Below are positions 1 through 64,000 of a stretch of 64,000 nt of DNA, one piece after another. The DNA is taken from assembly GCA_903880005.1 (NCBI GenBank), contig CAIRNV010000282.1, positions 1,354 through 65,353 of the forward strand, read 5' to 3'. This DNA comes from an uncultured Verrucomicrobiota bacterium. GTDB taxonomy: Bacteria > Verrucomicrobiota > Verrucomicrobiia > Limisphaerales > UBA9464. Made by a program: the position numbers and the translations under genes. Below the pieces are notes generated by a model, which was not told the DNA's origin, did not search any database, and saw only the letters and a list, made by a program, of their open reading frames with translations. Within the stretch, counting starts at the first letter, position 1. Each line of letters opens with the position of its first letter.

Positions 1-579
1 GCGTGGGCGTTGAACGGCAAGCCGCTCGACCCGGTCCACGGCGCGCCCGTGCGGTTGGTCGTCCCCGGTTGGTATGGCATCGCATGGGTCAAGTGGCTGA
101 CGCGCATCGACGTCATCGACCGGCGGTTCATGGGGAAATGGATGGCGCGCGAGTACGTCACGTTGCGGGGCAACCCGCTTCCGGATGGCTCGACGGACTG
201 GCGCGAGACCTCCGTGTGCACCATGAACGTGAAGTCCATCGCCGCCCGGGCCGTCCGCCGGCCCGATGGTTCCGTGCGGATCACGGGCGCGGCGTGGTCC
301 GATGGCACCCCGCTGCGACGGGTGGAGGTGCGGATCGACGACGGCCCATGGCTTCCCGCCACGTTGGCGCGCAAGCCATCGGCGGCCCGCCACACGTGGA
401 CGTTGTGGCACATCGACTGGCCCAAGCCCACGCCGGGCGACCATACGGTCGTGTCGCGCGCGATCGACGAGGACGGACGCGAGCAACCGCCCGCCGAGGC
501 CGCGCCGATCAAGAACAAGAAGACGTATTGGGAGGCCAACCAACAATGGCCGCGGCGCATTCGGATCGAGGGACCGTGA
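1..579 (+). CDS. Molybdopterin-dependent oxidoreductase, sulfite-oxidase family (C-terminal part; 5' end outside window)
   Basis: Frame is open from base 1 to the stop at 577-579. GAPVRLVVPGWYGIAWVKWLTRIDV is followed by an Ig-like dimerisation-type segment (VRITGAAWSDG..VEVRIDDGPW). Assignment from motif memory only. Confidence 0.7.
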   Translation, partial: AWALNGKPLDPVHGAPVRLVVPGWYGIAWVKWLTRIDVIDRRFMGKWMAREYVTLRGNPLPDGSTDWRETSVCTMNVKSIAARAVRRPDGSVRITGAAWSDGTPLRRVEVRIDDGPWLPATLARKPSAARHTWTLWHIDWPKPTPGDHTVVSRAIDEDGREQPPAEAAPIKNKKTYWEANQQWPRRIRIEGP

Positions 580-691
580 ACCCAACGCCGCCCAGGTCCC
601 GCCCGGCCCGATCCCCTTCGCGGGGAGGCGTGGGCGGGGCCGAGGGGAACTTCTTCATCCCGGCGGTTGCACTTCCCCCAAGACATAGCAC

Positions 692-2035
692 TTGTGTCGC
701 CAGTCACCGGCAAGTCTGCTGGAGTCCTGCTTGAGCGTGAAAGAATCAGCATCCATCCGCCCGTTCGCGTCCCCTTCCGGCGCCACCGCACCCTTGCCCA
801 CCTCCGCGACGTGGACGGATGCGTGGCTCCAGGGAGCGTTCGCCTCGTTTCTTGCCCCGATGCGCCGCGGCCGTCTGGAGGTTCGCTTGCCAGACGGCGA
901 ACGCCTGTCCTTCGGCGGGACCGAGCCCGGCCCCGAGGCCTCCATCGTGGTGAACGACCGTCGGGTGTTTCGTCGTTGTGCCCTTTCCGGCGACATTGGC
1001 TTTGGCGAGGCCTACCAGGCCGGCGAATGGGAATCGGACGACCTCTACGCCGTCATCGCGTGGTTCTGCGCGAACGCCGACACGGCGCCGACGCTCGCGG
1101 GATCGTCGAACCGTCCCCTCAGCCTTCGCCTGTTCTCCGCCGCCAATCGGTTGCGCCACCTGTTCAATCGCAACACGCGGTCCGGGTCCCGTCGGAACAT
1201 CCACGCGCACTACGACCTCGGGAACGCGTTCTACCGGCTATGGCTCGACCCCACGTTGACGTACTCGGCGGCGTTGTTTGAGGCGCCTGACCAGGCGCTG
1301 GAATCGGCGCAGGTCGCGAAGTACGAGCGGTTGTGCCAGCACCTGCGTCTTCGGCCCGGCCACGAGGTCCTGGAGATTGGGTCGGGCTGGGGCGGCTTCA
1401 CGCGGCATGCGGTGCAGCAGCATGGTTGCCGGGTGACCACGGTCACGCTGAGCACGGAGCAAAGGGACCACGCCCAGGCTTTGTTTGAGCGCGAGGGGAT
1501 CGCCGACCGGGCGAGGGTGCTGCTCATGGACTACCGCGACCTGCCCGGGCTCGGCCAGACCTTCGACCGTATCGCCAGCATCGAGATGCTGGAGGCGGTG
1601 GGCGACTCCTTCCTGGAGACGTATTTCTCGGTGTGCCAACGCCTGCTGCGTCGGGGCGGCCTCTTCGGGGCCCAGTTCATCACCTGCCCGGACTCGCGCT
1701 ACGCCGAGATGCGGCGCGGCGTGGACTGGATCCAGAAGCATGTGTTCCCGGGGTCGCTCCTCTTGTCCGTCCAACGGGTCAACCAAGCCGTCTCACGCAC
1801 GGGCACGATGCATCTCCACGACCTGCGGGACTTCGGCCCCGACTACGCCCGCACGCTTCGCATCTGGCGGGAGCGCTTCAACGAGAGGCTCGACGAGGTG
1901 CGCGACCTCGGTTTCGACACATGGTTCATCCGGACTTGGAACTACTACCTGGCGTACTGCGAGGCCGCGTTCGCGCATCGAAGCATCTCGGTCGTGCAAG
2001 GCATCTGGACGGCCCCCAACAACGCCAGCCTCTAG
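692..2035 (+). CDS. cfa: Cyclopropane-fatty-acyl-phospholipid synthase family SAM-dependent methyltransferase
   Basis: 447-aa ORF with HYDLGNAFYRLWLDPTLTYSAALF, SAM motif VLEIGSGWGG and C-terminal WNYYLAYCEAAF. Start uncertain: TTG 692, TTG 794 or ATG 860. Confidence 0.85.
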   Translation: MCRQSPASLLESCLSVKESASIRPFASPSGATAPLPTSATWTDAWLQGAFASFLAPMRRGRLEVRLPDGERLSFGGTEPGPEASIVVNDRRVFRRCALSGDIGFGEAYQAGEWESDDLYAVIAWFCANADTAPTLAGSSNRPLSLRLFSAANRLRHLFNRNTRSGSRRNIHAHYDLGNAFYRLWLDPTLTYSAALFEAPDQALESAQVAKYERLCQHLRLRPGHEVLEIGSGWGGFTRHAVQQHGCRVTTVTLSTEQRDHAQALFEREGIADRARVLLMDYRDLPGLGQTFDRIASIEMLEAVGDSFLETYFSVCQRLLRRGGLFGAQFITCPDSRYAEMRRGVDWIQKHVFPGSLLLSVQRVNQAVSRTGTMHLHDLRDFGPDYARTLRIWRERFNERLDEVRDLGFDTWFIRTWNYYLAYCEAAFAHRSISVVQGIWTAPNNASL

Positions 2036-2079
2036 CCCGGTCCCGCATCGCCTTCGTGGCGAACCTTCCAAATCGTCCC

Positions 2080-2421
2080 ATGTCCCGCGCATCCATCGCC
2101 GCTTGGTTCTGCCTCGTGCTCGTCGCCATGCTGGGGGTCACGGGTTGGGCGTCGAGCGAGGTGGCGCTGTGGAAGACGCCGCGGGCCGTGGCCACGCACC
2201 CATGGTTCATCGCCACGCTGTTCGACGCCTACTTTGGGTTCACCGCCTTCTGGATCTGGCTCGCCTGGCGCGAGTCGGGGGCCCTCGCACGTGCGGCATG
2301 GCTCGTGGCCATCCTGCTGCTGGGCAACATCGCCATGGCGGCCTACGTGCTGGTGGAGCTTTGGAGGCTCCCGCCGGGTTCGACGGCCTCCGCCTTGTTC
2401 ACCCGCAAGCCCCGCCCATGA
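2080..2421 (+). CDS. Small three-TM membrane protein of unknown function (DUF1475-like, tentative)
   Basis: 113 aa from ATG 2080 (MSRASIAAWFCLVLV...) with three hydrophobic spans. Its stop overlaps the next start (ATGA at 2418-2421). Confidence 0.55.
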   Translation: MSRASIAAWFCLVLVAMLGVTGWASSEVALWKTPRAVATHPWFIATLFDAYFGFTAFWIWLAWRESGALARAAWLVAILLLGNIAMAAYVLVELWRLPPGSTASALFTRKPRP

Positions 2422-3251
2422 ACTTCCTCGTCCTGGCCGTGGCCGCCCTCGCCTTTGTCGTCGTCGAGATGACGGCCACGTGGTGGGCCGCCCGACCCCT
2501 GCGCAACTTCGGGATCGTGGATGTCGTCTGGTCGTTTGGCTTCGCTCCCGTCGCCCTGCTCTTCTTGCTGCTCTCCGGCGAGGGTCAGCCGCTTCACGAA
2601 CGCGTCGCCCCGGTCGTGCTCGTCGCCATGATGGTGCTGTGGTCCGTCCGGCTTGGATCCCACCTCTTCGTGCGCGTCCGGGCGCATCATCCCGTGGAGG
2701 ATGTGCGCTATGCCCGGCTCCGGGCCGAGTGGGGGCCGAGGACGGACGCGAAGATGTATCGGTTCTTCCTCCTCCAGGGCGTGTTGCAGGTCGTCTTGGC
2801 GCTTCCGGCCGCATGGGTATGCCTCGACCCGGCGCGGCGGGAGGGTGTGGGCGGGCTGGGCATCAGCGGCGGCGCGGGGTTGACGATCTGGGCCATGGGC
2901 ATCGTGGGTGAATCCGTGGCCGACCGGCAATTGGCCCGCTTCAGGGCCCAGCCCGGCAACAAGGGGAAGGTGTGCGACGTGGGCATGTGGCGATGGTCGC
3001 GCCATCCGAACTACTTCTTCGAGTGGTTGGTTTGGGTGGGATATGCCGTGTTCGCCAGCGGGTCCGCGTGGGGTTGGTTGGGTGGGTTGTCACCGGTCCT
3101 CATGCTTCACTTCCTCATGAACGTCACAGGGATCCCCATGACCGAGGCCTTGTCCGTCGAGTCGAAGGGCGAGGCCTACCGACGCTACCAACGCACGACC
3201 AGCGCCTTCTTTCCGTGGCCACCGCGACCCGATCCCACGCCCGCCCCATGA
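2418..3251 (+). CDS. DUF1295 / steroid-5-alpha-reductase-like polytopic membrane protein
   Basis: 277 aa and polytopic. C-terminal [18 protein letters not shown] carries the RHPNY signature shared by DUF1295/ICMT-type enzymes. ATGA start/stop overlaps on both sides. Confidence 0.8.
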
Positions 3252-4333
3252 TTGACGCCCTTCTCGCACGCGATGTTTTTCCGGACCCGGTCTTGCGGTT
3301 TGGCATTCGACAACTGCTGCGTCGGCGGCTGCGGGAGGAGGACGCCGGCGACGTGGAGGGCGGGCGGCAACGGCTGATGCGGATGGTGGCGGAGTTGCGC
3401 GAGGCGCCCATCGCGATCGAGACGGCCGCCGCCAACGAGCAGCACTACGAGGTGCCCACGCGGTTCTACCAGCTTTGCCTGGGCCCCAACCTCAAGTACT
3501 CCAGCGGCTACTACCCCACGCTCACGGAGTCGCTCGCGGTGGCCGAGGAAACGATGCTGGGCCTGACGTGTCAACGAGCCGGCATCGCGGACGGCCAGGA
3601 GATCCTCGAGCTTGGGTGCGGATGGGGTTCGTTGACCCTTTGGATGGCGTCGCGCTATCCCAATGCTCGGGTCACGGCCGTGTCCAACTCGCGGACGCAG
3701 AAGCTCCACATCGACGCGGAGGCCGCGCGACGGGGGTTGCGCAACGTCCAGGTCGTGACGCGCGACATGAACGACTTCGAGCCGCCGATCGCATGGGGCC
3801 ATGCGTCGAACGTGGAACGGTGCTCGCACCGCTTCGACCGCGTCGTCTCCGTCGAGATGTTCGAGCACATGAAGAACTACCGCTCGCTCATGGGCCGGAT
3901 CGCGCGGTGGCTCAAGCCCGACGGACGTCTCTTCGTGCACATCTTCACCCACCAGCGATTCGCCTATCACTTCGTGGCGCAGGACGACACCGACTGGATG
4001 TCCCGATACTTCTTCACGGGCGGGATCATGCCGAGCGACGACCTGCTGCTGTACTTCCAGGACGATTTGCTGCTTGAGGAGCATTGGGTGGTCAACGGAC
4101 GCCATTACGGGCGCACGGCCAACCATTGGCTGGCGAACATGGACGCCCACGAGGCCGAGATTCGCCCGCTCCTCGCGGCGACTTATGGGGCGGCCTACGA
4201 AACGCGATGGTGGGTTTACTGGCGCGTCTTCTTCATGGCGTGCGCGGAGCTGTGGAACTTCCGCGACGGCAACGAGTGGCATGTCAGCCACTATCGGTTC
4301 CGGCCGCGAGGGAACACGGATGGACCGGCTTAG
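3248..4333 (+). CDS. Second CFA-synthase-like SAM-dependent methyltransferase
   Basis: [27 protein letters not shown] motif [10 protein letters not shown] and [16 protein letters not shown]. The last 7 nt, including the TAG stop, lie inside repeat copy A. Confidence 0.85.
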
Positions 4334-4503
4334 CCGGAACGATTCAGTTGGATCGGTCGTGCTTGCTCGATCTGCTTCCGCAAATCCTTCGTCGTTCGCT
4401 CGTTACGGGCGTGGCACTGGCCCGCGCCTCGCTCACTCCTCGGCTTGCGCAAGCATCTGCTTCGCAATCACTTCCCTTCCAACTGAATCGTCCCGGCTCA
4501 GCC
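4327..4503 (+). repeat. Intergenic imperfect-palindromic element, copy A (full length, MITE/REP-like)
   Basis: Left arm 4327-4352 ggcttagccggaacgattcagttgga matches the reverse complement of right arm 4478-4503 at 24 of 26 positions. The interior is also partly self-complementary. The first ~110 nt recur at 15113 and, more diverged, at 17692 and 23790. Confidence 0.7.
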
Positions 4504-4550
4504 ATGATCGCGTTGGTGCATCGGGGAGCCACCTCGGGTAACGTCGCCTC

Positions 4551-5315
4551 ATGTCACCCGCAGAGGCGGCCGCACTGCTCGATCAGTTCAAGAAGGACGA
4601 GGTTGGCCGAGACGAAGTCATCCGCGCGTTTCAGGCGGCCCCGGTCATCGACCTTGGGTTCGCCGTCGTGGACACCCATCGTGCCCTCCGAAAGGGCTTT
4701 CCCGAGGTGATCTTCGGGGCCGGCAAGACACCGGAGCAACTGGCCGCCATTGCATCCAAGATCGTGGGCACCGACCGGCGGGTGCTTGCGACGCGCGTGA
4801 ACGACGCCCACGTGGAGGCGCTTCGTTCCGTGTTTCCCAGCGCCGTTCACCATGCCTCCGCCCGCCTCCTGACCGTCGAGGACGGCCCCCTGCCCAAGCG
4901 CGACGGCGTCATTGCCGTGGTCGCGGCCGGCACCACGGACCTGCCCGTGGCCGAGGAGGCCGCGATCACCGCCGAGTTCATGGGCAATCACGTGAAGCGC
5001 ATCTATGACGTCGGGGTGGCCGGCCTGCACCGCATCCTGGCCCGCGTCCCCGACCTGCAACGGGCCGCCGTGGTCATCGTCGTCGCGGGCATGGAGGCCG
5101 CGCTGCCGTCCGTCGTGGGCGGGTTGGTGGCGCGGCCCATCATCGCCGTCCCCACCAGCGTGGGCTACGGCACCCACTTTGGCGGGCTCACCGCCCTCCT
5201 GGGCATGCTCAACTCCTGCGCGAGCGGGCTCACCGTCGTGAACATCGACAACGGCTTCGGCGCCGCCTACGCGGCGAACGCCATCAACGAACTCGCCCAC
5301 CCCCTCCACGCGTGA
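4551..5315 (+). CDS. larB: Nickel-pincer cofactor biosynthesis protein LarB (PurE-like carboxylase/hydrolase)
   Basis: 254 aa with DTHRALRKGFPEVIFGAGKT, VAAGTTDLPVAEEA and VVAGMEAALPSVVGGL, the pattern typical of LarB/NCAIR-mutase-related proteins. Confidence 0.85.
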   Translation: MSPAEAAALLDQFKKDEVGRDEVIRAFQAAPVIDLGFAVVDTHRALRKGFPEVIFGAGKTPEQLAAIASKIVGTDRRVLATRVNDAHVEALRSVFPSAVHHASARLLTVEDGPLPKRDGVIAVVAAGTTDLPVAEEAAITAEFMGNHVKRIYDVGVAGLHRILARVPDLQRAAVVIVVAGMEAALPSVVGGLVARPIIAVPTSVGYGTHFGGLTALLGMLNSCASGLTVVNIDNGFGAAYAANAINELAHPLHA

Positions 5316-6649
5316 AACGTCTCCACCTCGACCTCTCGGCCGGCGCGTCCGGCGACATGTTCGTCGCCGCCCTCATCGACCTCGGCGCCGATCACCACGA
5401 GATCGCGCGCCAACTTCGCCTCCTGCACGTCGATGGCTATCACCTGCACGTCGCTCGCCGCTCCAAGATGGCGATCGAGGGGATCAAGTTCGACGTGCAC
5501 GTGGAGGCCGATGGCCCTTGCCAGCACGACCACGGGCATGAGCACGGGCATGAGCACGCGCACGACCACGGGCATGGGCACGGCCATGAGCACGGGCATG
5601 AGCACGGGCATGGGCATGAGCACGGGCATGGGCATGGGCACGATCACGGGCATGGGCATGGACGCGGCTTTGCGGAGATCCGGCGTTTGATCGAATCCTC
5701 CAAGCTCTCTCCTTGGGTGCAGCAGCGTGCCGTTTCGGTCTTTCACCGCATCGCGGTGGCCGAGGGCAAGATCCACGGGGTCGAGCCCGAGCGCGTCACG
5801 TTCCATGAAGTGGGCGCGGTGGACTCCATCGTGGACATCGTCGCCGCCTGCATCGCCTTGGAACTCTTGGGGCGTCCCAAGGTGACGGCTGGCGAGGTGG
5901 TGGAAGGAACGGGCTTCGTGCGTTGCGCACATGGGCGGATGCCCCTGCCGGCACCGGCGACCCTCGAGATCCTGGGAGCCCGTGGCATCCCGACCAGCCA
6001 ATGCGAGGAATCCCACGAGATGCTCACGCCCACCGGCGCCGCATTGCTGGCGGAGTTCGCCGAGTCGTTCGGGCCGATGCGCGGCGTCGTGGGGGCTCGC
6101 GTCGGCTACGGCGTGGGCACGAGGGACCACCGAACGCGGGCGAACGTCCTGCGGGCGATCCTATGGGAGGCTTCCAGCGAGGGCGCCGATCGCGGCTGGG
6201 AAACGGACCGGGTCGTGGTCTTGGAGACCAACATTGATGACGCCACGGCCGAGGTCATGGGGCACGCATTGGAGAAGGCGATGCGGCTGGGGGCGCTTGA
6301 TGCCTTCCACGCGCCGGTCCAGATGAAGAAGAACCGGCCTGGCGTGTTGTTCACCGTCGTTTGCCGCGAGGAGGACGCGGACGACCTCACGGAGTTCCTG
6401 CTGGTGGAGACAACGGCCTTCGGGGTGCGTCGCACGCTGGCGGAGCGACGCAAGCTCGCCCGCGAGGTCGTGACGGTCCGGACGCCCCATGGGCAGGTCC
6501 AGGTCAAGCTCGGGCGGCTCGGCGGTCGAGTCGTCCAGGCGTCGCCGGAGTTTGAGAGCTGCCGCTCGGTCGCCGCCATGGCGGGCGTGCCCCTTCGTGA
6601 GGTCATGGCATCAGCCATGGTGGGAATCATGGAGCTGAAGGCCCCTTGA
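5312..6649 (+). CDS. larC: Nickel insertion protein LarC (DUF111), single unsplit ORF with a His-rich tract
   Basis: GTG start overlaps the larB stop (GTGA). N-terminus LDLSAGASGDMFVAALIDLGAD, then FHEVGAVDSIVDIV, plus a roughly 45-aa (H-G/E/D)n tract. Confidence 0.85.
   Translation: MKRLHLDLSAGASGDMFVAALIDLGADHHEIARQLRLLHVDGYHLHVARRSKMAIEGIKFDVHVEADGPCQHDHGHEHGHEHAHDHGHGHGHEHGHEHGHGHEHGHGHGHDHGHGHGRGFAEIRRLIESSKLSPWVQQRAVSVFHRIAVAEGKIHGVEPERVTFHEVGAVDSIVDIVAACIALELLGRPKVTAGEVVEGTGFVRCAHGRMPLPAPATLEILGARGIPTSQCEESHEMLTPTGAALLAEFAESFGPMRGVVGARVGYGVGTRDHRTRANVLRAILWEASSEGADRGWETDRVVVLETNIDDATAEVMGHALEKAMRLGALDAFHAPVQMKKNRPGVLFTVVCREEDADDLTEFLLVETTAFGVRRTLAERRKLAREVVTVRTPHGQVQVKLGRLGGRVVQASPEFESCRSVAAMAGVPLREVMASAMVGIMELKAP
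5525..5662 (+). repeat. Coding microsatellite-like tract (cac ggg cat gag / cat ggg units) encoding the LarC His-rich region
   Basis: Direct reading shows near-perfect 6- and 12-nt periodic units, translating to HDHGHEHGHEHAHDHGHGHGHEHGHEHGHGHEHGHGHGHDHGHGHG. Confidence 0.8.
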
Positions 6650-6735
6650 TGGCACCGCCCCGACCCGTCGCGTAACGCAAACGTCACTTCCCGAGCCTAT
6701 TGACGTCACGCGGCCCGTGCGTGCTTTCCCCTGCG

Positions 6736-7362
6736 ATGTTTTCACTCAAGAAGTTGATCGGCGGCGAGGAGGTCTTTTTCGAGCTGCTGGACAAGAGCGC
6801 CGAGGAAGCGCGGGAGAGCGTGGATCTGCTCGTGCGGCTCCTCGCCAAGCCCGAGGCCGGCAGCCTCGACGACTTCGCGTTGCTGCGCAGGAAGGACAAG
6901 CGCATCACCGAGGAGATCAGCGAGCGGCTCACGACCACCTTTGTGACGCCGCTCGAACGCGAGGACATCGAGGCCCTCAGCAACGCCCTCTACAAGATCC
7001 CCAAGACCCTCGAGAAGTTCGGCGAACGCCTCCTCCTCTGCCCGGAACGCATCCGCAAGGTGGACTTCTCCCGCCAGGCGGCGCTCCTTCTCAAGGCGGC
7101 AGAGGTCGTCCTGGTGATGGTCCGCGCGCTGCGGTCCTCGCCGGACTTGGAGAAGGTGAAGGAACAGAACGACCGGCTTCAATACCTGGAGGGCGAGGCC
7201 GACAAGCTGATGGTGGAGCTGCTTCGCGACCTGTACGCGGGTGAGAAGGACGCCGTCACGGTCATCGCGCTCAAGGACCTGTACGACCTGTTGGAGAAGG
7301 TCATCGACCGTTGCCGCGACGCCGGGAACGTCATCTTCCACATCGTCCTCAAGAATTCCTGA
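6736..7362 (+). CDS. DUF47 (PhoU-like / YkaA-type) phosphate-transport accessory protein
   Basis: MFSLKKLIGGEEVFFELL..., TPLEREDIEALSNALYKIP and LKDLYDLLEKVIDRCRDAGNVI. Canonical partner of the downstream PiT gene. ATG 6736 is preferred over TTG 6700. Confidence 0.8.
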   Translation: MFSLKKLIGGEEVFFELLDKSAEEARESVDLLVRLLAKPEAGSLDDFALLRRKDKRITEEISERLTTTFVTPLEREDIEALSNALYKIPKTLEKFGERLLLCPERIRKVDFSRQAALLLKAAEVVLVMVRALRSSPDLEKVKEQNDRLQYLEGEADKLMVELLRDLYAGEKDAVTVIALKDLYDLLEKVIDRCRDAGNVIFHIVLKNS

Positions 7363-7392
7363 GTCCTCCACGCACGCCTTTCCCAACATGTC

Positions 7393-8493
7393 ATGACGCT
7401 GATCCTCACCGTGATCGTGGTGGCCCTGGTGTTTGAGTACATCAATGGATTCCATGACACCGCCAACTCCATCGCCACGGTGGTCTCGACCAAGGTCCTG
7501 ACCCCGCGCTTGGCGATCCTGCTGGCCGCCTTCACCAACCTGGTGGGTGCCCTGTATGGCACCGCCGTCGCCAAGACGATCAGCTCGGGCGTCCTGGACG
7601 CGAAACTGGTCCCGCCGGAGTGGGCCTCGTGGACGTTGATTTGCGCGCTGGGCGGGGCCGTCGTGTGGAACCTCCTGACCTGGTGGTTTGGCCTGCCGTC
7701 CAGCTCCAGTCATGCATTGATTGGCGGGCTCATTGGGGCGGGCGTCGCCGCGACCCAAAACAACCTGTCGGTCGTTGTGTTCAGCCGGCCCAAGGACGGC
7801 ATGCCGTGGTACAAGTTCGACGGCATCCTCTACAAGGTGATCATCCCGATGTTCCTCTCGCCCGTGATGGGATTCCTGGTGGGGCTGGTCGTCATGACGC
7901 TGCTGTACGTGATGCTTCGTTCGTGGACGCCCAAGTGGGTTTCACTGGCCTTCGGCAAGGCCCAGCTTGCCAGCGCCGCCATCATGGGGTTCAGCCACGG
8001 CAGCAATGACGCGCAGAAGACCATGGGCATCATCGCCCTCGCCCTCGCCGGGGCCCAGGCAGGCGTGCTGGATGGCCTGCCGTCCTGGGCCGAGTTCCTG
8101 CGTCACCCCATGATAAGGGACGCAGCGGGGCAGGAAGGCATCGCGACGTGGATCAAGGTCACGTGCGCCCTCACGATGGCGGCCGGCACGGCGGCGGGTG
8201 GATGGAAGATCATCAAGACGATGGGCCACAAGATGGTGAAGTTGCAGCCCGTCCACGGCTTCGCGGCCGAGACGACCGCCGCCGCCGTCCTGATGACGGC
8301 CGCCCACTTCGGGATGCCCGTCTCCACGACCCATGCCATGACCACGAGCATCATGGGCGTGGGCTGCGCGAAGCGATTCTCGGCCCTGAACCTGGGCGTC
8401 GTGGAGCGCATCCTTTGGGCGTGGTTCCTGACGCTGCCGATGACGGCCTTGGTGGCTTATGCGTTTCTCCAGTGTGTTCGGTGGTTGGCCTGA
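7393..8493 (+). CDS. pit: Inorganic phosphate transporter, PiT family
   Basis: 366 aa and polytopic, with the duplicated PiT signatures GFHDTANSIATVVST and GSNDAQKTMGII. Confidence 0.9.
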   Translation: MTLILTVIVVALVFEYINGFHDTANSIATVVSTKVLTPRLAILLAAFTNLVGALYGTAVAKTISSGVLDAKLVPPEWASWTLICALGGAVVWNLLTWWFGLPSSSSHALIGGLIGAGVAATQNNLSVVVFSRPKDGMPWYKFDGILYKVIIPMFLSPVMGFLVGLVVMTLLYVMLRSWTPKWVSLAFGKAQLASAAIMGFSHGSNDAQKTMGIIALALAGAQAGVLDGLPSWAEFLRHPMIRDAAGQEGIATWIKVTCALTMAAGTAAGGWKIIKTMGHKMVKLQPVHGFAAETTAAAVLMTAAHFGMPVSTTHAMTTSIMGVGCAKRFSALNLGVVERILWAWFLTLPMTALVAYAFLQCVRWLA

Positions 8494-8666
8494 CCCCGGG
8501 TATGGCGGTTGCGCCGCAATTTCCTCCGCAAGACCTTTAGTGAGCGAGGCGTCCCGCCGGTGTTCCGGAGGAGCGGGATGACGAGCCAACGACGAAGCGT
8601 CTTGGCCGCCGCGTGAAGGCACGCGGCCTACAGCATGGACACGAGCCAGCGCCGGCCCGGGCCCGC

Positions 8667-10229
8667 CTAGTCCGTGGAGGCGATCTTGGAGGCGGACTCG
8701 TATCGGGTGATGCCCTTGAGGAAGGTCAGGCAAACGTCGCCCGTGGGGCCGTTGCGTTGCTTGGCGATGAGAAGGTTGACGGGCGTGGCGCCCATCCCGT
8801 CATCACGCGCCTCGGGATCCTCGCGTCGCTGGTCATCGTCCTCGGCGGCGGGCTTGTACAGGAGCCCAACGAGGTCGGCGTCTTGCTCGATGGCACCAGA
8901 CTCGCGGAGGTCGGAGAGCTTGGGCTTGCGGTCCTTGTCCTTTTCCAGCTCGCGATTGAGCTGGCACAGGACGATCACCGGGACCTTGAGTTCCTTGGCG
9001 AGCGCCTTCACCCCGTTGGAAAGCTCGGCGACCTCCTGCTGTCGGCTGTCGGCCGCCTTCTTGGAGGTCGAGTGCATCAACTGGAGGTAGTCGATGATGA
9101 ACAGCTTGACGCCATGCTGCTGCCACATGCGCCGGGCTCGCGCCCGCAATTGGAGGATCGAAAGCCCCGGGGTGTCATCGATGTGGATGGGCGCGCGGCT
9201 CAACTTTGAGGCGGCGGCCGTCAGTCGGCGGAAGTCGCCCTCGGAGAGGAACCCATCGCGGATCAAGCGGCCGTTGACCCGCGCGAGGGAACACAACATG
9301 CGCATGACCAAGGACTCAGAGGTCATTTCGAGACTGAACACCCCGACCGGGAGGTTGGCCTCCACGGAGACGTGCTCGGCGATGTTCATGGCCAGCGACG
9401 TCTTGCCCATGGAGGGACGCGCCGCGATGACCACCATGTCGCTCGGTTGCAAGCCGCTGGTCATCTTGTCCAGGTCCGGGAAGCCCGTGGGAAGCCCCGT
9501 CAGCCCACCCTTTCGCTGGTGGAAATCCTGGATCATGTCCACGGCCGACCGCACCAACTCGCGCATGGTGCGGTTGGTGTTTTCCGAGCGATCCTGGCTG
9601 ATCTTGAGGATGTCGCGCTCCACCTCATCCAGAAGGGAGTCCACCGCCCCCTCGTATTCGTGCACCTTCGAGACGGCCTCCGAACACGTGGCCAGCACGC
9701 GGCGGAGGACATGCTTCTCGCGGACGATGTCGAGGTAATAGGCGAGGTTGGCCGCGCTCGGGACGGCGTCCATGAGCTCGGACAAGTAGGCCAGCCCTCC
9801 CACGCCGTCGATTTGCCCGGCGTCCTTGAGCTTCTGGCCCAAGGTGATGAGGTCGATCGGCTCCTTGCGATCGTACATCGACACCAAGACCTCGTAGATG
9901 GTCCGGTGGCGCAGGTCGTAGAAGGCCTCCCCACCGCCCTTGATGCGCTCGATGCACTGGCCGATCGAATCCGAAGGCTCCAGCAGGGCGCATCCCAACA
10001 CGCCCTGCTCGGCCTCCAAGGAGTGCGGCGGCAGGCGATCAATGCGGGACAAGTCCACGCCCCGACGGCGCCCCCCTTGGCCTTCGCTCCGGGACGATTT
10101 CCCGGTGACCTGGAACTCCTCCATGGCAGGAGGTGGCAGGGATGGAATCTCGGGAGGCGGTGCCTCCATGCCTGTTATCTCATCGGTCATCGATCGATTG
10201 CAACGCGACGGCCCACGGCGAGAAAGCAT
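8667..10229 (-). CDS. dnaB: Replicative DNA helicase DnaB
   Basis: LPPHSLEAEQGVLGCALL, Walker A ARPSMGKTS and LSDLRESGAIEQDADLV. The N-terminal ~60 aa are uncertain, and alternative starts exist at Met14, Met21 and Met36. Confidence 0.9.
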   Translation of the reverse strand: MLSRRGPSRCNRSMTDEITGMEAPPPEIPSLPPPAMEEFQVTGKSSRSEGQGGRRRGVDLSRIDRLPPHSLEAEQGVLGCALLEPSDSIGQCIERIKGGGEAFYDLRHRTIYEVLVSMYDRKEPIDLITLGQKLKDAGQIDGVGGLAYLSELMDAVPSAANLAYYLDIVREKHVLRRVLATCSEAVSKVHEYEGAVDSLLDEVERDILKISQDRSENTNRTMRELVRSAVDMIQDFHQRKGGLTGLPTGFPDLDKMTSGLQPSDMVVIAARPSMGKTSLAMNIAEHVSVEANLPVGVFSLEMTSESLVMRMLCSLARVNGRLIRDGFLSEGDFRRLTAAASKLSRAPIHIDDTPGLSILQLRARARRMWQQHGVKLFIIDYLQLMHSTSKKAADSRQQEVAELSNGVKALAKELKVPVIVLCQLNRELEKDKDRKPKLSDLRESGAIEQDADLVGLLYKPAAEDDDQRREDPEARDDGMGATPVNLLIAKQRNGPTGDVCLTFLKGITRYESASKIASTD

Positions 10230-10260
10230 GCGTTGTTGGCATGTTCTTCACGGGGTATTG

Positions 10261-10290
10261 AAATGAAAAAGGGCCCGGCGAGCCGGGCCC
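10261..10290 (-). terminator. Intrinsic terminator downstream of rplI
   Basis: Perfect hairpin GGGCCCGGC-GA-GCCGGGCCC at 10271-10290. On the minus strand it is followed by TTTTTCATTT (10270-10261), 21 nt after the rplI stop. Confidence 0.65.
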
Positions 10291-10311
10291 AGCATCGACT
10301 CCGAGATCCGT

Positions 10312-10893
10312 TTAGGCCTTGGCGTCCTCGGCGGAGGGAGCTCCCCCAGCAGGCTTGCGGCCTCCCGAACGAGCCGACCGCTTCTCGGTCTTCGCCGCCC
10401 CGGCAGCCTTGGCCACTTCCTCGGGCGAAGGGATCGGGGTGTTGCTGTTGACGACGACCTTGAGGGAGGACTTGACCTCCGGGTGCAGTCGCAACTCGAT
10501 CTCGAACTCCCCCAAGGCGTGGATGGGACGCTCGAGATGAATCTTTCGCTTGTCCAAGGCGACATCGAGCTGGGTCTTCAAGGCGTCGGCGATGGTGCCG
10601 GCCGTTACGCTCCCGAACATCTTCCCGTCGTCGCCGGTCTTGACGAGCAAGGTGATGGTCACCTTGGACAGGCTCTTGCCCAACTCGGCCATGGAGTTCA
10701 ACTCGTGAGCCTCGCGCTCGGCACGCTTCTGGCGGAGGACCTCCAGCCGACGCTTGTTGGCCTGGGTCACGGGAACGGCCAACCCCTGCGGGACCAAGAA
10801 GTTTCGGGCGTACCCGGACGACACCTTGACTTGGTCGGATTCGCCGCCCAAGCCCACCACGTTTTGGATCAAAATGACTTCGCTCTTTGCCAT
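10312..10893 (-). CDS. rplI: 50S ribosomal protein L9
   Basis: MAKSEVILIQNVVGLGGESDQVKVSSGYARNFLVPQGLAV, with a basic low-complexity C-terminal extension. Confidence 0.9.
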   Translation of the reverse strand: MAKSEVILIQNVVGLGGESDQVKVSSGYARNFLVPQGLAVPVTQANKRRLEVLRQKRAEREAHELNSMAELGKSLSKVTITLLVKTGDDGKMFGSVTAGTIADALKTQLDVALDKRKIHLERPIHALGEFEIELRLHPEVKSSLKVVVNSNTPIPSPEEVAKAAGAAKTEKRSARSGGRKPAGGAPSAEDAKA

Positions 10894-10985
10894 GACATTA
10901 CTTTCTTTCGACTTGCTTTGAAATTTCTAGCCCCTCGCCATCGCCCATGAGCGAGGCCTCGGGGACGCCGGTTCATAACGCCCCA

Positions 10986-11465
10986 TCAAAAGGGAACATC
11001 GTCCTCTTCAGGAGGCGGGGCATCACCACCGGCCTCGCCCGACGGAGCCTCGGGGGCACGAGGTGCTGGTGCTGCGGGACGAGACGGGGGACGCGCAACG
11101 CCAGCGGATGGGGCCCCCGCACCCTCCGTCGTCGGCGTGCCAATGAACTGGAAGCCCTCCAGCACAACACGAAGGGCCGAACGCTTCTGGCCCGTCGTCT
11201 TGTCGTCCCACTGGTCCAGCTTGAGGCGCCCTTCCACGAACAAAGGCCGCCCTTTCTTGCAATATTGGCTGATGACCTCCGCCTGCTTTCCCCACGCATC
11301 GATGTCCACGAACGTGGTCTCCTCCCTCGCCTCGCCGGACTCGGTCGTGTACCGGCGATTGACGGCGAGCCCCAGCTTGGCGACGGCCTGACCCTTCGGC
11401 GTGTAGCGAAGCTCGGGATCCCTCGTGAGGTTGCCCATCAGTAGGACCTTGTTGAAGTTGGCCAT
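10986..11465 (-). CDS. ssb: Single-stranded DNA-binding protein
   Basis: OB-fold N-terminus MANFNKVLLMGNLTRDPELRYTPKG, a Gly/Pro-rich linker and an acidic tail EEDDVPF. Confidence 0.9.
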   Translation of the reverse strand: MANFNKVLLMGNLTRDPELRYTPKGQAVAKLGLAVNRRYTTESGEAREETTFVDIDAWGKQAEVISQYCKKGRPLFVEGRLKLDQWDDKTTGQKRSALRVVLEGFQFIGTPTTEGAGAPSAGVARPPSRPAAPAPRAPEAPSGEAGGDAPPPEEDDVPF

Positions 11466-11532
11466 GCCAGGAGAGGTTTGGGGAGTGGGATTTGGCGGGT
11501 TGGCGGCCTGACGGGGCCACTAGGCCCGTCAC

Positions 11533-11856
11533 TCAGGCGACCGCCGCCACGGGCGTCGCCGGGGCCGACTTGGGAGCCTCCGAGAACAGGATTCGGAAGA
11601 CCTCGTCGGAGTGACGAAACTTGGTGTTGAGTTGCTCGATGACCGTCGGGGCGGCTGCAAAGAGCACATTCACATAGTGCCCGCCGGTGTGGCGCTTGTC
11701 CGCGACGCGCGCGAATGGCTTCTTGTCCATCTTTTGGACGGTCTCCACCTTGCCACCCAAGGTGGTGATTTCGGCGGTCACGCGATCCACGGCCTCCTTC
11801 AAGCCATCTTCCTTGCCCGCCAAGTTCAGGATGAACAAACCCTCGTATCTCTTCAC
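11533..11856 (-). CDS. rpsF: 30S ribosomal protein S6
   Basis: MKRYEGLFILN...VQKMDKKPFARV, at the expected position upstream of ssb. Confidence 0.9.
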   Translation of the reverse strand: MKRYEGLFILNLAGKEDGLKEAVDRVTAEITTLGGKVETVQKMDKKPFARVADKRHTGGHYVNVLFAAAPTVIEQLNTKFRHSDEVFRILFSEAPKSAPATPVAAVA

Positions 11857-11886
11857 GTTGCTTTTTCCACGGTTATGGGCCGCGGC

Positions 11887-12471
11887 TCACGCCACGGGCC
11901 CGTTGTATCGATTCATGGCCAGAGCAATTCCTTCCTTTAGCCAGCATTCCGCCTGCTTCGAAGCCTGCTCCAGCACTTTTTCAAACATGTCCTGCTCGTC
12001 TTGGGCAAACCGTCCCAAGACATGGCCTGAGATGTCACGAGCCCTTTGCTGCGGCCTGGCAATGCCAAGCCTCAAACGCGGGTAATCGCCTGCGCCCAAG
12101 GAAGCGTGGATGGACTCCAAGCCGTGGTGCCCACCCGTGCCGCCCGAGGGCTTAAGCCGCAGCGTCCCCAAGGGAAGGTCGGCATCGTCCACCGCGACCA
12201 ACAGATCCTGAGCGGCGATCTTGTGGAACCGACTGACGGCTCCAACGGCGTCACCACTGCGATTCATGAAGGTCTGCGGCTTGCACAACCAGCCCCGACG
12301 GGACCCCACGGTCACCTCGGCCACTTCTGAAAAGAACTTTCGTTCGGATTGCCAACGGCCTCCCCAACGATTTGCTAAACGGTCGGCGAGCATGAAGCCC
12401 GCGTTGTGCCTTGTACACAGATATTCTCGGCCCGGGTTGCCAAGCCCCACAATCAGGAATCTGCCGCTCAC
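11887..12471 (-). CDS. pth: Peptidyl-tRNA hydrolase
   Basis: LIVGLGNPGREYLCTRHNAGF and GTGGHHGLESI. Confidence 0.9.
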   Translation of the reverse strand: MSGRFLIVGLGNPGREYLCTRHNAGFMLADRLANRWGGRWQSERKFFSEVAEVTVGSRRGWLCKPQTFMNRSGDAVGAVSRFHKIAAQDLLVAVDDADLPLGTLRLKPSGGTGGHHGLESIHASLGAGDYPRLRLGIARPQQRARDISGHVLGRFAQDEQDMFEKVLEQASKQAECWLKEGIALAMNRYNGPVA

Positions 12472-12502
12472 AAAGCACCACCCATCAACCCGGCCTAGGC
12501 GT

Positions 12503-12531
12503 CCCGGCGGCGCGAGCCTCGCGCCGCCGGG
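12503..12531 (-). promoter_or_regulatory. Perfect 13-bp GC stem / 3-nt loop hairpin between rplY and pth
   Basis: CCCGGCGGCGCGA-GCC-TCGCGCCGCCGGG read directly, 20 nt after the rplY stop on the minus strand. No U-tract follows, so function (processing, stability or attenuation) is unknown. Confidence 0.4.
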
Positions 12532-12550
12532 ATTGCCTAAACGGCGGCGG

Positions 12551-13246
12551 CTACTTCTTCTTGTCTGCGGCCTTCTTCTCGTCCGCCTTGCCGCCTTCCT
12601 CGCCCTTCTTCTCCTTGATCATCTCGGGCTGCTTGGCGTCGCCGGAGGCACCAGCGGCCGCGGTCGTCGCCTCCGGTTCGGCGGCGGCAGGAGCCGCGCA
12701 GGCCAGGACCGTGACCTCCTTGTTGCCGAGCAACTCAACGCCCGGAGGCGGGGTGATCTCTCCCAAGTGAATCGACTTGCCAACATCAAGGTTGGTGACG
12801 TCCACGAGCAATTGGTCAGGGAGATCCTTGGGCAGCGCGCGGACACGAATCTTCAGGAGCACATGCTCGAGGGTGCCGCCTTCCTTGACGCCCTTGCAGT
12901 CGCCCTGGGTCTCGACGGGAACACGAATGGTCACCCGTTCATCGGGTTGGACCTCGTGGAAGTCGACGTGCAAGACCCGCCCGTCGAGGGGGTGATGCTG
13001 GACGTCTTGGATAAGGGCCAACCGGGATGGCCTCGTGTCGCCCGAGATCGTGAGGTCCACCAAGATGATCTCGGAGTGGGCCGCGTGCACCAAGTCGCCG
13101 AACGCCTTGGCGTCGATCTCGAGGTTTTGGGCTGCCGCCGTCTTGCCGTAGATGTTGGCGGGAATCTTGCCTGCGGCGCGAACGGAACGAACGCCCTTGC
13201 GGCGGGTAACAGAGCGCGGTGACGCGCCCATCGGGAGTGCTTTCAT
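12551..13246 (-). CDS. rplY: 50S ribosomal protein L25 / general stress protein Ctc
   Basis: RRKGVRSVRAAGKIPANIYG, a two-domain length (231 aa) and a Lys/Glu-rich tail. Lies in a conserved prs-rplY-pth context. Confidence 0.85.
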   Translation of the reverse strand: MKALPMGASPRSVTRRKGVRSVRAAGKIPANIYGKTAAAQNLEIDAKAFGDLVHAAHSEIILVDLTISGDTRPSRLALIQDVQHHPLDGRVLHVDFHEVQPDERVTIRVPVETQGDCKGVKEGGTLEHVLLKIRVRALPKDLPDQLLVDVTNLDVGKSIHLGEITPPPGVELLGNKEVTVLACAAPAAAEPEATTAAAGASGDAKQPEMIKEKKGEEGGKADEKKAADKKK

Positions 13247-13288
13247 GTTTCCAAGTCGTATCTGCCGACGCCCGGACCATCCGGGGCA

Positions 13289-14221
13289 TCAACCCTTGAA
13301 CTCGAAGAGCGAGGTAACGGAGGAATTGCTGTGAATCCGCTTGATCGCCTCGCCCAGCAAGCCCGCGACGGAAAGCGTCGTGACTCGAACACCTTCAATC
13401 GCCGGACGCACGACCGTATCAGTGGTGATTAGCTCGTCAATCACCGATTTGCGAAGGCGTTCCGCGCCGAGGTCGTTGATCAGGGCGTGCGACACGCAGG
13501 CCCGAATGTGCCCGGCGCCCCGGCTCTTCAGCAGCGCGGCCGCGTTGACCAGCGTGCCTGCCGTCTCGGTGAGGTCGTCCACCAGCAGGATGTTGCGGCC
13601 TTCGATATCGCCGATGACGGAGATCGCCTCCGTCTCCGTCGGGCTGGTGCGACGCTTGGCCACGATGGCGAGCTCGGCCCCCAGTTGCTGGGCATAGGCG
13701 GCCGCCATCTTGAGGCCGCCGAGGTCCGGGCTCACCACCACCAAGTTGGGGATCGCCACCTTCTTCAGGTAGTCAAAGATCACCGGTGCCGCGTACAGGT
13801 GGTCCACGGGAATGTCGAAGAACCCCTGAATCTGCTGGGCGTGGAGGTCCATCGTCAGGACGCGGTGCGCGCCGGCCGCGACGATCAGGTTCGCCACCAA
13901 CTTCGCGGTGATGGGCACCCGCGGCTGGTCCTTCCGGTCTTGCCGCGCATACCCATAGAACGGCAGCACGGCGGTGATGCGCGACGCGCTCGCCCGGCGC
14001 AGCGCGTCGATCATGATGAACATCTCCATCAGGTGCTGGTTGGCTGGCGGGCTCGTGGATTGGATCACGTAGACATCCTCGCCCCGGACGTTCTCGTCGA
14101 TCTTGACGAACGTCTCGCCGTTGGGGAACGGGCGGACGGTGGACTTGCCGAGGGGGATGTCGATGGCCTGGCAAATGGCCTTGGCCAAGGCCGGGTTGGA
14201 GTTTCCGGTGAAGACTTTCAC
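13289..14221 (-). CDS. prs: Ribose-phosphate pyrophosphokinase
   Basis: MKVFTGNSNPALA, DLHAQQIQGFFDIPVDHL and the PRPP-binding loop LLVDDLTETAGTL. Confidence 0.95.
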   Translation of the reverse strand: MKVFTGNSNPALAKAICQAIDIPLGKSTVRPFPNGETFVKIDENVRGEDVYVIQSTSPPANQHLMEMFIMIDALRRASASRITAVLPFYGYARQDRKDQPRVPITAKLVANLIVAAGAHRVLTMDLHAQQIQGFFDIPVDHLYAAPVIFDYLKKVAIPNLVVVSPDLGGLKMAAAYAQQLGAELAIVAKRRTSPTETEAISVIGDIEGRNILLVDDLTETAGTLVNAAALLKSRGAGHIRACVSHALINDLGAERLRKSVIDELITTDTVVRPAIEGVRVTTLSVAGLLGEAIKRIHSNSSVTSLFEFKG

Positions 14222-14475
14222 GCGCTTTTAAGTGAGAGACATCAGGGGCGAAGAGACCATTTGAAATGGACTGCAGGGGCAGCGTGGCCCAGCACCGCGA
14301 CCGGCGGCAAGGCCAATGGCTTCCTTCCTCCCGCGCGGCATGTCCCCTGCCCCGGCACCCGGTCTCATGCCCTCCGCCTCGTGCCGCCTCGGCGGGCAAA
14401 AGAACCCTTGCCAGATCGAACGAAGGTGTGCTCTTTGGCCTCGTGGTCGTTGGGAAGCCAGTCATCAATCAGCCG

Positions 14476-14901
14476 TTGCGCCGTCGGCTTGCGTGCGCGG
14501 CCTTGATGCTTTGCTGGCTGCTGCTCCACCTCGCGGCCGTCCTCCATGTTCATCCCCATCGGCACGTGCCATGGGGTGAGACGCACCTGCATCACGCCGT
14601 CCATGGCACGGGGCTACCTGTCGATGGATCTCCGGGGTCGGATCAGAACCTTGTGGCGTCAGACCCGTGCACTCCTGGGCCCGCCAGCGATGGCGAGGAA
14701 GAGTCAGACGAGGAGGCGACCCACCCGTGTGGCCTTTGCCAAGTATTGCTTCAATCGGCCCATGACTTGGCTCTAACGGCCGAGGCCCTTCTCTACATCG
14801 TTCCTGCACCGGAGGCATCCTACGCGAGGTTGGACCCGCTACCTGAAGCCCCATCGGGACTTCAGCGCCATGGACGGGCTCCGCCTCGGCGCAAGGCCTA
14901 A
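14476..14901 (+). CDS. DUF2946-like small exported protein (His-rich, CxxC)
   Basis: From TTG 14476 (or ATG 14506): basic then hydrophobic N-terminus RRRLACAALMLCWLLLHLAAV, a His cluster HVHPHRHVPWGETHLHHAVHG, HPCGLCQ, and a C-terminal GRAPP as in DUF2946 proteins. Third-position GC looks lower than in neighbouring genes, so coding status is only moderately supported. Confidence 0.4.
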   Translation: MRRRLACAALMLCWLLLHLAAVLHVHPHRHVPWGETHLHHAVHGTGLPVDGSPGSDQNLVASDPCTPGPASDGEEESDEEATHPCGLCQVLLQSAHDLALTAEALLYIVPAPEASYARLDPLPEAPSGLQRHGRAPPRRKA

Positions 14902-15049
14902 GCTTTCCTGATTCGGTCTCCACGGCACCCGTGCATCGGATGCACTCCACCGCGTGGAACCGCACCGTGCCTTGGACCTGCTTCCAAGCGGCACGCCGTC
15001 GATGTCCTAGTCCTGTAGTCCCCTGTATCTCGTCCATGGTCCCCCTTTC

Positions 15050-16006
15050 ATGAGCCCTATTGAAAATGGCTGCACGACGCGTCTCGTGCATCGTTTGGCC
15101 CACCCGTCGTGTAGCCGGAACGATGCAGTTGGATCGGTCGTGCTGACTGGATCTTCCTTCGCAAGGGCCTCGTCCTTCGCTCGTTACGGGCCTCTTGCAG
15201 GCTCGCGTCTCGCTCACTCCTCGGATCGTCATCCTGCCCCTGGAGGGAGGCTGGCCCCTGCCTCGAATTGCGGGCGAATCTTTCACGAAAAGCGCGCCAC
15301 CCAGACTCCGTCGCCGTCACGGGCGCGAGCCTTCACCTTGATCGAGTTGTTGGTCGTCGTGGCCATCATCGCGATCCTCGCGGGGCTGCTGTTGCCATCG
15401 CTGGCCGCCGCCAAGTCACGCGCCCGGCAGTCCTCGTGTCTTTCGGGCCTGCGCCAGGTGGGCCTTGGGATTCAAATGTATGCGGACGATAACCGAGGCC
15501 TGTTCCCCGAGACCACCCATGGCATCTCGGACACGAATCGCTCGTGGCTTGCGACCGTGCGTCCTTACCTTGCCAACACGGATGCCATCCGGCTTTGCCC
15601 CGCCGACCCGCGGCGCAACCAACGGATGACCAACGGCGGCGCCAGCTACGTCCCCAATGAGTTCCTTGCCGTGGATCGAGTCGATCCGTTCGGCCGCGTC
15701 ATCGAGTCCTTCCGGCGCATCGACCAGATCACCTCGCCGGCCGAGACGATCAGCGTGTTCGAGATCGCGGACTCCAAGGATCCCGGGGCGTTCAACGACC
15801 ACACCCATTCGAGGAATTGGACCAAGGGCTGGGACGCCGTGCTTGATGACATCCAACCGGACCGCCATCGGACTGGTGCGGCGTCGGCGGACCATTCCTC
15901 CGGCTCGGCCAATTATCTCTACCTGTGCGGCCACGTCGTCCAAGTCCGTGCCGCCACCGTCAAGTCACGCATCGCACGGGGCGACAACATCGCCATGCCC
16001 CGGTGA
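15050..16006 (+). CDS. Prepilin-type N-terminal cleavage/methylation domain protein (PVC H-X9-DG / DUF1559-like); 5' end unresolved, possibly frameshifted
   Basis: Recognisable from nt ~15329: [30 protein letters not shown]-terminal [15 protein letters not shown]. There is no in-frame ATG/GTG/TTG between 15143 and 15337. The coordinates given are the maximal ORF. Confidence 0.7.
15113..15224 (+). repeat. Intergenic repeat family, copy B (left ~110 nt, right arm missing)
   Basis: agccggaacgatGcagttggatcggtcgtgct...cgttacggg...ctcgctcactcctcgg aligns with copy A at 4332-4444 (roughly 80 percent identity by eye), and is likewise preceded by TAG. Confidence 0.6.
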
Positions 16007-16070
16007 CATGACGCAGGCAGCCCCATTCTCCAACGTCCCTTTTTTACGACAACAACAACACCATGCTGAC

Positions 16071-16781
16071 ATGCACAAATCCATCCTGCACAAATCCATC
16101 CACATGAACCTGCCCAGCATCGTGCTGGCATCGGCCCTTGCCTTCGTGGCGCGGGCCGAGACACGCCTTGCCTCCGGCCATGCCGACATCGGCGTGGGCT
16201 ACGAAGGGGGCTTCGACCTGCACGTCCATCAAGAGGAGCCCTTCGAGGCCGAGTACGAGCCCGACGAGGTGACCTTTGTCGTGGGTGAGGCCGCGAGAAC
16301 GACGTCGCCCGGGGGACTTTTCTCCGCATCCCTGGGGCCGGCCGGCTCCGTTGCGTGGGTTCTTTCCACCTCGCCTCATCCTGACCTGCCGTTCATCGGG
16401 TTTGGCACCGAGGAACTCGCGCAGGACGATTGGCTGGGGAACGTCAGCCTGACGCTCTCGGGTTTTTCGGGGCCCGGCAATCTGGCCGTCTGGAGCGTGG
16501 GAGCGTTTGGCAACACCGAGGTCGCCATCGACACCACGCGCGGCGCGGGCCTTCCAAACGGCTTGTCGCTTATCCCCGGCACGCACGCCCATTACAGCAT
16601 CGGGTTTTCCCAACCCGGTCTCTACGAGGTTTCGTTCGTCGCCAGCGGCACCCACGCGACCGACGGGGTGGCGAGCGGGGCGGGCACCTACCGCTTCGAG
16701 GTGGTGCCCGAGCCTTCCACGTGGGCGTTGCTGGGGCTGGGTGGCGCGGTGGCGCTGTTCGCGGCCCGACGGAGGCCTTGA
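16071..16781 (+). CDS. Choice-of-anchor-M / TIGR03769-like surface protein with PEP-CTERM sorting signal
   Basis: Signal peptide MNLPSIVLASALAFVARA (probable start 16104). GHADIGVGYEGG and THAHYSIGFSQPGLYEVSF motifs. C-terminal VPEPSTWALLGLGGAVALFAARRR is a PEP-CTERM signal. Confidence 0.75.
   Translation: MHKSILHKSIHMNLPSIVLASALAFVARAETRLASGHADIGVGYEGGFDLHVHQEEPFEAEYEPDEVTFVVGEAARTTSPGGLFSASLGPAGSVAWVLSTSPHPDLPFIGFGTEELAQDDWLGNVSLTLSGFSGPGNLAVWSVGAFGNTEVAIDTTRGAGLPNGLSLIPGTHAHYSIGFSQPGLYEVSFVASGTHATDGVASGAGTYRFEVVPEPSTWALLGLGGAVALFAARRRP
16072..16101 (+). repeat. Perfect 15-bp tandem duplication (tgcacaaatccatcc x2)
   Basis: Read directly. It lies between candidate starts ATG 16071 and ATG 16104 of the next gene. 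Confidence 0.9.
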
Positions 16782-16790
16782 ACCCAACCG

Positions 16791-17693
16791 TTGTTGCAAC
16801 GCCGCATGAACCCGCTCGTTGAACGACCCATTCCCCTGCGAGACTTCCCATGGCCGCTCGCCATCATCCTCGCGACGGCGGGAGCCTTGCGGGCGGGAGA
16901 CATGACCATCCTGACTCGCGAGCATGCGGATGTTCAGGTCGTGGACCGGCCCGGGTCCGACCCGCGCCTCGGGCTCGTCGTGCGGAATGGCGACAACGGG
17001 ATGACCTTGGAGCCCGCCTCGACGATCCTTGAGATCGGCGAGGCGGCTCGATTGGAGGTTCCTCCAGGCCTGGAGGTCTTCGGGCCACCCGGCTCGTCCA
17101 TCTGGATCCTTCCCCAATCGCAGGATCCCGCCCTGCTTTACCTCGGGCTCTCCGCGTCGGGCATCGCACCCGGCGCGTGGGACGGGCGTTTCAACGTCGA
17201 ATTGCTCAAGGTGGACGGCCCGGGGCACTTCTTCGTCTGGCAGTTTGATGCCTTCTCCGGCCTGGAGATGCGGATGAACTCGCGGGATGGAATCGGGCCG
17301 GAGGACTTCATGGCTCCCCTGCTTGGGGGGCATGAGCACGTCAACTGGGGCTTCACCGCCACGGGCCTCCACGAGGTCCAGCTCCGGATTTCGGGTCGAC
17401 TCCAAGGAACGACGAATGTCGTCCGGAGCGACCCTGTGAGCCTTTGGTTCGGCGTGGTTCCCTACGCGTTGCCGGCGCGCTCGCCCGTTCTGTCCCGCCC
17501 CGCATGGGATGGCAGCCAGTTGACGTGCCTGCTTCAGGGGGCCGCCATGCGAACCTATGGTTTGGAATCATCCTCCGACCTTCTCACGTGGACGCCTTCG
17601 GGGACGGTCACCACGGATGCATCCGGTTTCGCCAACGTGGCCGTGCCCAGCCCTACGCATTTCCGGTTCCTGCGGGCGAGGACGACGCCTTAG
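16791..17693 (+). CDS. Second choice-of-anchor-M / TIGR03769-like secreted protein
   Basis: REHADVQVV, GHEHVNWGFTATGLHEVQLRISG, and a C-terminal beta-sandwich-like tail ending HFRFLRA. The TAG stop abuts repeat copy C. Confidence 0.7.
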   Translation: MLQRRMNPLVERPIPLRDFPWPLAIILATAGALRAGDMTILTREHADVQVVDRPGSDPRLGLVVRNGDNGMTLEPASTILEIGEAARLEVPPGLEVFGPPGSSIWILPQSQDPALLYLGLSASGIAPGAWDGRFNVELLKVDGPGHFFVWQFDAFSGLEMRMNSRDGIGPEDFMAPLLGGHEHVNWGFTATGLHEVQLRISGRLQGTTNVVRSDPVSLWFGVVPYALPARSPVLSRPAWDGSQLTCLLQGAAMRTYGLESSSDLLTWTPSGTVTTDASGFANVAVPSPTHFRFLRARTTP

Positions 17694-17770
17694 CCGGGAC
17701 GATGCAACGGGGTTAGGTATGCTGGCTGGAGCTTCCATCACCAGCGCCTCGCCCATCGCTCGTGAAGGGG
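17692..17770 (+). repeat. Intergenic repeat family, copy C (diverged, truncated)
   Basis: agccggGacgatgcaAcGgggttaggtatgctggctggagcttcc...gcctcgcccatcgctcgtgaaggg parallels copy B segment by segment, in the same orientation. Confidence 0.45.
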
Positions 17771-17830
17771 GGGCGAACCGAGGCCGGGGTCGGCCAAGCC
17801 AGACGCGGTGCTCCCCGGCCGCCCGCTGAC

Positions 17831-19261
17831 CTATGCCCCCACCAACTCGCGAATCGGCGTCCCGCCATCCGTCACCATGCGCGGTCGGCCGACGGGATCG
17901 ATGTACTCGCGGGTGGGGTCGATGCCGAGCAGATGGAAGACGGTGGCCGCAAGGTCCCGCGGACGAAGCGGGCGCGAATCCGGATACCCGCCAATGCGGT
18001 CGCTCGCGCCGATGACCTGGCCTCCCGGAATGCCGGCCCCGGCCATCGCGATCGAGAAGCACGCGCCCCAATGATCGCGTCCCCCGACGGCATTGATCTT
18101 GGGGGAACGTCCAAACTCGCCCATGGCGATGACCAACGTCTCGTCCAGGAGCCCGCGGCCCGCGAGATCGTCCACCAACGTGGCAAAGGTGCGGTCGAAC
18201 TGGGGGCAAAGGACATCGCGTACCCGGCCGGCGTTGTTCGCGTGGGTATCCCAGAGCGGGCTTCCCGCCACCTCCGCCTTGCCCTCGCGCGGCCAGTTCA
18301 CCTGCACCAACCGCGTCCCGGCCTCCACCAATCGCCGCGCCAGCAGCACGCTCCGCCCGAACTTGTGCGACCCGTAGGCTGCTTGCAGCGCCAGGGGCTC
18401 GCGCTCGATCTCAAACGCCCGCCGGCTCGCCTCCGCGTGTAGCAACTCAAACGCCCGCCTCCTTGAGACGTCCCAGCCCGTGACGGGAGCGCTCGCCTCG
18501 CCCGCCCGGAAGTGCGCGTCCAACTGGTCCAGCAATCGGCCGCGATCCTCCAACCGGACGTCCGACACATCCCCGTGCCGCACCAACCCCTCGATCTGCA
18601 CGGGCAGGACCGTCGGGTCGCAACGCATCAGCAAGGGATGCCAGGTTGGCCCCATGAACCCGCCATCCTGCCCGGGCCACAGGATGTTGCCGTCGTTGCC
18701 GAGGGGCTCTGGAAGCACGACCGACGACATGGGCGACCGGGTGCTCGGCTTCAACGACGCGACGACGGACGCCAAGCTCGGCCAGTCCTGCGGGCCCGGC
18801 GGCACGTTCTCCGCCTTCGTCTGGGGCTCGTACCCCGTGAGCATGAACGCCCCGCTGGTCGAGTGCGCGTCGATGTCCGTCGTCATCGAGCGGATCACCG
18901 ACAACCGATGCGCCACCCGCGCCGTGTACGGTAGCGTCTCGCAGAAATGCGTGCCCGGGACGGATGTGCGGATGGACCGGAACACATCGCGAATCTCGCT
19001 GGGGGCGTCCGGCTTTGGGTCAAAGGTCTCGTGCTGGGGCGGCCCGCCCGCGAGGAACAACAGGATGCAGGACTTGGCGCGGCCAAAGCCCGTGCCCGGA
19101 GCCGGCAAGCCCTCTGCCGCCACCCGGGCACCCGCGCCCGTCCATGCGACGGGCTGCAAGAGCCGCGCAAGTCCCAACCCGAAGGCTCCCAGGCCGCCGA
19201 CGCGCAGCCATTCGCGGCGCGTCGCCATCGGTCCCCGACATGGATTCGTCATGGGCGACAT
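17831..19261 (-). CDS. DUF1501 domain protein (sulfatase-superfamily-like, Tat signal)
   Basis: MSPMTNPCRGPMATRREWLRVGGLGAFGLGLA, LFLAGGPPQHETFDPKP and the C-terminal GRDHWG motif. Start set at Met80 of the 555-aa ORF. Confidence 0.85.
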   Translation of the reverse strand: MSPMTNPCRGPMATRREWLRVGGLGAFGLGLARLLQPVAWTGAGARVAAEGLPAPGTGFGRAKSCILLFLAGGPPQHETFDPKPDAPSEIRDVFRSIRTSVPGTHFCETLPYTARVAHRLSVIRSMTTDIDAHSTSGAFMLTGYEPQTKAENVPPGPQDWPSLASVVASLKPSTRSPMSSVVLPEPLGNDGNILWPGQDGGFMGPTWHPLLMRCDPTVLPVQIEGLVRHGDVSDVRLEDRGRLLDQLDAHFRAGEASAPVTGWDVSRRRAFELLHAEASRRAFEIEREPLALQAAYGSHKFGRSVLLARRLVEAGTRLVQVNWPREGKAEVAGSPLWDTHANNAGRVRDVLCPQFDRTFATLVDDLAGRGLLDETLVIAMGEFGRSPKINAVGGRDHWGACFSIAMAGAGIPGGQVIGASDRIGGYPDSRPLRPRDLAATVFHLLGIDPTREYIDPVGRPRMVTDGGTPIRELVGA

Positions 19262-19407
19262 AGATTTACCAACCTGCCCCTCCCCCGTCTGGCCAGCCGT
19301 GGTCCGTCGGCCGGAACCATGAAACCGTGGGAGGCCCACCATCTTGCTACGGACGCCCACCCCGAAGGCAAGCCTGCGACGACTCACCCGGGCGCGGGCC
19401 TGCGGCA

Positions 19408-21744
19408 TCAACCGCCTGCACGAATCCCCAGGAGCCGCCGGGACTCGCGGAGCAGGAAGTGAAAATCCGTGAAGGGTTCGGCGCCGATGTCCTGCCAACG
19501 AACCATGCCGGCGCCATCGACGAGAAAGACCCCGTGCAAGGGCACGTCCTCGAAGTCGTCATGGGCATGCCACGCGCGGAAGGCCACGCGCTCGGGATCC
19601 GCGCCCATCGGGAAGGGAAACGGCCCGTCGGGGCCGGCGTTCTCCACCAACTTCGCCAGGCCCTCTGGCGTGTCCGTCCCCACCGCGAGGATGTCGATGC
19701 CGATGTCCCGGAACTCCCGGGCGCGCGGGGCGAGCTGCTGGAGTTGCTCCATGCAATGGACGCAACGGTGCCCAAGGTAGAAGACGACGAGCACGGGACG
19801 CCCCCGATGCTCGGACAACCGATGAACCTTCCCGCCGATGCCGGCGACCGCCAGATCGGGCGCGGGTTGCGGCGACCACTTGAACGCGCCCAGGGATTCG
19901 AGAGGCGGACGCAAGCCCGAGTCCTCGGGATACGTCGGGCGGGGCTGCCACCCCTCCCCGAGGCCCGAGGCGGCGACGACCGGTGCCAGGCGGCGCGCCG
20001 CCGGCAGCCCCGGCTCCAGCCACGCGGAGAGCGGACGCAGGAGCCGGAACGCCTCCAGCGCCTCGTTCGTCTTGCCGGCCTGCCACAGCAACTCCGTCCG
20101 GACGAGGCACGGGTGCACTTGGTTGGTCCCCCCATCCACGGCCTCCTTGGCCAGGGCCAGCGCACGGTTGGTGTCGCCGAGTTGCATGCGCCACCGGGCC
20201 TGTCGCTCCTTGGACACCGACTTCAACGCATCGAGGCGCGCCAGCATCTCGTTGGTGCGGCCCCGCGCCACGTCGGCGGCAAACTCCAGCTCCTTCACGT
20301 GTTCGCCCAGGTTTTCGAGCACCTCCGAGAACGGCTTCAACGCATCCGCCATCGCCTTGTCCACGTCGGCCCTGCCCTTCTTTTCAGACAACGCCTTGGC
20401 CTCGGCGGCATCCACGACGACGCGGCGCAGGTCCCGGGCGTTCTGCATGGCCTTACGAAGCGCCTCGACGTCGCCCTCGACGCGGTCCCATTGGCCCAGC
20501 CCGACGTGGGCGAGGCCCATGAGGCGCGCCCGTCGCCCCTGCTCCTCGGGAAGGTCCGTTGGCTCGAGGATGGGCGAGTCGGCGAGGCGCAGCGCCACGT
20601 CCCACATTTCCCATCGGAGCAACGTCTCGAGGAGGCGTCGCCGGCCATGCATGGCCGTGCCGCCGCGCACCTCGTAGGGCGTCCCGTTGGTCCGCAGGTC
20701 CAGCGTGTTGAGGCGTGGATGACGCGGCATCTCGATCATGTTGCAGGCCAGTTCCACGGCGCGGGAGGCTTGGCCTAGGTAATTCAACGTCTGGACCAGC
20801 CACTCGCTGTTGTGGGCGTAGTTGTGGATCTGGTCCGGCAGCAAGCGGTCCAGCATCACCTGCGTGTTGTCCACGCGCACCGACGCCTCCTGTTGCCACG
20901 CCGTGTCGGGGTAGCGCTTCAGCTTGTTGAACGTGTGCCCCGCCATGTGCCATTGGTGCGCGACGCCGGGCGAGCTTTGCCCCGAGCGGGCGGCCGACGG
21001 CAAGGCACGGGTCGCCGACTCATCCTTTTCGCCATCCCAAAGATGGATGCGGTAATGATGCGCGGGATGGTTGGGCTGGGCGGCAAACACCTCCTTGAGC
21101 AACGACTCCACCGCCTGCGCACTGCCGATCGGGATCCCGTGGGATCCATTGTCCCAGATGTGGAACGCGAGGAACGCCTTGGCCTCCACCTCGTCGGGAT
21201 GCCGATACACGATGTTCTCCAGCGCGCGGACGTAGTCACGTCGGCGCTCGGTCTCGCCCCGGTTGGGATCGCGATGGTATTCGGCGAGCGCGTCGATCCA
21301 CAGCTGCTCGCGGGCAGACGCCGACGCCTTGCGCTTGGAGGCCTCCCGGATGAACGAGGCGGCGCGCTTGGCGTTGTTCATGTTCGCCATCGCCATCCCC
21401 CAGTACGCCATCGGGCAGTTCGTGTCGGCCGCCGCCGCGCCACGAAACGAACGCTCCGCCTCCAGGTACCAGAACCCGTGCAACTGCCCCACGCCTTGGA
21501 GGAAGAATCGGCGGGCCACGTCGTTCGTGGTCGTCACCTCGAAGCGAATCTCCGGCATCCCCGCCATCAACCGCGCCTGCTGACGAGGGCCCTCGTCGAA
21601 GGCCTCCCCATGCATCGAGTGCCCCGGCGCGACCGGCTTGGCGTCGTCGGTCGCCGCATGGCCTGCCAGGACGAACGACCACCCCGCCAGCACAAGCCAT
21701 GCTCCAAGACGCAACAAGCGAAGAGATCCACTGGGAACGTTCAT
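19408..21744 (-). CDS. Secreted TPR-like protein with C-terminal thioredoxin-fold (AhpC/TSA-redoxin) domain
   Basis: Signal peptide MNVPSGSLRLLRLGAWLVLAGWSFVLAGHA, then HSMHGEAFDEGPRQQA and a helical-repeat middle. The C-terminus has RPVLVVFYLGHRCVHCMEQL (CxxC) and VFLVDGAGMVRW. Confidence 0.75.
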   Translation of the reverse strand: MNVPSGSLRLLRLGAWLVLAGWSFVLAGHAATDDAKPVAPGHSMHGEAFDEGPRQQARLMAGMPEIRFEVTTTNDVARRFFLQGVGQLHGFWYLEAERSFRGAAAADTNCPMAYWGMAMANMNNAKRAASFIREASKRKASASAREQLWIDALAEYHRDPNRGETERRRDYVRALENIVYRHPDEVEAKAFLAFHIWDNGSHGIPIGSAQAVESLLKEVFAAQPNHPAHHYRIHLWDGEKDESATRALPSAARSGQSSPGVAHQWHMAGHTFNKLKRYPDTAWQQEASVRVDNTQVMLDRLLPDQIHNYAHNSEWLVQTLNYLGQASRAVELACNMIEMPRHPRLNTLDLRTNGTPYEVRGGTAMHGRRRLLETLLRWEMWDVALRLADSPILEPTDLPEEQGRRARLMGLAHVGLGQWDRVEGDVEALRKAMQNARDLRRVVVDAAEAKALSEKKGRADVDKAMADALKPFSEVLENLGEHVKELEFAADVARGRTNEMLARLDALKSVSKERQARWRMQLGDTNRALALAKEAVDGGTNQVHPCLVRTELLWQAGKTNEALEAFRLLRPLSAWLEPGLPAARRLAPVVAASGLGEGWQPRPTYPEDSGLRPPLESLGAFKWSPQPAPDLAVAGIGGKVHRLSEHRGRPVLVVFYLGHRCVHCMEQLQQLAPRAREFRDIGIDILAVGTDTPEGLAKLVENAGPDGPFPFPMGADPERVAFRAWHAHDDFEDVPLHGVFLVDGAGMVRWQDIGAEPFTDFHFLLRESRRLLGIRAGG

Positions 21745-21849
21745 GGGCCGGATGCTACCGCCGTGCCGTGGAAGGCCAACCATGGAACCGCCCCGCCCCG
21801 AATTCATGTTTGCCACCGGCTCGCCCGGGCCGCTTCATCCTCCCCATCC

Positions 21850-23787
21850 ATGAAGACCTCTCGCCCCCTTCAACCCTGTCGCATCCTTTGCATCCATGGC
21901 GTCAACCACCTCGAACCCGGGGACGACGGCGCACCGAGTCACTCGGAACAATCGTGGCGCGAGTCCATCAAGCGGGCCGCGTCGGCATGGAAGCTGGACG
22001 TGGACCTCCAGTTCCTCGCGTACAACGAGCTGTTCGACACCGCGAGGCTCACGCCCGCGGTCCTCGCCACGTCCGTCGCCAAGCTCACCGTCTCCTCCGT
22101 CTGGCATGGCCTGGGAGACTGGCTGGGCGGCACACGAGGCTTCGGCCCGCAAGGTTCCTTCGGCGACACGCTCGAATGGACGGCCGGGATGATCTGCGAA
22201 TGGGCTGGGAACGCGGTGCTGCGCACCCAGCTCCGCAAACGCCTCCTCGAAGCCCTGGCCCAATCGAAGCCCGACCTCGTCCTCGCCCACAGCCTCGGAT
22301 CGCTCATCGCCTACGACACCTTGGCGCGCCCTGCCCATGCGACGTTGCCGGGCGTCCCGCAGCTCACCCTCGCGACGTTCGGCTCCCAGATTGGCCACCC
22401 CGCGGTCCGCAATGTCTTTGGCGGCAAGCTGCCCGCCATCCCGGCCGTCCGTCACTGGTTCCACCTCTTCAACGACCGCGACCACGTCTTCACCAAGCCC
22501 CTGAACCTCAGATTCGCCTCGGGCCAACGCCCCAACTTCTCCCAGCACCTCACCCCCTTTGACCAACCCAACGACATCCTGAACCACGATGCAGGACGTT
22601 ATCTCGCCCACGACGCCGCCATCGCCACGGTCTGGCGCGATGCCGCCACCCGTGCGCATGTTATCGCCGAGCATCTCCCGGGGCTGCCGCCCCTGCCCTC
22701 CACCCAGGACGCCCCCCGGGCCACCCCTGGGCTCGCGCGCGCACGACACGGCGAACGCGCTCCCGCCGTGGTTTCATCCAAGCCCGCCAAGCGCGCCCTG
22801 CTGGTCGGGCTCAGCCACTACGCCAACCCCGAGTACGACCTGCCCGGCTGCACCAACGACGTCTTCCTCATGAGCCAAGTCCTGCAGCAAGCCGGCTTCG
22901 CCGCCCAGGACATCCGCGTCGTCCTCGACGCCCGCGCCACCAAGGACGCCATCATGGAACGCCTCCAATGGCTCCTGGATGGCGCCCATGACGGCCACGA
23001 CCGCGTCTTCTACTTCGCCGGCCATGGTGCCCAACTCCCCGGGTATGGGGCACACGAGGTCGTGGACCGCCTCGACGAATGCCTTGTCCCGCACGACTTC
23101 GACTGGAGCCGTCGCCGCGCGCTCGTGGACGACGAGTTCCATGACCTCTACGCCCAGTTGCCCGAGAACACGCGCTTCCTCACGATCCTTGATTGTTGCC
23201 ACTCCGGCGGGATGTCACGCGACGGCGGCATCCGCGCCCGGGGGCTCTCGATGCCCGACGACGTGCGGCATCGCGTGTTGGAATGGCAGGATGGCCAATT
23301 CCAGGAACGTCGCATCGGCCATGGCGCCGCCTTGCAGCGGCGACGTTCGCGCGAGGCCCTCGACCTTCGCCATGGCCCCCTTCGGAAACTCGGGTGTTCC
23401 GTCAGCCTTCGTAACCCGATGTCCGATCGCCCGGGGTCGGCCAAGGCGCTCAAGGATTCCTTCCACGCCGCACGCGAGGCATTCGGCCACTCCGGGCCGT
23501 TCATGCCCTTCATCCTGGAAGCGTGTGCCGAGGCGGAACTCGCCTTCGAGCACCGTCACGGATCCCAGTCGAATGGAGCCTTCACCTGGTTCCTGGCCGA
23601 GTCCCTGCGCGCGGCGCAGCGCGAGCTGTCGTGGAAGGCGCTCGTCACGGACGTGGCACGCCGCATGTCCGCCCATGGATACCGCCAGACTCCCCAGCTC
23701 GTCTGCCCCAAGCACCTTCAATCCAACAAGATCCCGTGGCCTCGCCTCGCTCCCGCCGGCTCGGTGGACACCAAAGGCGGAGGTTGA
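21850..23787 (+). CDS. Fusion protein: N-terminal lipase-like alpha/beta-hydrolase domain + C-terminal caspase-like (peptidase C14) domain
   Basis: 645 aa from ATG 21850, no signal peptide. LCIHG, nucleophile elbow AHSLGS (Ser148), NDRDH and LNHDAG in the N-terminal domain, then a Pro-rich linker. KRALLVGLSHY, YFAGHG (His392) and ILDCCHSGG (Cys450) in the C-terminal domain. The upstream 346 aa of ORF 20812..23787 are antisense to the TPR gene and are excluded. Confidence 0.8.
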   Translation: MKTSRPLQPCRILCIHGVNHLEPGDDGAPSHSEQSWRESIKRAASAWKLDVDLQFLAYNELFDTARLTPAVLATSVAKLTVSSVWHGLGDWLGGTRGFGPQGSFGDTLEWTAGMICEWAGNAVLRTQLRKRLLEALAQSKPDLVLAHSLGSLIAYDTLARPAHATLPGVPQLTLATFGSQIGHPAVRNVFGGKLPAIPAVRHWFHLFNDRDHVFTKPLNLRFASGQRPNFSQHLTPFDQPNDILNHDAGRYLAHDAAIATVWRDAATRAHVIAEHLPGLPPLPSTQDAPRATPGLARARHGERAPAVVSSKPAKRALLVGLSHYANPEYDLPGCTNDVFLMSQVLQQAGFAAQDIRVVLDARATKDAIMERLQWLLDGAHDGHDRVFYFAGHGAQLPGYGAHEVVDRLDECLVPHDFDWSRRRALVDDEFHDLYAQLPENTRFLTILDCCHSGGMSRDGGIRARGLSMPDDVRHRVLEWQDGQFQERRIGHGAALQRRRSREALDLRHGPLRKLGCSVSLRNPMSDRPGSAKALKDSFHAAREAFGHSGPFMPFILEACAEAELAFEHRHGSQSNGAFTWFLAESLRAAQRELSWKALVTDVARRMSAHGYRQTPQLVCPKHLQSNKIPWPRLAPAGSVDTKGGG

Positions 23788-23789
23788 AT

Positions 23790-23927
23790 CCCGAGGTGGC
23801 CGTTGGACCCCAGATCGCTCAACCTTCCCGCGCATCCGAACGCTTCGCCCATCCCGTAGGCCGCATGACAACGTGGCAGCGGCCTCTTGTCGCCGGCCGT
23901 AACGCAGCAAGGCCGAGACAGCACCGC
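23790..23927 (+). repeat. Possible fourth, strongly diverged copy (D) of the intergenic repeat family
   Basis: gccgttggacc / cttcccgcgca / cttcgcccatcccgtaggcc / ggcctcttg / ccgctcaccgtccgcc occur in the same order as the corresponding blocks of copies B and C, starting 3 nt after a stop codon. The alignment is weak. Confidence 0.3.
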
Positions 23928-26900
23928 TCACCGTCCGCCGTTCACCGAGCGCGCCAACACCCCTGATTCAAGGACCGGCACCGTCCACAAACCCAAGGCG
24001 GATCCGGGGCCGGAGGTGGCATTTTCGAGCCGCAACTCCACCTCGCGCCCAGCGAACGCCCCCAGGGGCACGTGGACCTCCCGCCACGGCCCACGGGATC
24101 CGTCGATCCTCTCGCGGCAAAGCGCCTGGCCCTCCACGCGCACGATCAACTCCCATGCGTGGCCCGGACGCGAACCCACCTTCACCCGCAAGGCCGCAGC
24201 CGTTCCCGGCACGCGCCAACGCCGTATCAACGCCGCCGGTCGCCCGGGCTTGTGGGGATGCGTCGCCAGCACGTTGGACTCCCCCGCCTCCATCCCCAAC
24301 CGCGCCGGCGTTCCGTCAAAGTCCGGTGCATCCACCCGCCACTCCGGGGCCCACAACGCCACCGATTCGCCGTCACGGTGCGTGTCCACCGCCGCCGAGT
24401 CCCCCGCCCCGCCCATCAACTCCCGACGGCGCCGTTCGTCCAATGGCCTTCCATCCTCCGGGGGGGCAAGGATGAACCAAATCAGGTTCCGGAAGTCCGC
24501 GTCGGGCATTTGTTCCAGCCCCTCGGGCATCACCGAGTTCTCCGAGACGACCAACGCCTTCACGTCCGACTTCCCGATCACCTCCTCGGCGCCGCCCGCC
24601 TGGATCAATCGCACCCGGGCTGCGCCGTTCTCGACCATCCGGCCCGAAACCGTGCGGCCGTCGCGCGTCTCCACCACCACGTTCTCGTAGCCTTGGCCGA
24701 TGATCTCGTTGGGGTGGATGACATTGTGCAGCAAGGCGTCCAGCGAGCTGCGTCCCACGCCCGTCAGGTCCGGCCCCACCTCGGCGCCCTCCCCGTGCAG
24801 CTTGTGGCACACCAGGCAGGACTTGCGGGCCACCTCGCGCCCCGCCCGCAGGTCCACGTCGCCCGCGACCACCACCCGCCGCTTCTCCGCGATCAACCGA
24901 AGCTTCTCCGCGCTCGTCGCCTGCACCCGCCCAAACAACTGCTCCGCCTTGACCCGCTCCGACTGCTCCTTCGACGTCACCAACGTCCGCACCACCGTGG
25001 GCGGCAGGTCGCCGCGCTTCACCTGCCCCTTCTCCAACGCCCCAAACAGGCTCCAACGCCACTGCCATCGCGTCGTGCACAACTCCGCCACGGCGCGGCG
25101 TACGGCCGGCGTCATCGCGCCCCAGCCTTCGAGCAATTGGGAGCCCGTCTGCTCCACTCCCGCCTCGCCCAGGGCGCGGACGGCCTCAACCCGAACCCCG
25201 TCCGGACCCGCATCGCGCGCAACGCCCAACAAAGCCGTGCGAACCTCCTCGCTTCGCGTGGCCCGCGCCGAGCGAATCGCGGCCTTGCGATCCTCCTCCG
25301 TGGCCGCCGCATCCCGGGCGCGCACGAGGGCGGCCCGCAACGCCGCCGCATCGCCCCATGCGGCCCCAAGCTGCTGGGCGCGGCTGGCGACCTCGCGATT
25401 CGGATGCGACAGCAACCCCTGCATCACGGCCTGGGCGTCCGGCGTGGGTGTCATGGCACGTCCTCGCTGCCCGTCCACCAAGCCCTGCAACAAACGCGGC
25501 AGCAGCGGCGAGTCACCCCCCACCCTTCCCACCAGCCCGAGCGCCTTCGCCACAAGCCCGCTGTCGCCCGTGTCGCACCAACGACGCATCGCCTTGTAAG
25601 CCAGCTCGCCGGACAACGGCATCGCGGCCCCGCCCCGGTCACCCAGCCACGCCAAGGCCGCGTCCGGTTGCGACGCCACCAACGGCTCCACCGCCATCCA
25701 CAACAGGAAGGGAAGGTCCCGGTCCCGGGTTGCGCCCGCCTTCGTCGCCAACGCGTCCACCACGCGGCCGATCCCGGCGCCCGTGGCCTCCACGCCATGG
25801 CGGGCCGGCGTGTTCACCGTCAGCGACCCGCTCGTGAACAACCGCACCGCCGTCGCCACCGCCGCATGAACCGTGGCGTCCTCGTCGCCCGCCAGTCGGA
25901 CGAGCCGCGTCCACGTCGCGTCCGTGGCCTCGCCTCGCTCGCCCGTCCATCGAGCCGCCCAAGCCCGCACCGACGCCGTCCCGGACCTCGCGGCCTCGTC
26001 AAGCACGGCGTCGTCGGCCTGGCCCGTGCTAAACAACGTCCATAGTCCCGCCAGCCGCGCGTCCTCGGACGCGCCGTCGCGCACGAGGCCAACCAGGGAT
26101 TCACGCTGGCCCGACGCGTCCTTCCGTCCGCCCAACACCCGCTGCGCCATGCGCCGATGCCACACGTTCGGATGCTTCAGCAACCCGACGAGATCCGCCG
26201 ACGAGGCCTTGCCCAGGTCGAGCCCGGCCGGGCGCGATGCGACGGCCTTGCCCGGCTGGTCTCCCGTCCACACGACGCGCCAGATGCGGCCGCGTTCACG
26301 ATCGACGCCCGCCGGGTCGGCATTGGCGTTCTGGTAGCACGGATAGCGATCATACCAGTCCATGATCCATACCGCCCCGTCGGGCCCGACCTGCGTCGAG
26401 ACCGGCATGAACCACCCGTCGTTGGCCCTCACGAAGTCGCGCACGAACGACGCCGCGAACGTGCTGCCCCGAGGGTCCAGTCGATCCTGGTGAATCGCGT
26501 TGTCATGGATGTTCCCCTGCAACGCCATTCCCCGGTACTCGGGCGGGAACTGGTCCCCTTGGTAAATGGAGATCCCCGCGTAGGCCGCCATGTGATGCCG
26601 ATGGTCCACGATGCTGGGAAGCAACCCATACGCATACGGGTACGGCGGCTGTCCCGCCTGGCGCACGTACACCCCGCCTGGGGCGAGGTGGAACAAATGG
26701 TCGATCACGCACGCGCTCACGAAGGCGTTGCCGCGCGCGTCGAAGTCCACGCCCCACGGGTTGGACGTCCCCTCGGCGAAGACCTCCAGCCGTCGCTCGG
26801 ACGGCCGGTACCGCGCCACCCCGGCCGTTAGGAGCACCGGCTCCGTGGCCTGCCCGGGATTCACGGCCTTCGTCACCGTGAACACGCCGTGCGTCATGTA

Positions 26901-27521
26901 CATCCGGCCGTCCGGGCCCCACGTGAACCCATTGAGAAGCTCGTGGCGATCCTCCATGCCGAACCCCGTCTGAACCACCGTCCGGCGATCCGCCACGTCG
27001 TCCCCGTCGGTGTCCTCCACCCAATACAAGTGCGGAGCTTGCCCCACGAACACGCCGCCGTTTCCCGGCAACACCGCCGTGGCCAACGACAACCCGTCCA
27101 TGAACACCTTCACCGTGTCCGCGCGCCCGTCGCCATCCACGTCCTCCAGGATCTTGACCCGATCCCGCCCCTTCTCGCCCGGACGCGCCCCCAAGGGATA
27201 CTCGTACAACTCCACCACCCAGAGCCGCCCCCGCTCGTCCCAGGACATCGCCACGGGGTTCACGACCTCGGGCTCCGACGCAAACAACCGGATCTCGAAC
27301 CCGGGCGGGAGGGCGAACTTGCGGCGGGCGTCCTCCGGCGCGAGCGCCGGCGTCAACGCCGGGACGTGCTGCCCGGCCAATTGCCGGCCCGCCGGCTCGT
27401 TGGTGTACACCGGGAACCCAAACTTGGGATGGCGCGGAACGTCGCCCAACGCCACCGCCATCCAACCCAGGCCCAGTGCCATACCCCATCCCCGCCAAGC
27501 CGCCCGTTCACGCTCGCTCAT
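23928..27521 (-). CDS. PVC-type membrane-bound-dehydrogenase-domain / heme-binding CxxCH protein (beta-propeller + HEAT-like repeats + cytochrome c)
   Basis: 1197 aa. KFALPPGFEIRLFASEPEVVNPVAMSWDERGRLWVVELYEYP (TIGR02604-type N-terminus), a HEAT-like middle, and CLVCHKLHGEGAEVGPDLTGVG (TIGR02603-type heme site). Confidence 0.85.
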   Translation of the reverse strand: MSERERAAWRGWGMALGLGWMAVALGDVPRHPKFGFPVYTNEPAGRQLAGQHVPALTPALAPEDARRKFALPPGFEIRLFASEPEVVNPVAMSWDERGRLWVVELYEYPLGARPGEKGRDRVKILEDVDGDGRADTVKVFMDGLSLATAVLPGNGGVFVGQAPHLYWVEDTDGDDVADRRTVVQTGFGMEDRHELLNGFTWGPDGRMYMTHGVFTVTKAVNPGQATEPVLLTAGVARYRPSERRLEVFAEGTSNPWGVDFDARGNAFVSACVIDHLFHLAPGGVYVRQAGQPPYPYAYGLLPSIVDHRHHMAAYAGISIYQGDQFPPEYRGMALQGNIHDNAIHQDRLDPRGSTFAASFVRDFVRANDGWFMPVSTQVGPDGAVWIMDWYDRYPCYQNANADPAGVDRERGRIWRVVWTGDQPGKAVASRPAGLDLGKASSADLVGLLKHPNVWHRRMAQRVLGGRKDASGQRESLVGLVRDGASEDARLAGLWTLFSTGQADDAVLDEAARSGTASVRAWAARWTGERGEATDATWTRLVRLAGDEDATVHAAVATAVRLFTSGSLTVNTPARHGVEATGAGIGRVVDALATKAGATRDRDLPFLLWMAVEPLVASQPDAALAWLGDRGGAAMPLSGELAYKAMRRWCDTGDSGLVAKALGLVGRVGGDSPLLPRLLQGLVDGQRGRAMTPTPDAQAVMQGLLSHPNREVASRAQQLGAAWGDAAALRAALVRARDAAATEEDRKAAIRSARATRSEEVRTALLGVARDAGPDGVRVEAVRALGEAGVEQTGSQLLEGWGAMTPAVRRAVAELCTTRWQWRWSLFGALEKGQVKRGDLPPTVVRTLVTSKEQSERVKAEQLFGRVQATSAEKLRLIAEKRRVVVAGDVDLRAGREVARKSCLVCHKLHGEGAEVGPDLTGVGRSSLDALLHNVIHPNEIIGQGYENVVVETRDGRTVSGRMVENGAARVRLIQAGGAEEVIGKSDVKALVVSENSVMPEGLEQMPDADFRNLIWFILAPPEDGRPLDERRRRELMGGAGDSAAVDTHRDGESVALWAPEWRVDAPDFDGTPARLGMEAGESNVLATHPHKPGRPAALIRRWRVPGTAAALRVKVGSRPGHAWELIVRVEGQALCRERIDGSRGPWREVHVPLGAFAGREVELRLENATSGPGSALGLWTVPVLESGVLARSVNGGR

Positions 27522-27746
27522 GGAAAGGCATCAGACTGCCAAGACCGCACCACGCGTCGAGCCCGGACGCGTCCCAAGGGCATTCCTCCAAGGAGGTTCT
27601 GCCAAATCATTTGGAAGCCGACCCTGAGACGCTCGAATGACATCTCCCGCCGTGTGAATCGGCTGGAGCGTGATCCCCCGCGGCGGCGTCGCAGACGCGG
27701 CGCCACAAGACATGCCCCCCCGCACATGCCATCGGCCCAGCCTGCA

Positions 27747-28907
27747 TCAACCGGCATCGAGGACGTCCAGGGCCCGACGCAGCTCCGCGTCCGTGTTGTA
27801 GAAGTGCGGGGAGAACCTCACGACTGCCTCGCCGCCCGGGAGATTCCTCAATGACGGCGTCACGCCCGCCGTCCGCAGCCGGCGATACACGGCGGTCATG
27901 TCCACGCCCGGCTTGTGGAACGAGACCACGCCCCCGGTGTTCTCCGGCGGAGCCGTTGGCTGCAAGACCGTGAACCCGCGCGATTGCAGCTCCGGCACGA
28001 GCCAGGCCCGCTTGCGCAGCAATTCCGCCCCGATCGCCTCCATCCCCACCTCCGCGAGCAAGCCAAGCGCCGCCTTGAACCCCGCGAGGCCCGGGAGGTT
28101 GTGCGTGCCCGCCTCGTACCGGCGCGCGTCCTTCTTGAACACCAGCTCCTCCTGGGTCAGGAAACGCGGGCACTCCAGGTTGTGCCATCCGTGCACGATC
28201 GGCCTCAGGCGATCCTGCAAGTCCTCCTTCACGTACATCAACCCGGCCGCGCTCGGGCCCAGCATCCACTTGTGCGCGTCCGCCGCCAGCAGGTCCACGT
28301 GCTGCACCGAGAACGGGAACGCGCCGAGCGTCTGGATGGCATCCACGCAAAACAAGATGCCCCGCGACCGCAAATGCCGCCCGATGGCGTCGATGTTGAC
28401 CCGCCATCCCGCCAGGTAATGCGCGCTGGCCAGCGTCACCACCCGGGTCCGCTCGTCCACCTGCCCCTGGACATCCACGGCCCGCACCTTGCCCAGCTCA
28501 CGGATGTTGAGCATCCGGACCTCGACCCCGCGATCCGACAACGCCATCCACGGGTACACGTTGGAGGGGTAGTCGTCGAAGTACACGACCACGTTGTCGC
28601 CACGCCGCCACGGCAGGCCGGCCGCAAGGTAGGACAACGCCAGCGACGTCGGCCCCACCAGCGCCACCTCCGAGGGCTTCGCGCCGATCAATCGGGCGGC
28701 CGCCGCCCGCGTCTCCTCCACGAGGTCGCCATGCTGCGCCTCGTATTGGTCCTCCAGCGTGCTCGCATCCAGGTAGCCGTGCATCGCATCCGCCACCCGC
28801 CGCGGCAACGGGCAAACCCCCGCGTGCGCCAGGAACACGCCCCGGGTCGCCACCGGGAACTCCCTCAGCCTCAACGCCTCGTCGGCGTGCAATTCAGCAA
28901 TCGTCAT
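27747..28907 (-). CDS. Class V aminotransferase / cysteine-desulfurase-like PLP enzyme
   Basis: 387 aa from ATG 28907 (MTIAELHADE...). LLAADAHKWMLGPSAAG carries the PLP-Lys context. The upstream part of the 636-aa ORF overlaps TerC and is rejected. Confidence 0.85.
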   Translation of the reverse strand: MTIAELHADEALRLREFPVATRGVFLAHAGVCPLPRRVADAMHGYLDASTLEDQYEAQHGDLVEETRAAAARLIGAKPSEVALVGPTSLALSYLAAGLPWRRGDNVVVYFDDYPSNVYPWMALSDRGVEVRMLNIRELGKVRAVDVQGQVDERTRVVTLASAHYLAGWRVNIDAIGRHLRSRGILFCVDAIQTLGAFPFSVQHVDLLAADAHKWMLGPSAAGLMYVKEDLQDRLRPIVHGWHNLECPRFLTQEELVFKKDARRYEAGTHNLPGLAGFKAALGLLAEVGMEAIGAELLRKRAWLVPELQSRGFTVLQPTAPPENTGGVVSFHKPGVDMTAVYRRLRTAGVTPSLRNLPGGEAVVRFSPHFYNTDAELRRALDVLDAG

Positions 28908-28915
28908 GGGGCGCG

Positions 28916-29674
28916 TCAGCGATAGGGTTGATGCAACTTCACCCCGTCGGCCTTCTTCCGGAGCCGAAGGTTCAACATCTCCACCCCCACTGCGAAGGCC
29001 ATCGCGAAGTACACGTAGCCCTTCGGGATGTGCTGGTGGAAGCCCTCCGCCAGCAACAGCGTCCCAATCAGGATCAAGAACGACAACGCCAGCATCTTCA
29101 CCGTCGGATGCCTCTCCACAAACCCGCCGATGGCATCCACGAACACCAGCATCACCACCATCGCGATCACCACCGCCAGCACCATCACCGGGACGTGCTG
29201 CGCCATGCCCACCGCCGTGATGACCGAGTCGAGGGAAAACACGATGTCCAGGAGGAGGATCTGGACCACGACCCCCGTGAATGAGGGGACCGCACCGGAC
29301 GACGCCCCGCCGTCCACCCCCTCCAGCTTCTCGTGGACCTCCTTCACCGACTTGTACACGAGGAACAACCCGCCCACCGCCAGGACCAGGTCCTTGCCCG
29401 TGTTCGGCAAGGCCAGCCCAAGGATCGAGTAGTCCCAAAGCGTCGCCTTCAGGCTCATCACCCAACTGATCGACAAGAGCAGCAACACGCGCGTCACCAA
29501 AGCCAACGCCAGGCCCACCCGCCGCGCCCGTGCCTGCTGGTCCTGCGGCAGCTTGCCCGACAGGATCGAGATGAAGATCAGGTTGTCGATTCCCAGCACC
29601 ACCTCCAGCACGGTGAGCGTCAACAGGCTCATCCAGGCCGCCGGGTGGTTCACCCATTCAAACCATTGTGTCAT
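28916..29674 (-). CDS. TerC family integral membrane protein
   Basis: LEVVLGIDNLIFISIL and DIVFSLDSVITAVGM, the paired TerC motifs. 252 aa and polytopic. Confidence 0.9.
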   Translation of the reverse strand: MTQWFEWVNHPAAWMSLLTLTVLEVVLGIDNLIFISILSGKLPQDQQARARRVGLALALVTRVLLLLSISWVMSLKATLWDYSILGLALPNTGKDLVLAVGGLFLVYKSVKEVHEKLEGVDGGASSGAVPSFTGVVVQILLLDIVFSLDSVITAVGMAQHVPVMVLAVVIAMVVMLVFVDAIGGFVERHPTVKMLALSFLILIGTLLLAEGFHQHIPKGYVYFAMAFAVGVEMLNLRLRKKADGVKLHQPYR

Positions 29675-29813
29675 CGAGCGGCCATTCTACCCACGTCCCG
29701 GAACAAAGGCGACGACGGAAGCCAACCCGCGCGCCACGACCGCGCCCAGGCCGAAACGTCCCGATGCGCAGGCTTCCATGGCGCGCCCCACGTAGGCAGG
29801 CTCCGACCATTCC

Positions 29814-30842
29814 ATGAACACGATCAAGGTCGGGATCATCGGGTATGGCTGGGTGGCCACGGCCCACATTGCGGCGATTGAAGCCACGGGCATGGCCAAG
29901 GTGGTGGCGGTGCATTCGTCGCGCCCGCTGGACGAGGCGGCCCTGGCCGCGCGACACGGCCACGCCATCCGCACCCACGCTCGCCTGGAGGACCTCCTCG
30001 GCGATCCCTCGGTCGATGTCGTGAGCATCTGCTCCTACCCATGGCTCCACGCGGCCCATGCCCAGGCCGCCGCGCGCGCCGGCAAGCACATCATCCTCGA
30101 GAAGCCCGTCGCCTTGTCCTGGGAGGACTGCCTCGCCGTGCGGGACGCCGTGTCCGAGTCCGGCGTGCTCACGTGCGTCTGCTTCGAGTGCCGTTACTCG
30201 GCCCAGTTCCTCGCCACGCGGTCGCTCCTCGACTCGGGCTTGCTGGGCGAGGTGCACTACGGGGAAGTGGACTACTACCACGGCATCGGGCCGTGGTATG
30301 GCCAGTACCGTTGGAACACGAGGAAGTCCGGCGGCGGCTCCAGCCTCTTGTCCGCCGGATGCCATGCCTTGGACGCGTTGCTGCTCTGCATGGGGACGGA
30401 CGTGGCGGAGGTGCACAGCTACGCGGCCCGCTCGCGAAGCGCCCACTTCAAGGACTACGAGTACGAGACGACCTCGGCGACGCTGGTGCGCTTCCGGGAC
30501 GGGCGCCTGGGCAAGACCGCCTCCGTCATCGATTGCCTCCAGCCCTACTACTTCCACACCCACCTGGTCGGGTCCGAGGGCAGCCTCCTCGACAACCGGT
30601 TCCACTCCTGCCGCGTCGCCGGGCTCGACAAGGGGAAGTGGAGCCAACTGTCGTTCGCGCCGGTGGATTCCGGGGACGTGAAGGACCATCCCTACCAGAC
30701 CCAATTCGAGGCCTTCTTCCGGGCCGTCCAGGAGGGTCGCGAGTTGCCGCTGACCAGCCTCACCGACGCGCTCCGAACCCACCGGGTGCTGTTTGCAGCC
30801 GACGAGTCCGCGCGCACCGGCCGTCCCGTGGCCGTCTCCTGA
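29814..30842 (+). CDS. Gfo/Idh/MocA family NAD(P)-dependent oxidoreductase
   Basis: Rossmann start KVGIIGYGWVATAHI, then GKHIILEKPVAL, the typical EKP motif. Confidence 0.9.
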   Translation: MNTIKVGIIGYGWVATAHIAAIEATGMAKVVAVHSSRPLDEAALAARHGHAIRTHARLEDLLGDPSVDVVSICSYPWLHAAHAQAAARAGKHIILEKPVALSWEDCLAVRDAVSESGVLTCVCFECRYSAQFLATRSLLDSGLLGEVHYGEVDYYHGIGPWYGQYRWNTRKSGGGSSLLSAGCHALDALLLCMGTDVAEVHSYAARSRSAHFKDYEYETTSATLVRFRDGRLGKTASVIDCLQPYYFHTHLVGSEGSLLDNRFHSCRVAGLDKGKWSQLSFAPVDSGDVKDHPYQTQFEAFFRAVQEGRELPLTSLTDALRTHRVLFAADESARTGRPVAVS

Positions 30843-30850
30843 TTCGTGCC

Positions 30851-31606
30851 ATGCCCACCCTCCTCGCCATCGCGGCGCATCCTGACGACATCGAGTTCTG
30901 CATGGCGGGCACGATGCTGGCCATGGCGCGCCGCGGATGGGACCTGCATTACTTCAACCTGTGCCGGGGCAACCTGGGCTCCGCGACGATCCCCGGGCCG
31001 GAGCTGGCCGAGATCCGGGCCGGCGAAGCCCAGGCGGCCGCCGCCGTCCTGGGCGCCACATGGCATCCGCCCATCGCCCCGGACCTCGAACTCTTCTACA
31101 CGTCCGAGATGATCCGCCGCGTCGCCGCCGTGGTTCGCATCGCCCGTCCATCGGTCGTCCTCACGCACTCGCCGGAGGATTACATGGAGGACCACATGAT
31201 CGCCTCCCGCCTGGCCGTCACGGCGGCCTTCGCACGCGGCATGCCCAACCTGGAGACCGTCCCGCCGGTCCCGTCGGGCGAGTTCCCCGTGCGCATCTAC
31301 CACGCGCTGCCCCACGGGCTGCACGACGCCATGGGGCGGGGCGTCGAGGCGGATTCCTTCGTGGACACGACGCTGTTCCACGCCCGCAAACGCGAGGCCC
31401 TCGCACGCCACGCCAGCCAAAAGGAGTGGCTCGACCAAAGCCAGGGCATGGATTCGTACCTGGTCGCCATGGACGACTTTTCCCGCGAGGTCGCCCGCAT
31501 GGCGGCCCCGGGCATCGAATGCGCCGAGGGATGGCGTCGCCACTCCCACCTGGGCTTTTGCCCCGCCTCCTTCGATCCGCTCGCCGACGTCTTCCTGACG
31601 TCATGA
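30851..31606 (+). CDS. PIG-L (LmbE-like) family deacetylase
   Basis: LLAIAAHPDDIEFCMAGT (AHPDD motif) and HSPEDYMEDH (the HxxxH/D metal-site pattern). Confidence 0.85.
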   Translation: MPTLLAIAAHPDDIEFCMAGTMLAMARRGWDLHYFNLCRGNLGSATIPGPELAEIRAGEAQAAAAVLGATWHPPIAPDLELFYTSEMIRRVAAVVRIARPSVVLTHSPEDYMEDHMIASRLAVTAAFARGMPNLETVPPVPSGEFPVRIYHALPHGLHDAMGRGVEADSFVDTTLFHARKREALARHASQKEWLDQSQGMDSYLVAMDDFSREVARMAAPGIECAEGWRRHSHLGFCPASFDPLADVFLTS

Positions 31607-31668
31607 CGGCCGCGCGGGGAGCGTCCCCGGCGCCGCGCGTCACATCCACCGCCGGCCCGCCCGCCTCT

Positions 31669-32937
31669 TCATGGCCTCGACCCGATGGCGCGCAGTCCGG
31701 CCTCGGTGCGGACGTGGAAGCGGCCGTGGGCGATGGCCGGGGTGCTGACGGTGTACTCGTTGAGTTGGTTGCGCGCGAGCACCTCCAGCTTGGGCGACGC
31801 CTTCACCACCACGGTGTTCCCCTGCCCGCTCGTGAAGTACACGCGGCCGGCCGCCGCCACCGGCGACACCTTCACGTTGTCCGTGAACAACCGCTCCTGC
31901 CACCTCGCCTCGCCCGTCTTTAGGTCAAGGCACGACGCCATCCCGTCGTCCCGAATGGAGAAGACCATCCCGTCCACCACCACCGGCGTCGGGCAATCCG
32001 TCGAGAAACGCGTCGAGGTCCATAGGCGGCCGTCCGATGGAACGTCGCCCTTGGCCCCGGCCTTCACTGCGACGGTGTAGCCCCGGTTTTGGAAGCCCGA
32101 GGCCACGGCGACGACCACGCCGTCGGACGCGACCGGCCCGGCGATGGTGCGGCCGTACGGGTGGGGGACGCCGAGCCCCCCGAGCCTCCAGAGACGCTCG
32201 CCGGTCGCCGGATCGTAGGCATCCAGCGCCTCCGCCCCCGCCACCACGAGTTCCGTGCGCCCGCCCCACCGATGCAGGATGGGCGTCGAGTACGAATCCT
32301 TGCCCTCGTCCTTCGCCGGGTAGCTGCGGTCCTTCTTCCACACGTCCTTGCCCGTCTCGGCGTCGATGGCCATCACGTAGGAATCCGGACCCTGGTGCAT
32401 GCGAACCACGAACAGCCGCCCGCCCTCGAGCACGGGCGATGGTCCAAACCCGTGGTTGGTCTTCAAGGGCCCGAACTCCTTCGACAAGTTGCGACGCCAC
32501 CGCACCGAGCCATCGGACCCGAGGCATGCGAGGTCCCCCGTTCCGAACATCACCCAGAGGTTCCGGCCGTCCGACACCGGCGTGGGCGTCGCCATGTTGT
32601 GCAAGTCATGGGAAGGCAACCGGCCGCGTCCAACCTCCACGTCCCACGCGACGGACCCATCCTCGCGCGCCAACGCCAGGACGTGCAGGCCTTGGTCCTC
32701 CGTTTGCGTCGTGACGTAAATGCGGTCGCCCACGATCACGGGCGACGAGGCCCCGCGTCCCGGCAAGGGCCGCAACCACGCCACGTTGCGGTCCTTCGCC
32801 CACTCCAGCGGCACGTCCTGCTCCGGGCTGATGCCCAGGCCGTCCTTGCCGCGCCAACCGGGCCAATCAGCCCCCTCCACAAGCCCACACGACACGGAAA
32901 TCGACATCAGCCCCAGCCAGCTAAAAAACGTCTTCAT
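31669..32937 (-). CDS. PQQ-like beta-propeller repeat protein (BamB-like fold), secreted
   Basis: Start at ATG 32937 (MKTFFSWLGLMSISVSCG). ADWPGWRGKDGLG, with repeated ..G.V.W.. propeller blades. Confidence 0.75.
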   Translation of the reverse strand: MKTFFSWLGLMSISVSCGLVEGADWPGWRGKDGLGISPEQDVPLEWAKDRNVAWLRPLPGRGASSPVIVGDRIYVTTQTEDQGLHVLALAREDGSVAWDVEVGRGRLPSHDLHNMATPTPVSDGRNLWVMFGTGDLACLGSDGSVRWRRNLSKEFGPLKTNHGFGPSPVLEGGRLFVVRMHQGPDSYVMAIDAETGKDVWKKDRSYPAKDEGKDSYSTPILHRWGGRTELVVAGAEALDAYDPATGERLWRLGGLGVPHPYGRTIAGPVASDGVVVAVASGFQNRGYTVAVKAGAKGDVPSDGRLWTSTRFSTDCPTPVVVDGMVFSIRDDGMASCLDLKTGEARWQERLFTDNVKVSPVAAAGRVYFTSGQGNTVVVKASPKLEVLARNQLNEYTVSTPAIAHGRFHVRTEAGLRAIGSRP

Positions 32938-33076
32938 GGAATCGGGCGCACGGTGTCGAAGAACCCCCCGGGATGCCAGCGGACGTTTCACGGCCCCTCT
33001 TCTCGGCTGCACCGCCTGCCGCCCAGCGGTGCCGTCCATCCGTGCCATCCCTGTCCCGGGCGGGAGGTGCGGGCGC

Positions 33077-33109
33077 AAAAAGGGGGCCGCCCTCTTCGGA
33101 GCGGCCCCC
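33077..33109 (-). terminator. Intrinsic terminator downstream of the 33139-33996 gene
   Basis: GGGGGCCGC-cctcttcgga-GCGGCCCCC (33082-33109). On the minus strand it is followed by TTTTT (33081-33077), 30 nt after the stop. Confidence 0.6.
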
Positions 33110-33138
33110 GTGCTCGACGCATGGCGTCCCTCGTGGCG

Positions 33139-33996
33139 TCAGTTCGCAGAACGGTAGAACCTCTGCGGCGCGTCGGTCGGCACGTCGTAGGGGCTGGTCG
33201 CGCCCGGGACATCCTGGAACGAGCCGTTGATGGCGTCGGCCTGCTGCAACCTCCCGGTGAAGACCACCTTCCCTCCCTCGATGCGGATCGTCGGGGCAAG
33301 CTCGGGAAGGGCCTGGAGGGTGATGAAGCAGATCTTGTTGTTGGAAGCGGCAGGGCCGCTGCGGACGGTCAGGAGGCCGTCTTGCACCCGCGCCTCCAGG
33401 TCAAACGTGCCCCAGACCGCCGCCGGGGTTGGCGTGTAGCTCGTCGTGGTCACGTCCTCGACCGTGAACTGGAACACGCTGTCCACGGCCGTGGCATCGC
33501 CCGCGACGATGCGCACGGCATAGCGTCCGGACGGCACGGCGATCTCCCAGACCATGTCCCCACCGTTCTTCTGGAGGTGGTTGAGCGTGTCAAAGCGTGC
33601 GTCCGGGGAGACGTCGGCCTGTCGATGACGTGAGTTGGCAGCGTTGTCCTCAAGCCAGCCATAGGACAACCCGTTGCCTCGGTCGCCAAAGACGTCGCCG
33701 TAGTCGTCCGCATAGCCGGGCAACGGATAGCCGGCGGCGCCCGTGGCGAAGGTGGGGTTGGCGAAGTTCACGAAGATGCCCGACGCGGCGGCCGAGCCCG
33801 AGGCGGGCACGGCGGGAGCCACGACGACCCCGTACATGTTGCGGCCCTCGTTCTGGGGGTCGAGGGCGACGACGCCAGGTTCGAGCACCTTGTAATAGAC
33901 CGAGCCCACCTGGTTGATGGAGCCGTCGGCGTTCTCGGCGCGTGGGCGACGGCTGACGAGGCGATGGCCAAGCCAAGGCACAGGCCCAGGGCCCAC
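33139..33996 (-). CDS. Probable secreted carbohydrate-binding-like (malectin/CBM-like) protein; N-terminal signal peptide is in another frame (frameshift or pseudogene candidate)
   Basis: GNGLSYGWLEDN..., WEIAVPSGRYAVRIVAGD, and a C-terminal tail ending QRFYR. A clean signal peptide MRASFKSHAARPWALGLCLGLAIASSAVAHA is encoded at 34031-33939 in a different frame. Confidence 0.55.
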   Translation of the reverse strand: MGPGPVPWLGHRLVSRRPRAENADGSINQVGSVYYKVLEPGVVALDPQNEGRNMYGVVVAPAVPASGSAAASGIFVNFANPTFATGAAGYPLPGYADDYGDVFGDRGNGLSYGWLEDNAANSRHRQADVSPDARFDTLNHLQKNGGDMVWEIAVPSGRYAVRIVAGDATAVDSVFQFTVEDVTTTSYTPTPAAVWGTFDLEARVQDGLLTVRSGPAASNNKICFITLQALPELAPTIRIEGGKVVFTGRLQQADAINGSFQDVPGATSPYDVPTDAPQRFYRSAN

Positions 33997-34151
33997 GGCC
34001 TGGCTGCATGGGATTTGAAGGATGCTCTCATGGGTGTGTGCGTGATTTCTGGCGGCATGCCAACAAGGGAGCCTTGATGGATCGCCCTGGTGGAATTCGC
34101 CCGCACGCTCCCAAAGGAGCGCAGGGTTTCAACAAGTTTGGGGCGGCGCCC

Positions 34152-35042
34152 TCACAAGTCGCGCCCGGTCAGCCGCCGGAAGGCCTCCAGGTACTTCGCC
34201 TGAGTGCGTTGCACGACGTCCGCCGGCAGCGCCGGCGCGGGCGGCGTCTTGTCCCAGGCCAGCGACTCCAGGTAGTCGCGCACAAACTGCTTGTCGAAGC
34301 TCGGCTGTCCGCGCCCCGCCAGGTAGCCGTCCATGGGCCAGAACCGCGACGAATCGGGCGTCAACACCTCGTCGATCAACACCAGGCGCCCGTCGTGCAC
34401 GCCGAACTCAAACTTGGTGTCCGCGATGATCAGGCCCCGCTGCCGCGCATGGTCCCGCGCATAGCGGTACAGCCGCAGGCTGAGGTCGCGCGCCTCCGTC
34501 GCCCAATCCTCGCCCGCCAACCGGCACGCCGTCTCGAACGGGATGTTCTCGTCGTGCCCGGTCTCCGCCTTCGTCGCCGGCGTGAACAAGGGCTCGGGAA
34601 GCTCCGAGGACTCCTGCAACCCGGCCGGCAACGGGATCCCGCACACCGTCCCGTGCGCCCGGTACTCCTTCCATCCGGACCCCGCCAGGTACCCGCGCAC
34701 CACGCACTCGATGGGCAGCGGACGGGCCTTGCACACGATCATGCTCCGGCGCGCCAACTGCCCTGCGAACGGGGCCAGCTCCCTCGGCAAGGGATCGTCC
34801 GCGCGACCCACCCGGTGGTTGGGGAGCCAAAGCTCCGTGCGATCAAACCAGAAGTGCGACATCTGCGTAAGCACCTCGCCCTTGCGGGGGATGCCGTTGG
34901 GCATCACGCAGTCGAAGGCCGAGATGCGGTCCGTGGCCACGAAAAGCAGGCGGTCCCCAAGGTCAAACACCTCGCGGACCTTGCCCGACTTCACCTTCGG
35001 GATGCCCGGAAGGTCCAATGTCAGCAGCGGAGCAAATGACAT
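34152..35042 (-). CDS. purC: Phosphoribosylaminoimidazole-succinocarboxamide synthase
   Basis: Start at ATG 35042 (MSFAPLL...). SGKVREVFD and LLFVATDRISAFD. Confidence 0.9.
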   Translation of the reverse strand: MSFAPLLTLDLPGIPKVKSGKVREVFDLGDRLLFVATDRISAFDCVMPNGIPRKGEVLTQMSHFWFDRTELWLPNHRVGRADDPLPRELAPFAGQLARRSMIVCKARPLPIECVVRGYLAGSGWKEYRAHGTVCGIPLPAGLQESSELPEPLFTPATKAETGHDENIPFETACRLAGEDWATEARDLSLRLYRYARDHARQRGLIIADTKFEFGVHDGRLVLIDEVLTPDSSRFWPMDGYLAGRGQPSFDKQFVRDYLESLAWDKTPPAPALPADVVQRTQAKYLEAFRRLTGRDL

Positions 35043-35110
35043 GCTGCCATCGACCCTGCCCGAACCTCGCGCACAGGTGAAGCCGGGAGAACGTACCCCG
35101 CGAACGTCCG

Positions 35111-38100
35111 CTACCGGGCCAACGCCTCGTCGAGGTTGAGCACGGTGCTGGCGACCAACGCCCATGCCGCCCTCTCGGGGCTGCCCCCGGTCCTCGCCGC
35201 CTCCTCGGGCATGGCGCGGTACCGCTCCACGGCCGCGTCATGCAAGCGTGCCAGTCGTTCCACCGTCTTGGGTCCTGGTTCCCGGCCCAGGACGCGCCGC
35301 AACATCCAGCGCGCGCGGGCGGCCTTCCCTTCGGCCGCCTTCTCCGCCCGTCCCGCGAGTGCCATCGCGGCCTCGGCGTACACGGGGTCGTTCAAGGTCA
35401 CCAAGGCCTGCAACGGCGTGCTCGTGGGAATCCGCCGCGCCGTGCACATCTCCCGGCTCGATGCATCGAACGTCAGGAACGACGGGTACGGGCTCGTGCG
35501 CCTCCAATACGTATAGACCGCGCGGCGATGACGGTCGGGCCCCTTGGCCTCCACCCATTGGGACGAGTTGTACACGACCTGCCAGACGCCCTCCGGCTGC
35601 GGTGGCATGACGGGCGGGCCGCCCACCTTCGGGCTGAGCAAGCCGGAGACGGCCAACGCCTGGTCCCGGACCATCTCGGCCGTCAGGCGCGCCCTGGGCC
35701 CGCGGGCCAGCAACCGGTTGCGCGGGTCCCGCGCCACCAGCCCGGCCGACGCCCGGTGGTCCTGTCGGTACGTCGCGGACAACACCACCTCACGCAGCAA
35801 TCGCTTCACGCTCCATGCCAGGTCCCCCTGAAACCGCGTCGCCAGGTGGTCCAACAGCTCCGGATGCGACGCCGGCAGCCCGGTCGATCCCATGTCCTCG
35901 ACGGTTTCAACGATGCCGGCGCCGAACAACTCGGCCCACAGGCGGTTCACCTGCACGCGCGCGGTCAACGGGTTGTCCGGGCTCACGAGCCACCGCGCCG
36001 CCGCGAGGCGATCCGCCGGGCCCGGCGGCAACGGCGGGAACCCGGCCGGCGCCCCGCCCTCCACCACCTGGTCCTTCGCCAGGAAGTTGCCGCGCACCAG
36101 CAAGCGGGTCTCGCGCCGTGCCGACGCCGGCCGGTCGCGCATCACCAGCGTGCTCGCCGATGGCATCGCGTCCCGCTGCTTCCGCACCTCCGCCAACCGC
36201 GCTTGCAACGCCGCGCGCTCCGGGGATTGGACCAGCTCCGTCCAGCCGGGGTCCGACGACGACGACAGCTTGAAGTGGTGGACGATGGAGCCCTTGGTCT
36301 CCGCGTCGAAGATCTCGTGCTTGAGATGCAACCGGAGCGTGTCGCCCGGCGTCACCCGCACCGGTTCCTTGGGCACGAACACCAGCCAACGCGGCCCGAA
36401 GAGCTTCGGGAACGCGCCGCCCCCCGCCCATCCCGGCCTGAGGCTCTCCTCCGGGTCGTAGGGGCCGGCGAGGTCGGGCGAGTACACGGCCGCGAACTCC
36501 ACGACGTGCATGCCCGTGGGCAGCGGCCTGGGCTCGCGCTTCTTCGGGGCCGGCTTGCCCGCCTTCTTGGCCTCGGCCTCGCGTCGCGAGTCCTCCTCTG
36601 CCATGGCTTGGTTCTCCGTCTTCACCTTCTCGGCTTCCACCTTCGCGGCCGCCACGCGCTCGGGGTTCTCCACCTCCAGCCAAAGGTGCCCCACCACGGC
36701 CCCATGCTCCGGAAGCTTCCTCGGGTCGGGGTTCCGCGGGAGGATGTCGAGGCGCAGGGCCGTGAACGACGCGTCCGACCGGAGGGGCATGACGAACGTC
36801 GCCCCGTTCGGAACCGTGCCGTCCACGCGAACCTCGTGGCCCTCGACCGTGAACGTCGCGGACTTGGGCCCTTGCACGCCGGAGGGGGGCAAGGGCCGCC
36901 ACGCGTCCCGGGCCACGCGCGGCAACGCCACGTCGTTGAGTCGCGCGCGCAGGTCCGTCGCCTCGCGATCCAACCGCTCCGCCTCCGCCCGTTGCGCCGG
37001 GTCATGCGGAACCCGTAGCCGGGGGAAGTCGTCCGACAGGTCGGCGTCCTCCGTGGAGTTCCACAGGGCGAGGAAGCGGTAGTAATCCTCCTGGGCGAAG
37101 GCGTCGTACGGATGCGCATGGCACTGGACGCATCCGAAGGTGGTGCCCTGCCAGACGGTCCAGGTTGTGTTCACGCGGTCCACGACCGCCGCCAGGCGGT
37201 ATTCCTCGTCGTCCGTGCCGCCCTCCGTGTTGGTCTGGGTATGGCGATGAAACCCCGTGGCGACGCGATCATCGATCGTGGCATCCGGCAGGAGGTCCCC
37301 CGCGAGGCAACGAAGGGTGAATTGATCGAACGGCATGTCCTCGTTCAGGGCACGCACCAGCCAATCCCGCCAGGGCCACACCTCGCGGCCGTTGTCCTTC
37401 TCGTATCCCTGCGTGTCCGCGTACCGCGCCAGGTCCATCCACATCGCCGCCCAGCGCTCCCCGTAGGCGGCCGACCCCAGCAACCGATCCACCGCCTGCT
37501 CCGGCGTCTCCTCCCCCTTTTCGAAACGCAGCAACTCCTCCTCCGTGGGCGGCAGGCCCGTGAGGTCGAAGGTCGCGCGCCGCAGCCATTGCCCCGGGGG
37601 CGCGGGCCGCGACGGCCGCAGCCGCTCCGCCTCCAATCGCGCCAACACGAACCGATCCAACGACGACCGGGCCCAGCGCGCGTCCTTCACCCGAGGCAAG
37701 GGCGGCGGCTCGGGCTTCACGAACATCGGGTGCGCGCCCCATCGCGCTCCCTGCGCGATCCATCGCTGCAAGGTCGCCACCTCCGCCTTCGACAATCCCT
37801 TCCCGTCGCCATGCTCCCGGGGGGGCATGTGGCCGTCGTCGGCCGCCGGCAAGGTCACCCGTCGATAGAGTTCCGACGCCTCGGGCTGGCCTGGCACCAC
37901 CGTGGGGCGTCCCGACTTGCCGGAGGCCAGGGCCTTCTCGCGTTGCAGGAAGGAAACCCCGCCCGCCTGCTTCACGCCCCCATGGCACGCGGTGCAGTGC
38001 TGGCCCAGGATGGGGCGCACGTCCCTCTGGAAGTCCACCGGGCCCGCAACCGTCCCGGCCCCGGATGCCGGGAGGACCCATGCCACCATGACGAGCAAGG

Positions 38101-38124
38101 TCCCCATCCACCCGCGTGGAGCCC

Positions 38125-38128
<4 letters not shown>
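35111..38128 (-). CDS. PSCyt1 + DUF1549 + DUF1553 protein (planctomycete-type cytochrome c / PSD family)
   Basis: Start at ATG 38128 (MRAPRGWMGTLLVMVAWVLPASGA). FQRDVRPILGQHCTACHGG is the heme site. The C-terminal third is DUF1553-like. The start overlaps the upstream stop (ATGA). Confidence 0.9.
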
Positions 38129-39624
<1,496 letters not shown>

Positions 39625-39684
39625 CGCAACTCCATCGTCACGGGCGAGGATTTTCTCAGCCGCACCACGGCGGGATTGTTCAGG

Positions 39685-40533
39685 TCAAAACACCTGCGCC
39701 GCGACGCCTCCCGCCTCCCGCACGGCCCTGGCGATGTTCGACAACTCGCCCAACCCAGCGTGACATGCGCGCCCCGACGCCGACGGCCGCGTCGCGGAGT
39801 ACACCTGCACCCCGTCGATCCGGGTCCCGTCCCGGCGAAGCTCCGCAATCCGGGCGCCGTACGCCTCCTGCTCCGACAACGGCATCTCGCGCCCGTCCAG
39901 CCTGGGAAACAACCCCTGCAACACCAACGGCCGACGACGTCCGGCCGACGTGATGGCCGCCAGGACCTCCTCGAAGCGCACCCCGTCGCCATTGACCTTG
40001 CGGAACCATTCCGGCGTCCCCGCGTCGAGCTTCGCCCAGATCTCGTCCCGCGACGTCATCAGGCGCAACCCGCGCCGCACGGCTGGCTCCTCCAGTGCCG
40101 TGCTGTTCGTGATCAACGCTACCTTGAAGAAGCCATGCCGCCCCTGCGCGCGCAGGTGCATCAACGCCTCCACCACCTCCTCGAAAACCGGGCACAACGT
40201 CGGCTCCCCATTCCCGCTCAAGGCCACGTGCCCCAGCCTGAGGTACTCCGCCGGCGCACCCTCGCAGCCCGGCAACCATCCGCCCCGCCCCGCCTCGATC
40301 GCCTCCAAGACCGTCGCCAGCTCCCCCATCATGGCCACGACATCCGGCCGGGACGGCTGACCAACAAGCCGGGAACGGTCCACCTCGCAATACGCGCACT
40401 GGAGGTTGCACCGGCCGTCCGGGTTCAAGTTCAGGCGAACGGACAAGCCGCGCGCCCGTGGCGACACCACCGCTTGCACGAATTGAAATGAACCCTTCGC
40501 AGGGGCGCGGTGCGGGGCGGTGGACGCGTTCAT
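39685..40533 (-). CDS. Radical SAM protein (COG0731 / TYW1-like pattern)
   Basis: CNLQCAYC cluster motif, ALSGNGEPTL, ITNSTAL and AKLDAGTPEWFRKVNG. Start set at ATG 40533; the longer ORF extends to 40656. Confidence 0.75.
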   Translation of the reverse strand: MNASTAPHRAPAKGSFQFVQAVVSPRARGLSVRLNLNPDGRCNLQCAYCEVDRSRLVGQPSRPDVVAMMGELATVLEAIEAGRGGWLPGCEGAPAEYLRLGHVALSGNGEPTLCPVFEEVVEALMHLRAQGRHGFFKVALITNSTALEEPAVRRGLRLMTSRDEIWAKLDAGTPEWFRKVNGDGVRFEEVLAAITSAGRRRPLVLQGLFPRLDGREMPLSEQEAYGARIAELRRDGTRIDGVQVYSATRPSASGRACHAGLGELSNIARAVREAGGVAAQVF

Positions 40534-40967
40534 TTCACCGCAGCGTCCTCGACGGATCCAAGGCATCGCCAACCCCTCGTTGGCCCCCATGACGCCCCCG
40601 TTGACTTGGCAACGATCCACGCGGCGTATCCCGAAGTTATGGGCCATGCCGAACATGTCGTGGGTCCCTCAACTCTGGGAGCGCGGCCGTCCCAGGCCGC
40701 CACCCCATGCTCCTGCCCTGCGGCACCGGTCAAATCTCCGCTGCCCGACCCAATTCCGCCATCAACCTCGGGATGCACGGCGACCGACGCGGCGGCCTGG
40801 CCAACGCTCGACGTCGGGTGCCCCTGCGGGCAGCCTTCCCTTGCGAGCACGGACATGGAACATCCCGATGCATCATGAGCCTCGCCTCACCTCGCCGTGA
40901 ATTGACCAGAACGATCCCGTGGGGTCCGTCGTACGGCTTGGACGCCGCCGCACGGCATCTCCCACGC

Positions 40968-41888
40968 ATGGGGCGACGCGGCTTCATGATGGCCGCAGCC
41001 GCCAGCGTCGCGGCGGGCTGCGCCTCAATGCACGCGCCCGCGCTTCTGCCCATCCTCGACACCCACACGCACTTCTACGACCCCCAACGTCCCGGGGGCG
41101 TCCGCTGGCCGTCGAAGGATGATGCCCTGCTGTATCGCAGCGTCCTGCCCCCGGAATACGAGGTCCTGGCCCGCCCGCTGGGAATCCAACAAACGGTCAT
41201 CGTCGAGGCCAGCCCCGACTCCGAGGACAACGATTGGGTGCTCGCCCTCATGCCCCGGCACTCGGTCCTACGCGGCGTCATCGGGCATCTGAGCCCCGCC
41301 AATCCCGGATTCCCCGCGCAGTGGACGCGCTGGAGCCGGCGACCGGGCTTCCTTGGAATCCGCACCGGCGGATGGGACGGGCCGTTGGACACGTCCAGGC
41401 CGGGGTTTGTGGAGCATTGCCGTCGGGTGGCCGCAGATCGCCGGGTGCTGGAGGTGCTCGTGGGGCCTGGGCAGTTGCCTGAGGTGGTTCGCCTCGCCCG
41501 CGCCATCCCCGACCTCGTGGTGGTCGTGGATCACTGCGCCAACGTGCGCATCGATGGCAAGGCCCCGCCCGGCGAATGGTTGAAGGGCATGGATGGTCTC
41601 GCGGAATGCCCCCGGGTCCACGTGAAGGTATCCGGCCTCGTCGAGGGCAGCGGACACGACCATGGCGACGCCCCGTCGGAAGCCGCCTTCTACCAACCCA
41701 TCCTCGACGCGCTCTGGTCCCGCTTCGGCGACCGCCGCCTGGTCTTCGGATCGAACTGGCCGGTGTCGGACCGTTTCGCACCGCTGGCCCGGGTCGTGTC
41801 GGTGGTTCGCGACTACCTGTCGGCAACGACGGTGGCTTCCGCCCGGCGCGTCCTGCACGACAACGCCCTTCGTCTTTATTGGATATGA
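40968..41888 (+). CDS. Amidohydrolase-2 family metal-dependent hydrolase with Tat-like signal
   Basis: MGRRGFMMAAAASVAAGCAS, ILDTHTHFYDP and VVVDHCAN. Alternative start at ATG 40875. Confidence 0.8.
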   Translation: MGRRGFMMAAAASVAAGCASMHAPALLPILDTHTHFYDPQRPGGVRWPSKDDALLYRSVLPPEYEVLARPLGIQQTVIVEASPDSEDNDWVLALMPRHSVLRGVIGHLSPANPGFPAQWTRWSRRPGFLGIRTGGWDGPLDTSRPGFVEHCRRVAADRRVLEVLVGPGQLPEVVRLARAIPDLVVVVDHCANVRIDGKAPPGEWLKGMDGLAECPRVHVKVSGLVEGSGHDHGDAPSEAAFYQPILDALWSRFGDRRLVFGSNWPVSDRFAPLARVVSVVRDYLSATTVASARRVLHDNALRLYWI

Positions 41889-44632
41889 AACATTCATGGA
41901 ACTTCGCGACGGCCGGGGCCTTGTTGCTCACGTTGGCCTCCCTGCCCTTCCCCGTTCTCGGCGGGCGCATCCCGTGGGAAACCTCGCGTGTCCAAGGCTC
42001 GCCCGAGCCCCCGCCGGCCGCGCGCGTCGAGCGCGTGCACGCCAACGTGGTATTCAAGAGCCCCGTTGAACTGCAACACGACCCCGCGCGGGACCTTTGG
42101 TGGGTGGCGCAGCATGGCGGCCAGTTGCTGGTCTTGGAGTCCAACCCGGCCGCCGCTCGCACGCCCGCCCCTCCGCATGTCGCCCTCGACCTCGCGGCAA
42201 ACCAACGGCCCTTCAACCAGTTGCTCGGCTTCGCCCTCGACCCCGGGCATGCGACCAACCGCTGGATTTTCGTCGCCTACGTCCATGCCGACGGGAAGCC
42301 CGAAGGATCTCGCGTCAGCCGGTTCGCCTTCTCGGAGGGCCCGCGCCCCGTCGTGGACATGGCCTCCGAGGTCGTCCTTCTCACGTGGCTCGGCGGCGGC
42401 CACAACGGCTGCGCCCTGCGATTCGGGCCCGACGGGAAGCTCTACATCTCGACGGGGGATGGATCGTCCCCCGAGCCCCCGGACGCCCTCCGCACCGGGC
42501 AACGGCTCGACGACCTCTTGTCGAGCATCCTGCGCATCGACGTCCACCCGGCCGACCGCTCGAAGCCTTGGGAGGTTCCCTCCGACAACCCCTTCGTGAA
42601 CCGCGCCGGGGCGCGGCCGGAGGTCTGGGCCTACGGCTTCCGCAACCCGTGGCGCATGTCGTTTGCACCCGACGGCTCCCTCTGGGTCTCGGACGTGGGA
42701 TGGGAACGATGGGAGACCGTTCATCGGGTCACGGCGGGCTACAACGGCGGATGGGCGCGCGAGGAAGGCCCGAACGTGGTGGATGCGTCCGTCCAGGCCC
42801 CCACGCCGGTCGGACGCCCCGTCGCCGCGCATCCCCACACGGAGGCCGCGAGCATCACGGGCGGCGTGTTTCACCAAGGATCCGAACTCGCCTCGTTTCG
42901 GGGCCAGCATGTGTACGGCGACTGGGAGACCGGGAAGATCTGGATGCTGGCCACGACCCCAGGCGCGCACCCGGTGGAGGTGGCGGACACGCCGTTGAAG
43001 ATTGTCGCGTTCGCCAACGGCCCCGGGGGCGAGACATACCTCCTGGACCATCAAGGGGGCGGGATGCACCGGCTCGTGGCCAACACCGCCCGGCCGGCCG
43101 TTCCCTTCCCCACCGCCCTGTCGCGCACGGGGTTGTTCTCCGACGTCGCACGACAAGAGCCGGCCCCCGGCGTCGTGCCCTATGAGGTCGTCGAACCGCG
43201 TTGGCACGACGGCGCGAGGGCTCGCCGTTGGATCGCCGTCCCCGGCGACGCCCCCTTCGAGCCCGGGGCATGGAAGCCCGGCACCGTCCTCGTCAAAACC
43301 CTGTCCCTGCCCACATCCAATGCAGCGGTGCTGGACCCCATCGAGACCCAGTTGCTCCACTACAACGGCGAGTCATGGGCCGCCTACACCTACCGGTGGA
43401 ACACCAACGCCACGGACGCCGCCCTGGTCCCGGCCGCCGGCGACTCCATCGAGCGCACCGTGCCCGGGGAAGGACCGCGACGCTGGACCTTCCAAGCCCG
43501 GTCCGACTGCCTTCGTTGCCACAACTCGTGGCCGGGGTTCGTGCTCGGCTTCCAAGTCCCGCAGCTCGCCGCATCGGGGACGTTGGACCGTTGGCGGGCC
43601 TTGGGCTGGTTGGGAACCAACGTCCCTGCCACGCCCTCCATGGATCTGGTGAGCCACCTGGATGCGTCGAAGCCCGTTCCCCAACGCGCTCGTTCGTGGC
43701 TGCACGTCAACTGCGCCCCTTGCCATCGATTCGGGGCCGGCGCGGCCGTCGCCGCCCGCTTCGGACTGGAGGAACCGCTCGACAAGCTCGCCTTGGTCGA
43801 TGTGCCGCCCTCGCGCGGCACCTTCGGCATCGCCGACGCTCGGCTCGTCGCGCCGGGTGCCCCAGGTCGTTCCGTCGCCCTGCACCGCATCCTCACGGGC
43901 GGCGCGGGCCACATGCCGCCGATCGGAACGCGCCAACCCGACCCGGCCGGCGCCCGCGTGGTCGCGGACTGGATCCGGGGCCTCGCCCAGCCGGGCAACA
44001 CCCCCTCGCGGTTTCAAGCCGGCTCGGTGGAGGACGCCTTGGAAACCCTTTCCACCACCTTGCCCGCACGCCCAAGCCCGGAGGCCGTGCATCAAGGGAT
44101 GGCCGCCAAGGCCGCAGTCGTGCGGGATCTTTGGTCGCCCTACGCCCCGCCCACCCAACGGCGCGAGACCCTGGGAGAAACCGTTCCCGTGCAGGCGTTG
44201 CTGGCGGCCCGTGGCGATCCGGCCCGGGGACGTCGCTTGTTCGCCTCCGACGACGGCCCGGGCTGCGTTCGCTGCCATGCGGTGGACGGGCAAGGCGGCA
44301 AGTTTGGCCCGGACCTGGCAAGGCTGGGCTCCCAGCGGTCACGCGCGGACGTGCTCGAAAGCATCGTGATGCCCAGCCGCGTCGTCGCGGAGGCCTATCG
44401 CGTGCATCAACTCGAGCTGCGCGACGGCTCGTCGCTCGTCGGGCTCGTGGAGCGACGGGCGGACGGGTCACGACGCATCCGCGTCGAGGACGGGACGGAA
44501 CGTACCGTCTCCCAGGGCGACCTCGTGCGCGACGAGCCACTGGCCGGGTCCGCGATGCCCGAGGGACTGCTGTCGAGCCTGACGTTCGAGGAGGCGGCGG
44601 ACCTGCTGGAGTACCTGGCGTCCCTGCGCTGA
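41885..44632 (+). CDS. PQQ-dependent sugar (sorbosone/glucose) dehydrogenase-like beta-propeller fused to c-type cytochrome domains
   Basis: The ATG overlaps the upstream stop (ATGA). GGGHNGCALRFGPDGKLYISTGDG and VWAYGFRNPWRMSF, followed by CLRCH, CAPCH and CVRCHAVDGQGGKFGPDL. Confidence 0.8.
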   Translation: MKHSWNFATAGALLLTLASLPFPVLGGRIPWETSRVQGSPEPPPAARVERVHANVVFKSPVELQHDPARDLWWVAQHGGQLLVLESNPAAARTPAPPHVALDLAANQRPFNQLLGFALDPGHATNRWIFVAYVHADGKPEGSRVSRFAFSEGPRPVVDMASEVVLLTWLGGGHNGCALRFGPDGKLYISTGDGSSPEPPDALRTGQRLDDLLSSILRIDVHPADRSKPWEVPSDNPFVNRAGARPEVWAYGFRNPWRMSFAPDGSLWVSDVGWERWETVHRVTAGYNGGWAREEGPNVVDASVQAPTPVGRPVAAHPHTEAASITGGVFHQGSELASFRGQHVYGDWETGKIWMLATTPGAHPVEVADTPLKIVAFANGPGGETYLLDHQGGGMHRLVANTARPAVPFPTALSRTGLFSDVARQEPAPGVVPYEVVEPRWHDGARARRWIAVPGDAPFEPGAWKPGTVLVKTLSLPTSNAAVLDPIETQLLHYNGESWAAYTYRWNTNATDAALVPAAGDSIERTVPGEGPRRWTFQARSDCLRCHNSWPGFVLGFQVPQLAASGTLDRWRALGWLGTNVPATPSMDLVSHLDASKPVPQRARSWLHVNCAPCHRFGAGAAVAARFGLEEPLDKLALVDVPPSRGTFGIADARLVAPGAPGRSVALHRILTGGAGHMPPIGTRQPDPAGARVVADWIRGLAQPGNTPSRFQAGSVEDALETLSTTLPARPSPEAVHQGMAAKAAVVRDLWSPYAPPTQRRETLGETVPVQALLAARGDPARGRRLFASDDGPGCVRCHAVDGQGGKFGPDLARLGSQRSRADVLESIVMPSRVVAEAYRVHQLELRDGSSLVGLVERRADGSRRIRVEDGTERTVSQGDLVRDEPLAGSAMPEGLLSSLTFEEAADLLEYLASLR

Positions 44633-44658
44633 CCCCGCCGCCGCCCGACGCGCGACGT

Positions 44659-46599
44659 TCACCGGGGCGCCTTGGCGCGTTCGATGACGAATTGCACCAG
44701 TTCCAAGGAACGAAAGAACCCCAGGTCCATGTCGTGTCCGCGCCCCGGCAACACGATGAGGCGCGCGGCGTCGCGCCGGCCCGCCGCCGCGTACCCCTGC
44801 ATGAACGCGCCCGAGTTGGGCTCCAGTGGCACGACCGTGTCGTGGTCTCCGTGAACAAGCAGCGCCGGGATGCCTGCCCGCGCCAACGCGCCCGCCTTGC
44901 CCACCGGGTTCAGCGATCCCAAGCGCGCCGACAATCCATCGGGCGACATGCCGTAGGAACCCGCCGCGCGCTCCACGCCCGGATAGCTACGCACGTCGAA
45001 AACCGGATAGATGCCCGCCACGCCCAGGACTCGCGAGGGATGCGAGGCAGCCCAGCTCGACACGATCAAGCCACCCCGGCTGCGCCCTAGCACGCAGGCC
45101 TTGCCCCGGAATCCGAACCGCCGCCGCACCTCCTGGTACAACGCCTCCTGTGCCTCGTGCGCCGCCGGGCTCCCATACGCCTCGCCCACGTCCACGCCGG
45201 CCACCGCCACGCCCGCCGCAAGGAACTGCTCGTGCATCCAGCGCTCCGCCTCGTCCGGCACGCCTCCCAGCGTGGGCGCATAAAAGACCCACGGCAGCTC
45301 GCGCCTTGTCTTCGACTCGCCCGTTGGAAGGAACGCGAACGCCGGGCGCCCGCCCGCCATGAACGTCTCCACGCGCCCCGCCTTCAGCGCGGGCCAGCCC
45401 GGCGCGGGAACAAACACCCCGTTCGCCCCCGCCGCGCCGCCCGACCCGGACGCGGTCAACGTCTTCAACCAGGTCACCAACCGCGTCGCCCACAAGCGCC
45501 CGTGCTCCCTGAGGCCCTCGCCGTTGAAATGCACGCCACGCCCACCGCCGTCTCGCCAGCGCTCCCCCAACGCGTCCGTGTCCGGCCCTTGCATCGCCAG
45601 CCCGGATTCCCACAACGACGCCTGCGCCCGGCGAATGTCCTCCGAGCCGCGGTCGTCCGGCGTGTGATAGCTGACCTGCGCGACCATCCACGGCACCGGC
45701 CAACCCGCCTCGGCACGCACGCCCTCCATCACCCGCGACAAAAGCCGCGCGTACAGGTCGCCCCGCAACGTGTGGCTCGGGTCGGCCTGGTTCGCGTCCG
45801 ATTCCCCCTGGTGCCACAGCACGGCCCGAAACCCGTTCGTCCCCAGCGCCCGCACCCGCGCCACGAGCTGCTGGTACAGCGCGCCGTCGGACTCCCACGC
45901 GTTGTCCTTGCGTCGCACCCGAGCCATGACCGTGGGCGGCGACTCGAACAACACGCCTGTCGGCAACCATTCGCGCACGCTCGTGCCGCCACTGCCCACG
46001 CACACGAAGCCCACCGGCACGCCCAATTCCATCCCCAAAGCATCGCCCAACGGGGGAATGAAGCTTCCGCCGTCGCCGCTCGCGCCCGGCTGTGGATCAC
46101 GCGCCAGTTGCCAGCCCTTGGGGCCCAAGGCCATCACGCCGGGCCTACGCGGGGTCTGCCGCTCGTCCCCGTGATTCGCCGAGTTCGACTGGCCGGCCAC
46201 CACGAATACCTCGCCCACGCTCACGCCAACCTCCGCCGCCGTGAGCACGTCGTCCCCACGCCGGACGCGCACGAAGGCCCTGGTCAAACCGGATGGCAAC
46301 CGAACAGCGAGGCGGAAGCCGCTCTCGCCGGGCGCGACCTGCCATGTCCGGCTCCATTTCTTGTCGCCGAGGAACCGCGTCTCCACCCAGTCGCCCGGGC
46401 GCACGCCCGCGTCCTTGGGGAAGGTGCCCGCCACCACCACGAGGGCGCCGCCCGACGCATCACGCTGGAACACGCGGTCCTGCTGGGGCGCATCGAGGGT
46501 CCAATCGACGGGCTGCCCAGCATGGACGAGCGCCACGGAGGCCATGAGGACGAGCACGCACGCAACGCGCGCGATGCCAGCGAGGGCGAGGAAGTTCAT
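44659..46599 (-). CDS. Secreted two-domain esterase: sialate-O-acetylesterase-like (DUF303) + alpha/beta-hydrolase
   Basis: Signal peptide, then VFVVAGQSNSANHG and AVLWHQGESDA (DUF303 pattern). The C-terminus has GRSRGGLIVSSWA and LLVHGDHDTVVP. Confidence 0.75.
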   Translation of the reverse strand: MNFLALAGIARVACVLVLMASVALVHAGQPVDWTLDAPQQDRVFQRDASGGALVVVAGTFPKDAGVRPGDWVETRFLGDKKWSRTWQVAPGESGFRLAVRLPSGLTRAFVRVRRGDDVLTAAEVGVSVGEVFVVAGQSNSANHGDERQTPRRPGVMALGPKGWQLARDPQPGASGDGGSFIPPLGDALGMELGVPVGFVCVGSGGTSVREWLPTGVLFESPPTVMARVRRKDNAWESDGALYQQLVARVRALGTNGFRAVLWHQGESDANQADPSHTLRGDLYARLLSRVMEGVRAEAGWPVPWMVAQVSYHTPDDRGSEDIRRAQASLWESGLAMQGPDTDALGERWRDGGGRGVHFNGEGLREHGRLWATRLVTWLKTLTASGSGGAAGANGVFVPAPGWPALKAGRVETFMAGGRPAFAFLPTGESKTRRELPWVFYAPTLGGVPDEAERWMHEQFLAAGVAVAGVDVGEAYGSPAAHEAQEALYQEVRRRFGFRGKACVLGRSRGGLIVSSWAASHPSRVLGVAGIYPVFDVRSYPGVERAAGSYGMSPDGLSARLGSLNPVGKAGALARAGIPALLVHGDHDTVVPLEPNSGAFMQGYAAAGRRDAARLIVLPGRGHDMDLGFFRSLELVQFVIERAKAPR

Positions 46600-46650
46600 G
46601 GGGCTACGAGGGCGATGAAGGCGGCATGTCGTGCGAACGTTGTTGAAGGA

Positions 46651-47631
46651 TCAGTCCAGCCCGCAGGCGCGCTTGGCGCGCGCGAGGGTCTTGCGGGCCA
46701 CCGCCCTGGCCTTGTCCGCGCCCTCGCGCAGGATGTTTTCCACATGGTCCGGGTGCGCCGCCAGCTCCGCCCGCCGCGCGCGCGAGGCCTCGAAGAAGTT
46801 CCAGTAATGCTCGAACAGCGCCTTCTTGAGGTCGCCATATCCAAAGCCGCCCGCGCGCAGGCGTTCCTCGACCTCCACCGCAGTCTCCAGGGGCGCGACA
46901 AGCCTCAGCAATTGCACGGCGATGTTCTTTTCCGCGTCGGGCTTGGGCTCGGCCATGCCGCGGCTGTCCATGACGATCCCCATGATCCGTTTCCGGATGG
47001 ACTTCTCGTCGCCGAAGATGGGGATCGTGTTGTTGTAGCTCTTGGACATCTTTTGGCCGTCCAGCCCCGGCACCACGGCGACCTCGTCACGGATGCGCGG
47101 CTCGGGCACCACGAAGGTCTCGCCGTACAAGAGGTTGAACTTGATCGCGATGTCCCGCGTGACCTCAAGGTGCTGCTTCTGGTCCCGACCGACCGGCACG
47201 ACATTCGAGTCGTAGAGCAAGATGTCGGCGGCCATCAGAACCGGATACGCGAACAACCCATGGTTCACGGCGCCGGCGTCGCCATCGGCAAGGCGAGCCA
47301 TCTTGTCCTTGTAGCTGTGGCAACGTTCGAGCAGCCCCATCGGCGTCACCGTCGAAAGCAGCCACGCCAGCTCCGTGTGCTCGGGCGTATCCGATTGCTT
47401 CCAGAAGATGCACCGGGCTGGGTCCAGGCCGCACGCCAGGAAGTCCAGGGCCACGTCGAACGTGTACTGACGGCGCAGGGCCGGGTCCGTCAGCGACGTC
47501 ATGGAATGATAGTTGGCGATGAAGTAGAAGGCCTCGCCCTGCTCCTGGAGCTGGATCGCGGGAAGCATGGCCCCGAAGTAGTTTCCCAGGTGGAGCGTGC
47601 CGCTCGGCTGGATGCCCGTGAGGATGCGCAT
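46651..47631 (-). CDS. trpS: Tryptophan--tRNA ligase
   Basis: Start at ATG 47631 (MRILTGIQPSGTLHLGNYFG, the HIGH-type motif). KMSKSY loop. Confidence 0.95.
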   Translation of the reverse strand: MRILTGIQPSGTLHLGNYFGAMLPAIQLQEQGEAFYFIANYHSMTSLTDPALRRQYTFDVALDFLACGLDPARCIFWKQSDTPEHTELAWLLSTVTPMGLLERCHSYKDKMARLADGDAGAVNHGLFAYPVLMAADILLYDSNVVPVGRDQKQHLEVTRDIAIKFNLLYGETFVVPEPRIRDEVAVVPGLDGQKMSKSYNNTIPIFGDEKSIRKRIMGIVMDSRGMAEPKPDAEKNIAVQLLRLVAPLETAVEVEERLRAGGFGYGDLKKALFEHYWNFFEASRARRAELAAHPDHVENILREGADKARAVARKTLARAKRACGLD

Positions 47632-48108
47632 GGACGAAACGCTACCCGGACGCGCAAAACACCGCGACACCCGATTGCTCCCCGACGCTGGGCAGGATTG
47701 CGGTAATCCCGCGGTGGCTGCATCGCGTGGGAGCGCATGTTGCCATGTGGGACGCCGCCCCATGCCACCGCCCTGCGGGACCCGTCAGCTTCCCGCTGCC
47801 CGCCCAGATCGCGCCAACAACTCCGGGATGCATGGAGGCGCCACATTCCGGCCGCGGTCAGAGTGGCAGCGGCATCCTGCCGCGGATCCATGCGGGGCAA
47901 GCGGATGGAAGCCGATTCCACTTTCACTCGGCCTGTGGATCACGGCTTCCGCCGGAAAACGCTCGGATGACTCGGGTGACACGGATGGGCTCAAGCCGGG
48001 AGGTTTCATCCATAGCGCATGCGCCCAGGCCCACGATCCGCCGCTTGCAGCCCGTTCCAATCCCACATGGAAATGAGGACAACGTCCTTGCGGCCAAGCC
48101 ACTCCACG

Positions 48109-49626
48109 TCAACCCGGGGGCTTCGACGCGGGACCGGCGGCACCGGCCGGAGGAGGAGGAGGCGCGGGCACGGTTCCCTGCGCCGGCGGGGCGTTGGTGG
48201 TCGGCGCGCCAAAGGACGCAGGAAGCTTGAGCTCGGTGCGAAGCCGGTCGCGAAACTCCGTGGACGTGCCCGACTGGGGATCCAACAGGCGGAGAAGGCT
48301 GTTGCGCTTGAGTTCGTCGAACGGTCCCAGGGGCAATCGCTTGACCGCGCTCTTGTGGGTGGTGCGGGCCTCGAAGTTGGAATGCACCCGCTGGGCCATC
48401 AGCATGAGGCCTTGGAACTGGTCGGCGTCGCCCTCCACGAGGTGGACGTAGGAGGCCTCGATGAGGCCCTCGACGATGGCCATGGAGCGGTCGCGGGAGG
48501 TTTCGCCGACGTCCTCCGTGATGCGGGACAGCGCGTAGTCCTCGAGGGTCCACTCGGCGGGGATGGCCGAGTTGGTGCCATAGGTGGAGCGGCAGTACTC
48601 GAACCACCTCCGGGCATCGCGTTGGCGATTGTAGGCGTAGAGGAAATACACGGCGTCCTTGAGGAAGTTGCGATGCGCGCGTTGGAAGCTGTCCTTCATG
48701 CCCTCCTCCTCCTCCGCGTCGATCTGGAGAAGGTAGGCGCGGGAGGCGTTGTCGATCATGTCCAGGTTGGGCGCGAACTGGATGCGTTGGGCGAGGGAAT
48801 TGGTGACGAGGCGACCGCGTTGGAAGGCCATCATCATGGGCTGGAAGATGTTCCGGCGGAGCATGCGGACGTCGCCCGCGCCGCGCCCGATCTTGAGGCC
48901 GCGCGTGGCCCAGTAGATGGCGTGGGTCTCGGGCAGTCGCCATTCGAGGGGGCCGTAGGTGTCATCGACCTCCTTCATGAGGGCGGGCTCCAGCTTGTAA
49001 CGCTCGACGAGCGTCTGGACGCGCTTCTTGTCGTCGTCTGAAACGGGCTTCAGCAAGACGTCGTAGTTGGGGCGCCCGCCCGGGAGCAGGGCCTGCATCT
49101 CCTCGGCCCAGTGGGCTTTGTAGGCGAGGTGGGCGTCGTCGAGGTTGGCCCCCATCTTGTGGTGGAAATGCCGGGCCAGCTCGGAATGAATGTCGATGGC
49201 GCGGGGGTTGTACTTGAGCCCTTCGTCGCGCAGCAGCTCGATGCCGCGCTGGACCCAAAGCCATCGGTCCTCGGGGTCCGGGAACTTGACCGAGATATTG
49301 TAGGAAAGGTTCCACGCGAGGTGGACCCACACGGCGGAGAAATGCGGCTGGAGCTTCGTGATCCAGTCGGCGAGCTGGACGGCCTCGAAGTGCTTGCCGT
49401 CGTCCTGGAGCTCCGTGGAACGAATCCAGAGGGCGTTGGCAATCAACCCGCGGAAACCGCCCAGGGCGACCGTGGTGAAGGCGAGCACGGGCGGGGCGTT
49501 GGACAACACCGCCGAGCGGGTGAGGCCCAGCTCGTCGCGGTCGCGATTCAGGCGGGCCTGGAAGAAGTGCCCGGCCACGACGGCGGCCACCGCGATGAAG
49601 ACCAAGAGTGCCTTGCGCGCGTTCAT
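48109..49626 (-). CDS. Conserved membrane-anchored protein of unknown function, last gene of the ABC/SPFH operon
   Basis: 505 aa. N-terminal TM MNARKALLVFIAVAAVVAG and a Pro-rich C-terminus. The start overlaps the upstream stop (ATGA at 49623-49626). No family recognised. Confidence 0.65.
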   Translation of the reverse strand: MNARKALLVFIAVAAVVAGHFFQARLNRDRDELGLTRSAVLSNAPPVLAFTTVALGGFRGLIANALWIRSTELQDDGKHFEAVQLADWITKLQPHFSAVWVHLAWNLSYNISVKFPDPEDRWLWVQRGIELLRDEGLKYNPRAIDIHSELARHFHHKMGANLDDAHLAYKAHWAEEMQALLPGGRPNYDVLLKPVSDDDKKRVQTLVERYKLEPALMKEVDDTYGPLEWRLPETHAIYWATRGLKIGRGAGDVRMLRRNIFQPMMMAFQRGRLVTNSLAQRIQFAPNLDMIDNASRAYLLQIDAEEEEGMKDSFQRAHRNFLKDAVYFLYAYNRQRDARRWFEYCRSTYGTNSAIPAEWTLEDYALSRITEDVGETSRDRSMAIVEGLIEASYVHLVEGDADQFQGLMLMAQRVHSNFEARTTHKSAVKRLPLGPFDELKRNSLLRLLDPQSGTSTEFRDRLRTELKLPASFGAPTTNAPPAQGTVPAPPPPPAGAAGPASKPPG

Positions 49627-51422
49627 GTGGGCATGGCGATCTCGCGCCGGGTGAAGATGAGCATCCCGGCCACCCCGAGCCCGCCGCCGGTGACGCCGAC
49701 GACCAAGGCGACGGCCCGGGCAAGCTCGGCCCAGGTGATGGATCGGCCGGTGGCCAACGCGTCCACGGGCGAGAAGGACGAGACCTGGTTGAGGATCCAA
49801 TAGGCGGTGCCGTACACGCGCACGGCGGCCTGGTTGACGAGGGAATTGGCGGACACGACGCCCGTCTCGTGGTTGATGCCCACCACCCCGCCCTGCTCCA
49901 CCACCTGCTTGAGCGTCCCGGACGACAACCCGATGACGAGCAAGCCCAGGGACAGGAAGGACGCGACCGGGAAGGACAAGAACGAGGCGGAGAAGAGTCC
50001 GATGGCCGTGAGGAGCCCGAGCCAAGCCAGGATCACGCACAGGCCCCGCGCGAAGTTCACGGCAAACGGGGCCTCGGGGCACAGCACCTGGATGCCTTCA
50101 TCCAGCGGGAACACCACCGTGAGCTTGCCCAGGTTGGCGTAACGCAGCGACAGGCTGCCGTCGGGCTCGATCAGATCGCCGGGGATCTCGAACTCGGAGG
50201 GGACGTCGGGGCCGAAGTTGTTGCTGAAACGCACGGGCCGCGCCTGGCGGACGTTGCCGATCTCCCAGCCGTGGTCGAAGGACGCGTCGAGTCCCACGTA
50301 TTCGGGGGTGAAGAACTTCACCCGGATGTAAAGCATGCGGCCCTTGAACTTCTCGCGGGCACCCGGCCCGAGGTTGAAGTCGAAGGGCACCGGACGGTAC
50401 TGCCCGGGCGCGACGGCCTGGAGCCGCCCCTCCAGTTGCGCGCGGACCTGCTTTCGGACGAACTCGGGGTTCATCTGCGCCACGGTGGGGTCGCGACGCC
50501 GCTTCTCGAACTCGCGCTCGGTCTCGGCTTCGAGATCAACGCGGGCGGCACGCATCGGCTCGCGGGCGACCAGGATTTCATTGCGGAGCTTGGCGAGCTG
50601 CGCCTCCGGGAGCTGCGCGGCGCGAACATGGAGCAGCCCGTACACGATGGTGCCTGCGATGGCGACCATGCCGACGTTGAGCGTCATGATGCCCAGCCAC
50701 TTGCCCAGCCAGACCTGCCAACGCGGGATGGGCTTCACCACGACGAGGAACAGGGACATGTCCTCGATGTCCCGCGCCAGGGTGCCGCACGCGAGCCACA
50801 GGCTGGAGAAGCCCAGCAGCGTCGTGATGGCCGTCAACGTGTACGCCAGGAGGATCTGGGAGAAGCCGGTGGCGGTGCCGTCGTGCTTGATGATCAACGG
50901 CAGCGCAAACACGGCGGCCACGAGGATGGCCAGCAACACCACCACGAGCTTGTACCGGAACGCCGCCTTGACCGTCAGCAACGCGACGGACAGCAACGGG
51001 CGCCAGGGCTTGGGCGCCACGTCGGGCACGCCGCCGACTTGCCGAGCCTTCCACTCCGGCAGCGGATCGCCGCCCACCTGCGCGAGCATGGCGATCGCGG
51101 TCGCCGCATCCCGGGCCGGGATCGTGCAGGCGTAGGCCAAGCCTCGCCTTTCGGCCGCCAGCTCGCGCAATGCCCGCGCGGAAAGGCCCACGAACAACCC
51201 CATGACCCCCTGCAACGCCACGTAGAATCCCCACGGGACGCGGTTGGCATACAGCACGCCCAGCAGAAGCCCATGGACCACGCCCAGGACCAAGCCCTCC
51301 ACCCACAGGCGCTGCATCAGGATCCACGCCCACGACAACAGGAACCCCGTCGGCGAAAACCCGAGGGGCACCGCCGCGCGGTTTCCCATGTCGTCCGTGT
51401 AGATCTCGAAGGAGCGCTTCAT
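49623..51422 (-). CDS. Large ABC-2-type transporter permease-like protein with extra N-terminal membrane module
   Basis: 599 aa with multiple TM spans. Positioned immediately after the ABC ATPase (18-nt gap). Family assignment rests on context and topology only. Confidence 0.65.
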   Translation of the reverse strand: MKRSFEIYTDDMGNRAAVPLGFSPTGFLLSWAWILMQRLWVEGLVLGVVHGLLLGVLYANRVPWGFYVALQGVMGLFVGLSARALRELAAERRGLAYACTIPARDAATAIAMLAQVGGDPLPEWKARQVGGVPDVAPKPWRPLLSVALLTVKAAFRYKLVVVLLAILVAAVFALPLIIKHDGTATGFSQILLAYTLTAITTLLGFSSLWLACGTLARDIEDMSLFLVVVKPIPRWQVWLGKWLGIMTLNVGMVAIAGTIVYGLLHVRAAQLPEAQLAKLRNEILVAREPMRAARVDLEAETEREFEKRRRDPTVAQMNPEFVRKQVRAQLEGRLQAVAPGQYRPVPFDFNLGPGAREKFKGRMLYIRVKFFTPEYVGLDASFDHGWEIGNVRQARPVRFSNNFGPDVPSEFEIPGDLIEPDGSLSLRYANLGKLTVVFPLDEGIQVLCPEAPFAVNFARGLCVILAWLGLLTAIGLFSASFLSFPVASFLSLGLLVIGLSSGTLKQVVEQGGVVGINHETGVVSANSLVNQAAVRVYGTAYWILNQVSSFSPVDALATGRSITWAELARAVALVVGVTGGGLGVAGMLIFTRREIAMPT

Positions 51423-51440
51423 GCGGCGGTGATGGCCGGG

Positions 51441-52685
51441 CTACTTCCTGTTCCCGCCCAGAAGGCCGGAAAGCTTGTCGTTGGCCTTCGCGATGTCGGC
51501 CGGGCTGGCCTCCGGACCCGGGCTCGCCGCGATGGCCGGGCCCGCGTCGGGCGTGGTCCCAGAGGCGGGCGCGGCAGGTTGGGAGAGGGATTCCAACCGT
51601 GCGACGTTGATGGCGGGCGCGACCGGCTCGGGGATGGAGGACAAAGTGGGTTCGGCGGCGGCCGATGGCTTCGAGAGCCGGTCCAGGACGGCCTCGGCCT
51701 GGGAGACGGGATTCTCGGCGGAACCACCGCGAATGAACTGGGCCACCTTGTTGCCGGACGTGGCGCCGCTGGTATCGCCCTGGGCGCGCGCCTTCTCGAC
51801 GACCTCGAGGAAGAAGCCCTCGAGGTTCTGCGTCGGGTTGTCGAGCCGCACCTTGTCGCCGCCCTCCGCCCGCAGGATGGCCAGGGCCTTCTCGGTCGTC
51901 TCGCGGGAGAGAATCGGCGCGGTGATGCGCACTTGGTCCGGCCGGGCGAGGAGGTCGTGGAGGGGGCCCTGGGCATGGATGCGACCGCCATAGTAGATGA
52001 CGACCCGGTCGCAAAGGTCCTCGACGTCGGCGAGGAGATGGGACGACAGGATGACGGTCTTCCCGCGGCGGGCGAGGGCCATGATGAGGTCCTTGACCTC
52101 GCGACAACCGAGGGGGTCGAGGCCGGCGGTGGGTTCGTCGAGGATGACCAAGTCCGGGTCATTGACGAGGGCCTGGGCGATGCCGATGCGGCGTTGCATG
52201 CCCTTGGAGAACTCGCCCACGGTCCGGGACCGGGCCTGGTTGAGTCCCACCATCTCGATCAACTGCTCCGTGCGGTTGCGGCGGTCGGAGGAGTCGAGCT
52301 GGAAGAGGGAGCCGAAGAAGTCGAGCGTCTCGCCGGGGTTGAGGTAGCGGTAGAGGTAGGATTCCTCCGGCAGATAGCCGATGCGTGCCTTGGTGCGAAC
52401 GTCGCGGGGGGATTGGTTGAAGACGGTGATGTGGCCCTTCGTGGGGTACAGCAACCCTAGGAGCATCTTGATGGTGGTGGACTTGCCGGAGCCATTCGGG
52501 CCCAGGAGGCCGAAGATCTCGCCGCGACGGATCTCGAAGTCCACGTTGTCCACCGCGCGGGCCTTGGGCCGTCCCCAGAAGTCCTTGAACACCTTGGTCA
52601 GGCCGACGGCCCGGACGACGACCTCGTCGGAGGGGGCGGGCCGTGCGGAGGGCGCGGCCGGAAGCGGGGCGGTGGGATGGGCCAT
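51441..52685 (-). CDS. ABC transporter ATP-binding protein with ~170-aa low-complexity C-terminal extension
   Basis: Walker A GPNGSGKST, signature-like FSKGMQRR, Walker B LVILDEPTAGLD. Confidence 0.9.
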   Translation of the reverse strand: MAHPTAPLPAAPSARPAPSDEVVVRAVGLTKVFKDFWGRPKARAVDNVDFEIRRGEIFGLLGPNGSGKSTTIKMLLGLLYPTKGHITVFNQSPRDVRTKARIGYLPEESYLYRYLNPGETLDFFGSLFQLDSSDRRNRTEQLIEMVGLNQARSRTVGEFSKGMQRRIGIAQALVNDPDLVILDEPTAGLDPLGCREVKDLIMALARRGKTVILSSHLLADVEDLCDRVVIYYGGRIHAQGPLHDLLARPDQVRITAPILSRETTEKALAILRAEGGDKVRLDNPTQNLEGFFLEVVEKARAQGDTSGATSGNKVAQFIRGGSAENPVSQAEAVLDRLSKPSAAAEPTLSSIPEPVAPAINVARLESLSQPAAPASGTTPDAGPAIAASPGPEASPADIAKANDKLSGLLGGNRK

Positions 52686-52718
52686 GGCGTGGGCGTTGGG
52701 TGGCGGGTGTCTCGGGCG

Positions 52719-54740
52719 TCAGGCCGATGCGAAGGCGGGCCGGGCCGGGGCCCCTCCGGCCGGCGCATCCGGGGCGGAGGCCGACGCGCCTTGGAAGGCT
52801 TCGAGTTCCTCGCCCATGCGTACGAGCCGGGCGGAGTTGAACACAACGATCAGGGATCCGGCGTTGTGCATGATGGCGGCGACAATGGGGTTGAGGTAGC
52901 CCAGCGCTGCGGCGGCGAGGCCCCCGATGATGAAGAACACGCCGAAGAGGAAGTTCTGGTTGATGACCGAGCGCGACATGCGGCTGAGGCGGACGAGGAA
53001 CGGGAGCCGCCGCAGGTCGTTGTTCATGAGCGCGATGGTGGCGGAGTTGACGGCCACCTCGGAGCCGGCCGCTCCCATGGCGATGGAGATGTCCCCGGCC
53101 GCCAGCGCGGGGGCGTCGTTCACGCCGTCGCCGATGACGGCCACGCGATGGCCCTTGGCCTTGGTCTGGCGGACGAACTCGACCTTGTCCTGCGGCAGGC
53201 ACTCGGCCACGACCTCCTCGATCCCGATCTCCTTGGCAACCCGGTCCGCGACGGGCTTGCGGTCGCCGGAAACCATGGCAACCCGGCGGATGCCGGCGTC
53301 GTGGAGGTCCTTCAGGGCGTCGGCGGCCTCGGGACGCGTCTGGTCCTGCAAGCCCACCCAGCCGATGCACTCGCCATCCGCCGCGACAAACAGCAGCGAG
53401 AACCCCGCCGTCTCGTCGAGGTCCACCGTCGAGGTGAAGCCGTCGCGAACGCCCTGGTCGCGCAGGAACGCGGCGCGACCGATGACCACGCGGCGCCCGT
53501 CCACCGTGGCCGAGACGCCCCGGCCGGCCGTCTCCTTGAAGTCCGTCACGGCGGCCAGCGGGACGCCCGCCTCGTCGGCCAGCTGAACCATGGCCCGCGC
53601 CGTCGGGTGATTGGAGTAGCGCTCGGCGGAGGCGGCTGCGCGCAGCAGGTCGGCGGCGGTCGTGGTGCCCACGGGATGGAGCCGCGACACCACCAGCTTC
53701 CCGGTGGTGAGCGTGCCGGTCTTGTCGAAGACGAAGGCGGAGATGCGGGCGGCCGCCTCGAGGTCGGCGATGTTCTTGACAAGGATGCCGAGCCGCGCGG
53801 CGGCCGACAGGGCGGCAACCATGGCGGTGGGCGTGGCCAGCACGAAGGCGCAGGGGCAGGCGACGACCACGACGGCGATGACGCGGTTGAGGTCGCGGGT
53901 GAAGGCCCAGACGAGGCCGGCGATGACGAGGACCAGGGGCGTGTAGTAGCCCATGTACTGGTCGATGATCCTCATGAACGGGAGCTTGGTCTTCTCCGCA
54001 GCCAGGATCAGCTCGCGGACGCGGCCGATGGTCGTGTCTTGGCCGGCCTTGGTGACGCGCACCTCCAACGCCCCGGTGAGGTTGATCGTCCCGGCGAACA
54101 CCTGGTCCCCGGGCCCCTTGTCCACGGGGAGGGATTCGCCCGTGATGTTCGCCTGGTTGATGGACCCCTGCCCCGACGCGATCTGGCCGTCGGCGGCGAT
54201 GTTGTCACCGGGCCGGACGAGGATGACGTCGCCGACGCGCAGCTCGGAGGCGGGCACCTCCTCCTCCTTGCTGCCGGACAAGCGCCGGGCCTTGGTGGGG
54301 GTGAGCTTGACGAGGGACTGGATGGAGGCGCGGGCACCGGCCGCCGTGCGGGTCTCGATCAACTCGCCCAGGAGCATGAAGAAGGCGACGATGCCGGCGG
54401 TCTTGAAGTCGCCGGTGACGGCCGACGCGAGGACGCCGAGGGCAACGAGCTCGTTGATCGAAAGGCGGCCGAGGCGCAGGTCCCTGAACGCGACCACCAG
54501 GATGGGCCACCCGAGGATGCACGCGCCGACCAGCGCGGAGAGCTCGCCGACGGTCGCGCCCTTGGCGAAGAACCAGTCCACGACGAACGAGTTGGCGACG
54601 AAGACGGCGCCCAGCAGCGTCTGCCAAAGGCGGACGTTCGTGTGGGAATGGTCGAGGCCGCCGTGGTCGTGGCCGCAATCGCACCCGGGCTCGTGCTTGG
54701 CGGGGTCGTTGTCGAGGCTGATGAGCGATGTGACTTGCAT
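52719..54740 (-). CDS. Heavy-metal-translocating P1B-type ATPase (CPC motif; His/Cys-rich N-terminus, no HMA domain)
   Basis: FDKTGTLT, VVACPCAFVLATP, GDGVNDAPAL and MHNAGSLIVVFNSARL. The N-terminus is HEPGCDCGHDHGGLDHSH. Metal specificity is not resolvable from the sequence alone. Confidence 0.9.
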   Translation of the reverse strand: MQVTSLISLDNDPAKHEPGCDCGHDHGGLDHSHTNVRLWQTLLGAVFVANSFVVDWFFAKGATVGELSALVGACILGWPILVVAFRDLRLGRLSINELVALGVLASAVTGDFKTAGIVAFFMLLGELIETRTAAGARASIQSLVKLTPTKARRLSGSKEEEVPASELRVGDVILVRPGDNIAADGQIASGQGSINQANITGESLPVDKGPGDQVFAGTINLTGALEVRVTKAGQDTTIGRVRELILAAEKTKLPFMRIIDQYMGYYTPLVLVIAGLVWAFTRDLNRVIAVVVVACPCAFVLATPTAMVAALSAAARLGILVKNIADLEAAARISAFVFDKTGTLTTGKLVVSRLHPVGTTTAADLLRAAASAERYSNHPTARAMVQLADEAGVPLAAVTDFKETAGRGVSATVDGRRVVIGRAAFLRDQGVRDGFTSTVDLDETAGFSLLFVAADGECIGWVGLQDQTRPEAADALKDLHDAGIRRVAMVSGDRKPVADRVAKEIGIEEVVAECLPQDKVEFVRQTKAKGHRVAVIGDGVNDAPALAAGDISIAMGAAGSEVAVNSATIALMNNDLRRLPFLVRLSRMSRSVINQNFLFGVFFIIGGLAAAALGYLNPIVAAIMHNAGSLIVVFNSARLVRMGEELEAFQGASASAPDAPAGGAPARPAFASA

Positions 54741-54797
54741 GGCTGGGAAGGAGCGGGGGTTGGGGGGGCGGCGGTTGCTTGACGGGATGGGCGTGGC

Positions 54798-55871
54798 TCA
54801 GCGTCCGGGCGACGGGGTGCGGACCTCGGGCTCGCGGCTCAGGTTGAGGCGGAGTTCATCCACGCGGCCGGGCTGAAAGAACTTGTCGGTGGCATTGGTC
54901 AGGACGCGCCCGATGGCCGCGATGCGAAGGCGCTCGCGGAGCAGGCGCGGGTTGTTGCGGTACTCGGGCAACTGCTGGGAGAAGAACTGGGCGTCGGCGG
55001 AGACGGCCTGCATGAGGGCGTTGCTCAGGGCCAGGCCGGTGTCGAGGGTCCGCTTGGCCTCGCCGCTCGCCTCGCGGGTGATGCGGTCAAACTCGCCCTG
55101 GGCCTCGTTGATCTTCTTGGACCGTTCCTGCTCGGCGGCGATGACGCTGTCGAAGTAGGCCTTCACGAACAAGGGCGCGGCGACCTCGACGTCGAGCGTG
55201 TCGAGGGAGACGCCCAGGCCATGCCGCTCGATGAGGTCGGCGACCCGGAGCCGGATGGCGTCGCGGAACTGGACGCGCTTCTTGTAGAGGGCGTCGTCGG
55301 CCGTGTGGCGGACGGCGGCCCAATGGATGGCGTTGTCGAGGGCCGAGCGCAGGAGGTTGGTGGCGTTGGAGAACTCGAACGTGTGCGCCACGGGGTTCGA
55401 GATGCGGTACCGCAGGGAGGCGCGGACGTGGAGGATGTTGCCATCGGACGTCAGCACGTGGCCATCGACGCCCGGCGCGAGCGACGGGTTGGCGGGCGGG
55501 GTGACGCCGGCCGCCTCCTCCTCCGGTGAGATGGCGTACCATGCCCGGGTGGACCGGATGACCTGCGACTCGCCGATGGGGATGCGGACGATCTCGTCGA
55601 TGGGATAGGGAAGCGCCCAGTGCAGGCCCTGGCGCTGGATGGCCTCGGCGCCCTCACCCACGACGCGGCCGAAGCGGAGCACGACGGCGACCTCGTTGGG
55701 GTTGACGGTGAAGACGCAGGAGAAGACCGCGGCTGCGGCAAGGATGCCGGACAGGATGCGGACGATGACGAGGGAGCTGCCCAGGGCCTCGGACAAGGCC
55801 TGCGACGAGGCGTCGTCCGAGGGCACCGGGTTGCCCGTGGGCCGGAGGTTGCCGGAGGTGGGGGCGCTCAT
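54798..55871 (-). CDS. SPFH/Band-7 domain protein, HflK-like
   Basis: Single N-terminal TM, then FTVNPNEVAVVLRFGRV, with a coiled-coil region AAEQERSKKINEAQGE. Confidence 0.8.
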   Translation of the reverse strand: MSAPTSGNLRPTGNPVPSDDASSQALSEALGSSLVIVRILSGILAAAAVFSCVFTVNPNEVAVVLRFGRVVGEGAEAIQRQGLHWALPYPIDEIVRIPIGESQVIRSTRAWYAISPEEEAAGVTPPANPSLAPGVDGHVLTSDGNILHVRASLRYRISNPVAHTFEFSNATNLLRSALDNAIHWAAVRHTADDALYKKRVQFRDAIRLRVADLIERHGLGVSLDTLDVEVAAPLFVKAYFDSVIAAEQERSKKINEAQGEFDRITREASGEAKRTLDTGLALSNALMQAVSADAQFFSQQLPEYRNNPRLLRERLRIAAIGRVLTNATDKFFQPGRVDELRLNLSREPEVRTPSPGR

Positions 55872-55876
55872 GGCGG

Positions 55877-56800
55877 TTAGCGTCCGGCGGACGGACGGAC
55901 GACGGGGAGGTTGGTGAGCATGTCGCCCTTCAGCAGGTTGAAGGGCGGCGTGCGCTCGTCGAGGATGAGGGTCGAGCGGTCCTTCAACGACCCCTCCAAC
56001 GAGCGGAGCGAGAGGAGGAACACGGCCAGCTCAGGGTCCTGCTGCATCACCCGGTAATGCTGGGTCGCCTCGGCCTCGGCCTCGCCGTAGATCTTCTGGG
56101 CCTGGTTCTCCGCCTCGGCCACGAGCTTCTTGCGCTGCAAGTCGGCCTCCGAACGGATGCGGTCGGCCTCGGCGTTGCCCTCGCCCTGGTACTTCTTCAC
56201 GAGCTTCTCGCGCTCGGTCTTCATGCGCTCGAAGACCTTGCTGGTGAGCGACTCGGGCAGGCCCAGCTCCTTGATCCCCACCATCTGGATGGCGATGCCA
56301 TACGCGGACAACGCCGTCCCGGCCATGGCCGCCCGCATCTCGCCCTCGATCACGTCGAACTTCACCTGCTCGGGGTTCGGGGAGATGAGGTCCGTGAAGT
56401 CATGGCTGCCGATGACGGAGTTCTTGGCGTCTCGGACGACGTTCTCGAGCGCCTGCTCGGCCTTGAGCAGGTCCCCATTGAACGACTCCAGGAAGCGGCG
56501 CGGGTCGGCGATGCGCCACCCGACATAGATGGAGAGGATGGGCGACTTCTTGTCGCGGGTGAACTGCTGCTCGTACTTGCGCTCGAAGCTCTGCAGGCGC
56601 TTGTCGAACTTGTATACCTTCTGGATGGGCAACGGGGCCCGGAAATAGAGGCCGGCGTTCGTGTAGCTGTTCGCGTAGCGACCAAACGTGGTCACGACGG
56701 CGACCTCCGTGGTCCGCACCTGGAAGCAAAACAGCAGGGCGAGGAACACGACGAGCAACATGCCGCCAACCAGCAGCGTGAGGGGGTTCTTCTTCTTCAT
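55877..56800 (-). CDS. SPFH/Band-7 domain protein, HflC-like
   Basis: MKKKNPLTLLVGGMLLVVFLALLF, VRTTEVAVVTTFGR and a coiled-coil EREKLVKKYQGEGNAEADRI. Confidence 0.85.
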   Translation of the reverse strand: MKKKNPLTLLVGGMLLVVFLALLFCFQVRTTEVAVVTTFGRYANSYTNAGLYFRAPLPIQKVYKFDKRLQSFERKYEQQFTRDKKSPILSIYVGWRIADPRRFLESFNGDLLKAEQALENVVRDAKNSVIGSHDFTDLISPNPEQVKFDVIEGEMRAAMAGTALSAYGIAIQMVGIKELGLPESLTSKVFERMKTEREKLVKKYQGEGNAEADRIRSEADLQRKKLVAEAENQAQKIYGEAEAEATQHYRVMQQDPELAVFLLSLRSLEGSLKDRSTLILDERTPPFNLLKGDMLTNLPVVRPSAGR

Positions 56801-56837
56801 CGGGAAAACTTCGGGTTCAGGGTGCGAGGGTCGTGGG

Positions 56838-58748
56838 TCACTTCTTCTCGTCGCCGCGCTTCACGGGTTCCAAGGGGGTGTCCAGCAGGTCGCGGCGCAA
56901 CTTCTCGGTCAGGTCGAGGATGACGACGTCATGCGTGTTCGTGGGCAGGACGACATACTTGCGGGTGGATGCCAGGGTGGTGCGCAGGGTCTCGAGGTAG
57001 TTGCGCGCCGGGTACACGTCGGGCGCGGCCTTGAAGGCGGCCACCTGGTGGACGAACCGCGCCGAGCGGCCTTGGGCGTCGTTCACGAGCCCCGAGGCCC
57101 CCGCCTTCGCCGCATTCACCGTCCGCGACGCCGTGGCACGCGCGGCGGGAAGGGTCTCGTTCGCGTAGCCCTCCGCCTCCAGGATGCGCGCCTCGCGCTC
57201 CTGCTCCGCGCCGATGACCTGCTCGTAGGATGCCGCCACGCGATGGTCCTTGTTGCCCATGGGCGGGTGAATGTCCTGCAACCCCACGAAGATGATCTCG
57301 GACCCCAACCCCGCGCTGGCCGACGCCTCCTGGATGCGCGCACGCAGCACGCGGGCGGCCTCGCCCCGCCCGCTGGACATCAACGTGTCGATGTCCACCG
57401 ACGCGAGGTACCGGACCACCTCGCGGTTGGCGACCTGCTCGAGCAACCGCGCGGGCTCGACGTGGTTGTAGGCCCACTGCTGGGCGTTGGTGACCACGAA
57501 CTGCACCGGGATGGAGACCGTCAGCAGGTTGGCCGGCACCGTCTGGTCCGTGTCGCCAGCCGCCGCCTGCTCGCGCGACGCCACCAGCAGGTTGAACTCC
57601 GTCTTGTAGTGAGGCCGCGTCCACAGGACGGTGTTGTCCTTCTCCAAGTTGGCGTCGGGCACGAAGCCCACGTTGAACGACTGCACCGCGCGCGTGTTGA
57701 TCCGCTGCACCGAGTCGATCGGCCACGGCAGCTTGAGGTGAAGCCCAGGGTCCAGCGTGGCCACCGGCGTCCCAAAGCGCTCCTGCAAGCCCTGCTCGCC
57801 CGGGTCGATGACCACCAACGCCGTCGAAAGCCACAGGGCCCCAGCCTGCGCGAGGACCAGCCATGCGATGGCCCCCTCCAGGAACCGGTAGAACCATGTC
57901 TCGCTGACCTTGAACCCGAACTGGTAGTCCAAGGCCTGCGCCGCAGTCGAAAACAACCCCGTGGGCTGGCCCAGGATGCCCACCAGGCGGCTCTCGTAAA
58001 TCAACCGCTGCTCCCGCCCCTTGACCCGCGGCCGGTACGCCTCGAACACCAGCGCGATGAGCGTCTCCAAGGCGATCAACCCCAGCAACACCACCGCCCC
58101 CATCGTCACGTGCCGGTCCCACGCCGGGTAGCTCGCATACGTCGCCACGCCCGTGCCCGCCGCCATGAACGACACCAACGCCCCCAACACCAAGTGGGAC
58201 GCCCCCGGGCGCACCAACGTCAGCGACGCATAACGCGCCAGCTTCGACGCGTACAACCCCAGCAACAGCAGCACCAACCCCATCCCCGCGAACGACGCGC
58301 TCGCCAGCATCGCGCGATCTGCCCCCGGCGCCGACCAACCCTTCCACGCCCGCCAGAACCACCACGCCGCCCCCGCCTGGCCTGCGAACAGCAACACGGT
58401 GAACCCCGGCACCACCCAACGCTCGAACGAGCGCCGCGCCCGTTGCGCCGGGAAGGCGTCCGCCGCCGATTCCGCAAACAGGGACGAGTCGGACCGCCTC
58501 CGGGCCAGGTCCTCCATCTCAACGCGCTCGGCCTCCTCGCGCGCGGCGAGGCGCATCTGGAACCAGCTCACCAAGGCCACCAACGCCCCCAGCATCAGGA
58601 GGGCCGCCGCGACCTCGCCGGCGGACGAGCCGGCCAGTCGCGAGAGCACCTCGGCCACCACCGCCGCCAGCAGCAGCGCCAAGAAGTTGGTCAGGCCCGT
58701 CCGGTTGAATTGCGCATCCATGGTTCCGAAAATTCCCTCCTCCCGCAT
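56838..58748 (-). CDS. Polytopic membrane domain (~300 aa) fused to a third SPFH/Band-7 domain
   Basis: Start at ATG 58748, with a 1-nt overlap (TGATG) onto the upstream stop. At least 6 hydrophobic spans, then VVIDPGEQGLQERFG...LKLPWPIDSV and GAEQEREARILEAEGYA. Confidence 0.75.
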   Translation of the reverse strand: MREEGIFGTMDAQFNRTGLTNFLALLLAAVVAEVLSRLAGSSAGEVAAALLMLGALVALVSWFQMRLAAREEAERVEMEDLARRRSDSSLFAESAADAFPAQRARRSFERWVVPGFTVLLFAGQAGAAWWFWRAWKGWSAPGADRAMLASASFAGMGLVLLLLGLYASKLARYASLTLVRPGASHLVLGALVSFMAAGTGVATYASYPAWDRHVTMGAVVLLGLIALETLIALVFEAYRPRVKGREQRLIYESRLVGILGQPTGLFSTAAQALDYQFGFKVSETWFYRFLEGAIAWLVLAQAGALWLSTALVVIDPGEQGLQERFGTPVATLDPGLHLKLPWPIDSVQRINTRAVQSFNVGFVPDANLEKDNTVLWTRPHYKTEFNLLVASREQAAAGDTDQTVPANLLTVSIPVQFVVTNAQQWAYNHVEPARLLEQVANREVVRYLASVDIDTLMSSGRGEAARVLRARIQEASASAGLGSEIIFVGLQDIHPPMGNKDHRVAASYEQVIGAEQEREARILEAEGYANETLPAARATASRTVNAAKAGASGLVNDAQGRSARFVHQVAAFKAAPDVYPARNYLETLRTTLASTRKYVVLPTNTHDVVILDLTEKLRRDLLDTPLEPVKRGDEKK

Positions 58749-59707
58749 CAGCCCAGCTCGCGTTCCTCGAACAACAGCAACGCGCACGACAACGCCACGG
58801 TGACGACCGTCGCCGCATATCCCGCCGCACGGCCCACGTAGGCCCAAGGAATCCGTCCCTTGTCCTCCAACGCCTCCGCCAGGTAGAGCTGCTGCCAGTT
58901 CGGCGTCAGGTCGTACAAGACCTGCGCCCACCACGCCCCGCCCTGCGCCGGCCGCAGGAACAGGTAGTCCGAGACCAGCCCGATCCCGAAGAACGCCAGG
59001 CACACCGCCAGCGTCGGGATCGTGTCCAGCCTCGTGGAGCACGCCAACGCCAGCGCGGCGATCATCCACAGCGCGAACAAGATCAACACCACGGCCGGCA
59101 GCAGCCTCCAGTCTGCCGCCGCCATCTCCCCGAACGCGAGCTGCTTCTGCGTCCCAAACGTCACCCACGCCGCCGCGCCCGTCGTCAACGCCATCCACGC
59201 CGCCACCGCGTCCGCCACGAAGACCCGCCGCAGGAAGAAGTTGAGGAAGCCCGCCACCCCATACGCGCCCAGTCCCGCCCCGTAGTACATGGCCAAAGCC
59301 TGCACGTCCGTGTCCCCGTACGCATCAAACGCCATCCAGCTGGACAGCAAGCCCGCCACCAGGTTGGAGCCCGTCAACAACGTCAGCGTCCCCGCCAGCC
59401 CCGCGTACTTGCCCAGGATGAAGGTCCCTCGCCCCACCGGCTTCGCGAGCACCGTCAGGGCCGTTCCCGACCGGATCTCCTGGGCCACGGACGACGAGGC
59501 GCACAGCACCGCCCCCAGCAACCCCGCCAGCAACGTCACCGCCAGGGCCATGTCCTTCACCAGCTTCGGGTCCTCTCCCAGCCCGAAATACGGCACCGCC
59601 GCGAGGAAGACGATGAAGGAACCCGACGAAGTCAGGAGCAGCAGGTAAATAGGCTGCCGCACCAACTCCATGAAGGCATTCACTGCAATCGTGAGAAACG
59701 GACGCAT
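58748..59707 (-). CDS. ABC-2-type transporter permease (NosY/COG1277-like)
   Basis: 319 aa and polytopic. AQEIRSGTALTVLAKPVGRGTFILGKY is typical of ABC-2 permeases. There is no adjacent ATPase gene. Confidence 0.75.
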   Translation of the reverse strand: MRPFLTIAVNAFMELVRQPIYLLLLTSSGSFIVFLAAVPYFGLGEDPKLVKDMALAVTLLAGLLGAVLCASSSVAQEIRSGTALTVLAKPVGRGTFILGKYAGLAGTLTLLTGSNLVAGLLSSWMAFDAYGDTDVQALAMYYGAGLGAYGVAGFLNFFLRRVFVADAVAAWMALTTGAAAWVTFGTQKQLAFGEMAAADWRLLPAVVLILFALWMIAALALACSTRLDTIPTLAVCLAFFGIGLVSDYLFLRPAQGGAWWAQVLYDLTPNWQQLYLAEALEDKGRIPWAYVGRAAGYAATVVTVALSCALLLFEERELG

Positions 59708-59911
59708 GCGCTCGGCGGAAACTGTGTGGCCTCGATCATACAGACACCCCCCGACGGGTCAATCGACGGTTGCTTCCCGCCTGCGGGCGGCCCGTTCCGC
59801 CGTTTTGCAGGCCACGTACCCTCACGCCGCGCGCCCCTGGGACCGCGCCCGTCCCCGGGCGCAGACTCCGGCCAAGCGGCCGGGGACGGCCGCGCTCCCA
59901 GGCCATGACGC

Positions 59912-60868
59912 TCACGCCCCACGCGTGCCATCGGCACCCGTCTTCACGCCGGCCGCGAGCAACGTCTCGAAGTGCGGCGGCTCGTCCTCGCGTGACACCA
60001 CGCTGACCTCGATGGAGACAAACCCGGCCTGCTCCAGCCATCGCTGCAAGTCGGCCGAGGCGAACCCCAGCCACCGGTCCCCGTACCGTTCGCGGGCCTG
60101 TTCAAACCGGTGCTGGACCAAGTCGAGGACCAGGACCTGTCCACCGGGCCGCAGGATCCGATGCGCCGCGCGGACCGCCTGGGCGGGGTCGTCCGCGTGA
60201 TGCAAGGCATGGCTCAGGATCGCCACGTCCACGCTCGCGTCGGCAACGGGCGGCCGCATGATGTCACCGAGGCGGAACTCGAGGTTCGTCATCCCGTTTT
60301 GACGCGCCTTGCGGGTCCCGAACTCCACCATGCGTTCCGAGTTGTCCACGGCGATGACCCGGCGGCAACGATGCGCCAGGAGCTCGGCCACCAAGCCCTC
60401 GCCCGACCCAAGGTCCGCGACGTCGAGGGGCGGCAACATGCGAAGCAGCAAGTGTCCCAGCGCCTGCCAAGAGCGGCCGGGCCCGTAGATGCGGTCGAAC
60501 CGGCCCGCCACGTGGTTGAAGTAGGCCTGGGCGCGCTCCTCGCGCAGCGCCAGGACCCGCCGAAGGTTGACGAGGTCCGACTCGCGCTCCGGAAGCTCGG
60601 ACGCCCCCTTGGCGGCGGATGCCACCAAGGCATCCAGCCCGCCCGGAAGCCCCGCGCAAAGGGCGTAGAAGCTGCGGCGGCCGTCCTTCCGCAACGCAAC
60701 CAACCCGGCTTCTGTCAACAGCCCGAGGTGCGTCGAGATGCGCGACTGCCCCAGCCGCGTGACCTCCTGCATCTCGTTCACCGACAACTCGCCCGCGCCC
60801 AGCAACGCGACGAGCCGCAGGCGCGTCGGGTCGGACAATGCACGCAAGGCCTTGAGGGTGTCGCCCAT
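59912..60868 (-). CDS. ArsR-family HTH regulator fused to a class I SAM-dependent methyltransferase
   Basis: LSDPTRLRLVALLGAGELSVNEMQEVTRLGQSRISTHL (ArsR HTH), then VADLGSGEGLVAELLA and RPGGQVLVLD (methyltransferase motifs). Confidence 0.85.
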   Translation of the reverse strand: MGDTLKALRALSDPTRLRLVALLGAGELSVNEMQEVTRLGQSRISTHLGLLTEAGLVALRKDGRRSFYALCAGLPGGLDALVASAAKGASELPERESDLVNLRRVLALREERAQAYFNHVAGRFDRIYGPGRSWQALGHLLLRMLPPLDVADLGSGEGLVAELLAHRCRRVIAVDNSERMVEFGTRKARQNGMTNLEFRLGDIMRPPVADASVDVAILSHALHHADDPAQAVRAAHRILRPGGQVLVLDLVQHRFEQARERYGDRWLGFASADLQRWLEQAGFVSIEVSVVSREDEPPHFETLLAAGVKTGADGTRGA

Positions 60869-61093
60869 ATCGAGGCCATCGTTCGGTCCTTCGGCCCCCG
60901 TTTCAAGCCCACCCTCCGTCCACCCACCGCCGGCGGATTGCACAGGGTTGCGGTGTTGGTGACTCGAATGCCGCCCATGGGATGAAAGAGGGAAGAAACG
61001 AGGTTGAAACCGATCTCATTCCTGTAACCCGTCCCATCCCTTCCGCCTCACCACCAGCAGCTTGGGAAGGCGATCCTCCGCACTTCCCACGCA

Positions 61094-62014
61094 TTGCGCA
61101 TGACAATGACCACGGTTCCGCACAGGGAGATTCTTGTAGATGCCGCCACGGGGGCGAGGCATCCGGTTTTTGCAGACGAGCCCGAGTTGGAATCCGATCC
61201 GAAGGCGTGGCCGTCCATCCACGTGGAGCAACGCCGCTTCGGCGCGCACGAACGAGGGCCGGTGCTGCCCTTGAACCACATGGTGATCGTCCACCTGGAT
61301 GGCGCGTCGGACATCGAGGTGGCGGACAACGGGACGTTTCGCCCGTACCGGGTGTTGCCGGGCCAAGTGAGCTTGTTTCCCGCTGGCAGCGTCTTCGCGG
61401 CACGCACGCGGTCCGCAGGTCGCTTCTACTCGGTGTCGCTGACGTCCCAATTCGTGGCCAACCACGGGATGCCGCCCGAGAGCGACGTCCTGCCGGATCT
61501 GGTTCCTTTGCGGGCCGTCACGGACGGGGTGGTGAAGACCCTTTGTGACCGGATTCGCGACGAGGTGATCGCGCGGCATCCGGACGGAAGGTTCTACGTG
61601 GAGGCGTTGGGCGCGGCCTTGGCGGCGCACCTCACGCGGAACTACCTGAAGCCCGGGGCGTCATCGACGGCGGGAAATGGGCGCGGCCTGACGCCCAACC
61701 AACTGCGGAAGGCGGTGGAGTTCATGAGGGACCGGCTGGGGCAGGAGCTGCCCTTGGAAGCGATCGCCAAGGCGGCAGGCCTGAGCGCGTTTCACTTCGC
61801 GCGTCGATTCAAGGTGGCGACGGGGTACGCGCCGCACCAATTCCTGATCCGGCAACGGATTGAACGGGCGCGACACCTGTTGATGCACACCAAGGTGTCG
61901 TTGGTCGAGGTCGCCCACCAATGCGGCTTCTGCGACCAATCCCACCTGACCAATCACTTCCGGCGCGTCACGGGCATGACCCCGCGGCGCTTTCGCAACC
62001 GGGAAGCGGAATAG
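61094..62014 (+). CDS. AraC/XylS family transcriptional regulator
   Basis: C-terminal AGLSAFHFARRFKVATGYAPHQFLIRQRIERARHLL...FCDQSHLTNHFRRVTGMTPRRFR. The N-terminus is a cupin-like sensor. Confidence 0.85.
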   Translation: MRMTMTTVPHREILVDAATGARHPVFADEPELESDPKAWPSIHVEQRRFGAHERGPVLPLNHMVIVHLDGASDIEVADNGTFRPYRVLPGQVSLFPAGSVFAARTRSAGRFYSVSLTSQFVANHGMPPESDVLPDLVPLRAVTDGVVKTLCDRIRDEVIARHPDGRFYVEALGAALAAHLTRNYLKPGASSTAGNGRGLTPNQLRKAVEFMRDRLGQELPLEAIAKAAGLSAFHFARRFKVATGYAPHQFLIRQRIERARHLLMHTKVSLVEVAHQCGFCDQSHLTNHFRRVTGMTPRRFRNREAE

Positions 62015-62064
62015 GCGCCACGCGGCGCGGGGTCGCGGGTCCAGGCGGCCCGGGACGCCGGCAT

Positions 62065-62955
62065 TTACCTCCGCGTGGAGCGCTCGGCCATCCAATAGAC
62101 GTCGCGCTTGAGGTCGGGCCGCGAGCCGATGGCGATGTTGAGCTGGAGGAGGTTGCCCTTGCGGACGGGACGCCGGAGCTCGGCGGACTTCCAGTTGTGG
62201 ATCTCGGAATGGCCGTCGGCGAAGGCGAAGCCGGCGGAGTTGCCATGATATTGGGCCGGATAATCCACCAGCTTCATCATGGAGTCGGGGCTGCCCGTCA
62301 CGAAGCCGTTCATGTCCACGACGAAGTAGCCGTCGTTGATGGAATCCTCGCGCTCGTCGAGGAGGACGAAGGTCTGGGAGGGGCCGGGGTTCGAGATGTC
62401 GGACTCCTTGAGGTAAACCTTCCAACCCGGGCCTGATTCGCCCCAGGGCGGGCCTCCCACCCAGTTGTTCATCGACATGGAACGGATGCGCGGGACCTTG
62501 CGTCTCTGGCGCGTGTCGAAGCCCATGGTGGTATCCGCCGGGCAATGCCAGATGCCGATGGAATTGCCGCAGTATTTCCAGAGCACGCTCTTCTTGGTGA
62601 ACATCTCATGGTCCCAGTTGTCCTGCCGTGATTCCTGGCCGCGCGAGGCGTCGAGCCAGCTTCCCCCCGTCCAGTTGGGCGTCTCGCGGGTGGAGCCGGG
62701 CGCGGTCCAGTTGGCGGCGCCCACGAGCCGCTCGGAGTTGTCGTCGGCATACAGCTTCCAGGCGAGCATGAGCTGCTTGGTGTTGTTCATGCACGTGACC
62801 CCTTGCGCGCGTTGCTTCGCCTTGCCCAGCGCCGGCAGGAGCATGCCCGCGAGGATGGCGATGATGGCAATGACCACGAGGAGTTCGATGAGGGTGAAGC
62901 CCGCCGGGGACTTCGGCCCGGCATGGCGCAAGGCCGTGAGACGATGAGCACGCAT
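62065..62955 (-). CDS. Prepilin-type N-terminal cleavage/methylation domain protein (PVC H-X9-DG / DUF1559-like)
   Basis: [43 protein letters not shown], and a C-terminal [13 protein letters not shown]. Confidence 0.85.
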
Positions 62956-63084
62956 AGGATCGATAGCATGGCAACCCAGCCCGCGCCGTTTTGCAAGCGC
63001 CGAGGAACCACCTCACCCGCCGCATGAGGACGATCGGCCGACGCCTGCTGCGCCATCACCCTCCTATCAACCGAACGGGCCCGG

Positions 63085-64000
<916 letters not shown>

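What the first reader, a model, noticed from the sequence alone, without database searches (positions are those of the whole stretch)
48109..60868. Eight-gene tightly packed operon mixing two ABC-2 permeases, three SPFH (HflK/C-like) paralogues, a P1B metal ATPase and an ABC ATPase, behind an ArsR-methyltransferase fusion
Seen in sequence: eight genes run on the minus strand from 59707 to 48109, with junctions of a 1-nt overlap (TGATG at 58748), 37, 5, 57, 33 and 18 nt, and a 4-nt overlap (ATGA at 49623-49626). The order is ABC-2 permease, polytopic-membrane/SPFH fusion, HflC-like, HflK-like, CPC-type P1B ATPase with a His/Cys-rich N-terminus instead of an HMA domain, ABC ATPase with a long low-complexity tail, a 599-aa permease-like protein, and a 505-aa unknown protein. 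The first permease has no adjacent ATPase; the only ABC ATPase lies 6 kb downstream in the same run. An ArsR-HTH/SAM-methyltransferase fusion ends 204 nt upstream on the same strand. Established knowledge: HflK/C-type SPFH proteins form membrane cages or microdomains around partner proteins, classically FtsH, and ArsR regulators sense metals or metalloids. Inference: this looks like a single membrane machine in which an SPFH scaffold with three paralogues is coupled to a metal pump and an ABC exporter. No FtsH or NfeD gene is present. Two members have no recognisable family.
Basis: partly seen in the sequence, partly recalled or inferred. Interest (0 to 1): 0.55.

Follow-up and report, generated by a model that had tools for sequence, protein, structure and literature searches.

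The report
Conserved SPFH, metal-pump, ABC-exporter operon
An eight-gene block that joins three HflK/HflC-type membrane-scaffold proteins, a heavy-metal P-type pump and an ABC exporter keeps the same gene order in hundreds of Verrucomicrobiota genomes, which suggests a scaffold whose clients are transporters rather than the FtsH protease; no paper describing it was found.

Summary
Eight genes run head to tail on the minus strand from 59707 to 48109, with the stated junctions and family assignments. One correction: the second gene most likely starts at 58721, not 58748.

The block is not a chance arrangement. A relative of the long SPFH gene occurs in at least 570 species-level genomes. All eight genes were colinear in 54 of 84 fetched loci. 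Another 25 loci are cut by contig ends, and 5 stop after the pump. The same order persists in lineages with only 28-36% identity, always with different flanking genes.

A sigma-70-like promoter sits 28 nt upstream of the first gene and is footprinted across relatives. The ArsR-methyltransferase gene was found in none of 84 loci, so it is an incidental neighbour.

Best reading: two HflK-type and one HflC-type SPFH proteins form a scaffold. One of them carries a 6-TM domain and an invariant cytoplasmic motif. The scaffold would organise a CPx-type P1B ATPase and an ABC-2 exporter with two permeases, one ATPase and a new membrane-anchored alpha-helical protein. Physical association, the transported metal and the ABC substrate are inferred, not shown.

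The five-gene core (G1-G5) is more stable than the three-gene ABC module. I rate this a new variant of a known kind, of moderate to high interest.

The parts
59735..59762 (-). Sigma-70-like promoter TTGACC-16 nt-TATGAT, 28 nt upstream of the G1 ATG, followed by a conserved CCACACAGT
   Evidence: It is the only promoter-like site found in 47500-61200. The -35 box, the -10 box and the downstream 9-mer are invariant in L004-L010 while the surrounding bases diverge, and they recur in many further loci. Similarity to the closest relative begins at 59771.
58748..59707 (-). G1: 319-aa polytopic membrane protein, a divergent ABC-2-type permease
   Evidence: ABC2_membrane_4 matches 23 of 25 family members (best E 6e-6) and ABC2_membrane_2 matches 13 of 25 (1.5e-7). 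Its C-terminal half is homologous to that of G7 (hhalign probability 89%, E 2e-6). It is present in 81 of 84 loci, and the 3 without it start inside or at G2.
56838..58721 (-). G2: long HflK-type SPFH protein of 627 aa. It has an N-terminal 6-helix membrane domain, an invariant cytoplasmic juxtamembrane motif (YRPRVKGRE..LDYQFGFKVSETWFY), a TM helix, and then an SPFH and coiled-coil part. An alternative start lies at 58748.
   Evidence: Band_7 E 3.7e-19. HflK of 7vhp_E E 5e-25 over residues 381-608. Motif from the alignment. AF2 model of residues 1-315, pLDDT 74.5. The N-domain matches 880 representative clusters, and the full-length ones are 590-770 aa, so it is always fused.
55877..56800 (-). 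G3: HflC-type SPFH protein, 307 aa, with one N-terminal TM helix
   Evidence: TIGR01932 hflC 143.7 bits, above the 134.4 cutoff. HflC of 7vhp_G E 3e-31.
54798..55871 (-). G4: short HflK-type SPFH protein, 357 aa, with one TM helix. It starts 5 nt after G3.
   Evidence: TIGR01933 hflK 135.6 bits, below the 159.4 cutoff. HflK of 7vhp_E E 4e-25. It is 23% identical to the SPFH half of G2.
52719..54740 (-). G5: P1B-type (CPx) heavy-metal ATPase, 673 aa. It has a His/Cys-rich N-terminus, CPC in TM4 and MHNAGS in TM6.
   Evidence: TIGR01525 559 bits. The best solved relative is the P1B-4 pump sCoaT, 7qbz, E 2e-100. DKTGT, TGES, GDGVND and HP motifs are present. Across the family CPC occurs in 65 of 72, an MQVTSL start in 59 of 72, and H(N/V/T/S)xG(S/A) in TM6. 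It is present in 76 of 76 loci with room.
51441..52685 (-). G6: ABC ATPase of 414 aa, DrrA/GldA-like. It has a low-complexity tail with a conserved TSGATSGNKVAQF box and a semi-conserved C-terminal peptide.
   Evidence: ABC_tran E 6e-33. drrA, GldA and NodI models score below their cutoffs. Conservation profile.
49623..51422 (-). G7: ABC-2-type permease of 599 aa with a large loop between TM helices. A DUF2628 N-terminal extension is present in only part of the family.
   Evidence: ABC2_membrane_2 matches 23 of 25 members (best E 1.4e-9) and DUF2628 matches 11 of 25.
48109..49626 (-). G8: 505-aa protein with no family. It has an N-terminal TM helix, a highly conserved hydrophobic segment and an all-alpha domain. 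Its start overlaps the G7 stop (ATGA).
   Evidence: No Pfam or NCBIfam hit. All 120 listed homologues are unnamed or called 'hypothetical'. AF2 pLDDT 84.7, pTM 0.76. Foldseek finds only weak TPR-like matches, TM-score at most 0.26. No hit to any PDB sequence profile.

Best explanation
This is a self-promoted, deeply conserved eight-gene operon of Verrucomicrobiota; the closest relatives are Limisphaerales-type MAGs. It most likely encodes one inner-membrane assembly. G3 (HflC-type) would pair with two HflK-type paralogues, G4 (short) and G2 (long), to form an HflK/C-like SPFH ring or cage on the periplasmic face, fencing off a membrane patch. G2 would act as the adaptor. Its extra 6-helix membrane domain and its invariant cytoplasmic motif lie on the same side as the pump's cytoplasmic domains and its conserved N-terminal peptide (MQVTSL..., followed by a His/Cys-rich stretch). 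Through these, G2 would recruit or stabilise the CPx-type P1B ATPase G5, which exports a transition-metal cation from the cytoplasm. The second module is an ABC-2 exporter. G6 is the ATPase, G7 and probably G1 are a pair of unlike permeases, and G8 is a membrane-anchored accessory subunit whose start codon overlaps the G7 stop codon, which suggests translational coupling. This exporter would work in or beside the same patch. Shown here: gene content, gene order, its conservation, the promoter footprint, family assignments and motifs. Inferred: physical association, cage formation, the adaptor role of G2, the metal transported and the ABC substrate.
For: Tight junctions occur in the window and across loci, with median gaps of 22, 38, 7, 32, 57, 15 and 0 nt. 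All eight genes are colinear in 54 of 84 loci. Of the rest, 25 are cut by contig ends and 5 have G1-G5 only. G5 follows the SPFH trio in 76 of 76 loci with room. The same order holds in distant lineages L087, L088 and L089 at 28-36% (G2) and 29-35% (G8) identity. Flanks differ everywhere, and nucleotide similarity to the closest relative (85.6%) spans exactly 59771-48176. At least 570 species-level genomes encode a G2 relative, and the G2 N-domain matches 880 clusters at 50% identity, always in proteins long enough for the fusion. The promoter upstream of G1 is conserved. The three SPFH paralogues are ancient and distinct at 23% identity or less, as expected for a hetero-oligomer. G3/G4/G2 match HflC/HflK of the solved FtsH-HflKC cage. 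G1 and G7 are both ABC-2 permeases with homologous C-terminal halves, and only one ATPase is present. Exploratory rate covariation groups G3-G4 (0.68) and G1-G5-G6-G7 (0.41-0.58), with G2 in between. As precedent, mycobacterial P1B ATPases need dedicated membrane scaffold proteins (PacL) that bind their N-terminal domains and cluster them in membrane domains (PMC13460109).
Against: There is no direct evidence of any protein-protein contact, of a single transcript or of a metal response. P1B ATPases have almost no periplasmic mass, unlike FtsH, so the known mode of client capture by HflK/C cannot simply be transferred. The G5|G6 junction is loose: the gap exceeds 300 nt in 15 of 59 loci, toxin-antitoxin cassettes are inserted there, and G6-G8 is absent in 5 loci. 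The ABC module therefore need not be a stoichiometric part. The TM4 motif drifts to CPS, CPV or CPT and the His-rich N-terminus is lost in distant lineages, so the substrate is not fixed. Whether these genomes carry another hflKC pair for FtsH could not be checked. The covariation analysis has no significance test and is confounded by shared phylogeny.
Confidence: 0.5

Rival explanations
1. The genes form a co-regulated operon or gene neighbourhood of inner-membrane housekeeping proteins that act independently: an SPFH microdomain organiser, a metal efflux pump and an ABC-2 exporter. They share expression but form no common complex.
For: Conserved order shows selection for co-expression or co-inheritance, not contact. 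The two-module behaviour and the toxin-antitoxin insertions at G5|G6 show the halves can be separated. Rate covariation splits the SPFH pair G3/G4 from the transporter genes.
Against: Gene order retained down to about 30% identity, with every flank reshuffled, is unusual for unrelated functions. G1, a permease, always sits upstream of the SPFH genes, about 6 kb from its presumed ATPase. That interleaves the ABC system with the SPFH and pump genes. G2 carries a family-specific membrane domain and an invariant cytoplasmic motif found only in this context.
Confidence: 0.27
2. G2/G3/G4 are this lineage's ordinary HflK/HflC modulators of the FtsH protease, and FtsH is encoded elsewhere. The neighbouring transporters are FtsH substrates or simply linked genes.
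For: G3 passes the NCBIfam HflC equivalog cutoff. The best structural relatives are HflK and HflC from the FtsH-HflKC cage. Public annotation calls the G2 homologues HflK or HflC. hflK and hflC are not next to ftsH in E. coli either (general knowledge).
Against: G2 and G4 score below the HflK equivalog cutoff. A third paralogue with a 6-TM domain has no counterpart in the canonical system. No FtsH signature was found within 10 kb in any of 89 loci. The pump follows the trio in 76 of 76 loci with room, which argues for a dedicated partner.
Confidence: 0.13
3. The P-type ATPase here is not mainly a detoxifying metal exporter. The cluster instead serves metalation or biogenesis of an envelope component: the pump supplies a metal and the ABC-2 system with G8 exports or assembles the acceptor, loosely like CopA2/FixI or NosDFY-type maturation systems.
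For: The cluster looks like conserved core-genome content rather than an accessory resistance island. No conserved metal sensor is linked to it. In L087 a YHS-domain gene lies between the G7-like and G8-like genes, and in L058 a ferritin gene follows G5. The TM4 motif varies (CPC, CPS, CPV), as expected for specialised rather than broad detoxifying pumps.
Against: No candidate acceptor metalloprotein is conserved in or next to the cluster. The NosF, NosY and NosD models were not among the hits.
Confidence: 0.1

Closest known systems
E. coli HflK/HflC-FtsH cage (PDB 7vhp, 7wi3)
   Same: G3 matches HflC, and G4 and G2 match HflK, over the SPFH and coiled-coil parts (E 3e-31 to 5e-25). G3 and G4 each have one N-terminal TM helix. 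The genes for the unlike subunits are adjacent.
   Different: There are three paralogues instead of two. One of them carries a 300-aa polytopic domain. The gene order is long K, then C, then short K. No ftsH, hfq or hflX is linked. The conserved neighbours are transporters.
PacL-Ctp 'effluxosomes' of Mycobacterium tuberculosis (PMC13460109)
   Same: The concept is the same: a P1B ATPase is encoded beside dedicated membrane scaffold proteins that bind its N-terminal region, stabilise it and cluster it in membrane domains. CtpC also combines CPC in TM4 with an H-N dyad in TM6.
   Different: The scaffold here is SPFH-type, not PacL (DUF6110), and no PacL-like protein was detected. An ABC-2 exporter is added. 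The phylum differs. Nothing has been tested experimentally.
P1B-4 ATPase sCoaT (PDB 7qbz) and the P1B-6-like CtpC
   Same: sCoaT is the best solved relative and aligns over nearly the full length (E 2e-100). Both lack an HMA domain and have a His-rich N-terminus. The histidine in TM6 is aligned.
   Different: TM4 is CPC rather than SPC or SCA. TM6 is H-N-A-G-S rather than H-E-G-S-T. The N-X18-H-N-X-(S/T) spacing quoted for P1B-6 is not reproduced. The pump fits none of the defined subgroups cleanly.
SPFH-NfeD operons (stomatin/QmcA-YbbJ, FloA-NfeD) and the three-SPFH operon PaFlo5-7 of P. aeruginosa (PMC2636767, PMC13086221)
   Same: SPFH genes sit in conserved operons with partner genes, and several SPFH paralogues can share one operon.
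   Different: There is no NfeD gene here. The partners are a P-type ATPase and an ABC transporter, a combination not mentioned in those surveys.
ABC-2 exporters with accessory subunits (DrrAB, GldAFG, NatAB, NosDFY)
   Same: G6 is closest to the DrrA, GldA and NodI ATPase models. G1 and G7 fall in the ABC2_membrane_2/4 families. An extra membrane-anchored subunit, G8, is encoded next to the permease.
   Different: All equivalog cutoffs are missed. There are two unlike permeases encoded 6 kb apart. The ATPase has a long tail. G8 has no relative among the known accessory proteins.

Membership tests
HflK/HflC (SPFH) FtsH modulators | SPFH/Band_7 domain followed by a coiled-coil region, homologous to HflK or HflC | tested here: met
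   Band_7 E 1e-19 to 1e-24 for G2, G3 and G4. PDB HflC and HflK matches.
HflK/HflC (SPFH) FtsH modulators | Score above the curated equivalog cutoff (TIGR01932 hflC, TIGR01933 hflK) | tested here: inconclusive
   G3 scores 143.7 against a cutoff of 134.4 and passes. G2 (138.3) and G4 (135.6) fall below the 159.4 cutoff and fail.
HflK/HflC (SPFH) FtsH modulators | Single N-terminal TM anchor and a two-subunit K+C system | tested here: not met
   G2 has about 7 TM helices, and there are three paralogues.
HflK/HflC (SPFH) FtsH modulators | Binds and modulates the FtsH protease | not testable with these tools
   No FtsH signature lies within 10 kb in 89 loci. The rest of these genomes could not be searched.
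P1B-type heavy-metal ATPase | DKTGT phosphorylation site, TGES, GDGxNDxP, HP motif and a CPx motif in TM4 | tested here: met
   Residues 339, 200, 537, 377 and 295. TIGR01525 559 bits against a cutoff of 346.
P1B-4 subgroup (Co/Zn/Cd/Fe; sCoaT, CzcP, PfeT) | SPC in TM4 and HEGxT in TM6 | tested here: not met
   CPC and MHNAGS are found instead, although sCoaT is the best PDB match.
P1B-2 subgroup (Zn/Cd/Pb; ZntA) | CPC in TM4, with a conserved Lys in TM5 and DxG in TM6 (motifs from my own knowledge) | tested here: not met
   CPC is present, but TM5 (INQNFLFG...) has no Lys and TM6 has no Asp.
P1B-6 subgroup (as quoted in PMC13460109) | SCA in TM4 (CPC in CtpC) and N-X18-H-N-X-(S/T) across TM5-TM6 | tested here: inconclusive
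   An H-N dyad is present (HNAGS). However, Ser is at +4, not +3, and the Asn-His spacing is 7 or 28 residues, not 18, when read from the sequence.
ABC-2 type exporter | Nucleotide-binding subunit with Walker A, signature, Walker B and H-loop motifs | tested here: met
   ABC_tran E 6e-33. GPNGSGKST, SKGMQ, ILDEPT and SSH are visible in the sequence.
ABC-2 type exporter | Permease belonging to the ABC2_membrane families | tested here: met
   The window proteins score below the Pfam cutoffs. Even so, 23 of 25 G1 relatives and 23 of 25 G7 relatives hit these models, with best E values of 1.5e-7 and 1.4e-9.
SPFH-NfeD operon | An NfeD gene adjacent to the SPFH gene | tested here: not met
   No NfeD hit among the nine proteins, nor in the gene tables of related loci.
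PacL-Ctp effluxosome | A PacL (DUF6110) single-pass scaffold encoded beside the ATPase | tested here: not met
   No such Pfam hit. The resemblance is functional analogy only.
ArsR/SmtB-regulated metal operon | Regulator gene conserved next to the regulated operon | tested here: not met
   The ArsR-methyltransferase gene is found in none of 84 loci, and similarity ends at 59771.
Cation diffusion facilitator (for the G2 N-domain) | Six-TM fold with (H/D)xxxD metal sites in TM2 and TM5, and a Cation_efflux Pfam match | tested here: not met
   Only weak fold resemblance: ZnT3 E 0.057 with TM-score 0.47, plus YiiP and ZnT1. There is no Pfam hit and no such motif in the alignment.

The most novel reading that the evidence does not exclude
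This would be a previously unrecognised kind of SPFH assembly: a three-subunit HflK/HflC-type cage that is genetically hard-wired to transporters rather than to a protease. The long HflK paralogue would use its 6-TM domain and its invariant cytoplasmic LDYQFGFKVSETW motif to dock a P1B metal pump. An ABC-2 exporter would share the enclosed membrane patch. It would be an SPFH-based counterpart of the mycobacterial effluxosome, conserved across a whole bacterial lineage.
Probability: 0.35. Interest if true: 0.8.

Novelty: new variant of a known kind. Interest (0 to 1): 0.6.

Why it matters
SPFH proteins (stomatin, prohibitin, flotillin, HflK/C) are now known to form cages. Outside the FtsH and m-AAA protease cases, their clients and purpose are largely unknown. 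Here evolution has held three SPFH genes, a metal pump and an ABC exporter in one order across hundreds of species. That names candidate clients directly and makes the question 'what do SPFH cages enclose and why' testable by co-purification or cryo-EM. It also extends the recent idea that P1B metal pumps work inside dedicated scaffolded membrane platforms to a second, unrelated scaffold type and phylum. Finally, it defines three uncharacterised families: the G2 N-domain, G8, and an atypical CPC/HN P1B subgroup.

Tried and rejected
1. ArsR-methyltransferase as regulator of the cluster: rejected, because it is not conserved (0 of 84 loci) and the cluster has its own promoter.
2. Mobile element or genomic island: no flanking direct or inverted repeats beyond chance, G+C is the same as the surroundings, and plasmids hold only ordinary HflK.
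3. Anti-phage defence system: PADLOC gave only generic ABC-ATPase similarity for G6.
4. Riboswitch or other known RNA in the leader or in the gaps: no Rfam match at E up to 0.1.
5. Intrinsic terminators or internal promoters: the four terminator-like hits all lie inside coding sequence and are fewer than the shuffles give; no internal promoter-like site was found.
6. G2 N-domain as a CDF zinc transporter: there is only a weak fold resemblance (TM-score 0.47) and no motifs, so I keep it as a lead only.
7. G8 as a known fold or family: nothing specific was found by PDB profile search or Foldseek.
8. Linked FtsH: no signature in 1.54 Mb of window and loci.
10. Literature searches for an SPFH + P-type ATPase + ABC cluster, or for HflK in Verrucomicrobia, found nothing relevant.
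11. The mirror-tree style covariation is exploratory and I do not treat it as proof.

Full report
**Observation.**
The window has about 68% G+C. ORF listing, translation and a third-position G+C filter confirm a run of genes on the minus strand:
- ArsR-HTH/methyltransferase, 59912-60868
- G1, 58748-59707
- G2, 56838-58721 or 56838-58748
- G3, 55877-56800
- G4, 54798-55871
- G5, 52719-54740
- G6, 51441-52685
- G7, 49623-51422
- G8, 48109-49626

The only correction concerns G2. Its homologues are 627-631 aa and align from the ATG at 58721, and AGGAGG lies upstream of that ATG. The TGATG overlap at 58748 is therefore probably not used. Downstream lies a class I tRNA synthetase gene (46651-47763). 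Upstream lies a divergent AraC-type gene (61094-62014).

**What the genes are.**
- **SPFH proteins.** Pfam and NCBIfam and PDB sequence searches show that G3 is HflC-type: TIGR01932 scores above its cutoff, and 7vhp_G matches at E 3e-31. G4 and the C-terminal half of G2 are HflK-type: 7vhp_E matches at about 1e-25, and TIGR01933 scores just below its cutoff. The three are ancient paralogues. The SPFH half of G2 is 23% identical to G4, and G3 against G4 is marginal.
- **G2 N-terminal part.** G2 carries about 300 extra N-terminal residues. The AF2 model (pLDDT 74.5) shows six long helices. A low-confidence but sequence-invariant segment follows (YRPRVKGRE..RLIYESRLIGLLGQPTGLFSTAAQALDYQFGFKVSETWFY), and then the HflK-type TM helix. 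By the positive-inside rule and the known periplasmic location of HflK SPFH domains, I infer that this segment is cytoplasmic.
- **G5.** It is a complete P1B ATPase with DKTGT, TGES, GDGVND, HP and CPC at residue 295. It has no HMA domain and carries a His/Cys-rich N-terminus. Its best solved relative is the P1B-4 pump sCoaT (7qbz, E 2e-100). However, TM4 is CPC, not SPC, and TM6 is MHNAGS, not HEGST. It matches neither P1B-1, P1B-2 nor P1B-4. It shares only the H-N dyad with the P1B-6 signature quoted in PMC13460109.
- **G6.** It is a DrrA/GldA-like ABC ATPase. Its tail holds a conserved TSGATSGNKVAQF box and a semi-conserved C-terminal peptide.
- **G1 and G7.** Both score below the Pfam cutoffs on their own. 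Even so, 23 of 25 relatives of each hit ABC2_membrane models. Their C-terminal halves are homologous (hhalign probability 89%). Only one ATPase gene is present, so a pair of unlike permeases is the simplest reading.
- **G8.** It has no family. Its model (pLDDT 84.7) is an N-terminal TM helix plus an all-alpha domain with only weak TPR-like matches.

**Is it a unit?**
A pattern scan of one genome per GTDB species found at least 570 genomes encoding a G2 relative. The best 80 are nearly all labelled Verrucomicrobiota, and the few other labels look like mis-binned MAGs. I ran tblastn with all window proteins against 84 loci:
- 54 loci have all eight genes colinear on one strand.
- 25 loci are truncated by contig ends.
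- 5 loci have G1-G5 followed by more than 5.7 kb of unrelated genes.
- G5 follows the SPFH trio in 76 of 76 loci with room.
- The ArsR-methyltransferase gene and the tRNA synthetase gene occur in none of the 84.

Neighbouring genes differ from locus to locus. Even for the closest relative (L005, 85.6% nucleotide identity), similarity spans exactly 59771-48176 and stops at both ends.

The N-domain of G2 matches 880 clusters in the 50%-identity representative library. The full-length hits are 590-770 aa, so the fusion is the rule. Distant members keep the same eight genes in the same order (L087, L088, L089; 28-36% identity for G2 and 29-35% for G8). A second copy in one MAG (L085) keeps G1-G5 and a G7-like gene but lacks G6. 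A Planctomycetes-labelled contig (L086) has G1-like and G2-like genes side by side before the contig ends.

Median intergenic gaps across loci are 22, 38, 7, 32, 57, 15 and 0 nt. Only the G5|G6 junction is loose: its gap exceeds 300 nt in 15 of 59 loci. In those loci it hosts Fic/Doc, HicAB or DUF4160/DUF2442 cassettes. The block is therefore a five-gene core (G1-G5) with a usually attached three-gene ABC module (G6-G8). G1 links the two modules.

**Regulation.**
The only sigma-70-like site in 47500-61200 is TTGACC-16 nt-TATGAT at 59762-59735, 28 nt upstream of G1. The -35 box, the -10 box and a following CCACACAGT are invariant among relatives whose surrounding sequence has diverged. More distant clades carry a different but equally placed motif pair. 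No Rfam family matches. No credible internal terminator or promoter was seen. The ArsR-type domain lacks the cysteine pair of the classical metal site; this is my reading of the sequence, ELSVNEM where ELCVCDL is expected. The ArsR gene is therefore an incidental neighbour.

**Mechanism proposed.**
By analogy with the solved HflK/C cage, I propose that G3 alternates with G4 and G2 in a periplasmic SPFH ring that fences off a membrane patch. The extra membrane domain and invariant cytoplasmic motif of G2 are the best candidates for holding a client. The best client candidate is G5. It always follows the trio, it is the most conserved protein of the block (median 70.5% identity), and it has a nearly invariant N-terminal peptide (MQVTSL in 59 of 72) ahead of the His/Cys-rich stretch. 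In M. tuberculosis, PacL scaffold proteins bind the N-terminal domains of the P1B ATPases CtpC, CtpG and CtpV, stabilise them and cluster them in membrane domains called effluxosomes (PMC13460109). That is the closest functional precedent, although the scaffold there is unrelated. The ABC-2 exporter (G6, G7, G1) and G8 would act in or beside the same patch. Exploratory rate covariation groups G3-G4 (0.68) and G1-G5-G6-G7 (0.41-0.58), with G2 in between. All contacts, the metal and the ABC substrate are inferences. The TM4 motif drifts (CPS, CPV, CPT) and the His-rich N-terminus disappears in distant lineages, so the specificity may not be uniform.

**Rivals.**
- Co-expression without a complex. 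The separable G6-G8 module supports this. The interleaving of G1 with the SPFH genes, and the context-specific domain of G2, weaken it.
- Ordinary HflKC acting on an FtsH encoded elsewhere. This is possible because I could not search whole genomes. It is weakened by the third paralogue, the failed HflK cutoffs and the obligatory pump neighbour. No FtsH signature lies within 10 kb in 89 loci.
- A metalation or biogenesis role rather than detoxification. The hints are a YHS-domain gene in L087, a ferritin gene in L058, and the lack of any linked sensor.
- Defence system, mobile island and plasmid origin were all rejected.

**Novelty.**
Surveys of prokaryotic SPFH operons describe NfeD partners, and one describes a three-SPFH operon in P. 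aeruginosa. Neither mentions a P-type ATPase or ABC partner. Full-text searches for this combination found nothing. Public annotation calls the G2 homologues HflK or HflC and the G8 homologues hypothetical. I rate this as a new variant of a known kind: an SPFH scaffold with dedicated partners, and a scaffolded P1B pump. It includes three uncharacterised protein families. Interest is moderate to high, because it offers a genetically defined client set for an SPFH assembly.

Noticed in passing
L009 14458-15727; L016 11928-12574; L023; L028; L037; L072; L073; L083; L026 9587-10371; L022 7437-8373; L047 16067-16708: The G5|G6 intergenic gap is a recurrent insertion site for small toxin-antitoxin-like cassettes of at least three families: Phd-like/Fic-Doc, HicA/HicB and DUF4160/DUF2442. 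In the window this gap is only 33 nt (52686-52718).
   Followed up: partly
L085 and L087 (both from assembly GCA_029260735.1): One MAG carries two diverged copies of the cluster. One is complete. The other has G1-G5 followed directly by a G7-like gene, with no ABC ATPase.
   Followed up: partly
L087 18801-19052: An 83-aa YHS-domain (PF04945) gene sits between the G7-like and G8-like genes of a distant cluster. YHS domains are putative metal-binding modules often found with copper ATPases.
   Followed up: no
L058 16123-16617: In one of the five loci that lack G6-G8, a ferritin gene (PF00210, E 4e-44) directly follows the P1B ATPase.
   Followed up: partly
window 59713-59721 (minus strand), and the same position in L004-L042: A 9-mer, CCACACAGT, 6-7 nt downstream of the -10 box is conserved as strongly as the promoter hexamers. 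Together with CTGTAT in the -10 region it forms an imperfect inverted repeat. It could be the transcription start region or an operator.
   Followed up: partly
L085, L087, L089 (ATPase TM4): The TM4 metal motif of the cluster's ATPase is CPS or CPV in distant lineages and CPT in one closer locus. Those distant proteins lack the His-rich N-terminus, so the transported ion may differ between lineages.
   Followed up: partly
L005, L011, L012, L015, L030, L033, L035; L048, L051, L075: Several MAG records carrying the cluster are labelled Akkermansia, Haliangiales, Limnocylindria or Proteobacteria. Their cluster genes are typical of the Limisphaerales-type family, and the window's own G+C is 68%. 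This suggests taxonomic mislabelling or mis-binning in public records.
   Followed up: no
window 47764-48108: There is a 345-nt gap between G8 and the tRNA synthetase gene. It contains a 105-aa ORF (47785-48102) with no Pfam match. The gap is not conserved in the closest relatives, whose similarity ends at 48176.
   Followed up: partly
window 38125-39684, 63085-63930, 62065-62955: The window holds two DUF1501 genes and a gene with a prepilin-type N-terminal methylation motif. By my own knowledge this gene content is typical of the Planctomycetota-Verrucomicrobiota group.
   Followed up: no
window 57834-58721 (G2 N-domain, model m25c0edc03622): The top Foldseek hits for the six-helix domain are cation-diffusion-facilitator zinc transporters (ZnT3, YiiP, ZnT1, ZnT8), with TM-scores of 0.4-0.48 and E of 0.06 or worse. 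This is intriguing next to a metal pump, but it is unsupported by motifs or by sequence models.
   Followed up: partly
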